From a virus (taxonomy: Duplodnaviria; Caudoviricetes): 64,000 nucleotides of DNA. The notes under the pieces were generated by a model. That model was not told the DNA's origin. It was given only the letters and a program-made list of their open reading frames with translations, and did not search any database. This document shows positions 1 through 64,000 of the stretch, piece after piece. The stretch is taken from IMG/VR virus record IMGVR_UViG_3300024272_002379, one strand, 5' to 3'. Every line of letters starts with the position of its first letter. Positions within the stretch are counted from its first letter, which is position 1. A program made the position numbers and the translations under genes.

Positions 1-81
1 ATCAACTCTTTCATGAGAATCATTAACGTGTCTCTTATATTTTGTATATTGTCTTTTGGTATCAAATTCATTTAATGCCAT
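1..81 (-). CDS. 5' part of a hypothetical protein running off the window edge (MALNEFDTKRQYTKYKRHVNDSHERVD...)
   Basis: ATG at 81 preceded by an AAGGAG RBS; open frame to position 1; not in the ORF track. Confidence 0.7.
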   Translation of the reverse strand, partial: MALNEFDTKRQYTKYKRHVNDSHERVD

Positions 82-95
82 AATTACACTCCTTT

Positions 96-356
96 CTAAT
101 CTATATCTATCATGTCTACAACTAAATTAGGAATATCAAGATAATATATTTTTCCATCTGTAACAAAGAAGTGTTCTTTCGTTCTTGCATTCATCATAGA
201 TGGTCTAAATGTCGGCTTTTCAAAATCTCCGTTAAACTCCCAGTAGCAGGTTCCTCCTGATTCCTCAGTGAAGAAACAATATGTATTCCCAGACATAGGC
301 GATTCCATTAAGTATCCTATGATAACGCCGCCACGCTCTACTGGTTTGATTTTCAT
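96..356 (-). CDS. DUF6527-like small protein
   Basis: WEFNGDFEKPTFRPSM...HFFVTDGKIYYLD resembles the WxxNGxxxxPTFxPS...HxFVxDGxI signature; GGAG RBS. Confidence 0.6.
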   Translation of the reverse strand: MKIKPVERGGVIIGYLMESPMSGNTYCFFTEESGGTCYWEFNGDFEKPTFRPSMMNARTKEHFFVTDGKIYYLDIPNLVVDMIDID

Positions 357-371
357 TTTTACTATATCTCC

Positions 372-866
372 TTATACTATTATATTATGATATCCGTATG
401 TATAACTATCTGTAAATACAGGCTTAACATAGATGTCACAATTTTCTTCTAGCATATAATCTCTTGAGATAATGTCTAAATAATATTCCATTTCCATTTT
501 ATCGTTTACTGTATATTTTTTCATTACCGTATCTAAGGTAATTAATTTATGTATTCGGTTAAAGCTATAAGCCATTGTACTTAAGCTAAAGCCATTCATG
601 TATAGTCTAAATTGATGGTCTCTATCTAAGTAAGCATCATGTGGAAGTTCCCATGTTGCATTGTCATTGTATGGTAATTCAATACGCTTAATAACTGGAT
701 TAGGGATATTAGGGTTTTCAACTATCTCTAATAACTCCGTTCTGACACCAGAAGCATAGGTGTCATCTTTATACTTAGCATAGATTTCATAAGCGGTAAC
801 ATTTTTAGCAGTCAATCTTCTGAATGTAATTGTTTTCTTAAGTAATGCGGGAATAACGTATTCCAT
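372..866 (-). CDS. hypothetical virion/baseplate protein with a beta-sandwich module
   Basis: 164-aa ORF, GGAGG RBS, end of structural operon; FRLYMNG...YSF...LITL...DKMEMEY pattern. Confidence 0.6.
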   Translation of the reverse strand: MEYVIPALLKKTITFRRLTAKNVTAYEIYAKYKDDTYASGVRTELLEIVENPNIPNPVIKRIELPYNDNATWELPHDAYLDRDHQFRLYMNGFSLSTMAYSFNRIHKLITLDTVMKKYTVNDKMEMEYYLDIISRDYMLEENCDIYVKPVFTDSYTYGYHNIIV

Positions 867-876
867 AATAACCTCC

Positions 877-2019
877 TTATGTTGTTACCACAAAATGGGC
901 TGGTGCTGAAACTTTACCATATACATCAAATAAATAAATCGTAAATGAGTATACGTGATTTGGTAAAGCCCTAACTTGCATTTTAATTTCATCTTGCACA
1001 GATGATTCAGAGAAAACAGCAACTGTTTCTTCTAAAGGAATATTGTATTTGTTTAATCCTAATTTTCTATGGTCTTTTGCATTGTAATAGATGCCGTCTT
1101 TACGAACAACCATGTAGCTTTCTGCATCTGTATCATTTAAACCAATAGGTGTATCGGGATTAGCCTGGTCTTCTTTTCTTAAAATAACCATTTTCTCTAT
1201 TGATACTGGTAATAAACTCTGGTAAGTTGGCTCACTAAAATCGCTGTATTGTTCATTTGATACATTTTGTAACTTATAAGATTTCAATTTTCTGTAATTA
1301 TAAGTTTTATTATTTCGCTTCCATGGATTTGGGATTTCTAATACCATAAAGTTATTGGTAACAATTGGTCTAAGAGAAGCGTTAACTTCCTCTCCTTTGA
1401 ATATAGGGACTGTTTCGACTACAGGAATTCCAAAACGTTCAAATGCAGATGTATTACTAATGTCCCCAATTTCCAAAGGTTCATCCCAGGAAACAGACGA
1501 AACATAATTCCAAATACCAGAACCATCTTCTTTATAGTCGTCGCAAGAATATAGGTGTCTTGTACCGTCAAATCTATAGTCCGAATCAATCATTACACCA
1601 TTTACTCTGGAAAGATGAGTGATAAGACCATTAGCTTCGTCTACTCCAATAACTGAGTAATATAACATTGTTCCGTTGTAGACAATAGGTAATTCATTAA
1701 AAATGAGTTTATTGACATATGTATAATTGTTAATCTTAACAATGTCTATTTCTGTTTCATACTCTGTAACTGGAATAATATTTTTTACTGGACCTTCGTA
1801 AGTTACCCCTGCTTGTGGTCTTATAGGAGTATCATATACAATATAGCATTGCTGACCATTAACCTCGTGAGTATTAGCAGTGGATTCATCTATAATAATT
1901 GTCGGGCGAATGGTTTTAACTTTTGCTATTGTATTTATATCTTCTGGCGACTTGGAACAGTAAACATATAGCTTATATATATCTGATAACTTAGGTATAA
2001 TAATTTTTGTACAATACAT
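877..2019 (-). CDS. hypothetical beta-rich structural protein
   Basis: 380-aa ORF with AAGGTGG RBS; FN3-like C-terminus (YSFTIYLFDVYGKVSAP). Confidence 0.6.
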   Translation of the reverse strand: MYCTKIIIPKLSDIYKLYVYCSKSPEDINTIAKVKTIRPTIIIDESTANTHEVNGQQCYIVYDTPIRPQAGVTYEGPVKNIIPVTEYETEIDIVKINNYTYVNKLIFNELPIVYNGTMLYYSVIGVDEANGLITHLSRVNGVMIDSDYRFDGTRHLYSCDDYKEDGSGIWNYVSSVSWDEPLEIGDISNTSAFERFGIPVVETVPIFKGEEVNASLRPIVTNNFMVLEIPNPWKRNNKTYNYRKLKSYKLQNVSNEQYSDFSEPTYQSLLPVSIEKMVILRKEDQANPDTPIGLNDTDAESYMVVRKDGIYYNAKDHRKLGLNKYNIPLEETVAVFSESSVQDEIKMQVRALPNHVYSFTIYLFDVYGKVSAPAHFVVTT

Positions 2020-2035
2020 AGATATCCACCTTTCT

Positions 2036-2067
2036 AAAAAAATAGGCTGGATTATCTCCAGCCTATT
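2036..2067 (-). terminator. Rho-independent terminator
   Basis: Perfect 11-bp stem AATAGGCTGGA/TCCAGCCTATT with a 5-nt loop, followed by a T-run on the minus strand, just after the 2088 stop. Confidence 0.85.
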
Positions 2068-2087
2068 GTAATCCTTATTAAATTATA

Positions 2088-5000
2088 TTATGAAATCTCA
2101 ACACATTCAAGCAATATTTCAGGAGTCTCACCTGTTACATTGGTGTAAGAATCTTCTACGATTAAGTTATACTGAGGCATGTCTCTCTTTGAATAACTAT
2201 CGACAAATTCTATAATAGGATATACACCAAAACCTAACCATCGCTTTACTTTAGCTTCCACATCAGCTTGTGTAAATCTTCCGCCAAATTCTTGTAGTAT
2301 ACTATTATCGAGTCTTACAATTATGACGCCGTTTTCCTGATATGGTTCACCATCGTAATAACCGATGTCCAGATAATAATCGGATTCTGGCTCAAGAGCT
2401 TTTCGTATCGAATCTCTCATTGATTCCAATACTCCACCGCCTCTTGTTCTTGAGTCTATAAGAATTGTTGAGTGTAGTGAAGTGTTCTGTCTAATATATA
2501 CTGAACCAATATAAATATCATGGTCTGATTCTGGCTGAGCATTGTCTATTTGGTGATACAGCGTATCCTTGTTTTCAAGAATAACTGTTCCAATGTCTTC
2601 ATCATTTTCCAAATCATATATTAAACTGTCGTTACTAGCATCTACTTCATATTCAACTGTTGGTCTCATAAAGAAATAGACAACCTTATTGAATAAGTTC
2701 TTAGATGGTTTAGTTTCAGAAGGAGTATAACTTAAGTCTGAATAAGTATGATACATATTAGGATTCAAATCTATTCTTGCAAAGTCGTTATTATTTCTCC
2801 AGAATCCTCTATAAATATAACTCTCTTCGACGTAAGTGTAATCGCAAACAATATTATCGTTTTCACTTATCGTTTCTTCTGTAATGATTATACCATCTGA
2901 AAATGAGATGTCTTTAATATGAATTTCAAATAACTCGTCATCTAACTTCTTAAATAGACTAATTGTTGTGACATTTTCTTTTATGAATAGCGGGAAGCAT
3001 TTCGTTTTAACCATGTGAGAATTCAATATGGTTACAGGTTCCTGTTTAATGTCTACATAAGGTTGTCCATGTACATCAGAATAATGTTGTTTGTCATATT
3101 CTGGCATAGTATAGCAAACCTTAAGATGAGTTCCATATTGGTCTAATATTTGGCTATAATGTCCAAACTGAATTCTTGGATACCATGAATCTAATAATCC
3201 ATCTTCTCTTGGTGAATCAACTTTAATGTGTCTTGTGTCAATACACTTTACTTTAAAACCAGGATAGATATATCCTTTCTCCACAAAATACGGATTGTCT
3301 AAATTCAGTTTCTTTATATAACCGCCATTATCATTGTCCCAGAATCCAGTGTCGATAGTCGTTTCTGCTGTTAAGAAGCCGCTTCCATCTGGATTACACT
3401 TAATATTTACAGCTCCTCTATGTTCAGATGAGATATTCGTAATCGTTACATAGAATACAAAATCTGTATCTTTAGATGTAATTACAGGAGCAACTCTTGA
3501 TGCTGCTTGGTCATACAATATCAAATCAAATGGAGAAAGTAATATGCCATCAGATTCTGGAGATATAATCATGCCTCTTCCATCGAACTTATTGTATTCA
3601 GCAGGTAATGCATAATCTTTATTTAAAATACTTACCGTTCTAGGAGAAGATGTTATTGTAGCAGCGGGATTCTTTCTTTCAGCCGTTACTGTGTATGTAA
3701 AAGAAACATATCGACGAGTATCCTGAATGCGACATGGCTCAGGTAATTTAATTTTGTTTACTCTGGCTCTAACATCAACTGGCTCTAAGAAGAAATCTCT
3801 ATTTTTCACCATAAATGGGTAATTGTAAATTTCTTCTGTTACACCATTATCAATAGCAATATTATCCGTATCGGAATCATTAAAGGCATTGTAAACCACC
3901 TTAAATGTATCCGCTGAGCTAGATATGAATGAAGTATAAAGCTCTGCATCATATCTCATAGGAACTTGCTTTGTTACAAGATTGAAATCATCTGATACTT
4001 CCTCTATAGTTTCGTATTCAGATACTTTCAATTTCATGTTGTGTTTATATCCGTTAGGGACGTCTTTCAGTGTAGACGTAAATATCTGTACCGCATCTCC
4101 TTCGTAAAAGCCATTACTATCTGGTCCACGATAATCGTATATCGGACGTTTTAATGGATACTTATAAAAGCAAGCAATACCGTCTTTAAATACGTCGGTC
4201 AAATAAATATAATCAGATTCTATTCTGTAGAAGTTTTTTAACTGAACTTCGCCATTTTCATCTGTTATATACATTGGTCTTCTTAAGTATCCCTGCTCGT
4301 CAGAGAACATCAATATTTCATTATTTCCTTCTGGATTAACGTTACCAACTCCGTTACCCTTGGTAACAGCACCACGATAATAAGCAATTCCGTCATAATC
4401 GTACCAGACTCTTCTTACGATACCAGTATAATTACAGGTTGCTTTATATTCAGCAGCAACTTGTTTAACAGTAGTAATTGTCTTTTTCAGAAGACCTTTA
4501 TAATTAACAACAACATTATACTGATAAGTTCCTTCGATTGCTTTTGTCGCTATACTGTATTTATACTTTGCCTTAAATCCTACCTGTGTATCTTCGGCAC
4601 TAGGATTAGTAGCAAACATTGAGATACTGTCCATAACAACAACAATATCTTTATTCTCACTCATGGCTGATTGAATTCTTGAATAAAAGCCTTCTCCAAC
4701 ATTACCACAATAACTACTTGCTATTGATAGGAAGTTATATATTTGACCATAATCATATCTGTCTGTTGAGGCATTATATACAGCTTCAAAAACCGTAGGG
4801 AAAATAGAATAACCAACATCTATTGTCATATCTTCTTTTGGACCAGTATATGAAATAAATTCGGCACTGATTGAATAATTGTTGATTTCTCCATCCTGTC
4901 CAGCAGTTTTGAAAACTTGTTCGTATTCAATAGAATCAAAATATAATACGCCCATAGCTTCGTCATACATATTGGCTTTTGAGTTAACGAAGTTTTTTAC

Positions 5001-5666
5001 ATCTCTATCACCATCAGTAGCAATTAACTGTATGGCATCTACTGTAATATCTCTAGGCCACATGCTACCAGTGTTATTTGGAGTAACCATCCACGTATTG
5101 AGAGCTTCTGGGCTAACATAAGACCCGAATATTTCATGATAATTAAGTTCATGATTAAGAACATCTCTATCACGTATTTCTACTGTTGTTACGTCTATTG
5201 TTTTTGAAACTTCGTAATCAACTGCATCTAAATACAGGTTACCAGAATATCCTACGTCATCTACGTATTCAAACATTTTTACAACTTCTGATTTCTCAGT
5301 CACGAGCATTTCTTTCGTTTGAATGACGTTCTTGGTTTCTATATGGGCTTCTGGATACCAGTTAACATACATGCGTCCTAAACGTCCCTTATAACCTTCT
5401 TCATCTTCGTATAGTACAGACTTCGGAAATAAGTCATCATCATCAATAGCTTGGTCAAAAAGGTATCTATATGCTTCCTCAACTCTATGGTCAATAGTAT
5501 TTCTTGGAGCTTCTGCCGTTAATACCTTTTCACTATCTGTTGCTACTGGATTGAAATAATAAGCTAAGTTTACTGCGTTTTCAGGAACGCAACGTCCTAT
5601 CCTAAGGGATGGTTCCTTAGGATAGTTAGTTACGGTATCATTAAAAGGTTTGGTTGCTTTAAACAT
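2088..5666 (-). CDS. large baseplate/tail structural protein
   Basis: 1192-aa acidic, Tyr/beta-rich ORF in the baseplate region; conserved-looking C-terminus (DSRTRGGG...YLDIGYYDG). Confidence 0.6.
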   Translation of the reverse strand: MFKATKPFNDTVTNYPKEPSLRIGRCVPENAVNLAYYFNPVATDSEKVLTAEAPRNTIDHRVEEAYRYLFDQAIDDDDLFPKSVLYEDEEGYKGRLGRMYVNWYPEAHIETKNVIQTKEMLVTEKSEVVKMFEYVDDVGYSGNLYLDAVDYEVSKTIDVTTVEIRDRDVLNHELNYHEIFGSYVSPEALNTWMVTPNNTGSMWPRDITVDAIQLIATDGDRDVKNFVNSKANMYDEAMGVLYFDSIEYEQVFKTAGQDGEINNYSISAEFISYTGPKEDMTIDVGYSIFPTVFEAVYNASTDRYDYGQIYNFLSIASSYCGNVGEGFYSRIQSAMSENKDIVVVMDSISMFATNPSAEDTQVGFKAKYKYSIATKAIEGTYQYNVVVNYKGLLKKTITTVKQVAAEYKATCNYTGIVRRVWYDYDGIAYYRGAVTKGNGVGNVNPEGNNEILMFSDEQGYLRRPMYITDENGEVQLKNFYRIESDYIYLTDVFKDGIACFYKYPLKRPIYDYRGPDSNGFYEGDAVQIFTSTLKDVPNGYKHNMKLKVSEYETIEEVSDDFNLVTKQVPMRYDAELYTSFISSSADTFKVVYNAFNDSDTDNIAIDNGVTEEIYNYPFMVKNRDFFLEPVDVRARVNKIKLPEPCRIQDTRRYVSFTYTVTAERKNPAATITSSPRTVSILNKDYALPAEYNKFDGRGMIISPESDGILLSPFDLILYDQAASRVAPVITSKDTDFVFYVTITNISSEHRGAVNIKCNPDGSGFLTAETTIDTGFWDNDNGGYIKKLNLDNPYFVEKGYIYPGFKVKCIDTRHIKVDSPREDGLLDSWYPRIQFGHYSQILDQYGTHLKVCYTMPEYDKQHYSDVHGQPYVDIKQEPVTILNSHMVKTKCFPLFIKENVTTISLFKKLDDELFEIHIKDISFSDGIIITEETISENDNIVCDYTYVEESYIYRGFWRNNNDFARIDLNPNMYHTYSDLSYTPSETKPSKNLFNKVVYFFMRPTVEYEVDASNDSLIYDLENDEDIGTVILENKDTLYHQIDNAQPESDHDIYIGSVYIRQNTSLHSTILIDSRTRGGGVLESMRDSIRKALEPESDYYLDIGYYDGEPYQENGVIIVRLDNSILQEFGGRFTQADVEAKVKRWLGFGVYPIIEFVDSYSKRDMPQYNLIVEDSYTNVTGETPEILLECVEIS

Positions 5667-5677
5667 ATCTACACCAC

Positions 5678-8600
5678 CTATTCGTTAATAATAGAAATGG
5701 ACTGCTCTAATGCTGTATTATCATCTTTCAGTACTCTAGCTGTAAGTTTATCAATACATGCTAAGTAAGCTGATTCATATACCAGATGAACTACTCCATT
5801 CATGTCTGTTACATAATTTTCACAATTAAGTATACCATATTCACAGTCTACAGCAACCTCTTTTGAAATAACAGGATTACTTTGAATGTCAAGTACTTCA
5901 ATCGAAACATCTACTTTATCGTATCCGCCAGCTTTAAGTCTTAAAGGATTGCAGTGAATCTTTATACTGTAAGGTTCATTATGTTCGTCTGTAAGATAAA
6001 TAAAACCTTTGTAGTCTGTTCTATAAACTGGATTTAAACTTAAGTCTGATGCTATGAACTTGTTATTTCTGGTATCTGTTTCAAAATATACTTTAAATTT
6101 CTTTACTATTTCTCGTTTGATAAAAGCTTGGAAATCTATACCAGTATAATACGAGTTTGCCTGTGATTGATTACAATATCCGTAATATACAAATCCAGAA
6201 AAGATTTGAGTATCTACGTCAGAATTCAAATCAAAGTCTAATACAGATGCATTATTCCATACTCCTGGACGATTCCACATAGAAGCTTTACATTGGAGGA
6301 TATTATTAGTTTTTTCTATTCTTATCCTGATACCATTCGGGAATTCACTCCAGCCGTGTGTAGTGCCATCAAAGCTAGGGTCAATACTTGAAGTAAAACC
6401 ACATAGTACTTTTTGAGTTGGTCTATACCAGTCATATACTAATGCATAAGTATAACCATCAGGATTAAATCCGCCTCTTGAAACTATATAGGATAAAGTA
6501 TGCGGACTGTCATATTCATCAAATGCATATGCAACAATTACACCGTTGATATCATCATCAGAGTTTCCTGACTTAATTGTTACTTCATGTGTATACGCTT
6601 CTACTGGGTCTTCATTGCTAATGAAACCATTGAAATTCGTAGAGTTTATTGTCGTTGAGAAAGTACCTAATGATGTGTCATACGCCCATGATTCTTCTTC
6701 TGTTGGACTGTAATGCATTGAATCACTACTTACATGACATGAGAATCTTAATCCGCTCATGTACATCTGCTCTATACTCATACCACTATAAGGTTCCATA
6801 TAAGAATCATAATCTGGAAGCTGACATAAATCTTTGTCCATATACAATATTAGCTTAGTTGTATTATTCACTCTATCAATATCTGCATAAAATGAATATG
6901 GTATTCTGTAAACCATTTCAACTCTATCACCCGCCGCAAGGAAATCATTAAAGATAAGCAGATGGTTTACAATTCTATAACAATCAGGTGTTACTAAGTT
7001 ATCATTAATATATACATTTATTGATTCCAGTTCAAAGTCATTACGTTTAAGCTCAATATACTTTTCTTTAGTCTCCATGATGTAAACATCTGTAACATAC
7101 ATTTTCTGGTCAACATCATATAACTGACGATAAGTATGTCCATATTCATCTTCGACTGTAATTGGACAATACTGTTGAGGAGTTCCTCTTGTGATATTAA
7201 TTTCTTCAGTGTCTACATTATTAGGACTTACCCTAATATATGGAGTATTTTTAGTAACGATATCATAAGCAGTATTTGATTTAACTTTAATTGGAGTCGT
7301 TAAATGTCTGGTAGGATATTGCATATCCAATCCACTATCATAAAGTAATTCAGTATTTTCTGTTGTACATTGAACCTTAACATATTCGATTTCATTTTCC
7401 GTGTATCCTCTTGAAAGGACATCTGCTCCGATTACATCAATTACTCTTTTAAATACGGTATGATATTCACCATCTCGTGGAATTTCGAATGCTTCTGTAT
7501 TTATAAAGTTTGTAACTACGTCTTCTGGAGCGTATACGCCTGTCATAGACACGCCAGAAATATAAGGTAATATCTCATGTGTCTCTAAAGTTTTAATTCG
7601 TTTATGAAGCCAATACAGCTTTTCACCGAATGGAATTACTATCTTGTATCTGAAGTATCTTGCATGAGCTGGAATGTCACCTGCTAAAGTAATATTGTTC
7701 CATTTAATATTCTCAAGCAACAACGCATCTGCATTTGATGCATATGCAATATATAACTGAATATGATGAGAGTAATACGATTCAAACAAATCTAATATTA
7801 ACTCAGTTTCACAACCAAAGTCTAAGATTTTTGAAATAAATATACCATTGCCTTCATCTGGACCAGCTATCATATGGTCTGTAACTGTAACGATATTAGT
7901 TGTGTTAACGGCATCCATTTCATCTTTCCAATCAAGGTAACAGCATAAATAGTCTTCTGTTGTCAGGTCATTATTTAATACAGATGCCTGGCAATTAATT
8001 CTTACTTGATAGCCATTACTTAATGGAACTGTTGGAACTGTATTGTTCTCAAATGGTGTCCATTCTGACCATTTACCTTCTTCTGTAATATAGCTACGAA
8101 TTTCCATTGGCAAATAATTAGAACCGTCTTCAAATGAATATGTTACATTAAAAGCTCCTGCTTCTGTTAGGATATTAGGGAACAGGATGACTGGAGAATA
8201 ATAATACGAAGTAAGGTATTCTCTAAAGTAAACTCCGTCTATGCTAGGCTTAAGCGTTACACCTTGTCCGTCTATCCATTGGAATGCATCTTCATCCTGA
8301 AGCAATTCAGAACGAGTATCTTTTGTAATAGAATAACTTTCGGCAGGAGTAGCTGCATGTCTTAAATGAACATCGAGAGTTATATACCCATTAAGTGTTT
8401 TGAAGTATTTCTGCTCTAACTTTTCAAAGTCAGCTTCAACGTCAAATTCACTATAAGCAAAATACTCATGTTGATTGAGATAATAGTATCCATTGTGAAT
8501 ACGTGGAGCCCATTGTGATGTAGCATTAACGACACCTTTGAATGCGACTCCGACAGATGTTAATCCGTTCTCGTCAAATGCAATTTCAGTTGGATAACGC

Positions 8601-11600
8601 ATTGCTAATACATCTGAATTATCAGTTGTAACTGCCAGATAATAATTGTCGTATTCATAGGATGTTTCTGGTTTGGCTACTTCAAATATTTTTTCGGTTG
8701 TCTTATTATCAAAGATTTCCTGATTTTCCATATTAATAGTAGCCACAACATCATAATACTCCATATCTTTATATGTTAAACTATCAGAGTAAAAAGTAAC
8801 GTAATCACCATTTACATTAGTGATTGAGTCTTTATTGTTCCAAGGATTTTCCCACTTGTACGATACTAATGCTGATTCTGGATAGAACTCAGTAATTAAA
8901 ATGTAAATCTTAATTGTATCTTCGTGAACAGTTGTTGGAATATTAAATTGAGGAGTATCTACAACAAGGTCCTGCTTACCATGTTGATTATCTGAACGAT
9001 AACGTCCATTTACCAATCCGTAAAATACATCCATGTTGGCACCAGGAAGTTCGTCATAGTAATCTCGTGTTTTAAGCATTGGCTTAGCGGTAAACCATAA
9101 GTACTCATCAATGTATCTACCATTATCTTGTCCATCATGTTTCCAGTACATTAATGTCCACTGATATAAGTACTCCGTTAGTGGAATATGTTCAGAACTT
9201 GTCGTAGCTATTGGGTCATCACCAAATTGCTCAACGTAATTGTTTGTATTGGTAATGAAAACATTCCTTGCATAATAAACATGTAAAATAATAATATGCT
9301 TGTAATTACTATTCGGATTACATGTTGGCAAAATTTCATAGAACGGCGTCTTTGCATCTGGGTCCTCTAAGTTAAATCTGTAATTTAAAATAGGAGATTC
9401 AAAGTAGGTATCGTTATGAGCTATAAAATCTGAGTTGATGCCTACAACCATGATTTCATCTCCTGCTTTAACTAAGCCGTCATATCCTTCTAGCCATATA
9501 TCATCCCCTCTTTCAAGGACTTTAATAACAGAAGTAATATCCGCTTGTAATCCAGAATATACGTAATCTGGATTCTTTCTGTTCAGTAAAAAACCTCTGT
9601 AGTCTTCTGCTGTACTTATAAGAATCTCAGATGGGTGGTCGTATGCATTAAGCTCCGTAGTGACGAATCTTGTACCATCATAGATAATACCATCTGTATA
9701 ACCATCTATGTATACGTAATTACTTGGCGATACTAAGTAGCAATCATCTCCAAATTCAGCCGATGTACCTACTTGGTCAATATCTGTATAAACATTAACA
9801 GAACCAACTTTGCCGTCTTCCAAATTTGAATAGTCAAATGTGTTGTCGTCCATTATATCTTCATCTGCATAGTCATATGTGTCTTTTATGAATAACCCCT
9901 TGATTAAATAACGACCATCTGTTGTTCCTATGGTTTTATTATAACCCGCTGCCCATTCTGGTGTAAGTTTTGCTGCATCCAGAATTAAATCATATACACT
10001 TTTTGGTGTCATGGTTTGTGTATGCGGAGCTATAATTTGGTCTTTATCTATGATAGCTCTTTTTTCTTTTTGACTATAATATATAGGAGTAACATCTCTA
10101 TCAAAAGCAAATGGTCCAATTAGTTCCGTTTCTACCTGAACAGCTTTTACTCTATCTATATAGTAAGGTTTGTAAATAACCTCAGTAGATGGACTCATTC
10201 CACCAAATATAGGATTACTTGAATCTGAACCAGAAAACTGCTGGATATAATCAATAAATACTCTTTGCATTCCAGCCGCATCATTCCATGTAAGCTGTCC
10301 GCCAGATGTAGGTACTGTAGAATGACAAAAGCTAATGTAATCAGCTTTATAACCAACACCTGATGATGGGTCAACATAATCTCCGCCACCGTAATCAGAA
10401 ATTAAACAAGCAACTTTTTCACATACTCCCTTAAGGGCATTTGCACTAGATACTAGGTTGTTTCTTAAGTTACCTTCAACTACACCATGTCTTGCTCCAG
10501 TTACATTTGGAGAGTCATTGGTATGAATCAAACCATTTGAGTCTGTATTTGGAAATCCATCTGAAAAGAAATATGTTACAAATTTTCCATCAGCACCTAA
10601 GCTAGTAATTGCGTCTCTTGCGGCATTTAATCCAGCAGCCCAGCTTGTTGCTCCGCCATTAATTGCAATTCCATTAACTGCGACTTTTGCACTAGCCGCA
10701 TTAGTAAATCCTGTTAATCGCTTTGCTGTTTTTGCAAATTGTATAATACAATACCGTACTGTTGTACTTCCTTTGGCGGCCTCAATTGTATCAATACAAT
10801 TCATTACTGCTGCTTTCATAATAGGTCCGCCATTACCAAAAGGAAGCTGTTCCAATGAGTTTGTTTTATCAAGAACAAAAACTACATTTAATGGATTGCC
10901 ATAGAATGTTCCTGGTTGTGAGCCTGGACTCCAGTTCTCTAATAAAGTGGTAACTTCTATTGGCTCAACAGCCTCTACTGCTTTTCTCAAGAAAATAGTT
11001 GCGTATAACTTTGCATATACATTTACTGGCATTGTGCCAAACATATATTGCTGAATACTTACGTCTTCTCTAGGATAAGCATCTAAATCAAATGTTACTT
11101 CACCTTCTTGTTCTTCTACAGTCTCCTGTGCCTCTAAGCAGATTTTATAGTTGAAGCCAACTTGGTCATAATGTTTTTCTCTCTGAACTCGTTTACCTGT
11201 TAATTCAAGATAAGCTTTAAACTTCTGGTAAAAGTCCGCATCCATTTGCTTGTAAACTTTTAAATCATTGCCATCTCCAATGCCAGAATGAAATGCTTCA
11301 AGAGCTTCTTCTATAATTTCTCTTTCGGAGTCATCTGTTGTAAAGTCGTAGTTCTTTGGAACATTGTATTCTTCAAGAGATTCAGATGCATCAACTGTTT
11401 CTGTCATTACAGTAACACTTGCCGATGGTGAAGATGTCTGCTCATCTGTATAGTTAATTAATCTTCTTGTATAAGGTGTATTTGGATTTAGTCCAGTTTC
11501 TGTATATGAAGTAGCCCCAATAGGAAGCTGAGCAATAATTTTACTCTGGTCTGCTTCGCTACTGAGGTCAACAGCTTCTTCAACCAAGTAATGAGCATAT

Positions 11601-12034
11601 TGTTCATCCTCAGGCCATGACCAAATAATAGTCGTGCTGTCATATGCAACACCGACTAATTTAGGGACTTTTAATACATCATTTCTTGGATGTATGTAAC
11701 ATTTAATTGTAGGTCTAAGAGATAAAGAATTATCATTTCCATCTGATTCAAAGTATACTTCTACTCTATCAGAAAGTCCTACTATTTCAAATTCATCTAC
11801 TTCTACCGAAGTTCGTTCGATACCTAAAGCTGTACAATAAGCATCGACTTCATCCTCAAACATATCCAGAACATATACACCTTGAGACAGTATATGATAA
11901 TTATTATACAGTAGAGCATCTGTTGCTGCTGTTACTTCGGTTTCAAATATTTTATTAAATCTACTTGTACTGTTATCTATTAAATTAACAATAGTAACAA
12001 CGATGTTATACTGAATTATCATTTCCAATACCAC
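5678..12034 (-). CDS. giant baseplate/adhesin protein with FN3, vWA, TSP-C-like lectin and Ig-like domains (likely start 12022)
   Basis: FN3 (TTIIWSW...SYTETGLNPNTPY) ~11400-11680; vWA (VVFVLDKTNS...GATSW...FFSDG) ~10250-10890; DDDINGVIVAY lectin-like segment ~6130-6720; C-terminal Ig-like TDMNG motif. Confidence 0.7.
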   Translation of the reverse strand: MVLEMIIQYNIVVTIVNLIDNSTSRFNKIFETEVTAATDALLYNNYHILSQGVYVLDMFEDEVDAYCTALGIERTSVEVDEFEIVGLSDRVEVYFESDGNDNSLSLRPTIKCYIHPRNDVLKVPKLVGVAYDSTTIIWSWPEDEQYAHYLVEEAVDLSSEADQSKIIAQLPIGATSYTETGLNPNTPYTRRLINYTDEQTSSPSASVTVMTETVDASESLEEYNVPKNYDFTTDDSEREIIEEALEAFHSGIGDGNDLKVYKQMDADFYQKFKAYLELTGKRVQREKHYDQVGFNYKICLEAQETVEEQEGEVTFDLDAYPREDVSIQQYMFGTMPVNVYAKLYATIFLRKAVEAVEPIEVTTLLENWSPGSQPGTFYGNPLNVVFVLDKTNSLEQLPFGNGGPIMKAAVMNCIDTIEAAKGSTTVRYCIIQFAKTAKRLTGFTNAASAKVAVNGIAINGGATSWAAGLNAARDAITSLGADGKFVTYFFSDGFPNTDSNGLIHTNDSPNVTGARHGVVEGNLRNNLVSSANALKGVCEKVACLISDYGGGDYVDPSSGVGYKADYISFCHSTVPTSGGQLTWNDAAGMQRVFIDYIQQFSGSDSSNPIFGGMSPSTEVIYKPYYIDRVKAVQVETELIGPFAFDRDVTPIYYSQKEKRAIIDKDQIIAPHTQTMTPKSVYDLILDAAKLTPEWAAGYNKTIGTTDGRYLIKGLFIKDTYDYADEDIMDDNTFDYSNLEDGKVGSVNVYTDIDQVGTSAEFGDDCYLVSPSNYVYIDGYTDGIIYDGTRFVTTELNAYDHPSEILISTAEDYRGFLLNRKNPDYVYSGLQADITSVIKVLERGDDIWLEGYDGLVKAGDEIMVVGINSDFIAHNDTYFESPILNYRFNLEDPDAKTPFYEILPTCNPNSNYKHIIILHVYYARNVFITNTNNYVEQFGDDPIATTSSEHIPLTEYLYQWTLMYWKHDGQDNGRYIDEYLWFTAKPMLKTRDYYDELPGANMDVFYGLVNGRYRSDNQHGKQDLVVDTPQFNIPTTVHEDTIKIYILITEFYPESALVSYKWENPWNNKDSITNVNGDYVTFYSDSLTYKDMEYYDVVATINMENQEIFDNKTTEKIFEVAKPETSYEYDNYYLAVTTDNSDVLAMRYPTEIAFDENGLTSVGVAFKGVVNATSQWAPRIHNGYYYLNQHEYFAYSEFDVEADFEKLEQKYFKTLNGYITLDVHLRHAATPAESYSITKDTRSELLQDEDAFQWIDGQGVTLKPSIDGVYFREYLTSYYYSPVILFPNILTEAGAFNVTYSFEDGSNYLPMEIRSYITEEGKWSEWTPFENNTVPTVPLSNGYQVRINCQASVLNNDLTTEDYLCCYLDWKDEMDAVNTTNIVTVTDHMIAGPDEGNGIFISKILDFGCETELILDLFESYYSHHIQLYIAYASNADALLLENIKWNNITLAGDIPAHARYFRYKIVIPFGEKLYWLHKRIKTLETHEILPYISGVSMTGVYAPEDVVTNFINTEAFEIPRDGEYHTVFKRVIDVIGADVLSRGYTENEIEYVKVQCTTENTELLYDSGLDMQYPTRHLTTPIKVKSNTAYDIVTKNTPYIRVSPNNVDTEEINITRGTPQQYCPITVEDEYGHTYRQLYDVDQKMYVTDVYIMETKEKYIELKRNDFELESINVYINDNLVTPDCYRIVNHLLIFNDFLAAGDRVEMVYRIPYSFYADIDRVNNTTKLILYMDKDLCQLPDYDSYMEPYSGMSIEQMYMSGLRFSCHVSSDSMHYSPTEEESWAYDTSLGTFSTTINSTNFNGFISNEDPVEAYTHEVTIKSGNSDDDINGVIVAYAFDEYDSPHTLSYIVSRGGFNPDGYTYALVYDWYRPTQKVLCGFTSSIDPSFDGTTHGWSEFPNGIRIRIEKTNNILQCKASMWNRPGVWNNASVLDFDLNSDVDTQIFSGFVYYGYCNQSQANSYYTGIDFQAFIKREIVKKFKVYFETDTRNNKFIASDLSLNPVYRTDYKGFIYLTDEHNEPYSIKIHCNPLRLKAGGYDKVDVSIEVLDIQSNPVISKEVAVDCEYGILNCENYVTDMNGVVHLVYESAYLACIDKLTARVLKDDNTALEQSISIINE

Positions 12035-12037
12035 CTT

Positions 12038-12340
12038 TTAATATATTGTATAGTTGCCGTCCTTTGTGATGTAATATCCGTTATCAAGTAAGTAAAAGCT
12101 TCCAAAAATTATACTCTTAACCTCTTTGACAATTTCATATGCAACACCAATTGGCATTTCACCAGCTACATATTTTTGTTCAATGCTTGCTTTCTTTCTG
12201 AATACAGTAAAGCTTTTAGCAATGATACTTTTTGATGTTTTCTTTTCTGGTTCGATTGTTTCAGGTTCTGCCTTAACATCTTCTGCTTCCAATGGTACTA
12301 CTTTTTCTTCTACTTCTTTTGACTTACTTTTTCTAGCCAT
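12038..12340 (-). CDS. hypothetical protein
   Basis: 100-aa ORF with GAGGAGG RBS, tightly packed between neighbours. Confidence 0.65.
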   Translation of the reverse strand: MARKSKSKEVEEKVVPLEAEDVKAEPETIEPEKKTSKSIIAKSFTVFRKKASIEQKYVAGEMPIGVAYEIVKEVKSIIFGSFYLLDNGYYITKDGNYTIY

Positions 12341-12342
12341 TG

Positions 12343-13704
12343 TTATTCCTCCTCATTGTAAATTGTTCTGATATTCGCTTTTAGCGTAGTTTCATTGATA
12401 CATAATACTTCCCATTCCATATCATATTTATCAGATAATCCGCTTAGTTTGGGAACTATTACTCTGTAAAGTCCGTACTTTTGAAGGTTATTTACTTTAG
12501 ATAAAAATTGACTCCATGACATAAGTAATGTATTTTCAAGTCGTAAATAATCTTCAAACTCTTTTGTCATGTCAATTTCCTCTCCAGTTTCTTTATCAAT
12601 ATAGGTTACTGTAAATGATAAATCTATATAATCTTTCAGGATAACACCTGGAACAGCAAACTCTTGTGTAGCTGTTTCTTGTCCTTCAGAATAGATTACC
12701 GTATACCAGTTCCAGCCTATCTCTGTTACGAAAATAGAAGATATTTGACATTTCTCATGACCAACTCTTATTCGTTTGCCGTCAGGATATATTACATATA
12801 TAACGACATCTTCTTCGTCATAAGATTTTCCAACTTCTATTTTAGCACCTTCATACCAAACATTCAATCTCAAAGAACTAACATTAGTATATGGAACAGT
12901 GATTTGTGTAATGAGATTTTGATATTGAATTTTAAACACACCATTGTTGGTATCTGTAATAACAGGAAAATCTAAGAATTCCCATTCTGTAGGAGAAAGT
13001 CTTATGATTTCTCTTGTATCTGTGGCAACTAAGAATACGCCAGTAACTAGTACTTCATCAGAGTATATTCTGCTCCCGATAGGGAGTATTTCTCCTGTAT
13101 ATTCAGCATCTAGTGCTAATAATTTTGGCAATCCGACAATGATAAAATCAACAGCGAAAACTGTATCTAGTAATAAATCCTCGTACAATAAAGTTTTTGT
13201 ATTATCACCTATTTTATACACCAAATAGTCATCATTTTTAATTTCACAATCATTTGGATTAATAATTTTTATAGAACCGTCATTCAATCTGGCTTTTATA
13301 AGTAAATCATTTTTACTGAAAGTATCTGATACAAATAAATCAGAACCAGTGTATCCTACAGTTATATCTATGATAATAGGCTCAAATGTAATGTGATGAT
13401 TCACTGCTATCTCTTGTGTAATTATACCTTTTGATGCGTCATTAATATCACGACTATGACTTCCATATAAAGTAATGACGCAAGGTGCTGTAATTGTCAA
13501 AGCAATTATTCCACTTGCGTCACTATATACTTCCGTCATATTTGTAATATCAGGTTCGCTGCCGTCATAGGTCATTGCATATTGAATAGATAAGTGATTA
13601 CCTATACATTGATTGCCATTATCATCATATCCTTTAAATATAATAGGAAAAGCTCCTAATTGCTTTGCCCATTCATTAACTCCTGGGGTAATTGATAATG
13701 CCAT
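12343..13704 (-). CDS. bacterial Ig-like repeat structural protein
   Basis: Three repeats (YTGSDL / YTGEIL / YEGAKI ... V.V.YPDG) typical of Ig-like domains; TAATG coupling to the upstream gene. Confidence 0.6.
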   Translation of the reverse strand: MALSITPGVNEWAKQLGAFPIIFKGYDDNGNQCIGNHLSIQYAMTYDGSEPDITNMTEVYSDASGIIALTITAPCVITLYGSHSRDINDASKGIITQEIAVNHHITFEPIIIDITVGYTGSDLFVSDTFSKNDLLIKARLNDGSIKIINPNDCEIKNDDYLVYKIGDNTKTLLYEDLLLDTVFAVDFIIVGLPKLLALDAEYTGEILPIGSRIYSDEVLVTGVFLVATDTREIIRLSPTEWEFLDFPVITDTNNGVFKIQYQNLITQITVPYTNVSSLRLNVWYEGAKIEVGKSYDEEDVVIYVIYPDGKRIRVGHEKCQISSIFVTEIGWNWYTVIYSEGQETATQEFAVPGVILKDYIDLSFTVTYIDKETGEEIDMTKEFEDYLRLENTLLMSWSQFLSKVNNLQKYGLYRVIVPKLSGLSDKYDMEWEVLCINETTLKANIRTIYNEEE

Positions 13705-14816
13705 TATTTCACCTTCTTATAATTTTTAAAACCTTGAATAGAGCCATCATATAAATGAGGAATAAAACCTGTTCCTGATACGCTTGATTCATTCTGGTCC
13801 CAGTAGTGCTCATTCCAATGAAAATGATTCCAGAATATAGGAGACTCTGAATTCAATATGTCTATATACTGCTTTAACTTTGTTTTAGGTTTTCCTTCAA
13901 TGGTAAACAGCTCGTTATACAATTTAATATCTTCACGATTATGTAGCTGATGCATTTCTAATCCGTAAACATAACTTACAGTACATTCTTTACGAATCTT
14001 TTTATCATTAAAGGCTTTAAGTAATACCGTGCCTGCACTAGTTAAGAACACTCTTGATGAGTCAATTGGTTCTCCATCAACTGTGATAGAATTTAAGACT
14101 ATCATAGCATCTTCTAATTCCAAATCTCTTGCTGGATTAGTCCAAATAAGATTTCTACGTATAGCCAATTCTCTACCAATACCATTGATTAATCCTGGTT
14201 TGCTGGCACCTGCCTTATTCGTGAATACATCCATAATACGCTTTTTATATTCGATATTAGGTTCTTCGAATAATCTAGGACAAGATACCAATGCTCCTAA
14301 TTCATCAAAGAAATTCCAAACTTGATGAGGCATTAATGGTCTGACATATTCACTGTCATCTTTGAAGATAAGTTTAATTTTACCATTGTCGTTAATAGCA
14401 TCTGCATTGAATTTTTGTCTTACATAAATGATATTGCGTTTCTCATCTACGAAATAGAATTCAAATGAATGCATATTTCGATTCTGAATATTCTGGTCTA
14501 TGCCAAAGAACTCTTTGATACTTTTGGTCCTGATAAGCTGGGCATTATTTGCAAATACAGACTTAAGTTCCGACACCTTAAGAGGCATCGGAACAATGGT
14601 CTTATAGCAAAAATCTACTTGAGATATGTCTGCTGTATTTATGTAACATTGATTATAAGCATAGTCGATTACATATCTTGCGTCGTCTAATTCAAGACCG
14701 CATATATTTAAGAATCTTGCACCAATACTATCTTCTGATTCTTTACGAATCTTAAACCAATGAGGTAGTGCATTTAATATCGCATTTGTGTGACGTGCAA
14801 AAGTTAAGTCTGCCAT
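13704..14816 (-). CDS. baseplate wedge protein (P2 gpI-like N-terminal region)
   Basis: FDELGALVSCPRLFEEPNIEYKKRI motif of gpI/gp7-like wedge proteins; baseplate context. Confidence 0.55.
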   Translation of the reverse strand: MADLTFARHTNAILNALPHWFKIRKESEDSIGARFLNICGLELDDARYVIDYAYNQCYINTADISQVDFCYKTIVPMPLKVSELKSVFANNAQLIRTKSIKEFFGIDQNIQNRNMHSFEFYFVDEKRNIIYVRQKFNADAINDNGKIKLIFKDDSEYVRPLMPHQVWNFFDELGALVSCPRLFEEPNIEYKKRIMDVFTNKAGASKPGLINGIGRELAIRRNLIWTNPARDLELEDAMIVLNSITVDGEPIDSSRVFLTSAGTVLLKAFNDKKIRKECTVSYVYGLEMHQLHNREDIKLYNELFTIEGKPKTKLKQYIDILNSESPIFWNHFHWNEHYWDQNESSVSGTGFIPHLYDGSIQGFKNYKKVK

Positions 14817-14826
14817 AATTTCACTC

Positions 14827-15225
14827 CTATCCGTTCCAACGAGACTTTGTTTCTCTTACATCAATATGAGTAAAAGTTGCATAAGCACCTATACCGCCTG
14901 TATTTACTAACAAAGTTTCTGCGAACTTTACAACTTCTTTTGGGGAAATTCCACTTACCACTATATCTGCCGCTGTACCGTATAAATGTTGTGATTGTGC
15001 AGCTCCACCTACTTTTTTGTTGTGACTAGGTGTACGATATGCTGAATTAATTATAACAGGTTTGCCAAAGTGTGAACGAATTTTTTGTAAGATTTCTACT
15101 AATTCTGGAGCGATAAAGATTACATCACTACCATCCTGACAAGCAAACTCTCTTACTTTAAAGTTTGTAGATACTTGTTTGTTTCCGTCTACTTTTTTTG
15201 AATAGGCATATATTACTGGTTTCAT
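14827..15225 (-). CDS. Zn-dependent peptidase M15A (endolysin-like)
   Basis: NFKVREFAC, INSAYRTPSHN, SQHLYGTAADI and FTHIDVR motifs; start moved to ATG 15225, which follows an AGGAGG RBS. Confidence 0.9.
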   Translation of the reverse strand: MKPVIYAYSKKVDGNKQVSTNFKVREFACQDGSDVIFIAPELVEILQKIRSHFGKPVIINSAYRTPSHNKKVGGAAQSQHLYGTAADIVVSGISPKEVVKFAETLLVNTGGIGAYATFTHIDVRETKSRWNG

Positions 15226-15235
15226 AAAATACCTC

Positions 15236-15793
15236 CTAACTTTGTTTTTGAAGATTTCCATGCCATTTTCTTAGCAAATATATTCTTCTTAAAATAAGGT
15301 TTTTTCTTTCTTCTGAAAAGTAATTTGATGTATTGATTATTTCAGTAAAAACTGGAATATATTCGTCAACTGTTAAATTAAGGTATCTTAACAGTTGACC
15401 TATATATTCAATATTATTAACTTTAAATTTTACCAAGGCTGCGGCACATTCATGAGCAAGCAAATCTTCTGGAGCTAAAAAATAGAATTCGTCTTTTTTA
15501 ATAGCTCTATCTTTGTACCCTTGAGGGCCAAAGCACTTATCAACAATATCTATAGAACTAGTTTTTGTTATATTTTCTGCATCAATATCAGTAAAAATAT
15601 CAACATCATGAATATGTTTTAGTATGAAGTAATCCATGAAACTAGCACAACTTGAACCGCCTATAATAAAATCTTTTGTAGATAAATTATTAGCAATTTG
15701 GAATTCTTTTACTTTTCGCAATATAATTCTATTATTTCGATTATGTAGTTCACTATATTTATCGTAGTTTTGATACGAAAATGATATTGCCAT
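15236..15793 (-). CDS. putative Pol-beta-fold nucleotidyltransferase
   Basis: hIGGS motif followed by HDVDIF (GS...DxD signature). Confidence 0.55.
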   Translation of the reverse strand: MAISFSYQNYDKYSELHNRNNRIILRKVKEFQIANNLSTKDFIIGGSSCASFMDYFILKHIHDVDIFTDIDAENITKTSSIDIVDKCFGPQGYKDRAIKKDEFYFLAPEDLLAHECAAALVKFKVNNIEYIGQLLRYLNLTVDEYIPVFTEIINTSNYFSEERKNLILRRIYLLRKWHGNLQKQS

Positions 15794-15804
15794 TTTGTCT
15801 CCTT

Positions 15805-17754
15805 TTATACAAGGTTACTTGCGTCTATGGTACTTCTTACGTCTACTATTGAAACATCTTGCTTAGCACCATTCCATCCTATAATGGTCACAAAAACACT
15901 TATTCCAAGGGTTGAATCATTATTAATAATTGAACACGATATAGTACCGTTATTTAAACCACCTATATAAAAATTAACCCATTCTTGCGTGCTAGAAGCC
16001 ATGCATGTAATACTTTCGTAATTATTAAAAGATTCCCATGAACAAATTTGTCCTGCTACTTTTAATGGTGTTCCTGTGGATGTTATATCTTCAGATTGTA
16101 TTACCATCATCCAATAGTCACATTCTTTAGCTGCGTCAAATACATCTTGCATAGTAGTTGAACTTACATCATATGTTGTCTGTGTTGCTGCATCACAATT
16201 GAATTCAAATATACCATGCACAGATTTGCTAGAACTAGCCCCTGCATTATAACCGTAGTCATAACCTTCGTCATAACCTGCTTCGAATCCTCGGTCATAA
16301 ATTACTTCTTTACATTGTCCATTATCTATTTTAATTTGCGTATGGTAACCTGCTGGAATATCAAACAATAAAGGGTCTTGACCATATTCAAGTTGTTGGT
16401 CAACTACCACATATGGTTTAGAAGAATAATCTGCCATTGTACCAGTAATAGCAACGCCAGAATTATTTGTAAATGTTTTACCAGCTAAAACGTTTGCCGC
16501 TACAGCAGTACCTTTCTTTGTTTCTAAGATACCATCCTGTCTTCCTTTATCAAATATATCATCTAATCCTGCTGCAAAATATGCCATTTCCCAGTCTGTA
16601 GTTGCTTCTATATCGTAATTAGCATAGCCACCTATCATTATATTTTTTGCATCTAGTATACCATCTTGCTTTCCTTCGCTATAAGAATCATTGCAAGCAT
16701 CTGTACTATCAACCTGAATTTTTGTATGATAACCATCTGGAATGTCGATAATGTCATTTCCGCCTGTTGCTTTTACAGTTTGAACGCTTGATGAGTAATC
16801 TGTCATTGTACCAGTTACTTTAGCTCCGTCAACATAAGCTGTCTTGCCTTTTAAGATTTGAGCTGCTGTTGCTGTCCCATCTGTCTGAGAAGCCAATGTG
16901 TTAGCTGTTATTTTACCAGTACCATCATGAAATCCTTTCGGTATAGTAAATGACTCGCCACAATTTAGAGATGCTGTTTTAGAACCATTATTTGTCATTG
17001 TGCCAGTCAAACCTATAGAGGAACTATTAGTAAACGTTTTATCAGCTAATACGTTTTCAGCTACGGCATTTCCTTTTTTAGCAGCCGTAACACCAGCATT
17101 ATAGTTGTTTGCTGCTATTGCCTTAATGTTGCTTGTCATTGTTGCGAAAGTGGCATCTGCTGCTGTCGTCACACCGTTATCAGTGATGGCAGATGCAATA
17201 GACGATTTTCCATCACTGACAGATTTTTTTACATTAGTAAGTTCTGTCTGTAAAGTCTCAAATAAGATTTGTAACGCATCAATTAATGTTTTAAGAGCAA
17301 CACCTTGAGCTGCCGATAAAGGCTTTGATGATACATTTGTTGTAAGGTTGTCAATAATATCTGCCGTATTGACTTTGCCTGTAGTAATGGCATCAATGAG
17401 GTCTTTGTTTGATTTTACATAAGCAACAAGTTCACTCATTTGGTCTAGTGATTCATCATCACTATCTAGTAAGGTATTTACTCTATTAACCAATTCTGTA
17501 ATGAGCACTCGAATATCATTATGTGCCGATGCGGAAATATTATGAGATGTAATATTGTTAGAGGCAGCTCCACTTGGCTCAGCTCCTATATCAGAAGCAG
17601 TGAGTGTAATGTCCTCAGTTAATGGCTTGCCGTTAATAGTTCTTGTGGTTGGAACTTTGTCATTAACGTTATTTAATAATGCTGATACTTTGCTGTTAAT
17701 AAATGTTTTGATTTGGAGAATAGCATCTCCGAATTGCTCTTTACTTATTCCCAT
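15805..17754 (-). CDS. tail fibre protein with internal repeats
   Basis: VPTTRTINGKPLTEDITL fibre motif, LSAAQGVALK segment, three A..VL.GKT...TGTM repeats, GxxxG run. Confidence 0.75.
   Translation of the reverse strand: MGISKEQFGDAILQIKTFINSKVSALLNNVNDKVPTTRTINGKPLTEDITLTASDIGAEPSGAASNNITSHNISASAHNDIRVLITELVNRVNTLLDSDDESLDQMSELVAYVKSNKDLIDAITTGKVNTADIIDNLTTNVSSKPLSAAQGVALKTLIDALQILFETLQTELTNVKKSVSDGKSSIASAITDNGVTTAADATFATMTSNIKAIAANNYNAGVTAAKKGNAVAENVLADKTFTNSSSIGLTGTMTNNGSKTASLNCGESFTIPKGFHDGTGKITANTLASQTDGTATAAQILKGKTAYVDGAKVTGTMTDYSSSVQTVKATGGNDIIDIPDGYHTKIQVDSTDACNDSYSEGKQDGILDAKNIMIGGYANYDIEATTDWEMAYFAAGLDDIFDKGRQDGILETKKGTAVAANVLAGKTFTNNSGVAITGTMADYSSKPYVVVDQQLEYGQDPLLFDIPAGYHTQIKIDNGQCKEVIYDRGFEAGYDEGYDYGYNAGASSSKSVHGIFEFNCDAATQTTYDVSSTTMQDVFDAAKECDYWMMVIQSEDITSTGTPLKVAGQICSWESFNNYESITCMASSTQEWVNFYIGGLNNGTISCSIINNDSTLGISVFVTIIGWNGAKQDVSIVDVRSTIDASNLV
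16420..17082 (-). repeat. three imperfect ~30-codon fibre repeats
   Basis: KKGNAVAENVLADKTFTNSSSIGLTGTMTN; GTATAAQILKGKTAYVDGAKVTGTMTDYSS; KKGTAVAANVLAGKTFTNNSGVAITGTMADYSS. Confidence 0.8.
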
Positions 17755-19634
17755 TATTCTTCCCCTCCTAATATATCTGTAACCATATTTGATATTTCTT
17801 CATCGGTATATGAAGGTCCAGAATTAATTGTACCTTCTGCCGTTGTGCGGTATTTAATACCTACAATTTTGTAGATTTTAGCATAAGTATTTTTGTCAAT
17901 AACGACCTCAGTATCAGACGAAAAATGAAGATGTACCCAGTTTTGATTATAAGTAGAAGACATGGCATCATTACAGAAAGTAAATTCAATTTTTTTACCT
18001 TCTGTTATTTCTTCAGTAGGGAATTCGTGAAAATTCTTTGAATTGTTTTCATCATCATTCCAACAACTTCTAATTTGAATATAATCATAATTTTTAACAC
18101 TATCAGACAAAGTAGCACTACCAGTAGTAAAAGAACCCTCAAATAATACTGTTTCTTTTCTTAAACCAAATACATTCATAAAATATGTTGGTTCATATTT
18201 GATACAAGAATAAGAATGTGAAGAAGCGATATTGCCAAATAGTCTTACATCTCCTAATCCAAAATTATAATTACTTGCACCATAAGTTGTTTTAATAGCT
18301 ATTCTAAAGATACTATACGCTTCAGTGGATGTTATTTCATAATCATAATATTTAGTATGGTCATTAGGTAGGGTGCTCGTTAGTAATGTATCAAATTTAA
18401 CTCCATCTTTAGACGCTTGCAATTCAAAGTCTTTACATCTGTAGATAGAGTTATACATGTAATTTCTCAGGCTAATTTTATTTATGACTCTATCTTTACC
18501 ATCTGTAAATTGTACTTGTACATATCCAGGAGTTTCTCCTGATGGATACGAATTAGAAAGCCATCCTGTTGTATCATCTCTATCGAATACATAATATCCA
18601 TTGTACGAATGTTCGCTGTCTTGTGTGACCTTGCAAATATCACTAGAATAATTAATCATTTTTGGCACTAGACCATATACATCATTGTCTTCTTCTGTAC
18701 TATTTATTTTAGGTACAGCAAAAGTAGTTACGCCATCTCCACCAAAGTAATTTATAGAACCAGTAGAATCTGCAATACATTGTGCAAGATGTGGATAATC
18801 TGCAATGTTATATTCACTACCATCACATATTAAATAATGTTTAGGAGCTTTAGTTCCCATATAAGATATAATATGACCTACTGGTGTATCTTCTAAACCT
18901 TGTGTTGTGTTAATATGCTCTACTGGGTCTATAGTCGTTACACGCCCTATTTCTTCCACAATAAAATAATTACCTTCAGTAGAGTATATTCTTTGTTTGC
19001 CTTCTTGAAACGTTACTTTTATTTGTATTTCGCAATCGTTTTCTGGAATGTAAATACCATTACCGTTTGTATTTGATGCTGTAGTGTCATAACTAGCTGC
19101 CGATTTGATAAAGGTAATTATTTGTTTATTATTAGTTACGTCAAAAATACTAAAACCACAATATCCTTTAGTGGCAGTGTATATATCAGCGGAAATTTTA
19201 TATGTTTTGCCAGCTTTTAATGTAATTGAGTAATTCGTTTCATTGGTTTTCATATTGCCATTGACTTTAGTAAATGGTAAAACATAACCAACGCTTAAGT
19301 CAGCGTTTTCAGTATTTGACAACATTAAATAGCAATAATCTAATTCAGTATTTAAATATTTTTGACTTCTGGAAATTGAATTAGTAATAGTTTCTAATTG
19401 CTGTATAATTTCTGTTTTATCTTCTACATATAAAGTTCCATCTTCCTGTTGTTTAATAGCATTCCCTTCAAGGTTTGAAAGGTTAACACCGTTAAATTCT
19501 TTAAGTTCTCCATTATCAGACAACTTAATAGAGTTACAATGCTTACAAATATACAAGTAGTCGTATCCAGCATTTTCTTTTTCCCTATAGGATTGAAAAT
19601 GCTCTTCTGAATTAATCTCTATAATTTTTAACAT
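17754..19634 (-). CDS. tail collar domain protein with a discoidin (F5/8-like) domain
   Basis: PVGHIISYMGTKAPKHYLICDGSEY...YPHL tail-collar motif; VFDRDDTTGW...KDFELQASKDG discoidin motif. Confidence 0.8.
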   Translation of the reverse strand: MLKIIEINSEEHFQSYREKENAGYDYLYICKHCNSIKLSDNGELKEFNGVNLSNLEGNAIKQQEDGTLYVEDKTEIIQQLETITNSISRSQKYLNTELDYCYLMLSNTENADLSVGYVLPFTKVNGNMKTNETNYSITLKAGKTYKISADIYTATKGYCGFSIFDVTNNKQIITFIKSAASYDTTASNTNGNGIYIPENDCEIQIKVTFQEGKQRIYSTEGNYFIVEEIGRVTTIDPVEHINTTQGLEDTPVGHIISYMGTKAPKHYLICDGSEYNIADYPHLAQCIADSTGSINYFGGDGVTTFAVPKINSTEEDNDVYGLVPKMINYSSDICKVTQDSEHSYNGYYVFDRDDTTGWLSNSYPSGETPGYVQVQFTDGKDRVINKISLRNYMYNSIYRCKDFELQASKDGVKFDTLLTSTLPNDHTKYYDYEITSTEAYSIFRIAIKTTYGASNYNFGLGDVRLFGNIASSHSYSCIKYEPTYFMNVFGLRKETVLFEGSFTTGSATLSDSVKNYDYIQIRSCWNDDENNSKNFHEFPTEEITEGKKIEFTFCNDAMSSTYNQNWVHLHFSSDTEVVIDKNTYAKIYKIVGIKYRTTAEGTINSGPSYTDEEISNMVTDILGGEE

Positions 19635-19645
19635 GACTGCCTCCT

Positions 19646-20209
19646 TTATTGTTCTGCATCATTAGATATCAGACAATGTTTTTGTATCAATTTATGATTT
19701 TTAATAGCATTCAATACAGTAGATTTTATTGTTTCAGATATATGAACTAATGGTCCTAATACTTGAAATTCAAAAGAAGCATTACCCGATTCTTGTGTTA
19801 GCATAATTCTTTTTATTTTAATAGGTTGTTCAGAAGACCATCCTATTTTGTTTTTCTTCCAGCTTAAGCCATTTGAATAATCTGAAATATAGTTTAAAGT
19901 TACATTAGGAAACTCATTTAGATTGGAGCTTAATTCTAATGAGTCATCTTCTGAATAATAAACAGTTGTTGTAGTATAAAGATTCCCCCAATGTTGAGTA
20001 GTATAGTCTATTATTTCGTTTATTAAATGTGGAGAGTTAAACACTATTAGAGCTCTTGTTCCACCTAACCAATTATATCCCTTACCGTCTCTAAGAGCGT
20101 TATTAATAAGTTCATTATCCACTAAACTTTCGGGTTTGCATCCATCTTTGTAACTATCTGCGGTTATACTATATAAATCTGTTAAACAAAAATTAACTTT
20201 TTCATTCAT
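19646..20209 (-). CDS. small putative receptor-binding protein with C-terminal AIKNHKL tag
   Basis: Discoidin-like pattern (LVDN...VYYSED...FEFQVLG); shared tag. Confidence 0.6.
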   Translation of the reverse strand: MNEKVNFCLTDLYSITADSYKDGCKPESLVDNELINNALRDGKGYNWLGGTRALIVFNSPHLINEIIDYTTQHWGNLYTTTTVYYSEDDSLELSSNLNEFPNVTLNYISDYSNGLSWKKNKIGWSSEQPIKIKRIMLTQESGNASFEFQVLGPLVHISETIKSTVLNAIKNHKLIQKHCLISNDAEQ

Positions 20210-20252
20210 TATTAGTCACCTCATAAAAATAATGATATATATTTTTATATTG

Positions 20253-21056
20253 CTACAGCTTTTGAGTTAATTTATGAGAAAGTATTACGTTTTCCAGTAA
20301 TGTTACTCTTGTGATAAGACCTACACCACCAGGAACTGGCGTAATAAAGGAGCATAAATCTTTTACATTATCGTAATCAACATCTCCGCACATTTTACCG
20401 TCTTCATCTTGATTAATGCCAACGTCTACAATAATAGCCCCTTCTTTAATCATGTCTTTTGTAATGAACTTTGGTTTTCCTACTGCTGATATAATTATAT
20501 CAGCTTTTCTCAAAATATTCTCTAAATTTTGTGTATAACTATTACAACATGTAACTGTTGCGTTTGTTTTCTCTATTATGAGATTAACCATTGGCTGCCC
20601 GACGATTTTACTTCGTCCTAGTACAACAACATTTTTACCAGTCCAATATGTAACTTCACTAAGAAGATTATAAACACCTAATGGAGTACAAGGTGTAAAT
20701 TTAGATGTAACTTTAAAACCGTCTACATCTTTGTCGTCATCAATTGCTGCTTGTACTTTTTCTACAGAAATATGCTTTGGTAATGGAAGTTGTACGATAA
20801 CCCCATCACATTTTTTGTTAGCATTTTCGATAATCTTTATTAATGTATCTTCTTCAATATCTTCTTCTACTTTAAATAAAGTTGGTTTAATTCCTACTTC
20901 TTCACAATCTTTTATTTTACCAGCGACGTATTTATTAGAAGCAAAATTATCACCAACTTGTATAATGCATAAACTAGGATTTAGCTTATGATTCTGTATA
21001 GTTTTCATAATAGCATGTTTTCTTTGTGCTACAAATTCTTTACAATAATTACTCAA
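20253..21056 (-). CDS. folD: bifunctional methylenetetrahydrofolate dehydrogenase/cyclohydrolase
   Basis: YVAGK (YxxxK), IVQLPLP, KDVDGF, PCTPLG, GRSKIVG, DVGIN and ITPVPGGVG motifs; TTG start after GGAGG. Confidence 0.95.
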   Translation of the reverse strand: MSNYCKEFVAQRKHAIMKTIQNHKLNPSLCIIQVGDNFASNKYVAGKIKDCEEVGIKPTLFKVEEDIEEDTLIKIIENANKKCDGVIVQLPLPKHISVEKVQAAIDDDKDVDGFKVTSKFTPCTPLGVYNLLSEVTYWTGKNVVVLGRSKIVGQPMVNLIIEKTNATVTCCNSYTQNLENILRKADIIISAVGKPKFITKDMIKEGAIIVDVGINQDEDGKMCGDVDYDNVKDLCSFITPVPGGVGLITRVTLLENVILSHKLTQKL

Positions 21057-21059
21057 TTT

Positions 21060-21578
21060 CTATTCCTCCGTATGTGGTACTACGTATTTCATTAATTCAT
21101 GATTTAGTATTGCGTCTTTAACTGCATCCTTTAATGAAGTATTTCCATACATTTCTAATTCTACAACTGTCCATGGATAATCACCATTGATTCCACTAAC
21201 ATTTTCTCTTAACTGTAATCCCCAGTATTCATGTGCTCCATTATCTTCCAATTGTATTTCTGTAAAACCACATGGTAAATTAGTTACGTATTTTGCATCA
21301 ATCCAATTTATACCGTCATCTGAATAAATTACATATACATTTGTTCCGTATTCTGCTATTTCGTTACCACTGCCTTGGGTTAAATACATTTTTAAAATTC
21401 TTTCTGGTTTTGAAAAATGATAAGCAATATAAGGTTTGTTGCTACCTGCAAAACTATGAGATGCATAACCTTTTGATGTGGAACCATCAAAAGCATTGTT
21501 TGGTCCAAATTTTTCTATATTGCCAGATTCATGAAAACTGTTTGTAATTGCCTCTCCATTTATACAAAGATTTTTCAT
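21060..21578 (-). CDS. discoidin/F5-8 (CBM32-like) protein with C-terminal AILNHEL tag
   Basis: NAFDG...YIAYHF...YSDDGINW...VVELEMYG. Confidence 0.75.
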   Translation of the reverse strand: MKNLCINGEAITNSFHESGNIEKFGPNNAFDGSTSKGYASHSFAGSNKPYIAYHFSKPERILKMYLTQGSGNEIAEYGTNVYVIYSDDGINWIDAKYVTNLPCGFTEIQLEDNGAHEYWGLQLRENVSGINGDYPWTVVELEMYGNTSLKDAVKDAILNHELMKYVVPHTEE

Positions 21579-21588
21579 ATTATCCCCT

Positions 21589-22161
21589 CTATTCTAATGC
21601 TGCTGTAGCAGCTTCATATACTGTATTATATATTCTTGATTTTGTCGATGTTGATTCTTCTTCTATGGTTTCAAAAGGCATGACATGTTTTTGTATCAAT
21701 TCATGATTAAGAATAGCATCTTTAACGTTTTCCTTTATCATCTTACTTTCTGTTTGTACTTCTTCTAAATACCATTCAATATCTCCTCTGTACTTTCCTG
21801 TATGAGAAAAAGTATAAGTACCAGGTTCTAAACCTTCTAGCCATAATTCATAGTCACCACTATTGTTAGGGTTTTTTAAAGTATGTTGTGTTTTATATGT
21901 ATTTGGCGTTATATTTAACGAATTATTATGCCCGTTATTTGGTAGAGTTTTTCTCCATATATTGCATTTTTTGTTAAATGTAATAGTACAGTAATCACCA
22001 TTATAGTTCCAGTCAAAGCTATGTCTCCAGTTTGAAGGGGCTTCAATACCATCAAATAGATAAATAGGATTACAGCTATTATGACTTCTATATGTTACAA
22101 TCTCATAGTCTGTCATCTCTTTACCAAGTTTTTCTACATTAGGTTTAGATGTTCCTGCCAT
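21589..22161 (-). CDS. putative receptor-binding protein, paralog of 24241..25077
   Basis: MAGTSKPN start, LFDG, EWYLE, AILNHEL tag, YEAATAALE end. Confidence 0.65.
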   Translation of the reverse strand: MAGTSKPNVEKLGKEMTDYEIVTYRSHNSCNPIYLFDGIEAPSNWRHSFDWNYNGDYCTITFNKKCNIWRKTLPNNGHNNSLNITPNTYKTQHTLKNPNNSGDYELWLEGLEPGTYTFSHTGKYRGDIEWYLEEVQTESKMIKENVKDAILNHELIQKHVMPFETIEEESTSTKSRIYNTVYEAATAALE

Positions 22162-22922
22162 ATCTGTTCCTCCTCATATGATACTATATATTTAAACATT
22201 TCATGGTTCTTAATAGCATTTAAAATAGATGCTTTAATTGTTTCAGAAGGACCTGTTATATTTAATAACAACTTATAATAATCAGGATAATCTTTTTTTA
22301 AATTATCATAATATTGATAACCTAATCCTTCGGCATTCATATTCATTGAATTATTAGCACCATCAATAGTAATACTACCAAAATTAACATTATAAGTACA
22401 ATAATTCAAATGTTGAGTACCCAATTCTAAACCTCTTCCATTAAAAGTACAGTTAGTATAATATAATTTAGTATCTGGATAGTGATTATTAGCACCATAA
22501 ACAAAAATACTACCAGGGAAATAACCGTTTGTCTGGAATAAACAATTATAAAATCGTTTATAGTAAATTTGATTATTTGCATCTAAATATAATAATGCTC
22601 TTATGTCTCCATCAAAACTTGTATGAGGTTGTAGTATTAAATTTATAAACATTATATTATTTGTACTTGTTGAACATGCTTCGCATTTTTGAGCACTAAT
22701 AGTAACTAATGTTTGTCCAATAATAGTAACGTCATATCCTATATTCATTGGTTCTGCTAAACTATATAAAAGATATGGAGTTTCACTTTCTTTTAATATA
22801 ATAACACCAGCTTCTTTGCTTGCTTTTAAAAGATTAAGTGCTGTTGCAATATCAGCTACTGGGGTATCTTTTGTCCCAGTGCTTGAATTGTTTCCGTTTA
22901 TATTATCAACATAATAGTTCAT
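22134..22922 (-). CDS. pectin-lyase-like beta-helix protein with AIKNHEM tag
   Basis: YYVDNINGNNSSTGTKDTP (DUF1565-like cap); Asn/Cys ladders (FYNCLF, YTNCTF). Confidence 0.6.
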   Translation of the reverse strand: MNYYVDNINGNNSSTGTKDTPVADIATALNLLKASKEAGVIILKESETPYLLYSLAEPMNIGYDVTIIGQTLVTISAQKCEACSTSTNNIMFINLILQPHTSFDGDIRALLYLDANNQIYYKRFYNCLFQTNGYFPGSIFVYGANNHYPDTKLYYTNCTFNGRGLELGTQHLNYCTYNVNFGSITIDGANNSMNMNAEGLGYQYYDNLKKDYPDYYKLLLNITGPSETIKASILNAIKNHEMFKYIVSYEEEQIWQEHLNLM

Positions 22923-22940
22923 ATTTTGACCCCTCCTTTT

Positions 22941-24227
22941 TTATGGCTCTAAATACAAGTAATACCAGTAAGTTGTATTACCTTCAGGATTAAGTAATAT
23001 ATAATATTTGTCATTGTATTCTGAAACATCTATTTCATCTTCATAGTCGCCAGATGGAGTAAAGGATTCTAATAAAATTTCAGTACCATCTTTATCAACT
23101 AAGAATATTTTACCAGGCCATTTATTCCTTTCCGTTTGAGAAAAATGGAATTTTAAAGTATTATAAAGCGATAAATCTATCATTTCTTTTGTCTGATAAT
23201 AAGCACAACAACGTTCAAGGCTTGTATAGTAATTATAGACATAATCTTTATGAACGGATACACCTGCATTCTCTTGACTGATATCATCCATTGTTGTTTC
23301 AAACACTTTTGTTTTATCGCCTAATGGAATTATATAATATGGTTCGATTCCAAAATCTATTACCGAAACATATTTATTAAATAATTCATTTGTCTGAAAA
23401 ACATTTAGAACTCCTTTTTTAAGTTTTTCTGATGGGTCAATTCCAATAAATTTATTATCTATGTAGACCTTACCTGAAGATATTTTAGAAGTATAAGACA
23501 ATAAATTATTTTTAGAAGTATCCATGGATTCGTCAATAATACAGTCTTGTTCTACTGCATACCCACCACTTGAAAATTCATTATGAACGATTTGTTTATT
23601 ACAAACACAATTGCTTAGTGTTATTCTTCCTGAATAATTAACTCCACGCATTTCGCCATAAACATGGAAAACACAATTTTCAATAGTTGTCTCAACATAA
23701 TTATTATCATATATTAACGCATGTTTAGGTCTTGAGAAAGGATTATAAAATTCAAATATACAGTTTTTGCAAACCCAACCATATCTTGGTTCTACAAAAA
23801 ATATATCACTTAAAGTTCCGCCCCATGAAGTATCAACGACTTCTTTCATGACTATTATTTTAAAATGTACATTAATCAATTTACCATTCATATGGTAGAA
23901 GTCATATCCTCTTCCTCCGTCTCCAGTGTGTGATATGTTAATTTTAGTATTGCGAATATCACTACAAATCAATATATCTTTAGCACATGTAAAAATAGGA
24001 ATTGTATAACTAGCACTTTCTCGGTATACATGTTCATTTGTATAATTGTACTCGCCTTTCAAAAAATAAATAGCATCACCATCAGTAGCCTTATTGTATG
24101 CTGCAAGATAAGAAAAAAATGGGTTATCAATTGAGCCATCGCCAGTTGCGTCGTTTCCATCTGGCGAGCAGTAATATATGTTATTTACTGTGTAATTCGT
24201 ATTGTTGATAGTTATTGTATGTGCCAT
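22941..24227 (-). CDS. beta-helix protein with an internal tag and an extra C-terminal beta domain
   Basis: YYCSPDGNDATGDGSIDNPF...GDAIYFLKGEY; CKNCIF/IENCVF/LSNCV ladders; internal SEKLKKGVLNVFQTNEL. Confidence 0.65.
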   Translation of the reverse strand: MAHTITINNTNYTVNNIYYCSPDGNDATGDGSIDNPFFSYLAAYNKATDGDAIYFLKGEYNYTNEHVYRESASYTIPIFTCAKDILICSDIRNTKINISHTGDGGRGYDFYHMNGKLINVHFKIIVMKEVVDTSWGGTLSDIFFVEPRYGWVCKNCIFEFYNPFSRPKHALIYDNNYVETTIENCVFHVYGEMRGVNYSGRITLSNCVCNKQIVHNEFSSGGYAVEQDCIIDESMDTSKNNLLSYTSKISSGKVYIDNKFIGIDPSEKLKKGVLNVFQTNELFNKYVSVIDFGIEPYYIIPLGDKTKVFETTMDDISQENAGVSVHKDYVYNYYTSLERCCAYYQTKEMIDLSLYNTLKFHFSQTERNKWPGKIFLVDKDGTEILLESFTPSGDYEDEIDVSEYNDKYYILLNPEGNTTYWYYLYLEP

Positions 24228-24240
24228 ATTTTCACTCCTC

Positions 24241-25077
24241 CTATTCTAAAGCTGTTGTAGCAGCTTCGTATATTGATTTATATACCATATTACTTATTGG
24301 AGCAGGAGTATCAGCATTATCCGTTTCTTCATCTCCGCCGATTATATATTTATCTACAACTTCTTTAAGTAAATTGTAGACTTCTTGTTTGATTTTAACT
24401 GCTACAATGTTGCCATCAGTATCTGTAATGGGTTCAAAATCTACAAACATTGGGGTTAGTGTGATATTTTCTGTTACCATATCTCCATTTTTGAACAATG
24501 TTCCATCAGGTTTTTGATACCCAATACAAACTTTATTAACCTGACATGCTGGAAAATCATTAACACTTATTGGAGTATTTTCAGAGTAACCCTTAGTGTA
24601 AATTTCATTATTATTTTGGTCACAACATGTTATTCGATAAGAACCATCTGTTCTTTCTAAAAACCATTCAGTATCCAGTCTAAGAGCACTTGTTGCTTTA
24701 AATTTATATATTCCAGCTTCTTTAATGGTCATACATTTTTGCCATTCATATTTATTTGCCAAATTATATTGCTCAATTTGACTTGTAATGTCTGTTTCTG
24801 TTCCATCATTTTCTATTTTATATATTTGAAATTTACCAGTATAACCACTATAACTTTTAGAACTATGTCTCCATATTATACATGGCGTGTCAAATTTAAT
24901 AGTTACATATTTAGTTGAGTCACCCCAATAACATACATCTGACGTATTCCAGTTACTTGCATGTATAACTCCATCAAATAATCCTTTTGCAGAGCCTGTA
25001 ACAGAACTTGATATTATTTGACAAGTAGTTTCCATTCCCGTTATTAAAGAATCGTTTGGTTTAGCTGTTCCTGCCAT
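24241..25077 (-). CDS. putative receptor-binding protein, paralog of 21589..22161, with an InlB B-repeat-like domain
   Basis: MAGTAKPN, LFDG, EWFLE, then YRITCCD...GYQ...VTENITLTPMF; ends YEAATTALE. Confidence 0.65.
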   Translation of the reverse strand: MAGTAKPNDSLITGMETTCQIISSSVTGSAKGLFDGVIHASNWNTSDVCYWGDSTKYVTIKFDTPCIIWRHSSKSYSGYTGKFQIYKIENDGTETDITSQIEQYNLANKYEWQKCMTIKEAGIYKFKATSALRLDTEWFLERTDGSYRITCCDQNNNEIYTKGYSENTPISVNDFPACQVNKVCIGYQKPDGTLFKNGDMVTENITLTPMFVDFEPITDTDGNIVAVKIKQEVYNLLKEVVDKYIIGGDEETDNADTPAPISNMVYKSIYEAATTALE

Positions 25078-25087
25078 AAAATACCTC

Positions 25088-25906
25088 CTATAAAATTACC
25101 ACATTATCTATGTCTCTTGATACGATAAATCTTTCAAACCATCTGCATGATTGATTTACATACAAAGCTTTTTCTCCGTTAATCTTAAATGAGATATTTG
25201 ATTCTTGTAAGATATTTTCAGATACATTCATGATTACTTGGGTAATTTTATCTATGATAATGTCTTCGCCTATACTTAAGTTAGATAAGTAATCAGTTAG
25301 AGCAAGCTGTACATCATATCTGATTTCTTGCTTTTCGATATCTGATAATGTGTCCTTAAGGAATAATTTCTGCTTAATTGAAACATATGTAAGAGTAGGA
25401 CTAACAACATTGTATCTAATACCATATCCATGTACATTTAAAAGCTTTGCTTTTACGTTTTCCAGAATACCTTCTGAGGTTACATCTTTATCGGATAATA
25501 CGATAACAGTAAAAGAACCAGCTCCCATAGAATAAGGTTTAAGAATAACATCATTAACGCCTTCAACAGTTAACGCTGTTAATCGAATTGCTGTTTCATT
25601 TGATGTAGCAAGAGTAAGGCACTGATTTACAATTCTGTATCTAAAATTATCATCCGTTTCATTTGTTAATCTAAAGCATTGTACCAGTACACCAATAGCA
25701 TCTAATGCTCCGCCATCTGCTGTAGTTACGAATGCCCTAATGTGATTAACAGTTAATGTATTGTACAAATTAGCAATGTTCTTATTTACAATATTCATAA
25801 ACAATTTTGCTATTGCACCTGGAGATGTAGAAAAACCAACGGCTGCTAAGTCGCTGGTAGATTCTACACTTAATTCTTCAAATGTTTTTGTATTTAATAC
25901 TATCAT
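25088..25906 (-). CDS. baseplate J-like (gp47/gp6) protein, compact form
   Basis: TADGGALDAIG...ETDDNFRYRI, VEGVNDV, GAGSFTV, YLSNLSIGEDI motifs. Confidence 0.85.
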   Translation of the reverse strand: MIVLNTKTFEELSVESTSDLAAVGFSTSPGAIAKLFMNIVNKNIANLYNTLTVNHIRAFVTTADGGALDAIGVLVQCFRLTNETDDNFRYRIVNQCLTLATSNETAIRLTALTVEGVNDVILKPYSMGAGSFTVIVLSDKDVTSEGILENVKAKLLNVHGYGIRYNVVSPTLTYVSIKQKLFLKDTLSDIEKQEIRYDVQLALTDYLSNLSIGEDIIIDKITQVIMNVSENILQESNISFKINGEKALYVNQSCRWFERFIVSRDIDNVVIL

Positions 25907-26430
25907 TTTTCCTCACTCCCTGTAATGATATGTTGAACCAATTCATGGTTTAAAATAGCATCTGTAATTAATGTTTGTATGGTTTTCGATATTTGCATTG
26001 TTGATGCATCAGTATTTACGTATACCATTTTATACGTACCCTGTATAGATGCGTCAAGATTTAAAAAAGCAATTTGTTTATATGTGCCATCATATGTATG
26101 TGACATATAAACAGTGACTTGCTCTCTTCCATAAGATGTGTTTTCCCATGTTCTTATACCTATTTTTGTAAGTTTAGTAATGTCTGTAATGTCAAGTTCA
26201 GCTATAAAATAAGTTGTTTCTGGGCAGCCCGTCCACCATCTATTGGTAATGGTATTATTTGTAGAAAATATTTGACTCGTTGTTGGTGTATCTCTTACAA
26301 AACCATCATAAACGATACTAAATTTAGTATAAGGTATAATTGCTCCATCTTGGTCAAATACATTTATTCGACCAGCTCCTAAGCATCCATCTATCCTTTT
26401 GTATAAAAATTTTAAAAATACACTTTTCAT
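25903..26430 (-). CDS. discoidin-like protein with C-terminal AILNHEL tag
   Basis: Start moved to ATG 26430 after GGAGG; WW...FIAELD...VYMSHTYDG; tag DAILNHELVQHII. Confidence 0.6.
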   Translation of the reverse strand: MKSVFLKFLYKRIDGCLGAGRINVFDQDGAIIPYTKFSIVYDGFVRDTPTTSQIFSTNNTITNRWWTGCPETTYFIAELDITDITKLTKIGIRTWENTSYGREQVTVYMSHTYDGTYKQIAFLNLDASIQGTYKMVYVNTDASTMQISKTIQTLITDAILNHELVQHIITGSEEK

Positions 26431-26434
26431 ATTC

Positions 26435-26872
26435 TTACCTCCTTGGCTCCCATCCGAACTTAATAAATACACCTTTTACCAAGTCAAGTTCTGCCGTAAT
26501 TTCGTGAGAATACGTATCTTCTGTTTCGGATTGGTATATCTTTAAAAATATACTGTAGGTAATATTAGTATTGTTTTTGATTTCTGTCTTAATAAATATA
26601 TCGTTATCTGTCCATAAATCATCTACGGTTAGTACATCAATGATTTTCAATTTGCCATATTCAGCTATCTCTTCTGTACATGGTTTGCCAATAATCTCTT
26701 CTAAGTCTGCACCAATTTCATCAACAAACCATGTTTTAGATATAGATTTTATACGGTTATACGCTAATTGAATACGCAAATCATTACCTTTATTAGTCTG
26801 TATGTCATGCGTATTGCTGTCAACTATGATTTCTCCCTCTGGAGTAAATCCAAAATCGAATCCTTCTGCCAT
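26435..26872 (-). CDS. baseplate wedge protein (gp25/W-like)
   Basis: DFGFTPEGEI...WFVDEIGADLEEIIG; lies between spike and J; start moved to ATG 26872 after GGAG. Confidence 0.7.
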   Translation of the reverse strand: MAEGFDFGFTPEGEIIVDSNTHDIQTNKGNDLRIQLAYNRIKSISKTWFVDEIGADLEEIIGKPCTEEIAEYGKLKIIDVLTVDDLWTDNDIFIKTEIKNNTNITYSIFLKIYQSETEDTYSHEITAELDLVKGVFIKFGWEPRR

Positions 26873-26879
26873 AATTATA

Positions 26880-27590
26880 TCACTCCTTATTTGTTGTGTC
26901 ATTGATTATTTTACTTAAGTCAATTGTTTGATTATTAACTTGCAATGTTCCATATAAGCTAACTGTTTTGGTTTCAGGAGATATTCTAATACCTACACTA
27001 TTGGCTACAAAAATATCAATATCTCCATTTTCCTTAAGTTTTATTGTAGACTTAGTACTTAGATTAGTAATTCCCTGTTCTGCTTCTTTATATTTATCAA
27101 GAGTACTTAATACCTCATGTATCACTTCAGAAGAATCTATTTGACTATAGTCACCCAAATCATTGATATATTTCCCATAGTTAACATTTTCTTCTTCAAG
27201 CCAATTGCTTGTCATGGAAGTTATAGACCCTGGCTTTTCAATAGATAAAATACCAGAATCTATGATGTAAGCTCCTTGGTCTGTACATGTTTTTAATGCA
27301 TAGTTGTTTGATGTTAACCCAGTAATTATTGGATTATATATGTTATTCTTGATGAAGGTGATAGCACAGGTCTGGCCTGGATATATGCCAGCCCCTGTTA
27401 ATCCACCCAATGTATTGGCAATACTTACATTATCTCTGTACAAAAACCCTTCGCCATTTGGATTTAGATAACGTATCTTTGCAGTGTTAAGAACCATATT
27501 ATATTCAATGATAGTTGCAGTAGTATCATTGGATTGCTGTCTATTATTTTCTTCTATTTGTTGTTTTAATCTGTCTCTAACGATACCCAT
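26880..27590 (-). CDS. baseplate spike / gpV-like protein
   Basis: OB-fold-like N-terminus (PGQTCAITF...PII), beta-strand C-terminus (STIKLKENGDIDI); canonical position after the hub. Confidence 0.65.
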   Translation of the reverse strand: MGIVRDRLKQQIEENNRQQSNDTTATIIEYNMVLNTAKIRYLNPNGEGFLYRDNVSIANTLGGLTGAGIYPGQTCAITFIKNNIYNPIITGLTSNNYALKTCTDQGAYIIDSGILSIEKPGSITSMTSNWLEEENVNYGKYINDLGDYSQIDSSEVIHEVLSTLDKYKEAEQGITNLSTKSTIKLKENGDIDIFVANSVGIRISPETKTVSLYGTLQVNNQTIDLSKIINDTTNKE

Positions 27591-27607
27591 TTTATTTCTC
27601 CTATCAT

Positions 27608-30600
27608 TTAATCAAAATCTGGATTGTCTGTTGCGTTACCTTTAATGTTTTCTTCTGTGGCTGTTGCATTGTTATTCATGAGTAATATCTTTTCTCCACC
27701 TTTAACTCCAGCAACAAATGGATAGTTTTCCCACCATAACGGAAGTAGCACGCATACATTTTTATTATCTATCCATTCAAGAAAATCGGAAATTAAAATA
27801 TCAACCAAGGTCCATGCAATAAATCCGACAACCGCACCAACTCCGCCAGTTACCGCCCCTGCTATAGTTGTCGTTGCAGCTTTAATACCGTTATAGATTT
27901 GCTTTACACCTTTAGCTCCCTTAAGGGCGTCCTTGAATGTATCTGCAATTTCCCCAGCTTTGGCTAAGTTTTTTAAGTTTTTAGCTACTGTAAATGCCGT
28001 TTTGCGATAGTAAGCTAAAAATACCATATTCTCCAGTGACAACGCCCCATTAATTATTGAATGCTTAAGTACAGTAGAATTCATTTTATTGTTAATTATT
28101 TCAAAGTTACTAAATATAGTTAGATACTGTTCATAGTTGTTTCTTATTTGTCTACGAGTTTCGATATAACTTGAGAAACAATTCAACAGCATTAATAGGT
28201 TTTGACATGTAATTATCATACCAGATGTTTCTTGTGTATCAAATCCTATCATACCTGGAGTGACTGAAGTAGTGAATCCTGTATTAACATTAAAGCTGTG
28301 AACTACTTCTCGAACTAAAGCAACTCCATAAAGCTGAGCAAAGCTATCAGAAATCATAATATAATCATGGGGTTTAATTCCTGGCATACCCATCAAGATT
28401 ATTTGTCCTTGATATTGTTGTTGCCATCCATGTAGTAAGTTACTTATACCAACACGTTTTGCTGCTTCTTCACCAATATTATAACCCAAGAACTCTAATA
28501 TTTTATCAGGACCTAAAGCATCTTGACTAATTGGAGTGTCTAGGATGGTTGTTTTCTGATAAGCAAAATCAATAGTATCGTCACTATGCAATACCTTTGT
28601 TGATACTGGACTATCTCCTAAAGTATACATTACTTTGATATTTGTATTGCTAAACTTTGATGTAACTCTTATTTGATTATCAATAATATTACTCATTGAA
28701 TCTAATATGTGTGCTTGAGTTGATGCTTTACATTCTTCGTATACTTTTTTGTTAAGATAGTCATATCTGTATTTTTCCATCCAGAATGGTAATCCAAAAT
28801 ATATTCTGGAGTCAAATTGATGATATGATGGTTTTACAATATACTCAGGAACTTGCTGTGTACATACTTGGAATACATCCCATGGAGTCATATTGTATTT
28901 ATTAAATACAAAATTCTTTTCCCAATCTGCACCTAAGAAATCAGTATATATATAATGTTCTCTGCTGTAATCAGCTTTGTAAACATTTTTTAAAATATCA
29001 TACTGTTCTTGATAACCGTTCCACAAATCCGCTATTGTTATTGTATTGCCTTCAGATAAGAAATCTGTAAGTGTCAATCCAATTAAGGCACCTACGCCAA
29101 GTCCTATTAGCGTACCAGCTCCAGGAATCATACTACCAATTGCTGCTCCTATTGCTGCATACCCAATGGCACCAGTTGCGGCTCCTACTAAGATACTCAT
29201 TGCATTTTCATTAAAGTATAAACCAAAATGCTCAATACTATATTTAGAGCCTTCAAAGGTGTCTTTGTGAAGATAATTAAACCAAGATTGTCTAGCACAC
29301 ATTATATTTGAAATAATATTACTTGACTCCTGTTCTTCGAATAATCCGAAAAGACCAAGGAATCCATCGTTCGTGTCTTTTTCCGCTGCTGATGTAATAT
29401 GCTGAATTAGCTCATGCCCGTCAGAAGTAACTACGATACTTATTTGGTCGCCTAACGCCACATCACTGATATGACCATTCATTACTGGTGCTAAAGATAA
29501 TGGGTCAGAACCATAGCCCATTCTTAAATGAATTCTTGCTCCTTCTCTTAATTTAGCATGGTCATATATTACTTGATTTAATTTAATAAGTTTATCTGTC
29601 AATTTAGGACCAAAGCCTAACAACATACCAGTATGCTTATAAAATAATCTTGTAAGGTTTCCATATCCTTCATCGTTAGCAATACTGTAATTACTCAATC
29701 CACCCTGAGTTCTATCTAAGTTATGGTAGGAATTTGTAATAACAATAGTTGCAGTTTCAGTAGGCATGTCATTTGTAGCATGTACTGCAATGTCTACAAT
29801 AGAACGATGAATGTAATAATTTGTCCAAAGCTTTCTGCCATCATACCATTGAGCATTGTCATCTAGTATACAGAATAAATACGTAGGAAAAGCTCTTACT
29901 AAACGCCCTCTTCCTGAATACTGATACTCATCACAAAATGACGTATTAAATATATTTAATCCGCTATTTAAATGCTCTTTAGCATTTGTTTTAGCTGTAC
30001 CATTTTTCCAGAAGTTCCATCCTTCATCATAAACGATTGCATCGGTTTCTACTAATACTGGTTCGGCAAATCTTCCAGCGTCTTCTAATGTTACGGTATC
30101 ATAACTAACAGTATTCTCAGTTACGTTAGAGTTGCTAGATGCATCGCCTGTGCTAGATGAATCTACTATGTCATATTTAACGTTAGACCCTTGAGATGCA
30201 CTGCCCCAAAATGTATGACTACCTACTTCTCCTATTCTTGTATAGTTATCACTACGATTTTTATATGTAGCGTTTGTATCACTAGGAGTCAGGAAATACC
30301 ATGCTTGATAATTAGGCCACATCTTATCATTTTCACAAAATACAGCCTTTACATTATCTTCCACAGTAGAATTTAATTCTCCACTATAAGGAGGTTCAAA
30401 TTGACCTGACGCATTTAATATATTTGACAGACCTCCAAATTTTTTATCTTTATGTGTAAGTCTATCATATATTACTTGAGCAACTGCTTTTTCTGTGAAA
30501 GAAGGTTCTCCTTGTGTTTCTGCCATAACTACTCTACAAATTGATTCGAATTCCGCAGTTGTAAGAGTATAAGAATTATTGCTCACTCCAGAAACAAATG

Positions 30601-33304
30601 GAGCACTTGCCATTATAGAAGCTATCTTATTATCCCAGTTAGGGTCTGTAGCATACTGATGAACATTATTGTTCCATCTCATAGAGTGCAGTGTCTTCTG
30701 ATTGTATTTACCATTATAGTAATTTTTAGCAATCCATTTTGCACCTTCTATAATGCCAGCTTTAAAATTATTGAATGAATATGCTGATGCATATGGGCTT
30801 GCATCAAATGCGGCAATTCCAAAATAGTTGTTTTTCTCTCTAGCTATTTTTGATTTACCCCAGCCAGTTTCTTGTGCTGCATGAGCAAGAATATACCGTG
30901 GGTCTAACCCACTCTCATTTCCAGCTTGGATAAATATTGCCCCTTGTCCAATAAATGGAGAATCGGATGGTGCTTTTGAAGCAATCCAGTCATTCATTTC
31001 TTTTACTGAGATAGGTTTCCACTTACCAAGGTCTTGTCTTTTAATTCTTTCTATTGATGTTGAACTTCCAGAAGTAGTAGGGGAACCGATAAAAGCTTTT
31101 GGTCTTAAGCATATTCCGTTGTTAAAATATAGATTACTTATTTTTACTCCGCCCTCTGGATAAGGTGCATCGTTAGATGCATGAATAACTTGATTAGACC
31201 CTATATATATAACAGTATGGCTTTTATCGCTTTTACATAAAATATCTCCACGTTTTCGTTCTGAAAAATCAACTTTTTCAAATAAATCATCATCTACCAT
31301 TGAAGCTACGGTAAAGCGACCATGACTAGAAGGCAGTACTCCTATCTTCCTAAGCAAGTACGTGATATATCCAGAACAGTCAAAAGTTGGTTTACCTGTT
31401 GACGGGCTTATAGCACCCGATGCTCCCCATTCATATTCACATCCGATAAATGTATAGGCTAGAGAAATAAATTGCTCTATGAGGCTGGAATTGCCTCCCT
31501 CGCCTGAATAATTTGGGTACACTTCTGATATTTTCATTTTAGAAAATGCAGACCGTTGTTTTGGAGTATACTCATAATAACCCTCACCTGCTTCTTGCTG
31601 GAAAGACATATACGAACAAGGGTAAAATACATAGAAATCTGGGTCAACAAAAATGTTGTACTCTATAGAACTTCTGTCAATATCTTTCATATAAGCAACC
31701 CCATTTGATACGGTTACATCTATATTATTTTCTGGATTGGCACCATGTATCATACCAACTGGATTTGTTGGATACTCATTATAAGGAAGTGCTGTTAGTC
31801 CTTTGCGACTTCTAAAAGTTTTACATTTTTCTATAAAAGTATTTACTTCTTTATAAGTTGGAAGATGTAAATCAGGATATACTTCCATGGATGTTCTAAT
31901 TTTCCACTCAGCGTAATTATCCTGCTTGATTTTGGTAAGCAGACCTGCCATGGATTGTTCAATAGTTTCATCACTATATCCGTCTTCACCATTATGTACA
32001 TGGTCAGGATAAAAATCATTGTCAGCACATTCATCACAATCAAATGGTCTAAACCCATGAAGATTTTCTCTTTCTGATTGAGCAATATCATAAGCAACAC
32101 ATTGCATTTGGACACTATACAGGCCAGGGAAACCTGGAACAGTATTGGTGGTTACTGACTCAATCATTACAAATAGAGAACCTGTAAATTCTACAAGTTC
32201 TGATTCTAATTTTACAAATCCTACAGAACGTAATTTAATATTATTTCTAGTAAGTAAGTCATTAGCTACTTGGCATTGTTCCAGTGCTTGCACTGTTGAA
32301 TAATCCGTTGTCTCAAACGCAATATTGTAAATTGTATCCATGCCACCCATGAATTGTACTGTAGGAGATGAAGAGTCCGACAATTGAATATTAGTTAAAA
32401 GATTAGAATAGCCACATTGGAATCCTGTAATTACAACATCTGATTCATTACTATCCAACCAAGTAACGTAATTAGTTGTAAGATTGCCATTTTCGTCATA
32501 TCGCACTTTCTTTGTGTCACACACAATTTCCAACATATTTGCTTTTGTAGCTTCTTTTGATGTAAATACACTACTATCTAAAATACTAATTTTAAATCTA
32601 TTGTGTTCTTTATTAGGCGGTAAGCTTTGAAGTTTTTTGTAATCATGGTCTTCAGTCAAAAAGCTTTGATAGTAAAATCTAAACAAATCCCAGTCAATCA
32701 TGTATTTAAAACATACGTCTGGCATTTCAATATATGGAAACATGTTAACTTCCTGCAATGTAATTTGAGCTGTCATTGCGTTAGGAAAACCTTGTATGGT
32801 AGACATTGTAATTGACTGTAATGCAACTGTGAAAATACCATACATACCATTTATCAATTCATTAGATATTGGCAAGAACGGAGTGCATTTAAATTGAGCC
32901 AATAACTGTCTTAATCCATCTACATAATAGTCACCTTCTGGACCATCTACTTTATAGCCATTAAGTTGTTCTATACCATTAAACACCAAATCAATTAAAA
33001 TAGTTCTTTTATGATATCCAGCTTTCATTTTCTGAGTATTTTCCTGTCTCAAAGTAACAATACTTTGAGACGTTGACTCAGAATTTACCATGATAAATTC
33101 AGGAGGTATCATGAAATATGTATCACCTATTTGTAAATTGTATGTGTCATATAAGTATCTATGTGAATACGGAACATTATCCATTGCATCCAATGGTTCA
33201 ATACGTCTTTCGTCTTTAATTCTGGAAAGCTTATCAAGCATTTTTAATCCAGTTTCCGTATCTTTGATATTTATAATTTCTGGAGTGTTAAAAGTGATTC
33301 CCAT
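27608..33304 (-). CDS. baseplate hub / tail lysin with NlpC/P60, GH73 glucosaminidase and SleB-like (Hydrolase_2) domains
   Basis: YEWGA...FDCSG...SHTVIY; ILAHAAQETGWG...NNYFGI...YATDPNW; RVVMAETQGE...GQFEP...GSHTF; hub motif RIHLRMGYGS. Confidence 0.88.
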   Translation of the reverse strand: MGITFNTPEIINIKDTETGLKMLDKLSRIKDERRIEPLDAMDNVPYSHRYLYDTYNLQIGDTYFMIPPEFIMVNSESTSQSIVTLRQENTQKMKAGYHKRTILIDLVFNGIEQLNGYKVDGPEGDYYVDGLRQLLAQFKCTPFLPISNELINGMYGIFTVALQSITMSTIQGFPNAMTAQITLQEVNMFPYIEMPDVCFKYMIDWDLFRFYYQSFLTEDHDYKKLQSLPPNKEHNRFKISILDSSVFTSKEATKANMLEIVCDTKKVRYDENGNLTTNYVTWLDSNESDVVITGFQCGYSNLLTNIQLSDSSSPTVQFMGGMDTIYNIAFETTDYSTVQALEQCQVANDLLTRNNIKLRSVGFVKLESELVEFTGSLFVMIESVTTNTVPGFPGLYSVQMQCVAYDIAQSERENLHGFRPFDCDECADNDFYPDHVHNGEDGYSDETIEQSMAGLLTKIKQDNYAEWKIRTSMEVYPDLHLPTYKEVNTFIEKCKTFRSRKGLTALPYNEYPTNPVGMIHGANPENNIDVTVSNGVAYMKDIDRSSIEYNIFVDPDFYVFYPCSYMSFQQEAGEGYYEYTPKQRSAFSKMKISEVYPNYSGEGGNSSLIEQFISLAYTFIGCEYEWGASGAISPSTGKPTFDCSGYITYLLRKIGVLPSSHGRFTVASMVDDDLFEKVDFSERKRGDILCKSDKSHTVIYIGSNQVIHASNDAPYPEGGVKISNLYFNNGICLRPKAFIGSPTTSGSSTSIERIKRQDLGKWKPISVKEMNDWIASKAPSDSPFIGQGAIFIQAGNESGLDPRYILAHAAQETGWGKSKIAREKNNYFGIAAFDASPYASAYSFNNFKAGIIEGAKWIAKNYYNGKYNQKTLHSMRWNNNVHQYATDPNWDNKIASIMASAPFVSGVSNNSYTLTTAEFESICRVVMAETQGEPSFTEKAVAQVIYDRLTHKDKKFGGLSNILNASGQFEPPYSGELNSTVEDNVKAVFCENDKMWPNYQAWYFLTPSDTNATYKNRSDNYTRIGEVGSHTFWGSASQGSNVKYDIVDSSSTGDASSNSNVTENTVSYDTVTLEDAGRFAEPVLVETDAIVYDEGWNFWKNGTAKTNAKEHLNSGLNIFNTSFCDEYQYSGRGRLVRAFPTYLFCILDDNAQWYDGRKLWTNYYIHRSIVDIAVHATNDMPTETATIVITNSYHNLDRTQGGLSNYSIANDEGYGNLTRLFYKHTGMLLGFGPKLTDKLIKLNQVIYDHAKLREGARIHLRMGYGSDPLSLAPVMNGHISDVALGDQISIVVTSDGHELIQHITSAAEKDTNDGFLGLFGLFEEQESSNIISNIMCARQSWFNYLHKDTFEGSKYSIEHFGLYFNENAMSILVGAATGAIGYAAIGAAIGSMIPGAGTLIGLGVGALIGLTLTDFLSEGNTITIADLWNGYQEQYDILKNVYKADYSREHYIYTDFLGADWEKNFVFNKYNMTPWDVFQVCTQQVPEYIVKPSYHQFDSRIYFGLPFWMEKYRYDYLNKKVYEECKASTQAHILDSMSNIIDNQIRVTSKFSNTNIKVMYTLGDSPVSTKVLHSDDTIDFAYQKTTILDTPISQDALGPDKILEFLGYNIGEEAAKRVGISNLLHGWQQQYQGQIILMGMPGIKPHDYIMISDSFAQLYGVALVREVVHSFNVNTGFTTSVTPGMIGFDTQETSGMIITCQNLLMLLNCFSSYIETRRQIRNNYEQYLTIFSNFEIINNKMNSTVLKHSIINGALSLENMVFLAYYRKTAFTVAKNLKNLAKAGEIADTFKDALKGAKGVKQIYNGIKAATTTIAGAVTGGVGAVVGFIAWTLVDILISDFLEWIDNKNVCVLLPLWWENYPFVAGVKGGEKILLMNNNATATEENIKGNATDNPDFD

Positions 33305-33319
33305 AATACCTCCTGCTTT

Positions 33320-36300
33320 CTATGTTAATTCTGCAAATTTATTTGCTAACCAGTTATCGGTTACTCCACTCATATCTGATTGACTGTATACTGATGACTG
33401 TCCGCCACCAGCCATTCCGATAAGTTTAGCATTGTTTCTGTCATCAATGTAGTTTTTTGTTTTTGCTGATACTTTAAATTGTAGTCCACTTTGTTTATCA
33501 TGATATACAACTCTTTGTTTAGAAGCTGGAGCTTGTGCAACAGGAGCTGTCATATCAGGTTCTCCATTGCCACCAGGTCTTCTAGCTGGAGTTAGTGGAG
33601 ATTGGTTTTTCTGATTGTGAAGTATGTTATTTGCAATACCAATTGCTGCTAAAGATGCTACCGTAATTCCTACCGTTTTCATAGGTATTTTACTTACCGC
33701 TTCTTTTGCCGCATCAAAGAAAGAACCACGTAACGTATTCTGCTTCATATTGTTTTGCATTTTTTGATGCATCTTAGAAGCAAGGTTTGCATCGTTAATT
33801 ACTTTATTTGCATCTGCCAATATTTTTCTATGGTGTGCTATAACTTGTTTTGCTTCGGCAGAGCTTGCAGTATATATTCTACCGCTATTAGATGAGTTCT
33901 TTCTAAAATCATATGCTCTTAATGCTCTTTGTGTTCCCAATACAGCATCTGCATATAAGCCTGTCGCTTTTCCTTCGGCAATAATATCGCTAATGCTCTG
34001 CTGAATACGCTGAACATCTTTTGGACTTAGTGATTGGAATTGAATACCCATGTACTCACCAAAACCAACAACAGACGTACTGCTTACTCTATCCCATTCA
34101 AAAACACTAGCCATTTGTTTCGAATCTCTAAACAAACCGTATATTTTCGCTTGTGTTTCTGCTATCAATTTGGAATTGGATGCTTGTAATGCTTGTCGAA
34201 TCTCTCCAAGAGAAGAGCCTCTTGTATTTAATGTATCTCTTAAAGGTCTTACTAAATCTCCTTGAGATAATTCTTCTGCTGCTTGAACATATTTTTCTAT
34301 TTCAGCAAATGACTCTAATAACTTTGATTCTTCACCTATTATATCATATAGACCTTTATTTAAAAAGTCCAAAGATTCGTCATATAATTTTTTACTAAAG
34401 TCTCCAACATTAGTTCTTTTCTGTACAGCTCTAGCCCATTCTTCAGCTCCTCCGCTTGCAGATATAAGTCTTTCTTGAAGTAGCATATCAATAGAACTAT
34501 TAGCATATTTATCTCGATTCTTAGCTATATCAGCATTTAATTGTCTAATTAAAGCATCTACACTTACTCTGCCAGATGCATTAGTAGTATACTGATAAGT
34601 CTGAGCCATTTCATTAATGCTGTCTAATATTTGCTGTCCATTACCTTTAAAAAGACCATTAATGTATTCATAACTAGTTACATTAAATGCCATTTTATCT
34701 ATTTGTGCAAATCTAGGGTCAAAACTTTTAGCTATAGAACCGTCTGCTCCTAGTAATAACGAATTCAATGTTCTGGCTATTTTACGTTCAGCTATATTAC
34801 TATCAGCGATTGCTCGTATTTGACTATTATTTTTATATTCATAAATATTAACGCCAGCACCAGATTCTTTATTAAGTCCAAAAAAGTCTAAAGCTTTGCT
34901 GTTAATTGAGGCTATATTTTTTCCTTCGATTGAAAAAGTTTCACCTGTTTCTTCCAATGTGCTTAAGCTCACTTCTTTGAACATAGCTCTTTTAGACTTT
35001 CCAGAACCCTCAAAACCTGCATACATATATCCTCGGTCATGAGCATCGCCTAAGTCACCTGGTCGAATATATAAAGAATTTTTATCAAATAATATATGTG
35101 TATCACTTGATGCGTCCATAAAAGCTTCTCTAAATGCATTTTGGATTGTGCCATAGATACTACCTTTGTACTCTCCACGATGAGACAGGTCAAGTATCAT
35201 TCTCATGTAATCATCTAATGAGCCTGTATTAATACCTCTGTTAAAAATAACATTGGCACCTTCTAAGTTAGATATATCATACAAACCTCTGAACCATTTT
35301 TTATATATTATTGTCTCGGCGGTTTTTTTATCTACCTTTGAAATCTGTTTATCAAAATCGCTTCTAGTGGTAGACATGATTTCTTGTATAATACTCTTTA
35401 TCTCATCATCGCTGGCTTTAAATAAAACATGATTACTTGCTCGTATCATATTTTCAAGTCCCGCAGCTTTCATTGCTGCTGATGTATCTCTTAAGCTAAA
35501 CATTTGATTTAAGCCAAATGACCACTTAGAAGTTTCAGCAATGTTAAATGCATCAATTAAATGCTTTACGTCGATACCTTTCTGCTCTGTGATGCCAGTT
35601 AAACCTCTGGTTTCAGTTCGCATATTGGACATATCGTTTAATATTGATGTATACTCTTCACGTAATTCATCACTAAACTTAGGGTCATTTACAAATGACA
35701 GTATGGTTTCACGCAAATTAAAGTTTGGTGTGGAAATTGCACCGATATTACTTTTACGTAATGCAGGGGTTAAGGAAGCTTTTATTGAGTCAGCATCTGT
35801 AAGAGTATTGAATCCAGCTCTTTCCCATGCTCCTGTCATAAATTCCGAATGATTAGCTGCATCTAAAAAAGCATCATCTATATCTCTAACGTCTGTATAT
35901 GCATAACCTCTGTCGTCCATGTACGCTTTCACAGCATCCCAATATGCATCTTCTTTGAACGATTTAAGCATTCCAGCAAGAGCATTACCTGTGTCATTCA
36001 ACATATCTTTCTGGAAAGCTTTACCTTCTTCTATCATATTAGCGATAATTTCAGTACCGTAAGTAATACTCTTTTTGTAAGATTGTAACAAGTTATCGTA
36101 TCTATCTTGTCCTATCTTGCCCATGCTGTTACCATCGAGTACTAAATGTAAAAACGTGGTATCACCGTCAAAGTCAACATTTGTGTATACAGACATTGCA
36201 GGGTTTAAGAAACGAATTTGTCTATCCTGAATAGTCCTATCTAATAATACGTTTACGGCAGGCTGCCCTCCAAATACAGGATAACGTAAGTGTTCACCTA

Positions 36301-39300
36301 GTAAACCAACTGTTTCTACGTATTTTTTACCTATCTCTTCAAAGGTTCCAAAGATGCTAGTTAAGGACCCATTTGCAATGCCTCTATTTACATCTCTAAT
36401 GTCAAGCATTGAACTACCAGTTCCAGTATCACCATACAATTCTGTTATTTGTCTGTTTAAAGTTTTTGTGATACCAGCTCCGCCATTTTCAAGCAAATCA
36501 CTATCTGCAATATGGATTCCGTCTATGTCTAACGCATTGATTCTATCAACTACATCTTTTACTTCACTAGGCATAATGGAGAATCTATCCATACCTGGGA
36601 TTGAATATTTGCCTTTTGTACTTCCTTCAAAATCAGCAACAATATCCATACCTGCTTTTCCAAAGTCAAAACCAAGGTCTTTAAAACCTTGTTCTCCTAT
36701 TGCAACCGCATTATTGTAATATTGTTTTCCATCTATAGTTACAATAGAAGCATCACGTAATGTTCTATTTTGAATAGAAGATAGTGGGCTAAGAGTATCT
36801 GCATTTCTTACTTCGCTATCTGCAATTCGAGATAGTTTGGTTCTAATTTCAGCATCTAATTTTGAAAGCTTATTAATATTTTCAAGAGAATCTTCGCCAT
36901 TATGAATAGCTTGTCTTACACTATCTCTTTCTGCAATTAATTTTTGTACGTCATCGCTAAGCATAGAGTCTATAATCGCAGGAGTTTCATCTTGAGCAAG
37001 AAACTGACCAGAATTTGGTAATGCGTATCTACCAAACGCTTTATACATGTCAGAATCTTTTTTCATAATAGCAATTTCGCTATATAGTTGCTGAGCAAAA
37101 TTCTTGTAGTACTCAGACATTTTACCACGCATAGAAGGATTCTTCGCTGCTTCAATCATTTCATTAAAGAAACGAGTAATATTCCTATGCTGGTCCATCA
37201 AGAATTGGCTATCATCTAAGTGAGTTGTAACATTCTGTCTAGGAATTAAAGCACCTCTATATGTTTTTGTATCTTTACCTTTTCCTATTGTTATTTCTTC
37301 TCCAAAATCAAAGAAGATACTGTAACTTTTAGCATCAGTTAATTCAACATTTTGACGTTTAGCTAATGCTTCCAGCCAAGCCGCAGGTTTGCCATCAATA
37401 TCAAAAATGAAATCTTGAAGGTCTTTTACTCTTGCATTCTTTGGAACGTTTTTACCATTCATCAAATCTTGCATTGTAACAGTAACAATATTATATTCCT
37501 TAGGGTTGAAGCTTGCTGGATTTGCATAATAAGCAGAAGCTTCTACAATGCCACGAATGCTGTCTTGATTTGCCAATACACCTCTATTATATCGTCTTAT
37601 TTCACTTATATTGTTTTTCGATATGGCATCTGCTAATTCTTGTATTGCTCCTAAGTCATCACTTAAGAAACCAATACCCTTCCCAACGTCTTTTGACATT
37701 GCATATTCTTTGGTTGCGTCAACATATAAATCATCCCAAGAGCGACCACTTCCACCAACTATACGACCATTAACTCCGTCAATAATACCATCTGTTCCAC
37801 CTGATAAATATTCTTTATTTCTAATACGAATACTTTGCTCAAGTCGCTGGTCCATTCTAAACATGTTACTTAAGTGCTCATTCATATGAACTCTTTGTAA
37901 TGGACCATATATGATGTTATTCTCTCTATTGTATTGAAGTAATTTAGCAATTCTTGAATTAATAACATTACCATCTGTATGTGTTGTAATGTATTTTTCC
38001 AATGCTGTAATTGCTTCAACCATGTGAGCTGCGTTAGTGTTGTCAACAATAAATGTTTGACCGTTATCAGCAATATCTAAAGTCCAATCTTGGAAGTATT
38101 TATATAAACCATTTGACTTATCTTGAATGATGTTCCTTAAATTATCCAACTTACCGAATTTAGCATATTCGGCTTCGATTGTGTACCAAGTAGACCATGA
38201 GGCATAATTGTTATTATGCTTTGATGCAGCAATATTTCCAGCAACACTTGCATTATCGAATATATACTGGAACATTCCATGAGCATATTCCATGGCTTCT
38301 TTTTGTGTACTTATACCAGTATAGCTCATAAACGGTTTCATGCTAATTGTATGAGCAGTAGCTTTTTCTGAGCCAATCATTGTTTTAACGTCACTTATAG
38401 AAGCGTGTTCTGGTATTACATATGTACTTCCCTGTTCAAGTAATTCTTCTATATTCTCAAGGCTAAATTTTGCTTTAGGTCCTCTATAATAAATAGACTG
38501 TCCGCTTTCTGTTACAGCTATAACAGTATTACTGTCTAAATCTTTATATGCTAAATTTCCAAGTATTTTTCTTGTCTTTTGCTCGTCAATGTTGTTAATG
38601 TTAAAACTTACTTTTTTAGCATCAGGAGACTGGAAGAAATCTTGATTGCCTAATAGGGGGTCGAGAAACCATTTACCTTCGTAAACACTACTTAAATCCT
38701 CACGCATATACTGAAGAGTTGCTCTTGCTTTATCAACATCAAGACCCAATGCTTGAGCGATACTCTCTATATTCTTTTCAGCATCACGATATTTTAACTG
38801 TAAATCAATATCACTTATTTGTTTAAAGCGAGTTGTGATAGCTCTTTGCTGTGTATCAAAAGGTAATCCATCTGGAGTAAGTGTTGTTTTCCCAAGCTGC
38901 TGTCTTATACTATATTCTGTTGGAGTTAATGATGTAGGTCTTGCCATTATATACCCGCTTTTCAGTGGGTCATCTACTATTTCACCTTCTAAAGCTTTAA
39001 CATCTATTTCCCCAAGACCAAAATACATAGGTCTATTTTGCTGTGTATAAGTAGGTCTCATAGTACTAAATAATCCAGCAAGATTATTAAAAGCACCAGG
39101 TTTAATAAACGAAATCAACCCATGATTTATAGCAGATTCAGGTAGTAACTGATTAATATAAGGAATTGCTCCTTCAAAAGAAGATAATGCTTCAGCAACA
39201 GATTTTGTATAACGTTTATTATCAGAATCCATAGCTACTGCGTCTTGCATTAGTCGGAAAATACTTTTATCAAAAGACTCTGGTGTATACCCAATATCAT

Positions 39301-42300
39301 CAGGTATATAGGAACTTATTTGCATAGCAGAATCTCTCATTACACTACCATGGAATAGGTTCTTAACAAAAAATTCATTAAAAGCGTTTGATTCTGTAAT
39401 AGCTCTAAACTGTGTGACATTTTTAGCTTCTCTTAAGTCCGCACTTACTATATGCTGCTGCTCATTGAAAATATAGAGCATTTGTTGTATTGGATTGAAA
39501 CCTGATTCCGAATATGTTTCTGCTATTTCACCAATTAATGTCTTTAAACCAGTTACATTCATTTCATATGCATGTAAAAAGTCAGCAGGGTGGTAATTTG
39601 CAATACGTTCAACTCCATTGGCTGTCACATATCCTCTATAACTTGATGGAGATGATAGTTCCTTAAGTTTTGCATTTTGAGTTCTACGAATAGCTGATTG
39701 TGCTTTCTCGAATTCATCATTTAATACGAATTCAATTGCTTTTCCTCCAGCTATTCTATGAGCAACAAGTAAGTCTTCAGCACCCGATTTTATCATGGCA
39801 CTTACTTTTCCATTTTTTGAGTATACGTCAAAAATAGGATTTAAAAACTTTTCTATTCTTCCTTGATTGATAGACGTTAATGTAGCTGTATTTCCTGTAA
39901 TGCCATGTATAGCTTCTGGCATTGAATCACCTAAACTAGTTTTATTTATTCCATACAGTTCTTCTACGGCTCCATGTCCTTCTAATGCACTACTTAATGT
40001 ATGATAATCTACATCATCATTTAAGCCAGAAAGAATTTGTACCACACTATTGCTGTGTTTTTTATTGGTAAGTACTACAAAAGCGTTGGAACTATTTTCT
40101 GGCAGCAAAACGAATGACTGCAATCCTTTTTTAACGTTTTCAGGTGAGTTAATTGCGTAAGGAGCGTAATAAGATTTTCCGTTTTTCTTGTAATGAGATG
40201 AAAACATTTCCTCAACAATTGTTTTCTCATCAGTGCTAAGATTTAATTTACGAGCAATTTTGTTGGAAACGCCATCATGCATGGTTCCTGTATAAAATGA
40301 CATAGAAGTTACATCAGATAAAGATTGTGTAATTCTATCTTCAATAGCTTCTCTGACTGCCTTTTGTCCGAACAAAGAAGACGCCTGATAAAATTTTTCA
40401 CCAGACTGATAACGATAGCGTGACTGAGCACCTGTAAGTAAATTATCAACAATAGATTGCAAGTTCTTATTTGCAATTCTTATATCTGAACCATCAGCTA
40501 GAATTTGTCTATATTCATCTATTGCATTTGATGATGTATTAAATCTATCTGTAATACCAACTAACTGACTTGCTACATCTACAAGAAAACCATTGATGCC
40601 AGCATTTGGCTGGAATGATAAATCTATGCTATGTTTTAAAGATGTTACTTGTTCAGCAGTAATCAAACTTCTTGCTGCTAAGTTTTCTACGACAGAACCT
40701 GCTTCTTGAGCAGTCATGCCATTGAATATATTTCTAAGACCAGGTATGGCACTATCTACTGATTGTGCATTGATTCTTTTAAGCTCATTACCAACTTGAA
40801 CGTCAATACCAAATACGTCACTTAATCCATAATGGGCTTCTTTTGGGGTAAAAGCTATATACTGACTCGTTAAATAATCCATAGTACTATCGTAAGCTTT
40901 TTGTAATGCAATTGTCTTTGTAACATTATTTGCATTACCCATTGTACTATCAATTTGATTAACGATATAGCTAAGAATGTCTTTTTCCTGGCTTAATCTT
41001 TCAAACATACCAGCAAATGCTTGTTCTTGATAAGTACTTCTAAGTGGGCTGTTAGACACACCATGAAGACGAGAAACTAATGCTGGTCTCGCTTTTTTAT
41101 TTGCAAAATCTTCTAATCCATCTAATTCCTCTACAAAACTTAGATATCTTTTTAATCCTTCGAAACCATATTCATCGGTTCCTTTATTTGCACGAACTGA
41201 TAATGGGTCAAAAAATTTTGCGTATTCTCTTCTGCCTTTATCGAGATAGCCCATTACATGCTGTTCGTTAATTTGCTTTTGTGTAACTGCACTATCAGAA
41301 ATCCATGTGGTATTTTTTCTTAAAAACTCGATTGCTTTATCTGGAGTTTCAAACTCTTTATGAATTTCTATAGATTTATCGGCAGGGTTAATAAAGCTCA
41401 AAATAAACTTTTCTTGAGCTTCTCCAGTACTTCCATCTATTACACTTGCAAACCCTGTCTTTTCTGTATTCACTCTCCAATATTCATTACCCATAGAATA
41501 TGACTGAGGAATAGGGTCTCCTGCTATTACAGCCATATCAGATGTAGACTGGTCAATGTATCCTCTATTCATTAAGAATAATGAACCATTTAAATCTACA
41601 TTGTACGCTCCAATTGCATCTCCATTGCCAGTCATTTCTAGTAATGAATCAATAAAGGATTTATTACCATTGTAATGACGGGTGAATATAATATCTCCTT
41701 CGTTTACTGTATCTTCACTACCTATATGTAACTGACTTCTGTTCATGCGTAATGATTCCATGATACTTTCAACAGAAGCAGGTCTATCTGTATCAGATGG
41801 AATAATTCCATGCATTGCATCTGTAAAGCTCAATACAGATTGGCCTTTAGCGGTAGCCATTGTACGAACAGCATTTACAGCGTCAATTGTATTTTCATAT
41901 ATATGTCTAAAGTTAACACCTTGGTTAACCTCTAATCTTCTTGATGTCTGTTCTAATGCAGTAATATCAAATATATTATTTGCTCCTGCTAAAGCAGATG
42001 TATTAGAACCAACAGCATTGTTTATATATGCTGTTAATTGGGGAATGATAGCTTCAGGTCTCGCTCCGCTATTATAAAGTGTCTGTAATCTATCAGCACC
42101 AATTTTCATAATAGCTGGATTCATTGATGATTCGCCAAGTCTATTGACTGTCCAATAATGACCATCTCCAAGAACGGTATCATTTCTACTGAAAAATACG
42201 TCATGGAATGTTGGCAGGCTACCAATTTTACTAACTCTATCAAGAGTTACTTGTTCTGCATTAGTTAAAGCATCCCATCCAGATTTTTCATACTTGCTTA

Positions 42301-42766
42301 TTAAAGATTTAATTGCTAAAGTTTGTTGTTGATTTGTACCAAAAGCAAAAGACACCGCATTGGATAAGTCTGTATTTAATGCTCCATTTTCATAGACACG
42401 TCTACCAATACCAAATTCGGTAATGGTAGCGTATCCATCGTATTTACTTACTTGATGTGCAATATCACCAATAGTTTCAAGGTCCCATACGATTACTTCT
42501 CCAGAGCCTTCAGCTATTGTTTTTGCTTTTTGCCATTGAGGTAATGCACCAAGAGTCTGGAATACAGACTCTTGATTTTGGGAGTTAACGATTCGTAACG
42601 CACCCTCTAATGGATATGAACTTATCGCATTAATTGCAGACTGGTTTGGCTTTAAAACTGTATCTATATATTGTTCTTTGCTGCGTTTATTATATGGTCT
42701 AATATTTGTAATATTATCCCATATCTCTTGTGGGGATACATTATATCCTATAACTTCCATAAACAT
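33320..42766 (-). CDS. giant virion protein: DEDDh exonuclease plus single-chain two-barrel RNA polymerase
   Basis: WDLET / NNIFD / HIGSED at the N-terminus; LRYP...NPAMSVYTNVDFDGD (36161-36286); C-terminal hydrophobic helix. Confidence 0.75.
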   Translation of the reverse strand: MFMEVIGYNVSPQEIWDNITNIRPYNKRSKEQYIDTVLKPNQSAINAISSYPLEGALRIVNSQNQESVFQTLGALPQWQKAKTIAEGSGEVIVWDLETIGDIAHQVSKYDGYATITEFGIGRRVYENGALNTDLSNAVSFAFGTNQQQTLAIKSLISKYEKSGWDALTNAEQVTLDRVSKIGSLPTFHDVFFSRNDTVLGDGHYWTVNRLGESSMNPAIMKIGADRLQTLYNSGARPEAIIPQLTAYINNAVGSNTSALAGANNIFDITALEQTSRRLEVNQGVNFRHIYENTIDAVNAVRTMATAKGQSVLSFTDAMHGIIPSDTDRPASVESIMESLRMNRSQLHIGSEDTVNEGDIIFTRHYNGNKSFIDSLLEMTGNGDAIGAYNVDLNGSLFLMNRGYIDQSTSDMAVIAGDPIPQSYSMGNEYWRVNTEKTGFASVIDGSTGEAQEKFILSFINPADKSIEIHKEFETPDKAIEFLRKNTTWISDSAVTQKQINEQHVMGYLDKGRREYAKFFDPLSVRANKGTDEYGFEGLKRYLSFVEELDGLEDFANKKARPALVSRLHGVSNSPLRSTYQEQAFAGMFERLSQEKDILSYIVNQIDSTMGNANNVTKTIALQKAYDSTMDYLTSQYIAFTPKEAHYGLSDVFGIDVQVGNELKRINAQSVDSAIPGLRNIFNGMTAQEAGSVVENLAARSLITAEQVTSLKHSIDLSFQPNAGINGFLVDVASQLVGITDRFNTSSNAIDEYRQILADGSDIRIANKNLQSIVDNLLTGAQSRYRYQSGEKFYQASSLFGQKAVREAIEDRITQSLSDVTSMSFYTGTMHDGVSNKIARKLNLSTDEKTIVEEMFSSHYKKNGKSYYAPYAINSPENVKKGLQSFVLLPENSSNAFVVLTNKKHSNSVVQILSGLNDDVDYHTLSSALEGHGAVEELYGINKTSLGDSMPEAIHGITGNTATLTSINQGRIEKFLNPIFDVYSKNGKVSAMIKSGAEDLLVAHRIAGGKAIEFVLNDEFEKAQSAIRRTQNAKLKELSSPSSYRGYVTANGVERIANYHPADFLHAYEMNVTGLKTLIGEIAETYSESGFNPIQQMLYIFNEQQHIVSADLREAKNVTQFRAITESNAFNEFFVKNLFHGSVMRDSAMQISSYIPDDIGYTPESFDKSIFRLMQDAVAMDSDNKRYTKSVAEALSSFEGAIPYINQLLPESAINHGLISFIKPGAFNNLAGLFSTMRPTYTQQNRPMYFGLGEIDVKALEGEIVDDPLKSGYIMARPTSLTPTEYSIRQQLGKTTLTPDGLPFDTQQRAITTRFKQISDIDLQLKYRDAEKNIESIAQALGLDVDKARATLQYMREDLSSVYEGKWFLDPLLGNQDFFQSPDAKKVSFNINNIDEQKTRKILGNLAYKDLDSNTVIAVTESGQSIYYRGPKAKFSLENIEELLEQGSTYVIPEHASISDVKTMIGSEKATAHTISMKPFMSYTGISTQKEAMEYAHGMFQYIFDNASVAGNIAASKHNNNYASWSTWYTIEAEYAKFGKLDNLRNIIQDKSNGLYKYFQDWTLDIADNGQTFIVDNTNAAHMVEAITALEKYITTHTDGNVINSRIAKLLQYNRENNIIYGPLQRVHMNEHLSNMFRMDQRLEQSIRIRNKEYLSGGTDGIIDGVNGRIVGGSGRSWDDLYVDATKEYAMSKDVGKGIGFLSDDLGAIQELADAISKNNISEIRRYNRGVLANQDSIRGIVEASAYYANPASFNPKEYNIVTVTMQDLMNGKNVPKNARVKDLQDFIFDIDGKPAAWLEALAKRQNVELTDAKSYSIFFDFGEEITIGKGKDTKTYRGALIPRQNVTTHLDDSQFLMDQHRNITRFFNEMIEAAKNPSMRGKMSEYYKNFAQQLYSEIAIMKKDSDMYKAFGRYALPNSGQFLAQDETPAIIDSMLSDDVQKLIAERDSVRQAIHNGEDSLENINKLSKLDAEIRTKLSRIADSEVRNADTLSPLSSIQNRTLRDASIVTIDGKQYYNNAVAIGEQGFKDLGFDFGKAGMDIVADFEGSTKGKYSIPGMDRFSIMPSEVKDVVDRINALDIDGIHIADSDLLENGGAGITKTLNRQITELYGDTGTGSSMLDIRDVNRGIANGSLTSIFGTFEEIGKKYVETVGLLGEHLRYPVFGGQPAVNVLLDRTIQDRQIRFLNPAMSVYTNVDFDGDTTFLHLVLDGNSMGKIGQDRYDNLLQSYKKSITYGTEIIANMIEEGKAFQKDMLNDTGNALAGMLKSFKEDAYWDAVKAYMDDRGYAYTDVRDIDDAFLDAANHSEFMTGAWERAGFNTLTDADSIKASLTPALRKSNIGAISTPNFNLRETILSFVNDPKFSDELREEYTSILNDMSNMRTETRGLTGITEQKGIDVKHLIDAFNIAETSKWSFGLNQMFSLRDTSAAMKAAGLENMIRASNHVLFKASDDEIKSIIQEIMSTTRSDFDKQISKVDKKTAETIIYKKWFRGLYDISNLEGANVIFNRGINTGSLDDYMRMILDLSHRGEYKGSIYGTIQNAFREAFMDASSDTHILFDKNSLYIRPGDLGDAHDRGYMYAGFEGSGKSKRAMFKEVSLSTLEETGETFSIEGKNIASINSKALDFFGLNKESGAGVNIYEYKNNSQIRAIADSNIAERKIARTLNSLLLGADGSIAKSFDPRFAQIDKMAFNVTSYEYINGLFKGNGQQILDSINEMAQTYQYTTNASGRVSVDALIRQLNADIAKNRDKYANSSIDMLLQERLISASGGAEEWARAVQKRTNVGDFSKKLYDESLDFLNKGLYDIIGEESKLLESFAEIEKYVQAAEELSQGDLVRPLRDTLNTRGSSLGEIRQALQASNSKLIAETQAKIYGLFRDSKQMASVFEWDRVSSTSVVGFGEYMGIQFQSLSPKDVQRIQQSISDIIAEGKATGLYADAVLGTQRALRAYDFRKNSSNSGRIYTASSAEAKQVIAHHRKILADANKVINDANLASKMHQKMQNNMKQNTLRGSFFDAAKEAVSKIPMKTVGITVASLAAIGIANNILHNQKNQSPLTPARRPGGNGEPDMTAPVAQAPASKQRVVYHDKQSGLQFKVSAKTKNYIDDRNNAKLIGMAGGGQSSVYSQSDMSGVTDNWLANKFAELT

Positions 42767-42771
42767 TCCTC

Positions 42772-45700
42772 CTAAATTTGTAATCCAGCTATTTGTCGTG
42801 ATACGTCATCTCTGGCATCTCGTTTTATAAAGAACGATGTTTTATTGCCATTAGATGACTGCATAAAACTTGTTTGAACGTTTTCATATCCCGCCCTACC
42901 AAGTATCTGATTAAGTCTTACTTGTACCTGTCTAGGTCCATTAGTAGCATCAATCATTGGAATAGGGATATTTACTTCATCTGCTTGTTCTAAATCATCA
43001 TCCCAAATATCAAATTCACCTGGGTCTAAATTGTTTTGGTGAACAAGCTTAACTTTAACATCTTCGATGTTTGTACTTTCGTCCCAACCAATCCATGAAG
43101 CATCTGGTAAACCATGGGTTCTAAAATATTCATTTAGAGATGGTTTTTCATCTACTGGCATTCCCCATGCTGATTGTAAAGCTCTTCGTAAATAGCTTGG
43201 TGCAATACGTAAGATTTTTTCTTTTTCTTCCTCTGGAGCATCTACAAAGTGTTGGAAATATTGACGTTCTTTCTTAGGAAGAGCTGTCATGATATTTACA
43301 AGAGATTCTCCAGGGTCATATCCGTACATAGTTTGTTCTGCCGCTTGTTTAAATTCAATGGCTTTTAGTGCATTTTTTGGTAACTTTGTTACCTTACGTT
43401 GACTTTGTAATTCACCCAGCTCTTTATTAATGGCACTTATCGTTTGTTTTTTGCTCATTGATTTATCAACATATTTCGGCTCTCCATACTTAAAATTATA
43501 CCTATCTCTATGTTTGAAATCAAGTTTAACCTTGCGTTTGTAATCTGTAAGTTCTTGTTGTCTTAACTTATTAGATACGCCTTTTGCTTCTTTTGATTTC
43601 ATGAATGTTTCTACGTCAAAGTGGTCTTCTTTTTTAGCTTTCACTTTATATTGTTCATAGAGGCGTATATTTTTAACGTATTTTAAAATGTCTACGTATT
43701 CATTGAGTTTTTCTTGCTCTCTTCTACGTTTTGGTCTCCAGTCTCTATCCTCATTTGAGCCAGCAATAAAAGCTACTTTACCAATAGCTGGAACGGTAGC
43801 TCCAACAACAGTGCCTACTAATTTACCAAATCGCCCTTTTCCAAATAAGCTTCCAATAAAGCCACCCATAAGAATTCCGCCTAAACCGCCAAGAGAATTA
43901 TTTGCAATATTTTCTTCTATATGTGGAATAAGTATATCTCTAATAGGATGATTCCATGACTGGAAATCTTTTGAATAAACTTCACGTTTACGATACTGTT
44001 CATAAGGCGAACGTACTTGCAAAAACTTACTTCCAATAAATGGAATATTTCCAATAACATCATGAGTTAATGTTTCCATAGCTGAACCAAAAGCAATTTC
44101 CCCTTTTGTGTATCTAGCCTGAATTGCTGCTGGGGAATTATCATTCTCTTTTTCTTTAGCATGACCTTTGTTTAATAATACCTGATTTACGTTTACTCCT
44201 CTGGAATGAACTACAGCTCTTATTGAACGAGATGAATCTTTTGAGTATTTATTATGTTCATCAGCATCATAAGAGATTCTGATTCTTGCTCCTGGTCTAA
44301 TATATTTTCTAATGGCACTTCTTGCTGCATCATTTTTGGTACGTTCTTCGTCATACATTTCACTATTAGACATAGATACATTTATGCCAGCAAATTTAAT
44401 AGCATGTTGTTTGCCATATTCTTTCGTAACGATTGTATTGTTATCTATAATCTTAGTCACTGTTACCGTTTCGGTTTTAAGATTCGATGTTTTAAATTTA
44501 TAATCATAAACTCTTAAAGGCTCTTTTTGCTGTTTAATACGTTCTCTTATTTGTGAAGCTTCTTGTTGCTCTTCAGGTGATAAGTCTTCACGACTAAGTT
44601 GAGCAGAAACATCTTTAAATTCCTGTGAATAAGGAGCTACGTCTGCAAGTATTCTAAATCTATCAAGGGTGCTATATAATTCACCTCTTCCGATTTCGCC
44701 TCTTTCTATTGCTTTTCTTATAGTTTGACGAGCTTCGTAAACATTTTGTAATGTCTTCTTAAGTTCGCTTTCGCTGTAATCAAATCCAACGGTATAGGTA
44801 TTATTAGGATTCTCTTTATCAACGTAATAAATGTATCCCTTAGAATTCGTATTTCCAGTTGCCCACAAATAGAAATTAGTTTGTCTCATATGATGAGTTA
44901 ATGGCTTACCCGACTTACGAATTTCATTTAACTTTTTAGCAGATGTGGACTTAATATCTACAATAGCCACGCCAGTAGGAGAAGATAAATCATGAACCTT
45001 TGCATCGTACCATCCAATAATTCCATTACGTTTATCTTCTACTTTACCTTCTACGTCAATCGCTAAACCTGCATCTAACCATGATTGTTGTATCTGTTTA
45101 TGAATTTCGTTACCTTTTTCAAGAGTATCTTCTTCAAATGTGCTCATATATTTATCAGCTTTTAACATGTGCTTAATAATATAATCTTTTTCATATCCGA
45201 TAGAAGAAGAGCCTATATTAAACTCCATTAGACCCTTGATATTATGCAGTCTTTCATATCCCTCTCCAGGTAATCTTTCTTCGCCATTATCTATTTTTGA
45301 ATAAGGGTCTCCATGTTTAAAATCTGTAAAATAATCAGAGCCTGGCATCCATGACGGCATTGTGTTTCTAATAGGGTTTACATACTCTGTTTTATTATTT
45401 CGCTTAGGAATAAAACGACGAGTGATTTCGGATAACGTACCGCCAAAACCGCCTAGATTTTCTTCCCAGAAATCATTATTAAAACTATACGCATACCCAG
45501 AGTTCTCTATCATTCTTGCCTTTTCATTTGCTTCTCCTGTAACGAATGTCTGTAAAGCAAAGCCTTTTAAACCAGCTATATCGCCTAACCAGTTAAACTG
45601 TTCGCCTAATCCATATACAAATGCATTATCTATTAATCTATTGTCGTTACCTACTGGAATTCCAGGCCCAGTAATATTGGATATACTTACTCTTTGTTGA

Positions 45701-48700
45701 GTACCGATTACTTTATTAAGACTGTATCTTTGTAAATCCTGATTAACATTATATAAATTCATTGTATCTGGGACATCTACCACATTTAAAGCACCAGATG
45801 GAGTACTATAAACTTCATAAGGAGTGTTGTATCTATCGTAAGTTCTTACTGGTAAAATACTTCTTTGCTCGAAGTCAATACCTGCATTATCTCTAATGGT
45901 TCTTTTAGTAATCTGTTTCGCTTGATAAGCAGATGTATATAAGTTATTGCTGTCGGCAATAGCAGAAGCGGCTGCACTTTGTTCTGCTCGATTAAAGGTA
46001 TTAATGTCCCTTTCTGAGTTATCAAAAGAAGACCTGCCTTCAGTTAACAATGTACTTGGTAATTCATCCATGGGATTTATCTGGAATCCATTTTGCCAAT
46101 ATTCTAGGTGCATCTTTTGAGGTGGGCTAATAACACTTCCAATAGTAGAACCAAACAATGGTCCTATGATTGGTATATTTTGTCCCACTGGAGCAGTTTG
46201 CAAATATGGTCTATCGTAATAATGTTTTTTATCATAATAATTACGATTAAAAATAAAGTGATTTAATGGAGCCAATGGATTTACAGGATTAGGGAACCAT
46301 GTATTATTATAATACTCTTGACGAGAACCCCATTTAGAATCACTAAACTCTACGTCAGCTTGTACACGACGATATAAATTAGGTCTGAAATACATAATCT
46401 TTCCACCAGTGAAAGGTGTATTACCAGAACCCCAATAGCGTCCTTTACGAATTGGGTCGTAACCATTTTCAATGTATTCTTCACGTTCCTCTGCTGTTTG
46501 TCCTAATCCTAATTGATATACGCCAGGCAATTCGTTTATCTGGTCAGAACCTGGTGTCATTTCTCCTAAGAATTTAAATAACTTTGTAGCCCCTACTAAA
46601 TCCATTGCATGATGAGCCCCAATATCAATTGGTCTTACTACATTACGCATCATGAATTTTGTTATATTGTCTCGGTTACCTGTTTCATCTCCAGACCCAA
46701 AAAATGGTTCTGATAAGTAATTAATTACACCAGGAACTTGAGTAGCTAAAAAGATAGGCAATGCTCTTTTAGTTAGTAAATTCCATGCCATACTAGTAGA
46801 TGAGCGTTTACTATCTATACTTAAGCCTAGTAAGTATGAAGCACTTCCTAATCCTTCTGATAACTGATTTAATATAGACCAAGTAAATCCTGAACGTTCA
46901 GTGAAAAACTCATGCATTGTATTATCGGCATTACGGCCTACAAAGAATTGCTTTGCAAAACCTTCAAGCTCATGAAGGGCTTTATCGGTATCTCCTTGAC
47001 TAAAATAATTATAAGCCTGAGAAACTTTAAATCCTTCTTTTGTGGTGCTGTACATACGAGGCTGAAAATCTTTACCGTCTACTTTGAATTTTTCATGCCC
47101 TTCACCAAATACGCTCTTGTAATTAAACTGTCTTACCTGATTTAGCATTTCCTGAACGTCATCATATTCATAGCCATTTACACGAACTTTCTCTGTCATT
47201 TTATTGATAAGATTGTCCATGAATTCGTCAAAGTTTGTTGCTGTATCCAATGTTCTTTCGACATCTTCTCCCATAGGTCTGGACTCTTGATAACCCATAT
47301 CTAAGAACTTACTAGCTTCGTATTTAAACTTCTGGAATTTATTTAACTCAACACCTTCTTCTCTAAGAAGGGCTTCGTATTTATCTAATGCTATCTTTTG
47401 AGCTTCCCCCATACTTAAGCCACTCATCTGACGTGTAGCATTATGCATAGGTTTTAAACCGTATGATTCGTCTGCATAGGTAATGTCATGTAATTTAAAA
47501 CCACTACCTAACTCTTGAAGCTGGGCATTCCCATCAGTGGTATATGCCTTACCATTAATGATAGCTATATTTTTATATCTATAATCATCCCCAAAAGTTT
47601 CTGCCATCCATTCGCCTATCTTGTATTCTCGTCCACCCATTCTTGTAATATTGGCATCATACTGTTCTGAATTAATTAATCCCATTAAAGGTTTACGACG
47701 ACCTATTTTATCAAATCCAAATAATGTTTTGAATGGATTAAACTGAACTAATGGTAACTTGAAATCATTAGCAAGAGAATGAGCAAATTCTATCATATTA
47801 TTTTTTGACATACGATAATCTATAATGTGACCAGATTCATTGATTCTAATGCTGGAATCTACTATTATGTTTTGCCAATCTCCACTTGCAAAAGCATTGG
47901 TTGGTTTCCCATCTTTCATATATCTATGAGAGCTATATGAAAAGAAATCATTTACACTATCCAATAGTGATTCATATTTTTCATTTGTTCTTGAGTCTAT
48001 ATTGAAATCAATGCCTTCTTTTCTGACCAATTTTCTAACGCCGAATTCATCTCGTGTTAATTCAGCTACATCTCCAAGAGTAAGCTTGCGATAACCAGAT
48101 TCACTTAATTCTTGTGCTGCTTGTCTTGGATTTAAGGTCATTGCATTCATGAATTCCTCTATTGCTTTAGAGGTAAACTGAGTAGCTTGCGTAGGAGCAT
48201 TTTGTCTGGCATCAAGTTCTAGTCCACGCAATTCTTTCATACGATAATGAAGGTCTGTATTTAAATAATTAGTTCTTTGAGTTGCCAAATTACTTTGACT
48301 ATCTTGTATCATTTTGGAAAGAAGACCAATGTCTTGTTTAGTTCCTTCCATTAACTCTCTCATTCGATGAAAATTAGTTTGTCTAGTTCCAGATATATCT
48401 TTAAAGTCTTGCATTAAATCATAGAATACGCTGGATTCCCTATCTCGAAACAAACTCATTTTAGGCATTGTATAGTTTTGATTTTGACTAATAGGTTTAA
48501 GATTTGACCATTGTTTTATTGTACGCATTACCGTACCTGCTCTATCCGTACCTTCTCTGGCAATATTATCTGCAAGCTCAAGCAAAGGTCTCATGATATC
48601 TTTTAATGCTCCGCTTTTAAATAATCCATAACCAGTAGCACCAACAAGTCCAATCTTAATCATATTGTACAATGGGTCATTATCGCTTGTATCCTGATGG

Positions 48701-48756
48701 TCTATATGTGTTTGAGTGTTTAGAATTCTTCTTTCTAATCTGTTGTCTGATAACAT
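42772..48756 (-). CDS. tape-measure-position giant protein with PD-(D/E)XK nuclease and thermonuclease-like domains
   Basis: Directly follows the tail chaperones; GNEIH...VE...YDA...VDIKS...QTNFY; VTKIIDNNTI...FAGIN...VNQVLLNKGHA; Gly-rich hydrophobic segments. Confidence 0.75.
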   Translation of the reverse strand: MLSDNRLERRILNTQTHIDHQDTSDNDPLYNMIKIGLVGATGYGLFKSGALKDIMRPLLELADNIAREGTDRAGTVMRTIKQWSNLKPISQNQNYTMPKMSLFRDRESSVFYDLMQDFKDISGTRQTNFHRMRELMEGTKQDIGLLSKMIQDSQSNLATQRTNYLNTDLHYRMKELRGLELDARQNAPTQATQFTSKAIEEFMNAMTLNPRQAAQELSESGYRKLTLGDVAELTRDEFGVRKLVRKEGIDFNIDSRTNEKYESLLDSVNDFFSYSSHRYMKDGKPTNAFASGDWQNIIVDSSIRINESGHIIDYRMSKNNMIEFAHSLANDFKLPLVQFNPFKTLFGFDKIGRRKPLMGLINSEQYDANITRMGGREYKIGEWMAETFGDDYRYKNIAIINGKAYTTDGNAQLQELGSGFKLHDITYADESYGLKPMHNATRQMSGLSMGEAQKIALDKYEALLREEGVELNKFQKFKYEASKFLDMGYQESRPMGEDVERTLDTATNFDEFMDNLINKMTEKVRVNGYEYDDVQEMLNQVRQFNYKSVFGEGHEKFKVDGKDFQPRMYSTTKEGFKVSQAYNYFSQGDTDKALHELEGFAKQFFVGRNADNTMHEFFTERSGFTWSILNQLSEGLGSASYLLGLSIDSKRSSTSMAWNLLTKRALPIFLATQVPGVINYLSEPFFGSGDETGNRDNITKFMMRNVVRPIDIGAHHAMDLVGATKLFKFLGEMTPGSDQINELPGVYQLGLGQTAEEREEYIENGYDPIRKGRYWGSGNTPFTGGKIMYFRPNLYRRVQADVEFSDSKWGSRQEYYNNTWFPNPVNPLAPLNHFIFNRNYYDKKHYYDRPYLQTAPVGQNIPIIGPLFGSTIGSVISPPQKMHLEYWQNGFQINPMDELPSTLLTEGRSSFDNSERDINTFNRAEQSAAASAIADSNNLYTSAYQAKQITKRTIRDNAGIDFEQRSILPVRTYDRYNTPYEVYSTPSGALNVVDVPDTMNLYNVNQDLQRYSLNKVIGTQQRVSISNITGPGIPVGNDNRLIDNAFVYGLGEQFNWLGDIAGLKGFALQTFVTGEANEKARMIENSGYAYSFNNDFWEENLGGFGGTLSEITRRFIPKRNNKTEYVNPIRNTMPSWMPGSDYFTDFKHGDPYSKIDNGEERLPGEGYERLHNIKGLMEFNIGSSSIGYEKDYIIKHMLKADKYMSTFEEDTLEKGNEIHKQIQQSWLDAGLAIDVEGKVEDKRNGIIGWYDAKVHDLSSPTGVAIVDIKSTSAKKLNEIRKSGKPLTHHMRQTNFYLWATGNTNSKGYIYYVDKENPNNTYTVGFDYSESELKKTLQNVYEARQTIRKAIERGEIGRGELYSTLDRFRILADVAPYSQEFKDVSAQLSREDLSPEEQQEASQIRERIKQQKEPLRVYDYKFKTSNLKTETVTVTKIIDNNTIVTKEYGKQHAIKFAGINVSMSNSEMYDEERTKNDAARSAIRKYIRPGARIRISYDADEHNKYSKDSSRSIRAVVHSRGVNVNQVLLNKGHAKEKENDNSPAAIQARYTKGEIAFGSAMETLTHDVIGNIPFIGSKFLQVRSPYEQYRKREVYSKDFQSWNHPIRDILIPHIEENIANNSLGGLGGILMGGFIGSLFGKGRFGKLVGTVVGATVPAIGKVAFIAGSNEDRDWRPKRRREQEKLNEYVDILKYVKNIRLYEQYKVKAKKEDHFDVETFMKSKEAKGVSNKLRQQELTDYKRKVKLDFKHRDRYNFKYGEPKYVDKSMSKKQTISAINKELGELQSQRKVTKLPKNALKAIEFKQAAEQTMYGYDPGESLVNIMTALPKKERQYFQHFVDAPEEEKEKILRIAPSYLRRALQSAWGMPVDEKPSLNEYFRTHGLPDASWIGWDESTNIEDVKVKLVHQNNLDPGEFDIWDDDLEQADEVNIPIPMIDATNGPRQVQVRLNQILGRAGYENVQTSFMQSSNGNKTSFFIKRDARDDVSRQIAGLQI

Positions 48757-49438
48757 CTAATATCACCTCATCATTCCAGTGTGTTCCACCTATTAATGGG
48801 AAGTCTAATATCTCATGAGTAAATGTAGACTTTAATTCTTCTGAGAAATAATACATAGGGTCAATACCGTTATTCTGTAACTCCTTTATAAATTCTGGAT
48901 TATTAGAGTTCATTTTGCTCATTTCTTCCATGTATTCTTCTGTTTGGTCTTGAATATGCCAATCAAATCCTTTAAGCTCAGCAACTCTTTCCGCACGTAC
49001 TGTCATGTACATAAGTTTTTCCCATGTCCACTCTTCCATTTCCTCATATGTACATTCTGGAATAAATGCTTTAATTAAGTCCATACATTGAAGTTCAAGA
49101 GTTGTAGTTTCTTTCATCTGTCTGTATTCATTAAGTACGTGCTGTATATCTTTTAAACCAGATGTAGTTTGTATAACATCAGCAACGTACTCGTTCAAAC
49201 CTGCAAAACCGCAAGTATCAAAATCATATTCTTCTGGATAGATACAACATGTATTACATATAGCATCTTCCATGTCTAATTGAGAACTACATGATTTTAT
49301 GATGTATTTATACTCTTTTCTGGTTAATGTTCTAAATATAAAATCTGTATCTAAAAAACGGACATAAATAATCTTATGTCCGCTGTAAAGGTCTTTGTAG
49401 TAGTTTAGCAATGTAACATCTACTTTATTATCAGCCAT
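48680..49438 (-). CDS. tail assembly chaperone 2
   Basis: FIFRTLTRKEY...ICNTCCIYP, paralogous to 49450..50013; position before the tape-measure locus. Confidence 0.7.
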   Translation of the reverse strand: MADNKVDVTLLNYYKDLYSGHKIIYVRFLDTDFIFRTLTRKEYKYIIKSCSSQLDMEDAICNTCCIYPEEYDFDTCGFAGLNEYVADVIQTTSGLKDIQHVLNEYRQMKETTTLELQCMDLIKAFIPECTYEEMEEWTWEKLMYMTVRAERVAELKGFDWHIQDQTEEYMEEMSKMNSNNPEFIKELQNNGIDPMYYFSEELKSTFTHEILDFPLIGGTHWNDEVILDVIRQQIRKKNSKHSNTYRPSGYKR

Positions 49439-49449
49439 GACAAATCCTC

Positions 49450-50013
49450 CTAAAGTACCTCTATACCATATTCTTTTGTAAATCCTGAGTTCTCCATAAT
49501 GATTTGAGCAAGAGCACTAGGATAGCCGCTGTCTTCTGCTGCCATCTTTTTAAAATCATAGTTAAAAGGCCAAAGGACACATGTATGACAAATAATTTCT
49601 TCTCGATATAAAGCATCAATATTTTCAATTGCTACAATTTGTTTGTATTCGAATCTGTTAAGGGTTCTAAATACAAAATGCTTATCAAGTATCTGTGTGT
49701 GGAAAATCTTCTCTTTTGTGAATTGTTTTTTCCAAATATCAATCTGGGAAACACCAGGACCATTTTCAAAAATCGGAGTATCATTAGGGTCAATATAGTA
49801 CTCATCTTCATTTTCTGGTTCATATTGAATATTGATTGGATTATCGTAATCATATCCTTGTCTGGTAATTTCAGGAACGCCCTGATATGTATCTTCTGAT
49901 TCTAGTTCAGCACGCATATCAGCATATATATCTTCTTCGTTTCCTGCTTGTTTCTGCTGTGTTTCTAATTTAAGTTTCGCTGCATTCATTAAGTCTTGCA
50001 TATTTTGGTCCAT
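49450..50013 (-). CDS. tail assembly chaperone 1
   Basis: IDIWK...FVFRTLNRFEY...ICHTCVLWP...IMENSGF; position between tube and tape-measure locus. Confidence 0.75.
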   Translation of the reverse strand: MDQNMQDLMNAAKLKLETQQKQAGNEEDIYADMRAELESEDTYQGVPEITRQGYDYDNPINIQYEPENEDEYYIDPNDTPIFENGPGVSQIDIWKKQFTKEKIFHTQILDKHFVFRTLNRFEYKQIVAIENIDALYREEIICHTCVLWPFNYDFKKMAAEDSGYPSALAQIIMENSGFTKEYGIEVL

Positions 50014-50029
50014 GGTATTTTCCTCCTAG

Positions 50030-50395
50030 TTATAGTAAACTCTGTGTGCTTTCGCTTATCAAATCATTCATTTTTTGTCTAAGCGATTCGATTTCTTGTC
50101 TTTTATCATTAATGTCTTCTTCGGATGCGTCTTTCTTTTTAAGTAAAGCAAGTTCTTTCTCTCTCTTTGTTTTTTCTTCCTCTACATGTTCCATCTTAGC
50201 CATTGTGAGATAGAATCCAACATAGATACTTGCAAATCCAAAAATAGAGAGAATGAGCTGTGGTAATGCATCATAGTTTGCTGATAAATGCATTTCTAGC
50301 ATTGTATAAACTACGACTACAAGTACAAGTATAATAGCAAATACACCAAGTAATTTAGACATTGCCATAAATCTAAACTTTGGAAGTTTTTTCAT
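50030..50395 (-). CDS. holin-like membrane protein
   Basis: Two hydrophobic helices followed by a charged coiled-coil tail. Confidence 0.55.
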   Translation of the reverse strand: MKKLPKFRFMAMSKLLGVFAIILVLVVVVYTMLEMHLSANYDALPQLILSIFGFASIYVGFYLTMAKMEHVEEEKTKREKELALLKKKDASEEDINDKRQEIESLRQKMNDLISESTQSLL

Positions 50396-50476
50396 ATTAT
50401 ATCATCCTTTCTTGAAATTCTCTACCTATTTTTATAGGCTTTGTAATTACTTGAAGTATGAGTACTTTATAATGCA

Positions 50477-51091
50477 TTAAAACTTAAAATTATATTTAAT
50501 ATCTGAAGAGGCTGAACTTTCTTCTGAAGTATATTTGTCTACGTCAGATATTTCATCGGATTCCGTTATATCTCTAGCAATGAACTCGTATATCTCGGAT
50601 ACGGGATTACCAGATGTATCAACTTCAACACTTACGCTTCTCATAAATACATCTTTGATTGTTTTAGTAATAGAGTTGTTACCGAAAACAATTCTAATAT
50701 CTTTTCGATTACGTCTATGCATTTTATAGTTATCGTCATCAAAAAAGGAATTGTAATGTGGTGAAGTGCTTGAGTCATCATTTGAATGCTCTTCATTATC
50801 ACTGTTATCTTCTACTGTGTCGCTCATTTTATTTGAGTATACAATCATAGCTTGTAATGTGTCTGTTGTTAATATTCCAGTAGAGTTCATGCCTACCATC
50901 TGTTGAAATTGAGATACAGCATCGGCTACGGTGTTATCATATGTTGTGGTGTAAGTAATTTCTATTCCACATTTATCTAGTAACTGACAAACTTGGTTTA
51001 CGAAATCTCCATTAATTAAAGTACCTGCACTGTTGTAATATAATTCACTATATTCATATCTTGTAAGCTCAGGTATTGATTGTGGTATCAT
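50477..51091 (-). CDS. peptidoglycan-binding domain plus C-terminal half of a tail-tube-like fold
   Basis: AVSQFQQMVGMNSTGILTTDT (PG_binding_1); DIRIVFG...YEFIARDI. Confidence 0.65.
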   Translation of the reverse strand: MIPQSIPELTRYEYSELYYNSAGTLINGDFVNQVCQLLDKCGIEITYTTTYDNTVADAVSQFQQMVGMNSTGILTTDTLQAMIVYSNKMSDTVEDNSDNEEHSNDDSSTSPHYNSFFDDDNYKMHRRNRKDIRIVFGNNSITKTIKDVFMRSVSVEVDTSGNPVSEIYEFIARDITESDEISDVDKYTSEESSASSDIKYNFKF

Positions 51092-51103
51092 TGTTACACC
51101 TCC

Positions 51104-51865
51104 TTAAGTTTCTATGTAACCTTCTACTCCATTTTTTGTCATTACATATGCCCAACCGTCATTCCAGTTGTCCAACACATAAACATCTTGAGGTTCACTT
51201 AGAACTTCATATGCAAAACTAGGAGAAGGCCCTAAGTACAACTTAGTATTTGCTGGTACTGATATGATTTGATTATTACTTTCAGAAACTGCTTTGTCTA
51301 TTTCCTTTTTTGTTTCCGTAGTAAGAATACCGTTTGCATCTAAGTTATGAGCTGCCTGGAATCTTTTAATTTGCTGTTCCAATATAAACTTGCTCGAATT
51401 GTAATCTAAATCATACCCTAAGTTAATAAGTTTTGTTCTATATTCAAATACTTCATCGCTTTCAACATACACTGTATCTGAATTAGTTATCTCTTGTTCA
51501 GTAATCCATTCAACAGCATCCATCAATTCTTGTTGATTGTTATTGTAATCCTCAAGAGTATTGCTCTGACTTCTTTTGATAATATCGTACATTGGAGATT
51601 GTGCTTCTGGATTTTTAATAGGTACTTTAAATGTTCCAGTAACAATACGATTTCCCACTGCTACATCATCAAAGGTTCTTGAAGCGTACCCATATAAAGG
51701 CTTTAATTGTTCTTGTAATGAATAACTTATATAGGCAATTTCTGTCTGTTCAACATCGTCTATATAAATTTTGGTATCAGTACTAGAATAATATTCTTCC
51801 ATAAATAGGTTTTCTTCTGTTTGTTCTATTCGAGGAATATATCTATGTGTTAATGAGGTTGCCAT
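51104..51865 (-). CDS. N-terminal half of a tail-tube-like fold plus PG-binding and SH3-like domains
   Basis: YSSTD...ISYSLQE...PLYGY...GNRIVTGTF; IKRFQAAHNLDANGILT; GWAYV...EGYI. Confidence 0.7.
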   Translation of the reverse strand: MATSLTHRYIPRIEQTEENLFMEEYYSSTDTKIYIDDVEQTEIAYISYSLQEQLKPLYGYASRTFDDVAVGNRIVTGTFKVPIKNPEAQSPMYDIIKRSQSNTLEDYNNNQQELMDAVEWITEQEITNSDTVYVESDEVFEYRTKLINLGYDLDYNSSKFILEQQIKRFQAAHNLDANGILTTETKKEIDKAVSESNNQIISVPANTKLYLGPSPSFAYEVLSEPQDVYVLDNWNDGWAYVMTKNGVEGYIET

Positions 51866-51877
51866 TTCATCACCCCT

Positions 51878-53569
51878 TTACGAATACATAATTGTCCATT
51901 TGTATGGCTTTTTATTGTAAGGATAAATAACATAATCTACTTGCTTTGGAATTTTGCCATACTTAGGATTGTAATTAAAAGAATTTTTGAAAGTTTCCAG
52001 TGATATTTCTTGAGAATCCTGAATAATCAAAGTTTGAGTAGATACTTCGGACGTTGACTCGTCATAAGTAGCAGTAGCGGTAACTTTGACATTAATTGGA
52101 TTATCACAAGAAATTGTTGTTTTAAACAGATTCATTTCGTTTAATATGTTACTACTTGAAAGCTGATATGTATCTGGTACTGTGGTAAATTCTATATTGA
52201 AATTATCATCTGATACTTGTGTTGATATATTACCAGATAAAGATTGTAATAATAACCAAGTGTCGTTATCAATAATGCCACTTGCATGAATGCCATAGCT
52301 TTCTTGTAGCGTTTTAACTTGAGCCTCTGTTAATTCATCATATTCTCCAGTGATTTGCGTAAACTCTGGATATATTGTTGCAAGAGCTGATTGTACCAGC
52401 GTAACGTAAGAACCAGAATCTCCATACTGAATTTGAGGAAATTCTATAATACTACCTGTATAATAAGAGCTATAGATATCTTCTTCTGTTACATACCCAG
52501 TATCAGTTCTATACCATTTCTGGAAATACCCATCTTCGTTTGAACTATCAATTTCATACAAGTTTATTTGCTCTCGATATTGTTTTGTGTCTACGATATC
52601 GGAATGAACACTTTTTTCTCTATACACATAAGCTCCGTATTTATTGACAACTACCCCAACCTGAATATCATTAGTAACGGTTTGATTGATGAGACGATTG
52701 TACAACATATTGTCAACTATGCCATCTATTTGGTCGTCTCCAATTAATGATTGATATCGTCGTATAGCTTCATCCATTGCATTGTCAAATACGCCGTTAA
52801 TTGGAAGTTCAAATAAACCTGTTCGGTTTAATAACTCCTGAATTTCAGCGACATCATTTCCCATCATAGTTTTTGATGAAGAATAATATAATTCACGAGA
52901 TAGCGTATACCATTTAGGGTTTGGTTTAGAGTACTCCATTTTTGCTTTTGCGAACTCTTCCTCTAAATTATAAAGGTCATCAAGAGTGATAGGACTAGAA
53001 TCCAAAACATAAAGCTTTTGAGAAAATTCATCATACTTATTGCCGTTACTGCTTTTATGTGACGGACTCATTTTAATATCGCCTGCTCTAAAAGGGGATA
53101 CGTCTCTTGCAATAAAGCTAAATGTATTTTCTGTAAATAAATCCTCAACTGATATTGTTTGAGCTTCATCAGTAAAATCTATACCGTATATGTACATAGT
53201 TGCACAATTACCATATTCATTTGCTGATACAATCATAATATCAAATAAAGGTAATTCATCTACCTTAAGTTCTTCAAATCCCTTAAGCCAGTCTAATTGT
53301 TCTTGAAGTTCTCTTAACCAATGTTGATTGATTAAAGTAAAAATCATTGTACCTGCAAAAATACGGGAACCTCTTGTTACGCCATTAATATTAGTGCGAC
53401 CTATATTAATGACAGGTTTCTTATTTCTAAACATGGAATAACTGATTGTAGTAAGAGAACCAATGACAACAGGAGAAGACCCTGGCATTAAAATAAAAGC
53501 TAAAGTGTCAGTTCCAGAAAAAGATTTATAATATTTTGATATTTGATTTCCAATACTAACTTTATCCAA
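51878..53569 (-). CDS. tail-tube paralog fused to two PG-binding domains and an SH3-like domain
   Basis: SFSGTD...ISYS...RGSRIFAGTMIF...DELPLFDI...ANEYG aligns with the tube; GNDVAEIQELL and GSYVTLVQSAL PG-binding motifs. Confidence 0.8.
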   Translation of the reverse strand: MDKVSIGNQISKYYKSFSGTDTLAFILMPGSSPVVIGSLTTISYSMFRNKKPVINIGRTNINGVTRGSRIFAGTMIFTLINQHWLRELQEQLDWLKGFEELKVDELPLFDIMIVSANEYGNCATMYIYGIDFTDEAQTISVEDLFTENTFSFIARDVSPFRAGDIKMSPSHKSSNGNKYDEFSQKLYVLDSSPITLDDLYNLEEEFAKAKMEYSKPNPKWYTLSRELYYSSSKTMMGNDVAEIQELLNRTGLFELPINGVFDNAMDEAIRRYQSLIGDDQIDGIVDNMLYNRLINQTVTNDIQVGVVVNKYGAYVYREKSVHSDIVDTKQYREQINLYEIDSSNEDGYFQKWYRTDTGYVTEEDIYSSYYTGSIIEFPQIQYGDSGSYVTLVQSALATIYPEFTQITGEYDELTEAQVKTLQESYGIHASGIIDNDTWLLLQSLSGNISTQVSDDNFNIEFTTVPDTYQLSSSNILNEMNLFKTTISCDNPINVKVTATATYDESTSEVSTQTLIIQDSQEISLETFKNSFNYNPKYGKIPKQVDYVIYPYNKKPYKWTIMYS

Positions 53570-53601
53570 GATGATTCTCTCCTTTCAAATAATTCATATA
53601 A

Positions 53602-53630
53602 ATTATAGCATACATAGTAAAATGAGCCAA
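53602..53630 (-). promoter_or_regulatory. sigmaA-type promoter with extended -10
   Basis: TTGGCT-N17-TATAAT with TGn preceding the -10; 32 nt upstream of the 53569 start. Confidence 0.6.
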
Positions 53631-53656
53631 GCCATTTTTATGGCCTGACTCATTTT
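53619..53656 (-). terminator. Rho-independent terminator after the tail tube gene
   Basis: AAAATGAGTCAGGCCA-loop-TGGCTTGGCTCATTTT; the two mismatches pair as G-U only in the minus-strand RNA. Confidence 0.8.
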
Positions 53657-53682
53657 GTTTATTTCTAATCTGATTGATTGAA

Positions 53683-54531
53683 TTAGCCTTCTTTTGAAGC
53701 TTCTGTAGGAATCTTGCCTTTGATTACGCCACCTTCTTCACGAGTGTAAACACCACGGATTAATGGACTTAATCTACGAGCAATCCATGTTACCTGACGA
53801 GCCATAACGACTGTATCAACAGAAGCACCTGAGCTTTCATTTAAGATATCAACGTCATAAATCTTCTGGAATGCTGTATGACCATATTCAGAAGCAAATG
53901 TTAATGTGATATCAAATGGTGGCAATGTATCTGCGTAAATTACGTTTTCACCACGAATCGGTGCGAAACCAGCAGGAACGTAAATTCTATCACCGTCAGA
54001 TTCCCAGCCTACAACATGACCTGTTGTTCTGTCAATCTTAGGTGTGTTGTTAGAACCGTTTGCTGACTGAGCACTGATTTCATTTCCATATCTACCAGCC
54101 ATATTGCCAGTTGCTGAATATGAGAAACCATAACCAGCTCTACTTGCTGTCTCTTCATCAAGAGCAGCTTCAGATACTGTAGCGTTCCATTTAATCATGT
54201 CAAGAGCATTTGTAAAGTCTTCTGAGTTTGCCATTACGTTATTAGCTGCTGCTGTAAACATTGCAGATGGAGCGATATCGTCCCATACGCTCTGTAAAGC
54301 AGATACTAATGCGTCATGGTCAAATACTGCGAATACCATAGAACCTGCAAGACCACGTTTACCTCTTGAGAATGAACGTGCATCTGGAGAACCACAAGTA
54401 AACACAGGAGCTTTATCTCTTTGTACTGCCCATGAAATCTGCTGAAGTTCGCCAATTACTTTATTAGCAAAAGTAGCAACTAAGTCAGCACCAGAGAAAC
54501 TTGTTAAGGTTTGAATTGTTGGACTTGCCAT
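53683..54531 (-). CDS. major tail tube protein
   Basis: Directly follows the sheath; SFSGAD...ISW...RGKRGLAGSMVF...DTLPPFDITL; strong RBS. Confidence 0.85.
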   Translation of the reverse strand: MASPTIQTLTSFSGADLVATFANKVIGELQQISWAVQRDKAPVFTCGSPDARSFSRGKRGLAGSMVFAVFDHDALVSALQSVWDDIAPSAMFTAAANNVMANSEDFTNALDMIKWNATVSEAALDEETASRAGYGFSYSATGNMAGRYGNEISAQSANGSNNTPKIDRTTGHVVGWESDGDRIYVPAGFAPIRGENVIYADTLPPFDITLTFASEYGHTAFQKIYDVDILNESSGASVDTVVMARQVTWIARRLSPLIRGVYTREEGGVIKGKIPTEASKEG

Positions 54532-54558
54532 AATTTGTTTCCTCCTCTTTCAAATTAT

Positions 54559-54586
54559 GGGCTAGGGAGCTTTTTGCTCCCCGCCC
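54559..54586 (-). promoter_or_regulatory. GC-rich hairpin between sheath and tube (weak terminator or mRNA stabiliser)
   Basis: GGGC-TA-GGGAGC/GCTCCC-C-GCCC stem; only a weak U-tract follows on the minus strand. Confidence 0.55.
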
Positions 54587-54595
54587 GATTTATTC

Positions 54596-57004
54596 TTAGG
54601 CAGCAGCTCTAAGAGCAACTACTGTTGTAATCTTGCGTAATTCCATTGGACATACAAGTGTTAATGCGATTGAGCATTCACCAAGTACCTGCTGCTGGAT
54701 TGTTGCATTGATTTCGAACTCATAGTGAAGGATTTCACCCTGTTCCATCAAGTAGCTTAATCTCTTAGAGATAAGTGCAGATAATGCATTACGCTGTTCC
54801 ACTGTATTTGGCTCACCAATGAATGGGTCAGATACTTCACGAATCTGGTCTACAACGTCAGTTACTACTTTTACAGTAGATAATCTAGCGTAGTCAGAAC
54901 CAGGAGCACCTGCTGTACAGCCATCTACTACATAAGGAACAGATGAAGCTGTTGTTGTACCTTCATTCTTAAGCTTAAATACAACCATTCTGTTACCTAT
55001 TAATTCGTTCATCTGTTTGTTAGAGAATTTATATTTCATTCCCTTAACTCCTGGAAGAGCTTTATTAGTAGGAGCAGATTGTGGGTTTAAGGAACCGTTT
55101 AATGCTGCATATGCAATCGCTGGAGAACCGTAATATGTTCCAAGTGTATCAGAAATCATTACTGGTTCTGGACCAACAACAACTGATGTATACCAGCCGA
55201 TATCCATCTTATTGCCTGCTGTGTCAACGATATCATTGCCATCAGCATCCTGCATATAATGAACATTGTTGTATTCAAGTAATTTTGAAACGTAATTCTG
55301 AATACCAACAAGTGTAGTATTTGAATTAGGTTTAACATCAATGAAACCATGTGTCATCTTTGTTCTGTAAGTTAATACAGCACAGAGTAACGCAAGTTCA
55401 CGATGGAAGCTGCTATTTGGATTTACTGTCTGTTTTGAATCAGCGTAAACACCAGCAGGATAGATGTAATCTACATTGTAGTTTTCAAGAATCTGGTAAG
55501 CACCCTGTTCTTCAAGGTAACCAGCAGAATTTCTCTTACCTGATAATGCTTCAAACATCTGGTTATTTGTTACAACAACGCCGTCTTCACCACCGTTAAC
55601 AAGAGTACTGCTGAATACAGGGAAGTCACTTGTTAAGATATCTTCGTTATCTGTAACGATTTCGAATACGTTATTTAACGAATAGTTAGCTAATGCCTGT
55701 TTAAGCATACCAACTGTTGGGCATTCAAATGATGTAAAGTAGAATGGTAAGTCTGCATCAGAGTATCTCTTAGCTTCAGGCTTTGTGAAAGTGAACTTTC
55801 TACCTTCTACACCGTTATCATCTGTAATTGCTGTAATTGTAATTGTAGCAGGATTATAGATAGCACCACCATAAATGGCACGAACAATCATTGATTCCTT
55901 GTACTCTGTTACTTCTTCGTATTTGTAAGCAATAGAGAACTTATCATTGATTGTAAAGTTACCTGCTGTTAATGATACTGTGTCTCCTACAACAGTATAA
56001 TCTGATGCTGGAACAACAGCACCTGCTACTGTTAAAACAACAGTACCAGCTTTTGGCATTTTTGGAAGAGTGATAACCTGGTCTGTATCAGTTAATGCAA
56101 CTGTTTCACTTGCACCAGTAACTTTTGTGAATACATAGTATTCAATATCCACTGTATTAGTAAGGGCAACTGCTCCGCCACTAACAAATGATAATACGTT
56201 ACCAGCAATTGTGTAGTCTGTGCCTTCAACAAGTACAGAACCATCATCCATTGTTACTTTTACGCCATCAGTAACTGGGTATACACCAGCCGCATCTGTA
56301 ATAGGCTGACCAAAAGTATCTCTTGGTGTAACATAAATTTCCTGATTAGCTACTGGGTCAAACTGTAATAAAACAGTATCAAAAGCAACGCCATCAGTTG
56401 AAGCTGCAACTGTTAAATGTTCTTTCTTTGTTGTATCAATATCCTTATAGTCATAAGTAGCAACTAATGTACTATTCTTAGAAACGATACCTGCTGGAAC
56501 AACAAATTCGCCTTCATATTCTACATAATTGCCTTTAACTACTTCAAGACCGCCTGCTGTAAGTGTTAAGGATGCTCCATAAATCGGTGTATTTGTTACT
56601 CTCAGAGTTGCTTCTGCATTACCCTGAATAGAGCCAATAACAGGTGTAGCGTCGATTTCTTCTGTAGTTGTAGAAACTACTTTAGGAATCTCTACGTATG
56701 CCTGAGAGCCAGTTACTCTCATACATCTTACATCGGTAAAGCCATTTCTAAACGCCTGCTTTGCATACTTTGTAAGAGTTGCACCGTTAGGATATCCATT
56801 TTCATTTACTTCTGAACCAAATAACTGACCAACAGTATCTTTGTCAATCTTTACTGGCTCATTTACAGGACCGTCAAATGCAGTACCTAAGATAAGTAAG
56901 CTTTTACCACCAGTTACTTCTGTGTTGGAAGTTAACTGTAAGCCGCCGTCTTTAAATTCTACAAGATGTCCAGGTAGATTTGGATATAAATTTGTAACAG
57001 CCAT
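54596..57004 (-). CDS. major tail sheath protein with inserted beta-sandwich domains
   Basis: YPNLPG start, LILGTAFDGPVNEPV, SAPTNK, RLSTVKVV...FIGEPN, ELRKI C-terminus. Confidence 0.9.
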   Translation of the reverse strand: MAVTNLYPNLPGHLVEFKDGGLQLTSNTEVTGGKSLLILGTAFDGPVNEPVKIDKDTVGQLFGSEVNENGYPNGATLTKYAKQAFRNGFTDVRCMRVTGSQAYVEIPKVVSTTTEEIDATPVIGSIQGNAEATLRVTNTPIYGASLTLTAGGLEVVKGNYVEYEGEFVVPAGIVSKNSTLVATYDYKDIDTTKKEHLTVAASTDGVAFDTVLLQFDPVANQEIYVTPRDTFGQPITDAAGVYPVTDGVKVTMDDGSVLVEGTDYTIAGNVLSFVSGGAVALTNTVDIEYYVFTKVTGASETVALTDTDQVITLPKMPKAGTVVLTVAGAVVPASDYTVVGDTVSLTAGNFTINDKFSIAYKYEEVTEYKESMIVRAIYGGAIYNPATITITAITDDNGVEGRKFTFTKPEAKRYSDADLPFYFTSFECPTVGMLKQALANYSLNNVFEIVTDNEDILTSDFPVFSSTLVNGGEDGVVVTNNQMFEALSGKRNSAGYLEEQGAYQILENYNVDYIYPAGVYADSKQTVNPNSSFHRELALLCAVLTYRTKMTHGFIDVKPNSNTTLVGIQNYVSKLLEYNNVHYMQDADGNDIVDTAGNKMDIGWYTSVVVGPEPVMISDTLGTYYGSPAIAYAALNGSLNPQSAPTNKALPGVKGMKYKFSNKQMNELIGNRMVVFKLKNEGTTTASSVPYVVDGCTAGAPGSDYARLSTVKVVTDVVDQIREVSDPFIGEPNTVEQRNALSALISKRLSYLMEQGEILHYEFEINATIQQQVLGECSIALTLVCPMELRKITTVVALRAAA

Positions 57005-57032
57005 TTTTGTTTTCCTCCTTTTAATATTAGGT

Positions 57033-57872
57033 TTAAAAATCGTAAGTTATTCCGTTGTCGCCATCAAAGAATTCTAATTCAATCGGGTCAGAGTTTTTTG
57101 ACGAGTTACTAATCAACGTCTTAACTTTATCTGTGCTAAGTTGATTAGCACCAATTTCAGCATTAATGCTGTTGATAAGGCTTTGACGTATAGGCGTAAT
57201 ACTTTCGAACCTTATATAATAATATATACAACGCATAGGAACCGATTCGTCGTAATTAAGAGAATATTTTGGTGAAACCTCTCTAAGAAAGAACATTTCA
57301 CTAACGCCTTGTCTCTTTATATAACCAGTATAAACTGTTAAGAGATTTTCGAACTTTGTTCTTAACTCTCTAGCCTGTTTATTGGTTTTGCCGTAGATAT
57401 CAAACTCAACATCGCATTCATACCATTGACGGTAAATTAAAAATGCATCACCAGTTTCATTACCGTTTTCGTCAAGTTCTTTTATAATATCTACAAGCTG
57501 AGGCTTAAGCCCCATACCTTCCGCAATATCTTTTGTATTAATATCTACAGTAATTTGCGGAAGCATGATGTTCGAGCTATTCTCACCTTTCTTTAAATCG
57601 GTTGATAACTCACCCCAGTCTGGTCCCCAAGCTGCATTACATAATTTCTTAAGTATTTCAGCTAACTGTTCAACATCATCTATATTACCATCTGCAACAT
57701 GCCTACATGCCTGTGAATTGTATTCTTTGCTTGTAGTAGTTTCTAATATATGTATTCTTGCTGCCTTTTCAGACTCATAGATATTCTCATTAGCATTCTC
57801 TTGAAGAACCGTAGATTTTTCTTCTGGATTGCCATGGAAATATCTGAGTAAAGCCTGTTCTAATTGGTCCAT
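57033..57872 (-). CDS. tail terminator/completion protein
   Basis: PQIT...RQWYECDVEFDIY...A.EL..KFE; canonical position before the sheath; start moved to ATG 57872 after GAGGAGG. Confidence 0.65.
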   Translation of the reverse strand: MDQLEQALLRYFHGNPEEKSTVLQENANENIYESEKAARIHILETTTSKEYNSQACRHVADGNIDDVEQLAEILKKLCNAAWGPDWGELSTDLKKGENSSNIMLPQITVDINTKDIAEGMGLKPQLVDIIKELDENGNETGDAFLIYRQWYECDVEFDIYGKTNKQARELRTKFENLLTVYTGYIKRQGVSEMFFLREVSPKYSLNYDESVPMRCIYYYIRFESITPIRQSLINSINAEIGANQLSTDKVKTLISNSSKNSDPIELEFFDGDNGITYDF

Positions 57873-57873
57873 A

Positions 57874-59460
57874 TTATTCCTCCTCTGCAAATTCTACATT
57901 TATCACAGAACATATTTGTACGGCTTTCACCATATAACATGTTTTCAGATTTAAATATACTTTAATTTCGCCTTTTGCATAATAAGGCACAATACTAAAA
58001 TCATACTGAGTGATAATGTTTCTTGATGATAAAGTTTTCAGTATGTTTGTTAAGTCTCCTGCTATAATGTTTTCCTTAATAAGTTGCACCATGTCATGTC
58101 CTACATAATACTGAAATAACTTGTTAATGTATGACATACACATCTGTATCATTCTTACATTACAGTACAATTTCAGGTTTTCATTCTTAGGAGATGCGGT
58201 AATGCCGTCATATACAACAGGTGTTTCATATAACGGGCTATGTCTAAAAGTTACTATTCCTGCATCGGATAATTCTTTTAAGACATCTTCCGAAAATTCA
58301 TGATACAAACTAATTGTATCTGAGATTGGTATGTTTGTTGTACCATTGGTCACTATGGTATTAGCACATAATGCTGCATACGCAAGGTATCCATTATCTA
58401 TAATTGTTCCTTTATTGTAGCGGATATCCCCACCAACAACAGATACCAGAAAGGCATAAAACGGGTTTTCGCATTGACATAAATTGTAATCGTAACAAGC
58501 TTTGTACATATGAGCAATATCATCAGCTTCTGCTAAATAATTACTCCAGTATTTATAGCTTGAATTGAATCCGATTATACCTGTTGTAACAATACCAAAA
58601 TTCAATTGCTTTAAACAGAAGTTTAGAAGTTGATTCATAAACGATAACTTACCTGTAAAATCCTCTGTTAAGTAATCTTTTGTGTGCTGATAGTATGTCA
58701 TATTGTATTGATGCTGTGTACCTTCTGAATCATCTGGATGAATATCATCCATAAATGCGTCTACTGGTATTACTATATCAATATCATGTGATTCAAGAAT
58801 GTCGTATGTATTTCTCAGACAATTATACAGCAAATTCTTTGAATAATTCAATCCACATTGTCCACCATACATATAAACATTCGTAGGATTACAAGAGAAA
58901 AACGCATGTTGTACAGGTGTTGCTGGGTCAACAGAATGATATGCGTATACATAACTTCGCTTCTGTTTTGTATCCTTATTTATTGCAGAGGTTAATTTAT
59001 CTATAGTTGGATAGTCAGAATAACGATATTCTATACTATTTACACCTAAGTCCTCTGGAAATACAAAAGTTATTTTATCTGTATCTATAATGATTTCGAT
59101 ATCATTAAATACTTCATTACTCTGTGACGAGACTAGAGTAAAAGCATTCTCTATAATTTCACCATTGTAAATGTTAACATTTAAATATGCTGTTGCATGT
59201 TCACCTGTTGTCTTTACAAGATAAACCATATTGTTTTGATTTGTGTATTTAAGAGCATGGAAGGCATCAATCAAAGTTCCTTGCTTTCCGAATTTGTTAT
59301 ATAACCCAACCGTTGATTTAACCAATACAGGTTCATTGGTTGGTCCAAATTCAGCAGAACCAAGTAAATATATACGCTTGCCATGTAAATCGCTTTGAAG
59401 AATTTCGCTAATTAATTGCCTTCTTTCTTCTCTTAATTGCCGAGTAATTTGCTGGGCCAT
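57874..59460 (-). CDS. second, divergent tail sheath-like protein
   Basis: LLGSAEFGPTNEPV, YDILE, AYAAL...TTN, VYDGITA...NVRM...YVG parallel the major sheath. Confidence 0.8.
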   Translation of the reverse strand: MAQQITRQLREERRQLISEILQSDLHGKRIYLLGSAEFGPTNEPVLVKSTVGLYNKFGKQGTLIDAFHALKYTNQNNMVYLVKTTGEHATAYLNVNIYNGEIIENAFTLVSSQSNEVFNDIEIIIDTDKITFVFPEDLGVNSIEYRYSDYPTIDKLTSAINKDTKQKRSYVYAYHSVDPATPVQHAFFSCNPTNVYMYGGQCGLNYSKNLLYNCLRNTYDILESHDIDIVIPVDAFMDDIHPDDSEGTQHQYNMTYYQHTKDYLTEDFTGKLSFMNQLLNFCLKQLNFGIVTTGIIGFNSSYKYWSNYLAEADDIAHMYKACYDYNLCQCENPFYAFLVSVVGGDIRYNKGTIIDNGYLAYAALCANTIVTNGTTNIPISDTISLYHEFSEDVLKELSDAGIVTFRHSPLYETPVVYDGITASPKNENLKLYCNVRMIQMCMSYINKLFQYYVGHDMVQLIKENIIAGDLTNILKTLSSRNIITQYDFSIVPYYAKGEIKVYLNLKTCYMVKAVQICSVINVEFAEEE

Positions 59461-60029
59461 ATATACTTACCTCCCTTCAGCAACTGAGATACTGCTTTCT
59501 TTGGAAGTGAAGATAAGACATCAGAAAAAGGCTTCACTAAGTCTGTTCTGTTATCAATCAAACATCCATTTAATTCAACTCTGCCTTTGTCTCCACGCAT
59601 TTCATATACATTGACAATCTCAAGTACTTTTAGTACATCTACGGGATTACCCTGTTTATCCCATGTTACTTTGAGAATCATATCTCGTTCTTTCGGATTA
59701 AACTGATGACGAATATAATATACTTCGCTTTTCTGGTCAGTTACGCCGATAGGCGTTTGCTTTATTGAATTATTTGAGGAATAAGCACTATTAGAGCTTT
59801 CTATTGCTTTTATCTTCTGAATGCTGGCAAAATGTCCAGTACCCATACATAATTTACAATTAGGGTCTCCTACTTTATTCAGGTCATCAAAACAAGTGCA
59901 TCTTACAAATTTACAATTACGAACATATAAAACATTAATACCGAATTCATCTGATAACAATTCGGAATCATGTCTGAGGTCAATTTCAACATTTCGAACT
60001 TCTGATTCTTGATTTGTAAATTTATACAT
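59433..60029 (-). CDS. head closure / neck protein with a Zn-finger insertion
   Basis: RCTC...CKLCMGTG; PKERDMI; position between adaptor and sheath. Confidence 0.6.
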   Translation of the reverse strand: MYKFTNQESEVRNVEIDLRHDSELLSDEFGINVLYVRNCKFVRCTCFDDLNKVGDPNCKLCMGTGHFASIQKIKAIESSNSAYSSNNSIKQTPIGVTDQKSEVYYIRHQFNPKERDMILKVTWDKQGNPVDVLKVLEIVNVYEMRGDKGRVELNGCLIDNRTDLVKPFSDVLSSLPKKAVSQLLKGGKYIWPSKLLGN

Positions 60030-60903
60030 TAGAAATTAGTCTCCCTTGCCCAATCATCATAACTGTAATTATCAATGCCCTTAACACCTGCTGCTACTAT
60101 ATTAATACCTCTGATAGTATTGTCAGCTTCTTCAAACTGGTCTTTTAATCTACCAAGTAAGTTATCAATATATGGTAGTTAGTGCTTTTCTCAATAGCAA
60201 TATCGCCTACTTCTTTTCTGACTGAACCATATCTATACGAAATACCATAGTATCTTGCCATTACAAGGTCTATTTCTGTTTTGAATTTAACCCAGTTTCT
60301 GATAGCACGATATGTTGTTGTATAATTACCGTCATTATCTATTTCATAAGTTACGTTTTCAACAGCTTCGTCCTGATTTGCCAATTCATCAATCAATTCT
60401 ACTACTTCTACGCTGTTTCTATAAATCATTGAATTTATGTATTCTTCTGTAAAGCCTTCAATGAACTCGCCAATGTCTTCCCATATTTTTTTAGAACTAA
60501 CAAATAATGGATTTAACTTAGATACAAAGTACCACTTAAAGATTTCTTTATCTATACAGATTTGCACTTCGTATTTGTTATTTTCCTTTAATCGTTTTAC
60601 AGTTCCGTATTTCTTATACAAAGCATTTGGCTTATCGGCTCTTCCTGTAGATACAATTTCAAGATTTACTTTATTAGAAGCAATATTTGAAATAACAGAT
60701 ACGATATCTCCTTCATTTAACGGATTATGAAAGATTACCTTACCAGTATCTTGTACGGTAAGGTAATCTTTATCTTCTCCCAGGGTTTGGAGATTTCCGT
60801 TAATAAATACAGATATTGTATCATTAATGAAAGGCTTTTCGATATTAAAAACTTGCTGCCCATCAGTAGCTGTAAAATTTTCATTAATCGAATAATGCCT
60901 CAT
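60029..60903 (-). CDS. head-tail adaptor / neck protein, apparently frameshifted at ~60180 (ORF track ends it at 60145)
   Basis: N-terminal beta-sandwich, KEVGDIAIE adaptor-like motif; the alternative frame 60178-60029 gives 49 further codons ending in a TAATG overlap with the next gene. Confidence 0.6.
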
Positions 60904-60916
60904 GATACATCACCTA

Positions 60917-61258
60917 TTATCCTTCGTCTTTTTTGCCTTGTAACTGAGAATGTAAATTCACCATGGTATGTATACTTGGAACCTCAGGATGTAATTTTTC
61001 TGTCATTATCATTGTGTATTCAAGATTACTAAGACGTTTTTCATGGTCTTCAATCTTGCTATCCTGGCTTTCAAGATGGTCCCATATTCTTTTATGGCTT
61101 TTATTGTTGTCCTCTTCCATTTTATCAATTGCATTTTGCAGAACTTCTACAGAATTGTTTAACTTAATAATGCTTGTATTAAGTTTCATCATAGGGCCTG
61201 TAACTGCAACAACGAAACTGAAGAGAGCAGCTATACCTAAGAAAATCTCCCATGTCAT
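60917..61258 (-). CDS. XhlA/holin-like membrane protein
   Basis: N-terminal hydrophobic helix plus coiled coil ending HEKRLSNLE. Confidence 0.5.
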   Translation of the reverse strand: MTWEIFLGIAALFSFVVAVTGPMMKLNTSIIKLNNSVEVLQNAIDKMEEDNNKSHKRIWDHLESQDSKIEDHEKRLSNLEYTMIMTEKLHPEVPSIHTMVNLHSQLQGKKDEG

Positions 61259-61284
61259 AGCCTAATATCTCCTTTCGTCAACTA

Positions 61285-62073
61285 TTATGGAGTAGTAGTG
61301 CCATCATCTGTTGTATATGTTACAACGTCTTTCAATGCTTCTGTGATTGCAGCATTTACGGCTGGAAGAACGGCGTTAGTAACGTAGTTTACTAATGCTT
61401 CTTCTGTAACAAGTTTTTCAGCAGATGGAGCTTCGCCACCGTCGGCTGTACCATCACCATCATTAATGGTTGTGGCTTTTTCAATGTATACACCATCAGC
61501 ACCTACTTTAAGAGATGCTTCATCGGCTTTGACTTTAAGATTAGCAGTAATCTTATTATCTGTACCTGTAACCATCTCAATGGAGTCAGTAGATTCAAAT
61601 GTATATACACTCTGCAAGTAGTTCTTAAGCGAGATAAAGTAGTAAGTTTCGCCACCATCTTCACCGTCAGTATCTGCTGTGAATAACAAACCGATATCAC
61701 CTTCTACAGTACCTTCTGGTAATGTGATAGCAGAGTTAGTCAAATCGTCGGCTGTAATTGTATGACTTACTACTTTTCTAAAGAATGAAGTTGTAAGAAC
61801 ACCAGAAATGTTGCTTACTTTAGCTGTTACATAGTCAACGATAGCTTTTGTACTAGCAACAGAAGTATCATCACCTGTATAATCTGTACCAGTCATATCT
61901 GTTATGATATCTTCAAAAGCATCTGCTGTGGCATCGAATAATTTTGTTGTTCCAAGATAACCGATACCTGTATTGAGTAAATAGAAAGTCATAGCATCTT
62001 TTGTAGTAATCGCATCATACTGTGCCTGTGGGTCAGTACCTGTGAGTATTTTAAACTGAAATCTGCTTGCCAT
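61285..62073 (-). CDS. acidic Thr-rich structural protein (fibre/decoration?)
   Basis: AQYDAITTKDAMTFY motif, repeated KAIVDYV/EALVNYV; AAGGAGG RBS and own promoter. Confidence 0.55.
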   Translation of the reverse strand: MASRFQFKILTGTDPQAQYDAITTKDAMTFYLLNTGIGYLGTTKLFDATADAFEDIITDMTGTDYTGDDTSVASTKAIVDYVTAKVSNISGVLTTSFFRKVVSHTITADDLTNSAITLPEGTVEGDIGLLFTADTDGEDGGETYYFISLKNYLQSVYTFESTDSIEMVTGTDNKITANLKVKADEASLKVGADGVYIEKATTINDGDGTADGGEAPSAEKLVTEEALVNYVTNAVLPAVNAAITEALKDVVTYTTDDGTTTP

Positions 62074-62108
62074 TATTGAGTCCTCCTTTTTAATAATATT
62101 CTTTATAT

Positions 62109-62137
62109 ATTATAATATACCTTCGATATTAAATCAA
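62109..62137 (-). promoter_or_regulatory. sigmaA-type promoter
   Basis: TTGATT-N17-TATAAT upstream of the 62073 start; a 9-bp inverted repeat overlaps the -35. Confidence 0.55.
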
Positions 62138-62158
62138 AAGATATATTTAATATTTATC

Positions 62159-62986
62159 TTATTGTTGTTCTTGATAAGGTTCTTTTGTTATCATTTCATA
62201 CTCTTCTTTTGTGATAACATTTTTGCCTACCATATTGTAGACTCTTGTTTGACTCCAAAGTTTATTATCAAAATAGTTTTTAATGTCATGATACTTGTAA
62301 CTATACTCATCAGTAGGCATAGCTGGATAATCATCTAATATAACTCCTGACATTAAAGCAATATAGTCAATATCTGCTCTTTGCTGTTTTACGTGCGTAG
62401 GTAATTCCTGAATAAATTGTTCTTCTGCTTTTTGCTCAGCATTAGCTTTTTCGTCAGCTATTCTCTGAGCTTCTAATTCATCATATTTTTCTTGAGAAAA
62501 AGTCCATTCTTTTATAATAACGATTTTTTCAACGTCTTCATATACCAGATTACCTTTTTCGTCAATTTTATTTGATATAAAAATTTTAGCTCTTTCTTCA
62601 TCAGTTAAAGCTTCGTATTCTTCTTTGGTTAATTCAATTTGAACGACTTTAGGTATCTGAGTAATAACAACATTCTCCTTCTCTTCATCAGATAAAGCAT
62701 TGTATTCTTCTTCTGTAATTTCATTAATTACCTCAGCACCTTCTTCGTCAATTGTTTTAATTTCATAATGAGTATCGAATTCTGTTTCGCTTTCTGTATA
62801 TTTCAAGTACGCTTTTGCAGGCACTTGTTCTATTTCAATCTCTTCTCTGAAATTGATATAATAACATAATGCATTCTCTTCTGGAGGAAGTGAAGGCATA
62901 TCTATACCGTTTTGAATTTTTCCTATTTTTGCATAAGCATTCTGGTAAAAATAATTTTCATCTACTTTTACACTATACATTTTCAA
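62159..62986 (-). CDS. tail fibre assembly-type protein with a C-terminal XkdX domain
   Basis: IKNYFDNKLWS...VGKNVITKEEYEMITKEPY is XkdX-like; RADIDYIALMSGV precedes it. Confidence 0.75.
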   Translation of the reverse strand: MKMYSVKVDENYFYQNAYAKIGKIQNGIDMPSLPPEENALCYYINFREEIEIEQVPAKAYLKYTESETEFDTHYEIKTIDEEGAEVINEITEEEYNALSDEEKENVVITQIPKVVQIELTKEEYEALTDEERAKIFISNKIDEKGNLVYEDVEKIVIIKEWTFSQEKYDELEAQRIADEKANAEQKAEEQFIQELPTHVKQQRADIDYIALMSGVILDDYPAMPTDEYSYKYHDIKNYFDNKLWSQTRVYNMVGKNVITKEEYEMITKEPYQEQQ

Positions 62987-62996
62987 ATCTCCTTTA

Positions 62997-64000
62997 CTAC
63001 ATTTTTAAGAAAATTCCATTATAAGTAGCTTTATCTGGATATGTTGCGTCTACACCAATATCCTCTGGAATATAGTAAGTTTCGCCATCTATCGTATAAT
63101 ATTGCCCCCTGGTAAATGTATGGTATTTTTCACTTATTTCTCCAACAATTAAGTTATCGAATACAATCAAACCATTAAGAGCTTGAAGTTTTATCTTAGC
63201 AAATTTTGTATTATCAATGCCAAGATACTCATTCATAAATGGATACTTATCTATATTAAAAGTACGCATTACTTCCATATCTTGTTCATATAAGTTATTG
63301 CCAGTTTTAATGTCCCATACAGATATTCTGGTAAACATATTGGTAATATTGTCACTATATGCATTATCCAAAGCGATATTATTGGACAATATAGTAGGCG
63401 ATAAAGTTGTTAACAATACTTCGCTATTTAAACAATCTATACCTTTAATAAAAAAACCAATTGGAAACTCATTAACATATCCGTCATGTAAAGTACTATA
63501 AGTAAGATATAAGTAATTGTCATTATAGTAAAGATTTATTTTGTATTTTATAGTATTTCTTAATGTATAACTTTCGCACAAAGAAGCTATAAGATTAAAA
63601 CCTATAAAATTATAAATTTCTCCATATCCTGTATGGCCACCACTGGCAGTGAAATACGCATTCTGATAAGTTCCAGAAAGATTTGTAGCTGAATAATTTA
63701 TATGATAATCATGAATAAATCTATTAAAAGATTTATTAAAGCCATTTACATGATAAGTGCTACTTGTCACTTCAGAACCGTTTGCCCAGTATCCATTTAT
63801 TTCTTTCGTTCCATTATTAACTGCTGTACTTCCATTTGAATTGACTTGACTTGAACTCACTGCTCCGCCTTCATATATATTAGCACAAGGATTGCTTATA
63901 TAGTTTTCTTTATACAAAATAGGAACAATAGAATATCTTGCTTCTTGAACTGCTGTACTAGCTGCATATTGCACCTCGATACAGAAACAGTAAAATTTCT
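62997..64000 (-). CDS. C-terminal part of a probable fibre/receptor-binding protein (5' end outside the window)
   Basis: Frame stays open upstream of GTG 63974 to the window edge (KFYCFCIEVQYA); lies directly upstream of the XkdX gene. Confidence 0.55.
   Translation of the reverse strand, partial: KFYCFCIEVQYAASTAVQEARYSIVPILYKENYISNPCANIYEGGAVSSSQVNSNGSTAVNNGTKEINGYWANGSEVTSSTYHVNGFNKSFNRFIHDYHINYSATNLSGTYQNAYFTASGGHTGYGEIYNFIGFNLIASLCESYTLRNTIKYKINLYYNDNYLYLTYSTLHDGYVNEFPIGFFIKGIDCLNSEVLLTTLSPTILSNNIALDNAYSDNITNMFTRISVWDIKTGNNLYEQDMEVMRTFNIDKYPFMNEYLGIDNTKFAKIKLQALNGLIVFDNLIVGEISEKYHTFTRGQYYTIDGETYYIPEDIGVDATYPDKATYNGIFLKM

Follow-up and report, generated by a model that had tools for sequence, protein, structure and literature searches.

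The window analysed here, 64,000 nucleotides (64 kb) from an uncultivated gut phage of ~210 kb, carries around its baseplate J gene an array of small genes, many of whose products have a short peptide motif in common. An earlier note on this DNA had listed six motif copies; all six are present on the minus strand, no more than a few bases from where it placed them. The genes of the array and the motif copies that they contain are as follows.

19646..20209, minus strand: 187-aa tagged protein; motif copy 1 at 19673-19738, minus strand (44 bits); 8-residue tail to the stop
20253..21056, minus strand: FolD (methylene-THF dehydrogenase/cyclohydrolase), untagged, inside the array; THF_DHG_CYH_C 3e-58, THF_DHG_CYH 2e-28
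21060..21578, minus strand: 172-aa F5/8 type C (discoidin) protein, tagged; PF00754 36.2 bits against a cut-off of 28.2; motif copy 2 at 21078-21143, minus strand
21589..22161, minus strand: 190-aa tagged protein of discoidin/CBM32 fold (AF2 and fold matches); motif copy 3 at 21682-21747, minus strand
22134..22922, minus strand: 262-aa tagged protein, probable right-handed beta-helix; motif copy 4 at 22182-22247, minus strand
22941..24227, minus strand: 428-aa protein, probable beta-helix followed by an internal degenerate tag (motif copy 5 at 23367-23432, minus strand) and a 141-residue extra domain
24241..25077, minus strand: 278-aa protein paralogous to the 190-aa protein (blastp to its body 9e-14), with an extra domain
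25088..25906, minus strand: baseplate J-like wedge protein, 272 aa; Baseplate_J (PF04865) 55.1 bits against a cut-off of 21.1
25903..26430, minus strand: 175-aa tagged protein between the W-like gene and J; motif copy 6 at 25924-25989, minus strand (18 bits), in a 189-aa ORF (175 aa from the probable ATG start); 6-residue acidic tail

The 189-aa ORF opens with a GTG at 26472. Its start is probably the ATG at 26430, which is preceded by a strong Shine-Dalgarno sequence; the ESM Atlas record begins at residue 15 of the ORF. A scan for promoters and terminators between 12 and 28 kb gave counts at or below shuffled expectation. The FolD gene also lies inside the array of a related locus, L009. FolD was considered as a tag carrier and rejected: its N-terminal helix reaches only 7.3 bits, in an alignment to FolD's ordinary first helix, and the resemblance was taken as chance.

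The earlier note had proposed a profile of the motif as a check. Our non-circular profile consists of 39 tags, all from other contigs, and was scanned against the 1118 six-frame ORFs of the window. The six copies occupy ranks 1 to 6 (44, 42, 28, 26, 22 and 18 bits) ahead of the next-best ORF (8.7 bits); no additional copy was found within the 64-kb window. With leave-one-out profiles, five of the six were recovered at 17-33 bits (best non-member 10-12 bits). The exception was the internal copy of the 428-aa protein, which scores 22 bits with the external profile and is the most degenerate of the six, consistent with a need for a free C-terminus. The 278-aa protein has a degenerate, shorter variant at 24325-24396, below detection by the tag profile and missing from the earlier list.

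Synonymous codon variation between the copies had also been noted and is borne out: the same codon is used at 72 of 133 identical-residue positions, where 66.6 are expected from codon usage (sd 5.4). Since codon identity is so near this expectation, the motif is conserved at the peptide level.

The tag consists of a 22-residue helix-kink-helix and a tail of 5-8 residues with acidic residues at the free C-terminus, together 27-31 residues. Conserved positions are Ser1, Ile4, Lys5, Val8, Ile12, Asn14, Asn/His15, Leu17 and Gln19, with Ser1 and Lys5 near-invariant (each in 41 of the 45 carriers now known). Its position is strictly C-terminal (44 of 45 carriers) and the distance from motif to C-terminus is 5-8 residues in 39 of 45; in all 39 of these, the last four residues include at least two Asp/Glu. 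This short acidic tail, equally conserved, was absent from the earlier description. In the window, the 172-aa protein has an acidic tail of five residues, while the tail of the 262-aa protein is extended to 15 and overlaps the start of the next gene; its orthologs (P0009-P0011) stop 5-7 residues past the tag.

An AF2 monomer model of the 190-aa protein (pLDDT 78.9) has a beta-sandwich that reaches about residue 135, followed by tag helices at 138-151 and 154-160 and a final helix at 171-189. The predicted break between the two tag helices falls at the invariant Asn14-Asn/His15. The tag has a low hydrophobic moment (0.18-0.43), and its hydrophobic residues are spread over more than one face. 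After its tag, this protein has an acidic linker and then a second C-terminal helix motif (21592-21633); the 278-aa protein carries this second motif too, at 24244-24285. Among orthologs the tag diverges faster than the body, and only the pattern of about nine positions is constrained. For example, the 187-aa protein and its L009 ortholog (P0007) are 80% identical in the body and 68% in the tag. Tags within a genome are no more similar to each other than tags from different genomes (p=0.21); concerted evolution inside one genome is therefore not significant, and there is no signal of co-evolution with a genome-specific partner.

Searched exhaustively with a profile, 1.84 billion proteins yielded 38 further carriers, and in every match with a single full-length hit the tag lies at or near the C-terminus. 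The word-based search with the motif profile gave matches in this lineage only. When a degenerate DNA pattern for the eight-residue core was run over IMG/VR, it gave three single hits to unrelated proteins, about the chance number. A Pfam scan of eight tag segments at E<=10 returned no family. As the earlier note had supposed, the motif appears to be undescribed: it has no counterpart in Pfam, in PDB sequences or in the searchable literature.

The bodies of the 45 carriers fall into 20 BLAST-unrelated clusters and include at least four domain types: discoidin/CBM32, Ig-like Big_2, ConA-like LamG and probable beta-helix. Pfam assigns F5/8C (PF00754) to seven, Big_2 to two, Laminin_G_3 to two and CE2_N to one. 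N-termini vary between clusters and the common module is the C-terminal one. The tag follows complete globular domains, as had been claimed. Discoidin and LamG matches end just upstream of it: the gap between profile end and tag is ~7 residues for LamG (and ~13 for Big_2), tblastn matches of the 172-aa protein to discoidin proteins of other phages end at residue 146, where its tag starts, and in the 190-aa model the discoidin fold stops at about residue 135, with the tag beginning at 139. In P0049 a low-complexity linker of ~40 residues, rich in Gly/Glu/Asn, separates body from tag. The same body types also occur tagless, in discoidin proteins from other phages and in a LamG protein of locus L034. 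These results support the motif as a real, portable, peptide-level module found on domains of different families, mostly of lectin type.

The bodies had been described as unrelated. This was overstated for the window, where three of the six show discoidin-like evidence. The 172-aa protein does so by Pfam (single-sequence AF2 gave no reliable model, pLDDT 35) and the 190-aa protein by its model, whose residues 5-137 match many CBM32/discoidin structures at Z 8-9.3, ending at about 135; in the ESM Atlas it has weak beta-sandwich neighbours only, with TM under 0.5. The 175/189-aa body is probably discoidin-like, its nearest ESM Atlas clusters being F5/8 type C (score 0.94, a lead only). A separate 'LFDG-type' class must be dropped, as that body has the discoidin/CBM32 fold; the 189-aa body being probably likewise, the window has fewer fold types than claimed. 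Of the other bodies, the 262-aa and 428-aa are probable beta-helices and the 187-aa has no assigned family. The beta-helix signal is sub-threshold (DUF1565 0.0019 for P0012 and 0.23 for the 262-aa protein; phrog_16653 N-cap 3e-4), precomputed annotation of these bodies is Pel9A-like (weak), and a profile of the 262-aa family had no match among PDB sequences. In L034, a 379-aa relative of the 428-aa protein shares its N-terminus and carries a Big_2 domain, with the tag at the end. The 190-aa family and a conserved 453-aa family have similar endings (Glu-Trp strand, short helix, acidic tail); homology between them was rejected (hhalign probability 2.6%).

Tagged genes had been placed on either side of baseplate J, and they are confined to this same baseplate module in every context examined. 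The module order is lysin - 236 aa - W-like - J - 370 aa. In the ten contexts with identifiable neighbours, tagged genes occupy the interval from the 236-aa gene to W, from W to J, or from J to the 370-aa gene; an eleventh tag-bearing contig is too short to show its gene neighbourhood. The J-like protein (phrog_6, baseplate wedge subunit, 4e-20) is kept in all related loci, and beside it the tagged genes, from zero to six per locus, form a fast-turnover cassette. For example, J is 96% identical between the window and L032, with almost no cassette genes in common, a pattern typical of host-range determinants. Some tag-bearing loci (L009, L035) have no fibre genes in the cassette, so any partner of the tag should be a core protein. 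Close relatives (L002, L003, L005, L010 and the rumen clade) keep the same core proteins but lack tagged genes near J, so a receptor site, if there is one, has to be maintained in the absence of ligands. The 370-aa core protein has 35% identity to gp162 of Bacillus phage 0305phi8-36, which is recorded as a virion protein of low copy number (from a single peptide, at reduced confidence) and whose neighbours are virion proteins by mass spectrometry.

Our best reading, to which we give about an even chance, is that the motif serves as a portable C-terminal tag for attachment or assembly and docks heads to the virion. The phage clade adds it to small, mostly lectin-type domains (discoidin/CBM32, LamG, Ig-like, probable beta-helix) whose genes are housed in a hypervariable cassette around J. 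The small hydrophobic hairpin and acidic tail would bind a single conserved site, either on a core baseplate protein or on a peripheral protein of the tail. With one such site, a tagged head of any kind, made late, would be mounted at the tail tip, and recognition of host-surface glycans could be altered by cassette swaps with the core unchanged. We infer that the tagged proteins are present in the virion, bind a partner there and act in adsorption. Against this, phage receptor-binding proteins (RBPs) are usually anchored by their N-termini; the close relatives that have the core but no tagged genes near J, the lack of a co-evolution signal and the faster change of tag than body also count against it. 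A bolder form, possible but doubtful, is a phage equivalent of cohesin-dockerin: one baseplate site would take any protein with the helix-kink-helix and acidic tail, the virion would display a swappable set, fixed by its genome, of up to six or more different lectin heads, and the second add-on helix (AAT-ALE-type end) would provide a further level of docking.

The main rival, which we consider unlikely, is self-association, in which the tag is a dimerising or trimerising mini helical bundle, comparable to muskelin's LisH motif or the neck of a collectin, that makes weak lectins multivalent and any virion attachment uses other means. Lectin domains usually need avidity; the two short AF2 helices with their break at Asn14-Asn/His15, and the low moment with hydrophobics on more than one face, are as in a small bundle. 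In addition, the best structural match of the 190-aa body is muskelin, whose discoidin domain leads into LisH dimerisation helices. However, the tag matches neither LisH nor any other Pfam family at E<=10, and self-association leaves unexplained the invariant C-terminal distance, the acidic end and the strict confinement to the baseplate module. It is in any case compatible with virion docking, and the tag could have both roles. It is quite improbable that the tag is instead a signal read by an assembly chaperone, by a maturation protease (the tag then being a cleaved helix of the intramolecular-chaperone kind) or during release or export, after which the proteins may leave the virion. Tags of this kind are typically C-terminal, and the near-invariant Ser1 and Lys5 loosely resemble the Ser-Lys dyad where S74 intramolecular chaperone domains are cleaved; a helix N-cap explains Ser1 equally well, the tag is much shorter than an S74 domain, no Pfam family (Peptidase_S74 included) matches at E<=10, and the body translations have no visible signal peptides or membrane segments.

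Two explanations remain. That there is no special tag and the carriers are simply diverged paralogs of one ancestor, with the C-terminal helix as their slowest-evolving part, is suggested by the clear paralogy of the 190-aa and 278-aa proteins and by the three discoidin-like window bodies (one by atlas lead only). We regard it as most improbable: Big_2, LamG and probable beta-helix bodies carry the tag too, one protein has a long low-complexity linker before it, homologous bodies exist without it, and ortholog tags are less conserved than bodies, the opposite of a slow-evolving core. Scarcely credible is conservation of the DNA itself, as a microhomology or recombination site promoting cassette shuffling. 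The 187-aa and 190-aa genes do have an exact run of 17 nt in common, but in-register exact runs are mostly 4-11 nt and codon identity matches the codon-usage expectation (72 against 66.6, sd 5.4).

Tailed phages usually change their host range through exchange of the C-terminal parts of fibres or spikes that are anchored at the N-terminus. A C-terminal peptide that mounts small lectins of many folds on one baseplate would, if true, be a different and simpler solution, and cohesin-dockerin-like docking there a new, engineerable principle of host-range modularity. It would explain how large uncultivated phages of one gut and rumen clade retune glycan recognition by cassette turnover and would provide a compact tag for virion display of foreign binding domains. 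The tag profile (~45 members) is also a sequence signature for finding accessory adhesins in metagenomes.

Several known systems are similar in part. Branched RBP sets (Ackermannviridae CBA120 TSP1-4, those of Klebsiella jumbo phages and the SP6/K1-5 adaptor system) also have several interchangeable recognition proteins per genome with one short conserved module, encoded in a fast-turnover part of the tail module. In those systems a large trimeric spike or fibre is anchored through its N-terminal domain, whereas here a C-terminal peptide of ~30 residues sits on small single-domain lectin-type proteins; the carriers' N-termini differ and the common module is C-terminal in 44 of 45. Dockerins (PF00404) are likewise short, portable, usually C-terminal tags on unrelated carbohydrate-active or carbohydrate-binding bodies, with a common scaffold presumed here. 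The dockerin analogy put forward earlier stands as a possible mode of working but not as family membership, as the tag has no calcium-loop repeats or Asp/Asn-rich loop, measures ~30 residues against ~70 and does not match PF00404 at E<=10. Muskelin (PDB 4OYU, 8TTQ) also has a discoidin domain followed by two short helices (Z 9.3 to the 190-aa model), but the fit is limited to the discoidin part (model residues 11-135), the tag has no match to LisH (PF08513) at E<=10 and muskelin is a eukaryotic cytoplasmic protein. Membership of Peptidase S74 finds no Pfam match at E<=10, and tag plus tail measure 27-31 residues against ~100-150.

The tagged proteins would resemble decoration domains (T4 Hoc; CBMs on Dit, Tal and tail proteins of lactic-acid-bacteria phages), accessory Ig-like, discoidin or CBM-type domains that virions display for weak glycan binding. 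Hoc attaches to the capsid by its C-terminal part. Such decorations are fused to structural proteins or have their own binding domain, whereas here separate small proteins carry one peptide tag. The closest cultured relative of the core module is the baseplate/fibre region orf162-164 of 0305phi8-36. Proteins gp158-161, in the equivalent slot of that phage, were rejected as counterparts of the tagged proteins, having no similarity and no tag. The orf162-164 region itself has been termed 'hyperplastic', with domain substitution (PMC2147016).

All six copies of the motif that the earlier note had placed at 19646-26430 lie at those positions, and profile searches show that they are not due to chance. 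Leave-one-out profiles recovered five of the six at 17-33 bits (best non-member, 10-12 bits); the internal copy of the 428-aa protein (window proteins are named by length) was not recovered. With a non-circular profile of 39 tags, all from other contigs, the window copies were the top six among 1118 six-frame ORFs, scoring 44, 42, 28, 26, 22 and 18 bits, with the next best at 8.7. Where residues are identical between copies, 72 codons are identical compared with 66.6 predicted from codon usage (sd 5.4). Codon identity is therefore no higher than codon usage predicts and selection acts on the peptide, as had been proposed; a DNA-level element or recent gene conversion behind the motif is unsupported by this count.

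The tag is larger and more regular than first described. When 1.84 billion representative proteins were searched exhaustively with the profile (E<=0.001), 41 matches were obtained, three of them false (repeat proteins). Single full-length matches all lay at the C-terminus or close to it, mostly in proteins 150-240 residues long and in a few short fragments. In the 45 carriers analysed, the near-fixed positions are Ser1 (41 carriers), Ile4 (39), Lys5 (41), Val/Ile8 (44), Ile12 (43), Asn14 (41), Asn or His15 (45), Leu17 (43), Ile/Phe18 (42) and Gln19 (36). Only 5-8 residues follow the motif in 39 of the 45, typically a hydrophobic residue, Pro, Tyr and then a Glu-rich end; in each of the 39 tails, two or more of the final four residues are acidic. 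There are six exceptions: four proteins with a linker and a second C-terminal helix beyond the tag, the 262-aa window protein, whose stop is shifted nine or ten residues downstream, and the 428-aa protein, whose tag is internal and the most degenerate copy.

The 262-aa protein extends 15 residues beyond its tag (22134-22181, minus strand), so that its end overlaps the beginning of the following gene. Of its four orthologs, three end 5-7 residues past the tag and the other adds the second motif. The stop codon was probably lost or moved recently, and the longer tail may impair this copy of the tag.

An AF2 model of the 190-aa protein (11-sequence alignment; pLDDT 78.9, pTM 0.69) has tag helices at residues 138-151 and 154-160 that are interrupted exactly at Asn14-His15; a low-confidence segment (163-170) and a helix for the second motif follow. 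On this model, the tag unit would be a helix-kink-helix with an acidic free end. Orthologs with bodies 59-80% identical have tags only 32-68% identical, and in distant paralogs (bodies 32-45% identical) tag identity ranges from 27% to 64%, so that a pattern of about nine positions is held while the remainder drifts. Two tags from one genome show no significant excess of similarity over two from different genomes (10.6 versus 10.2 identities of 22, p=0.21). In one adjacent paralog pair (locus L036; handles in L denote loci on other contigs, those in P individual proteins) the tag is 86% identical versus 44% for the body.

The tagged bodies had been considered unrelated. For the window this needs trimming, since several are discoidin. 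Pfam identifies the 172-aa body as such, the model does so for the 190-aa body together with its 278-aa paralog (discoidin/CBM32, Z 8-9.3), and the 189-aa body probably belongs here too, from an atlas lead only. The 187-aa body was not assigned to any family. The other two, the 262- and 428-aa proteins, are probable beta-helices, a group with periodic Asn-Cys-x-Phe-type repeats and only sub-threshold matches to beta-helix caps. Across the clade, however, the tag is found on at least four domain types. Single-linkage clustering after tag removal (blastp E<1e-3) divided the 45 bodies into 20 clusters; Pfam identified F5/8 type C in seven, Big_2 in two, Laminin_G_3 in two and CE2_N in one.

Domain boundaries lie close upstream of the tag. 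The LamG match runs to the final profile position and stops about 7 residues short of the tag; that to Big_2 reaches position 73 of 79 and stops about 13 residues short of it. In the 190-aa model the discoidin fold ends at about residue 135, four residues ahead of the tag. When the 172-aa body was compared by tblastn with discoidin proteins of Clostridium and Bordetella phages, matches ended at residue 146, where the tag starts. In P0049 a linker of about 40 residues, rich in Gly, Glu, Asn and Thr, separates body from tag. A LamG protein of L034 resembles tagged P0028 in its N- and C-terminal stretches, yet its ending differs, and no tag was found there in any frame.

Window genes from about 0.4 to 64 kb are all on the minus strand (GC about 33%). 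Those of the block around J are as follows.

Genes of the baseplate block in the listed order of transcription (all minus strand; eleven genes lie between J and the 370-aa gene)
1898-aa tail lysin, first in order
236-aa protein
155-aa protein in the W/gp25 position (phrog_25235)
25903-26430, small tagged gene, between the 155-aa gene and J
25088-25906, baseplate J (Pfam, 55 bits)
278-, 428-, 262-, 190- and 172-aa proteins, in that order (genes 1-5 of the eleven)
FolD (gene 6)
187-aa protein (gene 7)
626-aa tail-collar and discoidin fibre (gene 8)
649-aa tail fibre (gene 9)
185-aa protein (gene 10)
14827-15261, M15 peptidase (gene 11; Pfam, 1.5e-28)
370-aa protein, conserved (phrog_21059, E 1e-110)
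453-aa protein, 100-aa protein, and 2118-aa and 1192-aa giants

Genes of this block overlap or are separated by 3 to 43 nt, and it therefore reads as one late structural operon; we infer this from the spacing, since a scan for promoters and terminators, with counts at or below shuffled expectation, added no information. The 189-aa ORF (25903-26472, minus strand) has a GTG start overlapping the upstream gene. The ATG at 26430 is preceded by a strong Shine-Dalgarno sequence and is where database homologs begin, which makes 175 aa the probable length of the protein. The M15 peptidase, of endolysin type, is encoded within the baseplate cassette directly before the 370-aa core gene, as also in L031. 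An intact folD, a metabolic gene within a baseplate operon, lies inside the adhesin cassette both here (20253-21056, minus strand) and in L009 (11883-12674); its product scores only 7.3 bits with the tag profile, a resemblance that looks like chance.

J-based scans gave 5 viral and 20 metagenomic loci, and look-ups of individual carriers added more; proteins of the window's phage occur on about 20 contigs. Neighbours could be identified in 10 of 11 carrier contexts (the remaining contig is too short for this) and all 10 share one module. Loci carry from 0 to 6 tagged genes, in three slots: 236-aa gene to W (L031), W to J (window, L031, L036 and L037) and J to the 370-aa gene. Both deep branches of a J tree, about 55-60% identical in J, include tagged loci, which are interspersed with tag-less L002, L003, L005, L010 and an eight-member clade, presumably from rumen samples. 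This makes the system old in the group and often lost or regained. Cassette turnover is fast: the window and L032 share 96% J identity and almost no cassette.

Between J and the first tagged gene of L009, a short remnant ORF (9877-10000) starts like the 190/278-aa family (Met-Ala-Gly-Gly...), which suggests the trace of a deleted cassette gene. In the W-J slot, tag-less L002 carries a 180-aa gene (1222-1764, equal to L012 9308-9850) whose product ends in a different amphipathic helix without an acidic tail, and which may fill this position in an unrelated way.

We give about an even chance to the tag being a putative tail-tip docking signal, in which a conserved site of the tail tip would recognise and bind its free acidic end and small hydrophobic hairpin. 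The strict C-terminal distance and acidic end, portability across folds, lectin-type bodies, J-flanking confinement, rapid cassette turnover and decay of the one internal copy all fit this reading. The cassettes of tag-bearing L009 and L035 have no fibre genes; the partner would therefore be a core protein. The main rival, to which we assign a clearly smaller though appreciable chance, is a self-association module giving avidity. Its nearest structural analogy is muskelin, where a discoidin domain is followed by LisH helices, and docking and self-association could coexist.

The other readings are less likely than either of these. A chaperone, protease or export signal is unlikely; plain paralogy, for a tag found on at least four domain types, is very improbable; and a DNA recombination site, given the codon count, is the most improbable of all.

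The earlier note knew of no description of the motif, and none was found: there is no match to Pfam at E<=10 or to PDB sequences below E 0.39, and none of the papers in the searched literature contains the motif strings. Interchangeable receptor-binding proteins with a common anchor module are well known; there the anchors are N-terminal domains of large trimers, whereas the module here is C-terminal. Dockerins are likewise portable C-terminal tags but have another structure and occur in another context. Ig-like or CBM decorations are known in fused form, while free small lectins with a common peptide are not. We therefore rate the tag as not belonging to any named family.

Among cultured phages, Bacillus phage 0305phi8-36 has the closest relative of the core module. 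There, gp162 shares 35% identity with the 370-aa protein and bears the annotation of a low-copy virion protein (single peptide, reduced confidence), and the neighbours of gp162 are virion proteins by mass spectrometry. Hardies et al. (PMC2147016) termed this region hyperplastic. The 0305phi8-36 proteins in the equivalent slot are not homologous to the tagged proteins and have no tag.

A second portable C-terminal helix, of the Tyr-x-x-x-Tyr/His-x-Ala-Ala-Thr-x-Ala-Leu-Glu type, follows the tag after an acidic/Ser/Thr linker of about 10 residues. It is carried by two discoidin-type proteins in the window and, in L032, by a probable beta-helix protein and a different discoidin type; with such differing bodies, it is modular in its own right. 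A shorter variant of the tag, undetected by the tag profile, lacks the Asn-Asn/His kink and again has an acidic ending. The domain of about 80 residues before it was judged by eye to be Listeria-Bacteroides-repeat-like.

Additional C-terminal elements
Window 21592-21633 and 24244-24285, minus strand: second C-terminal helix (also in P0010, P0050 and P0036)
Window 24325-24396, minus strand: shorter tag variant
L031 11322-12083: shorter tag variant
L034 2146-3135 (P0012): shorter tag variant

The conserved 453-aa core protein (12343-13704, minus strand) ends in a Glu-Trp strand followed by a short helix and then an acidic tail, as do shorter homologs in L001, L002, L005, L017, L020, L031, L032 and L034. 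In several members the last five residues are those of some tags, and this ending could be an ancestral or a parallel docking end; profile comparison found no homology between this family and the 190-aa family. In L006 (4392-4414, minus strand) the first helix of an unrelated small phage protein starting Met-Pro-Asn-Trp-Cys, with an N-terminus that we take to be DUF1281-like, includes the tag's eight-residue core. We judge this to be a chance match.

Follow-up and report, generated by a model that had tools for sequence, protein, structure and literature searches.

A predicted two-barrel RNA polymerase core of the fused beta-beta' type in a giant tail-locus protein of an uncultured contractile-tailed gut phage

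Thermus phage P23-45 has a tape-measure-fused virion RNA polymerase, gp96 (PDB 8H2M/8H2N; PMC10770324), which is a single-chain two-barrel enzyme with a DFDGD motif in a giant tail-module protein, and has membrane segments C-terminal to the polymerase; the genome of this siphovirus also encodes a second, non-virion two-barrel polymerase. The phi14:2 gp66 protein of the crAss-like phages (PDB 6VR4) is likewise a single-chain two-barrel polymerase in a giant, virion-delivered protein and is of the QDE-1 type, lacking beta lobes; these phages are podovirus-like and the enzyme is capsid or ejection cargo. PhiKZ-type virion enzymes are assembled from four or five individual proteins, whose genes are located outside the tail block (PMC7598289, PMC7824862). 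Coliphage N4 gp50 is a functional analogue, a virion protein of ~3500 aa that contains a polymerase in its central part and is injected for the transcription of early genes (PMC13492108). It has a T7-like right-hand fold unrelated to the two-barrel enzymes.

The gene analysed here belongs to an uncultured gut phage with a genome of ~210 kb (relatives, 208-218 kb) and is located in a 64,000-nucleotide stretch of viral DNA, the window (IMG/VR record IMGVR_UViG_3300024272_002379), where all features described below are on the minus strand. It is an intact open reading frame (33320..42766) which encodes a protein of 3148 aa, P0001, with zero cysteines. No Pfam or PHROG match was found for P0001, and a polymerase was not found in it by sequence search alone (Pfam, PHROGs, phmmer against the PDB and hmmsearch). 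The family is metagenomic and unnamed, with at least 62 clusters at 50% identity and lengths mostly of 3100-3650 aa. The structural models support the presence in P0001 of a complete two-barrel RNA polymerase core in one chain, like the two large cellular RNA polymerase (RNAP) subunits joined. An earlier, sequence-only reading had proposed a single-chain two-barrel polymerase at 35540-38700; the motif positions it gave are all exact in this reading frame, and the interval proved too small, the polymerase module extending over ~35147-39949.

The surrounding genes are ordered as sheath, tube-like genes, chaperone pair, a 1994-aa gene, P0001 and a lysin-bearing hub. The tail sheath gene (54596..57004) matches phrog_16991 (E 2e-173) and its product is 37% identical to the sheath of phage 0305phi8-36; the window's phage is therefore contractile-tailed (myovirus-type), and this jumbo phage differs in tail type from the siphovirus P23-45, while encoding P0001 in its contractile-tail module also sets it apart from the crAss-like phages. 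A paralogous pair of small genes (252 and 187 aa; 48680..50013) is in the tail-chaperone position, with phrog_29368/phrog_29362 cross-matching and synteny with gp143/gp144 of 0305phi8-36. The 1994-aa gene (42772..48756), with a PD-(D/E)XK nuclease and a DUF3854/Toprim-like region, is the positional counterpart of gp145, and the 1898-aa gene downstream of P0001 (27608..33304), which is hub-type and carries NlpC/P60, glucosaminidase and Hydrolase_2, is that of gp147. P0001 had been placed between the tail chaperones and the hub, which is correct as to position but not as to adjacency, as the 1994-aa gene separates it from the chaperone-like pair. Overall, gp139-gp147 of 0305phi8-36 are syntenic with the window's tail block, with P0001 in the 'tape measure' slot. 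Both gp145 and gp146 are virion proteins by mass spectrometry, per the database record, and gp146 is cysteine-free, as are P0001 and gp36 of Acinetobacter phage ME3. No DxDxD motif was found in gp146, and the slot is therefore not always filled by a polymerase.

The same gene order is present in related viral contigs and in the cultured phage vB_AbaM_ME3, whose tail module is of the 0305phi8-36 kind and in which gp36 (AND75197.1, hypothetical protein) takes the place of P0001, flanked by the gp145-like gene and the hub gene. At 1603 aa, gp36 is half the length of P0001, and it has a C-terminal hydrophobic helix, as P0001 does, and a single R-E-P...D-H-D-Q-D segment. A Foldseek search of BFVD, the list from which includes chunks of crAss giant proteins, matched P0001 to an ME3 protein (E 4.7e-4, TM 0.40 by target) that, judging from chunk length, appears to be gp36. 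Significant sequence similarity between gp36 and P0001 was not found by hhalign (E 0.75) or tblastn (no match), and the ME3 genome was found to have no PF05183 polymerase. The ME3 protein is a structural relative of P0001 in a syntenic position, and is shorter.

The paired barrels were looked for by folding the region and were found, as both AlphaFold (AF2) models match RNAP subunits. The model of residues 940-1760 (pLDDT 88.5) covers a beta/Rpb2-like module with lobes and first barrel (residues ~940-1747; 37526..39949), of which the N-terminal border may be further upstream. All nine chains with Z>=8 in an unbiased VIA search with this model were RNAP second-largest subunits (beta/Rpb2), including the PhiKZ and AR9 phage enzymes (Z 10.2-12.2, with 295-424 residues aligned), and the next match, at Z 5.3, was unrelated. 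Beta/Rpb2 chains were also the majority of the best 50 in Foldseek, where N4 chains were present only as low-probability rows; for both models the individual Foldseek E-values against the PDB were non-significant (0.08-0.4). YEG (residues 1362-1364; 38675-38683) is a candidate counterpart of the acidic E813/D814 motif of beta; hhalign, in its best segment for E. coli beta, which is also non-significant (E 0.41), pairs it with positions 810-832 ('NFEDS' motif). DVKTMIGSEK (residues 1459-1468; 38363-38392) forms two strands of a beta-hairpin in the model, and K1461 and K1468 are candidate equivalents of the active-site lysines of the beta-type barrel.

The beta'/Rpb1-like module (residues ~1748-2540; 35147..37525) has, in the model of residues 1340-2539 (pLDDT 88.2, pTM 0.88), a clamp-like N-terminal part, a second barrel with a ~225-aa insert and helices in beta' order. 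When 48,161 chains were searched without bias, the best 15 matches to this model were all two-barrel polymerases, with beta'/Rpb1 chains on top (Z 9.0-7.1; model 409-1199 on beta' 13-1248), and isolated double-psi barrels (Cdc48-N, designed DPBB) also matched model 579-899. Collinear beta'/Rpb1 alignments gave Z 8.7-9.0 over 360-400 residues and VIA comparison with E. coli beta' gave Z 8.8-9.4 (model 409-1199 on beta' 23-1345), a Z of ~9 for this half being only moderately above the background stated for the search tool. In Foldseek the best 50 were all RNAP largest-subunit (beta'/Rpb1-type) chains.

The catalytic barrel core, L-R2161-Y-P2163 ... N2196-V-D-F-D-G-D2202 (36161..36289), comprises LRYP (residues 2160-2163; 36278-36289) and NVDFDGD (residues 2196-2202; 36161-36181), the latter with the predicted metal-binding Asp triad. 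By hhalign, RxP...NVDFDGD aligns with E. coli beta' 422-469 (E 0.0098) and the catalytic segment with P23-45 gp96 721-889 (E 5.7e-4), and the earlier assignment of these two motifs to the beta' catalytic barrel is borne out by this alignment, the collinear beta'/Rpb1 fold and the invariance described below. KSNIGAIS (residues 2338-2345; 35732-35755) is located where two long helices meet (model 986-1000 and 1003-1020) and, based on its collinearity with beta' in the model, is a putative bridge helix. The trigger-loop candidate, EQKGIDVKH (residues 2394-2402; 35561-35587), is a helix-loop-helix (model 1049-1059 and 1061-1066).

The alignment used to assess conservation contained 72 homologues, 20-53% identical to the query with one closer at 84%, and had a mean column identity of 20%. 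Nine of 1200 core positions are invariant (G2154, R2161, P2163, D2198, D2200, G2201, D2202, G2342 and S2345), and since these only invariant core columns all fall within or next to the predicted RxP, DxDGD or bridge-helix-like motifs, the motifs are not due to chance. Conservation of at least 90% was observed for K1461, E1467, K1468, K1516 and H1517 and for E2394, Q2395, I2398, D2399 and K2401; K1461, E1467 and K1468 are invariant among 53 sequences, and YEG is kept as Y/N-E-G in most homologues. Giant tail proteins frequently hold decayed domains, and a polymerase-derived fold could be kept in the tail as non-catalytic bulk or scaffold, a reading to which the motif-less occupant of the slot in 0305phi8-36 lends some weight. 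Such a relic is extremely unlikely, however, as the confinement of invariance to active-site motifs at ~20% mean column identity points to selection for catalysis and not for bulk.

Single-chain enzymes were also aligned over both barrels: RDR2 with Z 8.6, QDE-1 8.5, P74 gp62 6.8, crAss gp66 6.3 (403 residues) and P23-45 gp96 5.5. The single-chain two-barrel architecture of the sequence-only reading is thus retained but its likeness to the crAss/QDE-1 kind is not, as the nearest folds are beta and beta' of the multisubunit RNAPs of cells and jumbo phages, and the predicted enzyme is therefore of a fused beta-beta' type. The multisubunit RNAPs (bacterial beta/beta', Rpb2/Rpb1 and the split enzymes of PhiKZ and AR9) are the best structural matches for both halves, are collinear with P0001 over nearly whole subunits, and share the beta-then-beta' order and catalytic motifs; in P0001, however, both subunits are fused inside one 3148-aa protein, sequence identity is ~10%, partners resembling alpha or omega are not evident and, because there are no cysteines, zinc sites are lacking. 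The match to gp66 is below that to the cellular enzymes, and P0001 has the beta-type lobes that gp66 lacks. Similarly, although both barrels and the RxP...DFDGD segment match gp96, the matches to cellular beta and beta' (Z 9-12) are much better, and no sequence similarity to gp96 was found outside the catalytic loop. The gp96 polymerase is N-terminal, 'flat' and without a clamp, whereas that of P0001 is internal (940-2540), keeps beta-type lobes and is preceded by an added exonuclease-like domain.

QDE-1, RDR2 and YonO belong to the RdRP family PF05183, which was not matched by P0001 in Pfam but is matched by a separate second polymerase of its relatives. The two-barrel core could have another template or product, as an RNA-dependent polymerase, a PolD-like DNA polymerase or a primase-like enzyme synthesizing primers on the injected DNA. 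The Z scores of RDR2 and QDE-1 come close to that of beta', dual template use is described for QDE-1 (PMC9508822), and a same-chain exonuclease-like domain would be more usual in a DNA polymerase. Yet the beta-like half retains lobes as in the DNA-dependent multisubunit polymerases and, above Z 8, matches only chains of that type, PolD chains are absent among the matches listed, and N-x-D-F-D-G-D is the form in E. coli beta', which makes this reading very unlikely.

Outside the core, a DEDDh-exonuclease-like region (residues ~85-360; 41687..42514) was assigned by motif invariance, as all of 21 homologues keep D95, E97, H347 and D352; Pfam support is faint and comes from two homologues (DEDDh_C E 0.056, RNase_T E 0.48). 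Between this region and the beta-like module are ~500 residues without an assigned fold. The polymerase is followed by a poorly conserved linker (residues 2541-3020; 33707..35146), the first part of which is helical in the model and the conservation of which (0.28) is the lowest in P0001, compared to 0.40 in the core. A single hydrophobic helix (3027-3050), identified by hydropathy, and a C-terminal ~100 aa that is the most conserved part of P0001 (0.64) complete the protein (33323..33688), and from these sequence properties we propose that they may form a membrane-insertion and tail-docking module. Only this C-terminal part aligns, weakly, with the C-terminus of gp146 (hhalign E 0.025, probability 2%), and it is from gp146 that the virion evidence for P0001 is borrowed.

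Three complete ~210-kb relatives each carry a PF05183 RdRP/YonO-type gene above the Pfam cut-off near a genome end, an arrangement that recalls the second polymerase of P23-45. An active polymerase might be encoded in the tail block and remain unpackaged, being made for the next round at a late stage or acting on late genes, and the 0305phi8-36 positional counterpart without a polymerase motif is in keeping with this. It is nevertheless quite improbable, given that the P0001 chain includes a membrane helix and shares its C-terminal module with the virion protein gp146, that synteny from chaperone pair to hub is strict in all relatives, that 3148 residues contain no cysteine, as in gp146 and ME3 gp36, and that the separate YonO-type enzyme of the relatives suits a non-virion role.

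We therefore consider it fairly likely that P0001 is a giant virion protein associated with the tail, in which a single-chain two-barrel RNA polymerase is embedded, and that it is ejected for early transcription; we infer its catalysis, packaging, ejection and order of transcription. P0001 would be built into the tail with its two neighbouring giant proteins, docked via the C-terminal module, and on sheath contraction would be expelled ahead of or with the DNA. The hydrophobic helix would enter the membrane. Once in the cytoplasm, the polymerase would transcribe the earliest genes of the incoming genome independently of the host enzyme; the YonO/RdRP-type second polymerase, to which transcription would pass later, is probably encoded among them. 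Against ejection, a folded ~180-kDa core would have to unfold to pass through a tail tube. The same transcription logic has been shown experimentally for P23-45 (PMC10770324).

A real polymerase of this kind could also have genome pulling as its main task, with membrane-anchored transcription reeling the 210-kb genome into the cell. The T7 genome is reeled in by host and T7 polymerases. Here, the very long genome and a polymerase chain that also carries a membrane helix and a conserved C-terminal tail are consistent with pulling, and in the P23-45 study translocation through the tape-measure pore was proposed to be coupled to transcription (PMC10770324); the sequence, however, does not separate this task from early gene expression. 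As the main task it is unlikely, and it overlaps with ejection for early transcription and is not exclusive of it. On the latter reading, virions probably carry P0001 and inject it into the cell, where it would begin the transcription of phage genes; virion delivery of a polymerase is a known strategy, of which P0001 would be a new, undescribed form.

The genes of the window, nearly all of them on the minus strand, make up the tail and baseplate block of a phage with a contractile tail. It holds a sheath gene (E 2e-173), a sheath paralogue, genes for tube-like proteins and a paralogous pair at the chaperone position, and also encodes baseplate wedge and fibre-like proteins. Two proteins of the tube region (51878-53569 and 50477-51865, minus strand) carry PG_binding_1 segments, which is unusual beside a tail tube gene; PHROG endolysin-type matches fall at residues 371-451 in the tube-region proteins, and these are marked by Pfam too. 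Three very long ORFs follow one another on the minus strand, at 42772-48756 (1994 aa), 33320-42766 (3148 aa, the protein P0001, to which residue numbers refer) and 27608-33304 (1898 aa). The 1994-aa protein is a second enzyme-bearing giant, with a PD-(D/E)XK nuclease (Pfam E 9e-5, phrog_1706 E 8e-11) and a DUF3854/Toprim-like match (E 0.006), and the hub-type giant carries NlpC/P60, glucosaminidase and Hydrolase_2 domains. The P0001 gene sits among virion structural genes, downstream of the sheath and tube genes and before the lysin-bearing hub, a position conserved in its relatives, and the order of the three giant genes is kept in near-identical copies of the phage from other samples and in related viral contigs. 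The sequence-only reading had placed this gene between the tail chaperones and the hub; the 1994-aa gene, which directly adjoins the chaperone pair, separates P0001 from it.

Sequence searches alone did not identify a polymerase in P0001. The whole protein had no meaningful Pfam or PHROG match, residues 1900-2600 had no tblastn match among 50,697 phage records, and phmmer and profile hmmsearch comparisons with PDB sequences returned chance matches only. ESM Atlas searches gave no usable match for the N-terminal part (searched by features) or for the model of the beta-like half described below (searched by shape). The family to which P0001 belongs is sizeable and unnamed; 21 proteins of 3126-3307 aa came from a word-indexed search, and an exhaustive phmmer search gave 62 representatives of 50%-identity clusters, mostly of 3100-3650 aa and several on contigs of approximately 210 kb. 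No published description of the family was found in the literature, which was covered incompletely, and the architecture, lineage and domain combination of P0001 appear to be undescribed.

The clearest fold result comes from the AlphaFold model of residues 940-1760 (pLDDT 88.5, pTM 0.83). Exactly nine chains matched it at Z of 8 or above, and all nine are second-largest subunits of RNA polymerases, with 295-424 residues aligned; these are Pol I A135 (Z 12.2), plastid beta, Pol IV, vaccinia Rpo132, Pol III, ASFV, PhiKZ, AR9 and Xanthomonas beta (10.2), and the next match has a Z of 5.3. The alignments run along the subunits, with model positions 5-698 on residues 33-1045 of Pol I A135 and 1-698 on residues 134-1287 of Xanthomonas beta. 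Single-chain enzymes never exceeded Z 5.3 in comparisons with this half. Foldseek matches in the PDB for this half were also of the expected kind, mostly beta/Rpb2 chains in the best 50, with every E-value above 0.07.

Residues 1340-2539 were modelled with AlphaFold2 on a 72-sequence alignment (pLDDT 88.2, pTM 0.88). The best 50 Foldseek matches in the PDB were RNA polymerase largest-subunit (beta'/Rpb1-type) chains only, but every E-value was above 0.07, and the fold comparison was therefore based on VIA-align, which gave Z 8.8-9.4 and up to approximately 430 aligned residues for the chains that Foldseek had found. Model positions 409-1199 are collinear with residues 23-1345 of E. coli beta'. 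In an unbiased VIA search of 48,161 representative chains, places 1 to 15 were all taken by two-barrel polymerases, including beta'/Rpb1 of bacteria, archaea, Pol I, II, III and IV, vaccinia, ASFV, AR9 and PhiKZ. Single-chain enzymes were matched across both barrels (model approximately 20-1175), namely maize RDR2 (Z 8.6), QDE-1 (8.5), P74 gp62 (6.8), crAss phi14:2 gp66 (6.3, 403 residues aligned) and P23-45 gp96 (5.5). Bare double-psi barrels, such as Cdc48-N and designed DPBB proteins, align to model positions 579-899, which shows an insert of approximately 225 residues dividing the catalytic barrel.

All six motifs named in the sequence-only reading are present where it had located them. 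Residues that do not vary among the 21 full-length homologues include D95/E97 and H347/D352 at the N-terminus, K1461/E1467/K1468, R2161/P2163, N2196/D2198/D2200/G2201/D2202, K2338/G2342/S2345 and E2394/Q2395/K2396, together with a long invariant run in the last 100 residues. Across 72 sequences of residues 1340-2539 the mean column identity is 20% and only nine columns are invariant (G2154, R2161, P2163, D2198, D2200, G2201, D2202, G2342 and S2345), all of them in or beside predicted active-site motifs. The 53 sequences covering residues 940-1760 have invariant R1237, P1238, K1461, E1467, K1468, H1517 and R1641. As read from these alignments, the pattern indicates selection for catalysis.

The barrel with the DxDxD loop and a preceding R-x-P strand, by which the two-barrel superfamily is recognised, is present in P0001. 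With hhalign, the family profile places R-Y-P...NVDFDGD on residues 422-469 of E. coli beta' (E 0.0098), and aligns to residues 721-889 of P23-45 gp96, around the DFDGD of that enzyme (E 5.7e-4). The single best segment between the beta-like profile and E. coli beta sets S-V-Y-E-G on Y-N-F-E-D-S (810-832); at an E-value of 0.41, this pairing of S-V-Y-E-G with the acidic ED motif, the one meant by the sequence-only reading, counts as a hint only. DVKTMIGSEK forms a two-strand hairpin in the models and carries the invariant K1461 and K1468, making it a candidate for the lysine hairpin, in which these residues would correspond to K1065 and K1073 of beta. After the catalytic barrel, conserved KxNIGxIS and EQKGIDxKH helices follow in the expected order. 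In the model of residues 1340-2539 KSNIGAIS is found where two long helices meet and may be the bridge helix, and EQKGIDVKH, within a helix-loop-helix, is a candidate trigger loop.

With fold and active-site conservation in agreement, the reading of P0001 as a single-chain two-barrel RNA polymerase is very probably correct, although its kind has to be revised to a fused beta-beta' type, that is, to the two large RNA polymerase subunits in one chain. According to the models, residues ~940-1747 are a beta-like module with lobes and residues ~1748-2540 are beta'-like, so that the beta part comes first. Two features that set the multisubunit-type clade apart from the QDE-1/YonO/crAss clade were found, namely N-terminal lobes of the beta type and collinearity with the whole of beta and beta'; the zinc-binding cysteine clusters of beta'/Rpb1, a further feature of that clade, are absent from P0001, which has zero cysteines. 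The interval 35540-38700 assigned earlier was too short, as the polymerase spans approximately 35147-39949.

The polymerase does not account for the whole of P0001. Conservation is approximately 0.40 in the polymerase modules, 0.28 in residues 2541-3020 and 0.64 in the last 128 residues, and residues 3027-3050 (one helix) are the sole strongly hydrophobic stretch of the protein. Near the N-terminus, residues ~85-360 (41687-42514, minus strand) resemble a DEDDh exonuclease, with a D-x-E motif (W-D-L-E-T) and an H-x4-D motif invariant in the 21 homologues; Pfam support for this region is faint (DEDDh_C E 0.056; RNase_T E 0.48, in two homologues).

The Bacillus phage 0305phi8-36 offers a comparison for the tail module. 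Its sheath is 37% identical to that of the window, and the gene order matches gp137-gp147; gp145 (1930 aa) and gp146 (2537 aa, 'hypothetical tape measure protein') are virion proteins by mass spectrometry, and gp147 is a hub with lysin domains. As with P0001, of which gp146 is the positional counterpart, orf146 is one gene away from the chaperone pair (PMC2147016). Hardies et al. called orf146 a tape measure mainly from tail length, and reported that, for its positional homologues in related elements, alignment was confined to the last 60 residues (PMC2147016). A tape measure is expected directly after the chaperone pair, a place taken in the window by the 1994-aa gene, and to be a mostly extended helical protein with hydrophobic segments and a length matching the tail. 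P0001 has one hydrophobic helix (3027-3050), but at least 1600 of its residues fold as compact polymerase modules.

When gp146 (locus 22623-30236) was itself considered as a homologue of the polymerase, BLASTP found nothing, hhalign aligned only the last ~130 residues (E 0.025), and no DxDxD was present, so it was rejected in that role. The P0001 family and gp146 thus repeat the pattern seen by Hardies et al., in which the C-terminal end alone aligns, and since gp146 lacks a DxDxD site, the slot and probably also the C-terminal module have been kept, with a different cargo. As for the DEDDh-exonuclease-like motifs, a Y-L-D-I-E-T-T-G occurs in gp146 too, but near residue 1180. Cysteine is entirely absent from P0001 (3148 aa), from gp146 (2537 aa) and from gp36 (1603 aa) of Acinetobacter phage vB_AbaM_ME3 (ME3), which is striking for proteins of such size. 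This absence may be linked to an unfolded form of the proteins during transit through the tail.

A Foldseek search of predicted viral structures (BFVD) gave four matches below E 1e-3: A0A7R7G2L5, an unnamed chunk of a viral giant protein (E 6.8e-12); A0A8S5SD80, annotated 'minor tail protein', from an uncultured siphovirus (E 7e-7); an uncharacterised ME3 protein (E 4.7e-4, TM 0.40 by target); and part of a crAss giant protein. The first two match the polymerase model better than the ME3 protein does. These two hint that tail-fused polymerases are more widespread than reported.

ME3 is a cultured 235-kb myovirus with a structural module like that of 0305phi8-36. Its gp36 (AND75197.1; 1603 aa, 'hypothetical protein'; ME3 33172-37983) lies between the gp145-like and hub genes and is a shorter counterpart of P0001. 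At 802 aa, the BFVD chunk has the length expected for the latter half of a protein of 1603 aa, from which we infer that the match is gp36. This protein has a C-terminal hydrophobic helix and a single DxDxD site, D-H-D-Q-D, with R-E-P ahead of it at the spacing seen in P0001, and the best hhalign alignment between it and the P0001 family is this R-E-P...D-H-D-Q-D segment, at a non-significant score. The ME3 genome has no PF05183 gene, and ME3 is not listed among the viral polymerases tabulated in the P23-45 paper (PMC10770324). A survey of 224 jumbo phages reported no phage-encoded polymerase outside the PhiKZ-like phages and two YonO-bearing phages (PMC7824862); ME3 was included in it, so gp36 went unrecognised there.

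A second polymerase is found in the relatives. Iyer et al. described a YonO-like two-barrel enzyme in 0305phi8-36, ABS83659.1 (PMC7824862), which is gp99 of that phage and adjoins the right terminal repeat. Each of three complete related IMG/VR genomes of 208-218 kb (here G001, G002 and G003) carries both a P0001 homologue and a gp99-like gene near a genome end. The gp99-like genes pass the Pfam cut-off for RdRP (PF05183), one with a Rho_N domain, and these RdRP/YonO-type genes lie at 194288-195487 in G001, at 3307-4038 and 205762-206898 in G002 and at 3465-4493 in G003; matches at both ends of G002 are as expected for a gene in or near a terminal repeat. In P23-45 the tape-measure-fused enzyme transcribes the pre-early genes, including the gene for a second polymerase (PMC10770324). 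The pairing of a structural-module polymerase with a separate early-region polymerase, shown by experiment in P23-45, is the same pair found in the genomes of the three relatives. Because of the synteny, the C-terminal module and this two-polymerase pattern, it is likely, if P0001 is a two-barrel polymerase, that it is packaged, ejected through the tail and used for host-independent early transcription.

Sequencing runs of several studies, on animal faeces and gut metagenomes, contained DNA of the window, and there were no RNA runs among those listed. A scan of 185,579 species genomes gave no relative, and no host or prophage link. A Gram-positive host is suggested by the set of cell-wall hydrolases, among them a domain of SleB type, and by relatedness to phages of Bacillus and Moorella.

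To the injected polymerases already described in N4, PhiKZ-like, crAss-like and P23-45 phages, P0001 would add a fifth solution of distinct structure, found in gut jumbo phages that are widespread but uncultured. It indicates that a near-complete beta-plus-beta' architecture can occur as a single chain within a tail protein, which bears on the evolution of two-barrel polymerases and on the passage of an enzyme of ~180 kDa through a tail tube. The large 'tape measure' and 'minor tail protein' entries of the lineage would need re-annotation, and as ME3 is cultured, the idea is directly testable there. A broader and much more tentative proposal, which we consider rather doubtful as a whole, is that the 0305phi8-36-like jumbo myovirus lineage, from animal-gut metagenomes to ME3, carries in its contractile tail not a plain tape measure but an enzyme set, made up of a nuclease/Toprim giant and a cysteine-free one-chain beta-beta' RNA polymerase of cellular type fused to a DnaQ-like exonuclease. 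If true, it would be the first case of a multisubunit-type polymerase sent through a contractile tail as a single polypeptide, and of an RNA polymerase whose own chain includes a dedicated 3'-5' exonuclease domain.

Follow-up and report, generated by a model that had tools for sequence, protein, structure and literature searches.

Virion RNA polymerases (RNAPs) allow phage transcription to begin without the host enzyme. The characterised examples, from phage N4 and the crAss-like phages, are poor on duplex DNA, and the means by which they gain access to a usable template during infection have been worked out only in part. The crAss-like enzyme gp66 transcribes ssDNA and denatured DNA, not dsDNA (10.1101/2020.03.07.982082), and for the N4 vRNAP dsDNA is inactive as a template, an extruded hairpin being needed (PMC13492108). 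N4 gp50 is thought to go through the tail unfolded (PMC13434306), and in Thermus phage P23-45 gp96 is a tape-measure-fused virion RNAP that carries out pre-early transcription (PMC10770324). The paper describing gp96 makes no mention of an exonuclease or any other nuclease (PMC10770324), and no nuclease domain has been reported for phi14:2 gp66 or N4 gp50.

The locus analysed here lies in a 64,000-nucleotide stretch of DNA from an uncultured Caudoviricetes phage (IMG/VR record IMGVR_UViG_3300024272_002379; hereafter, the window), on the minus strand of which the giant ORF described below and its upstream neighbour are encoded. A giant ORF at 33320..42766 specifies a protein of 3148 aa from its first ATG. 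Translation probably begins instead at 42760: this ATG has AGGAGG 7 nt ahead of it, and the resulting length, 3146 aa, is that of database entry P0002; residue numbers are counted here from the ATG at 42766, and 2 should be subtracted if translation starts at 42760. From N- to C-terminus, the modules are a predicted exonuclease, a conserved region without assignment, a predicted RNAP core, a second such region, a transmembrane helix and a conserved C-terminal tail. A hydropathy scan identified a sole strongly hydrophobic segment (residues ~3027-3050; 33617..33688), and the ~70 C-terminal residues that follow it are the best-conserved stretch of the protein in the conservation profile.

The predicted DEDDh 3'-5' exonuclease domain spans residues ~88-385 (41612..42505). 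Its ExoI motif, VIVWDLET (residues 91-98; 42473..42496), supplies D95 (42482-42484) and E97 (42476-42478); ExoII, GANNIFD (residues 261-267; 41966..41986), supplies N263 and D267; and ExoIII, HIGSED (residues 347-352; 41711..41728), presents the H347-x4-D352 signature of the 'h', not the 'y', subclass. Across 40 full-length homologs at 23-85% identity, D95, E97, N263, D295, H347 and D352 are invariant, as are T98, G100 and E117, while position 267 is D in 38 homologs and E in the other two. Downstream of ExoI, the beta-2 motif ITEFG (T116, E117) completes a pattern resembling the LDTETTG...IIEIG of E. coli epsilon. On their own, the bare motifs are only suggestive: a minimal regular expression (D.E ... 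N..[FY]D ... H....D) matched 91 of 2000 shuffles of the giant protein by chance. When ExoI was extended to D.ET.G and the arrangement kept, none of 2000 shuffles matched. The identity of the domain was decided by residue conservation together with the predicted fold. The conservation profile reveals that the domain is conserved to the same degree as the remaining chain. Relative to Pol III epsilon it has ~115 inserted residues, among them a conserved helical insertion carrying the motif GW..L...EQV.L.R.S.

Residues 1-480 were modelled with AlphaFold2 (pLDDT 88.7; ExoII helix at residues 264-278), and the model was compared with solved structures using VIA-align. The best match was Pol III epsilon (1j53; Z 12.8, rmsd 2.7, 168/174 aligned, model residues 90..373); other matches included Cas2-DEDDh (12.3), the DinG exonuclease (12.2), 3'hExo (12.0), ExoI (11.8), Pop2/CAF1 (11.3), TREX1 (10.5), RNase T (10.3) and ISG20 (10.1). 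All of the best 50 rows have the DEDD fold, 49 being nucleases or polymerase exonuclease domains and the other the RNase H-like domain of ESRP1, and the VIA-align ranking separates no DNA-specific from RNA-specific relatives, whose Z values lie within 1-2 units. Foldseek likewise returned RNase T, TREX1/2, DnaQ and CRN-4 with probability 1.00; Hsp70/DnaK rows in its output (TM 0.11-0.15, rmsd >19 Å, probability 0.3-0.7) were rejected. Directly behind the exonuclease, a beta-rich domain (residues ~390-480; 41327..41599) was modelled with pLDDT 80-94, lies outside the region covered by the exonuclease fold matches and has conserved G402, S424, W430 and G438 in the homolog alignment.

Searches of Pfam, NCBIfam and the PDB (phmmer and profile) with residues 1-500 and with the whole protein gave no significant exonuclease match, the Pfam RNase_T family (PF00929) did not match the giant protein or nine fragments, and the ESM Atlas gave no usable match. 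Weaker signals comprised an 11-bit PF00929 match under the cut-off (E 0.06) at the N-terminus of one homolog, a match to phrog_192, 'DNA polymerase exonuclease subunit' (E 7e-4, residues 203-295), and, in 5 of 10 members, DUF6576 matches below threshold (residues 152-180). In local mode, hhalign placed ExoII on epsilon NAAFD and ExoIII on epsilon H162/D167, those two motifs only; in global mode it produced no usable epsilon alignment because of the insertions. As the sequence libraries miss the domain, the case for homology is built on motifs and predicted structure, by which residues ~88-385 appear to be a DnaQ-like DEDDh 3'-5' exonuclease that is apparently active. The initial annotation had proposed a DEDDh exonuclease of RNase H-like fold at 41700-42500, with ExoI, ExoII and ExoIII in order and their catalytic residues intact. 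The motif assignments are upheld by the translation and the 40-homolog alignment, the fold by the AlphaFold2 model and its superposition on solved DEDD nucleases, and the interval covers ExoI to ExoIII, within a whole fold that occupies 41612-42505.

The second enzymatic module is a predicted two-barrel RNA polymerase core at residues 1340-2420 (35507..38749), with the metal-binding motif DFDGD (residues 2198-2202; 36161..36175) in the beta'-like barrel as part of NVDFDGDT (2196-2203). DFDGD was found in every full-length homolog, and the corresponding columns of alignment A3 (D859, D861, G862, D863) are invariant. The AlphaFold2 model of the core (pLDDT 83.7) matched RDR2 and QDE-1 across both barrels (Z 8.8, model residues 22..1081) and beta'/Rpb1 subunits with Z 8.4-9.3; the AR9 and phiKZ nvRNAPs and P74 gp62 (8F5M, Z 7.4) were also among the matches. 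On re-alignment, which gave 350 chains with Z>=8, the best 50 rows were all RNAP largest subunits, with moderate Z values. The earlier description of an exonuclease fused N-terminally to an RNAP thus holds in that both lie on one chain and the polymerase is a two-barrel core with DFDGD, but the modules are not adjacent: ~950 conserved residues separate the end of the exonuclease (residue 385) from the start of the core (~1340). Its remark that a DnaQ-type nuclease on an RNAP chain is unusual agrees with our literature searches, which retrieved no such virion RNAP and no paper in which a virion RNAP is connected to a DEDD or DnaQ domain.

The gene resides in a tail module. Its upstream neighbour, at 42772..48756, encodes a 1994-aa protein in the position of the tape measure, which harbors a PD-(D/E)XK nuclease domain (PF12705, 22.9 bits against a cut-off of 22; phrog_1706, 8e-11) and whose stop codon overlaps the ribosome-binding site of the exonuclease-RNAP gene; the two are translationally coupled. 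The order of sheath, tube-like genes, tape-measure-position gene, exonuclease-RNAP gene and 1898-aa tail lysin gene is the same in two complete IMG/VR genomes. Neither the giant protein (3148 aa) nor its 1994-aa neighbour contains a single cysteine, whereas the other ORFs have 195 in 17,333 aa (1.1%), and nearly all homologs of the giant protein are also cysteine-free. From gene position and cysteine depletion, we infer that the giant protein resides in the virion, perhaps within the tail lumen, and passes unfolded into the cell upon infection; the exonuclease would therefore reach the entering DNA along with the polymerase. The absence of cysteine from both giant proteins may also serve as a sequence signature of tail-threaded proteins.

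Every full-length member of the family (~49 clusters, 3100-3650 aa) presents both the exonuclease and the RNAP in the same layout, and new members recovered via the RNAP region contain ExoI and ExoIII too. No stand-alone or exonuclease-less form was confirmed among the family matches; the short ones (180-766 aa) align as truncated pieces would, and P0058 (1763 aa) is most likely a fragment, because its start falls within the RNAP core. Searches with tblastn using the exonuclease and RNAP regions found no match in 50,697 phage records, and PDB sequence and profile searches found no match to the characterised virion RNAPs (N4 gp50, phi14:2 gp66, P23-45 gp96). The IMG/VR relatives were retrieved with the C-terminal tail as query, the N-terminus retrieving no related loci from that database. 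As the best explanation of the data as a whole, we consider it probable that the exonuclease is an ancestral and fixed part of the giant cysteine-free RNAP proteins that make up this family in ~210-kb contractile-tailed phages.

The task of this module can be proposed more tentatively. The exonuclease would hydrolyse a free 3' end by two-metal catalysis. Our leading candidate, though by itself less likely than not, is that at nicks or at the end of the genome entering the cell it shortens the 3'-ended strand or 3' tails, feeding the RNAP. Such trimming would expose single-stranded template for a polymerase of a class that is poor on duplex DNA; a preference for ssDNA templates is argued for this RNAP from the behaviour of gp66 and the N4 vRNAP and from the QDE-1 and RDR2 fold matches. 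Single-stranded 3' ends are the usual preference of DEDDh enzymes, many of which stall at duplex, so that resecting a blunt duplex end over a long distance would be atypical for them. Resection of the 3' strand, moreover, yields a template on which transcription runs toward the genome terminus and which would serve outward-facing terminal genes only, and the distance of ~950 residues to the RNAP core also speaks against template trimming. In its wider form, the proposal is that exonuclease and RNAP constitute one injected machine whose DEDDh domain, working on the first DNA to enter the cell, either makes the template single-stranded for the polymerase or edits the 3' end of the RNA, which we likewise advance as a tentative suggestion.

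Other tasks for an active exonuclease must be weighed against this proposal. The domain might act on RNA, removing 3' nucleotides of a nascent or backtracked transcript for proofreading or restart, or trimming transcript 3' ends, much as the DEDDh ExoN partners the coronavirus RNA polymerase. The sharing of one chain in all ~49 clusters and the presence of RNases (3'hExo, Pop2/CAF1, RNase T, ISG20) among the close fold matches are in line with this role, which we rank only slightly behind end trimming. Against it, the DNA-specific relatives epsilon, Cas2-DEDDh and DinG score equal or higher, ~950 residues intervene before the core, and fidelity is of little weight when early transcripts are few. 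The active site of two-barrel RNAPs itself cleaves backtracked RNA, and no two-barrel RNAP is known to use a DEDD domain for such cleavage. On the favorable side, viral RNA synthesis is known to involve DEDDh ExoN domains as partners (PMC7968707). Independently of the RNAP, the exonuclease could instead be an injected weapon that, together with the PD-(D/E)XK nuclease of the neighbour, attacks the DNA of the host, of plasmids or of competing phages, or ssDNA or RNA made by defence systems. Two unlike nucleases do occur in adjacent, translationally coupled, cysteine-free giant proteins, and the fold relatives include the DNA degraders TREX1 and its homolog Plex9.1, as well as Cap18, an exonuclease of a CBASS operon. 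We rank this alternative level with the RNA role, again only slightly behind end trimming. Against it, the few copies deliverable per virion suit a local task over bulk degradation, cyclic nucleotide signals lack the free 3' end that a DEDDh substrate must have, and the fact that no member separates the exonuclease from the RNAP suggests a common task.

Two further readings concern the nature of the modules themselves. An exonuclease and a polymerase on a single chain are a hallmark of proofreading DNA polymerases, and the two-barrel core could in principle be a PolD-like DNA polymerase proofread by the DEDDh domain, making the protein a replicase and not a transcriptase. The two complete relatives yielded neither a family A nor a family B polymerase, and PolD shows that two-barrel enzymes are able to make DNA (PMC7281927). 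We rejected this reading, to which we assign almost no credence, as both complete relatives encode a DnaE-type polymerase (PF07733, 1.5e-72). In addition, the fold matches of the core are all RNAPs or RdRPs, PolD being absent from them, its motif is the RNAP-type NVDFDGD, and the gene belongs to a tail module and encodes a protein with no cysteine and with a membrane segment toward its end. It is very unlikely that the exonuclease is an inactive relic kept only to bind nucleic acids or to act as a spacer in the structure. Such a relic might be missed by sequence libraries and carry ~115 inserted residues, as this domain does, but relics normally lose their catalytic residues, and here all five are kept in more than 40 lineages, down to 23% identity, with D to E in two members as the sole change.

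Under the preferred reading, in which exonuclease and RNAP are fixed partners on one chain, a conserved and apparently active exonuclease on a putatively injected RNAP offers concrete mechanistic options: end resection, RNA editing or counter-defence. Should the proposal of a single injected machine prove true, this would be the first nuclease-assisted virion RNAP and a new answer to the question of how duplex phage DNA is accessed. The exonuclease-RNAP protein would represent a fourth architecture among giant virion RNAPs, and a domain unseen by Pfam, NCBIfam and PDB sequence searches illustrates how enzymes built into giant phage proteins escape annotation.

Compared with known DEDDh enzymes, the giant protein shares the motifs ExoI (D-x-E), ExoII (N-x2-F-D) and ExoIII (H-x4-D), their order and, by prediction, the fold of E. 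coli Pol III epsilon (1J53), Cas2-DEDDh (8FYC), the N-terminal exonuclease of DinG (9II8), RNase T and TREX1/2. In Cas2-DEDDh and DinG, too, the exonuclease is an accessory module fused into a larger machine that works on nucleic acids. The domain described here differs from these in being too divergent for sequence searches, in its ~115 extra residues and in its fusion to an RNAP within a 3148-aa cysteine-free tail-module protein. Among virion RNAPs, P23-45 gp96 resembles it in combining a two-barrel RNAP with a giant protein of tail-lumen type. The RNAP of gp96, however, forms the N-terminus of the tape measure itself, whereas the RNAP described here lies in the interior of a separate protein whose gene adjoins, and is translationally coupled to, the gene in the tape-measure position; P74 gp62 (8F5M) is a relative of the non-virion enzyme. 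phi14:2 gp66 and N4 gp50 are also giant virion-delivered RNAPs for early genes with a preference for single-stranded or hairpin templates, but both are head-packaged podovirus proteins, and gp50 is a T7-like right-hand polymerase. The nidovirus nsp14 ExoN offers a parallel in that its DEDDh exonuclease works with a viral RNA polymerase (PMC7968707). It acts in RNA viruses as a separate protein with proven proofreading alongside a right-hand RdRp, whereas the giant protein joins its exonuclease to a two-barrel polymerase in a phage with a DNA genome.

The 3148-aa exonuclease-RNAP protein is encoded on the minus strand by a 9.4-kb open reading frame (33320..42766), and the initial annotation held that it carries the three DEDDh motifs in order with intact catalytic residues. 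All three motifs were located on that strand, as ExoI VIVWDLET (42473-42496; D95 and E97, counting from the first ATG), ExoII GANNIFD (41966-41986; N263 and D267) and ExoIII HIGSED (41711-41728; H347 and D352). The sequence downstream of ExoI (...ATITEFGIG) follows the same pattern as LDTETTG...IIEIGAV in epsilon, the proofreading subunit of E. coli Pol III. Among 2000 shuffled versions of this very long protein, 91 contained the minimal D.E / N..[FY]D / H....D pattern at suitable spacing and none contained the version with the extended form of ExoI; the bare motifs are therefore at most suggestive.

An exhaustive phmmer search over 1.84 billion cluster representatives identified 40 relatives, every one of them 3100-3650 aa long or an obvious fragment, and a word-indexed search yielded further relatives. 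Forty full-length members, sharing 23-85% identity with the query, were aligned with MAFFT: D95, E97, T98, G100, E117, N263, D295, H347 and D352 are invariant, and position 267 is aspartate in 38 members and glutamate in two. Searches with the RNAP region recovered eight more clusters, seven of them full-length and all seven with ExoI and ExoIII, while the eighth (database entry P0058) is a fragment beginning within the RNAP core. Averaged over its columns, the exonuclease region is as well conserved as the other parts of the chain. At the sequence level, this conservation settles that the putative exonuclease motifs exceed chance.

Residues 1-480 were modelled with AlphaFold2, using 26 homologs as input (mean pLDDT 88.7, pTM 0.79), and in a Foldseek search of the PDB the model matched RNase T, TREX1/2, a DnaQ domain, CRN-4 and PARN with probability 1.00. 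VIA-align, a Foldseek-independent search of 48,161 representative chains, returned DEDD-fold nuclease domains throughout its top 50 rows (49 nucleases or polymerase exonuclease domains and the RNase H-like domain of ESRP1). The predicted model thus superposes on DEDD nucleases, the fold whose absence would have contradicted the initial annotation, with Z up to 12.8 for epsilon (1j53; rmsd 2.7, 168/174 residues, model 90..373), followed by Cas2-DEDDh (12.3), the DinG exonuclease (12.2), 3'hExo (12.0), the nuclease ExoI (11.8), TREX1 (10.5) and RNase T (10.3). Alignment of the family profile to E. coli epsilon with hhalign placed ExoII on NAAFD and ExoIII on H162..D167, with weak significance (E 0.065). 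No significant exonuclease match came from sequence searches of Pfam, NCBIfam and the PDB; the sole library matches were phrog_192 'DNA polymerase exonuclease subunit' (E 7e-4) and an 11-bit RNase_T match in a homolog. Compared with epsilon, the domain is ~115 residues longer, chiefly through a conserved helical insertion between strands 3 and 4 (residues ~165-255; motif GW..L...EQV.L.R.S). Five of ten members give sub-threshold DUF6576 matches in the conserved insertion at residues ~147-255 (window 42001-42328; G163, L167, E171, R177 and S179 conserved), which may serve in substrate binding.

Residues 1340-2420, modelled on their own (pLDDT 83.7), gave weak Foldseek matches, with only RNAP beta'-type subunits among the rows. 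The VIA-align leaders were RDR2 and QDE-1 (Z 8.8, covering both barrels), beta'/Rpb1 (8.4-9.3), the AR9 and phiKZ non-virion RNAPs and P74 gp62. Together with DFDGD at residues 2198-2202, invariant in homologs, these matches identify the modelled region as a predicted single-chain two-barrel RNAP core. The exonuclease had been described as fused to the N-terminus of the RNAP; the two do share a chain, but they do not adjoin, being separated by ~950 conserved residues. This stretch begins, directly C-terminal of the exonuclease, with a confidently predicted beta-rich domain (residues 390-480, window 41327-41599, minus strand; conserved YS.GNEYW). Conservation is highest in the last ~70 residues of the protein (...VYHD..SG.NFKVSAKT...GVTDNWLANKFAEL), which follow a lone hydrophobic helix at residues ~3027-3050; helix and tail together occupy window 33323-33688 (minus strand). 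Used as a query, this helix and tail recovered the IMG/VR relatives, and they may constitute a membrane or baseplate anchor.

Ahead of the gene, an AGGAGG overlaps the TAG with which the preceding gene ends (window 42755-42780). Its spacing to the second ATG (42760) is an ideal 7 nt, compared with just 1 nt to the first. The true start is therefore probably M3, giving a 3146-aa product, the same length as database entry P0002. The tail sheath gene (54596-57004) identifies the window as part of a contractile-tailed phage genome. It is followed by tube-like genes, three of whose products (50477-53569) carry PG_binding_1 domains, by small genes, by a 1994-aa protein in the tape-measure position (42772-48756), by the exonuclease-RNAP gene and by an 1898-aa tail protein (27608-33304) with three cell-wall hydrolase domains (NlpC/P60, glucosaminidase and Hydrolase_2). 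The 1994-aa protein contains a PD-(D/E)XK nuclease domain (residues ~1204-1354; PF12705 just over cut-off, phrog_1706 8e-11). The strong Shine-Dalgarno sequence and the peptidoglycan-binding and hydrolase domains suggest a Gram-positive host.

Neither the 3148-aa nor the 1994-aa protein contains any cysteine. The other 35 open reading frames of the window average 1.1% (195 in 17,333 aa), a rate at which ~35 would be expected in the larger protein, and nearly all of the ~49 homolog clusters likewise have none. Such absence may be a signature of proteins obliged to cross the tail channel unfolded, a passage proposed for N4 vRNAP (PMC13434306), and we infer that the exonuclease-RNAP protein is delivered into the cell.

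The arrangement of the window recurs in two complete IMG/VR genomes of 208 and 218 kb, both bounded by terminal repeats and each with the RNAP in single copy. Both encode a DnaE-type DNA polymerase, and in neither was a Pfam-detectable family A or B polymerase (PolA, PolB), an Rpb1-type gene or another Pfam-detectable RNase_T domain found. In one of them (G002), the DnaE match falls in two separate frames (440 and 746 aa) with ~2.5 kb between them; an intein, intron or split gene could account for this.

Conservation and modelling together show that this tail-module protein permanently couples an RNAP to a DEDDh domain with a conserved, intact active site and predicted fold. Duplex DNA is a poor template for the known virion RNAPs: phi14:2 gp66 transcribes ssDNA or denatured DNA and not dsDNA (10.1101/2020.03.07.982082), and N4 vRNAP requires an extruded hairpin (PMC13492108). 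Since, in addition, the core resembles QDE-1/RDR2 as much as beta', we tentatively favor a role at the entering DNA, where the exonuclease would trim 3' ends and so expose single-stranded template for the RNAP. Two points weigh against template trimming: DEDDh enzymes usually favor single-stranded 3' ends, and, given the geometry, only genes transcribed toward the terminus would benefit.

RNA 3'-end editing or trimming by the exonuclease is a close, if somewhat doubtful, rival of template trimming, and the same standing can be given to an injected anti-host or anti-defence nuclease acting with the neighboring PD-(D/E)XK domain. That the exonuclease is a relic domain seems quite improbable. Least probable of all is a PolD-like DNA polymerase reading of the two-barrel core.

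A DnaQ-type nuclease on an RNAP chain had been considered unusual, and this was borne out by full-text literature searches, in which virion RNAP paired with exonuclease, DEDD or DnaQ terms turned up no description of such a fusion. No nuclease is mentioned in the papers on P23-45 gp96, phi14:2 gp66 and N4 gp50, whereas an exonuclease domain is present here. The parts are known; what is new is the combination of exonuclease and RNAP, and its placement in the tail module of a myovirus-type jumbo phage.
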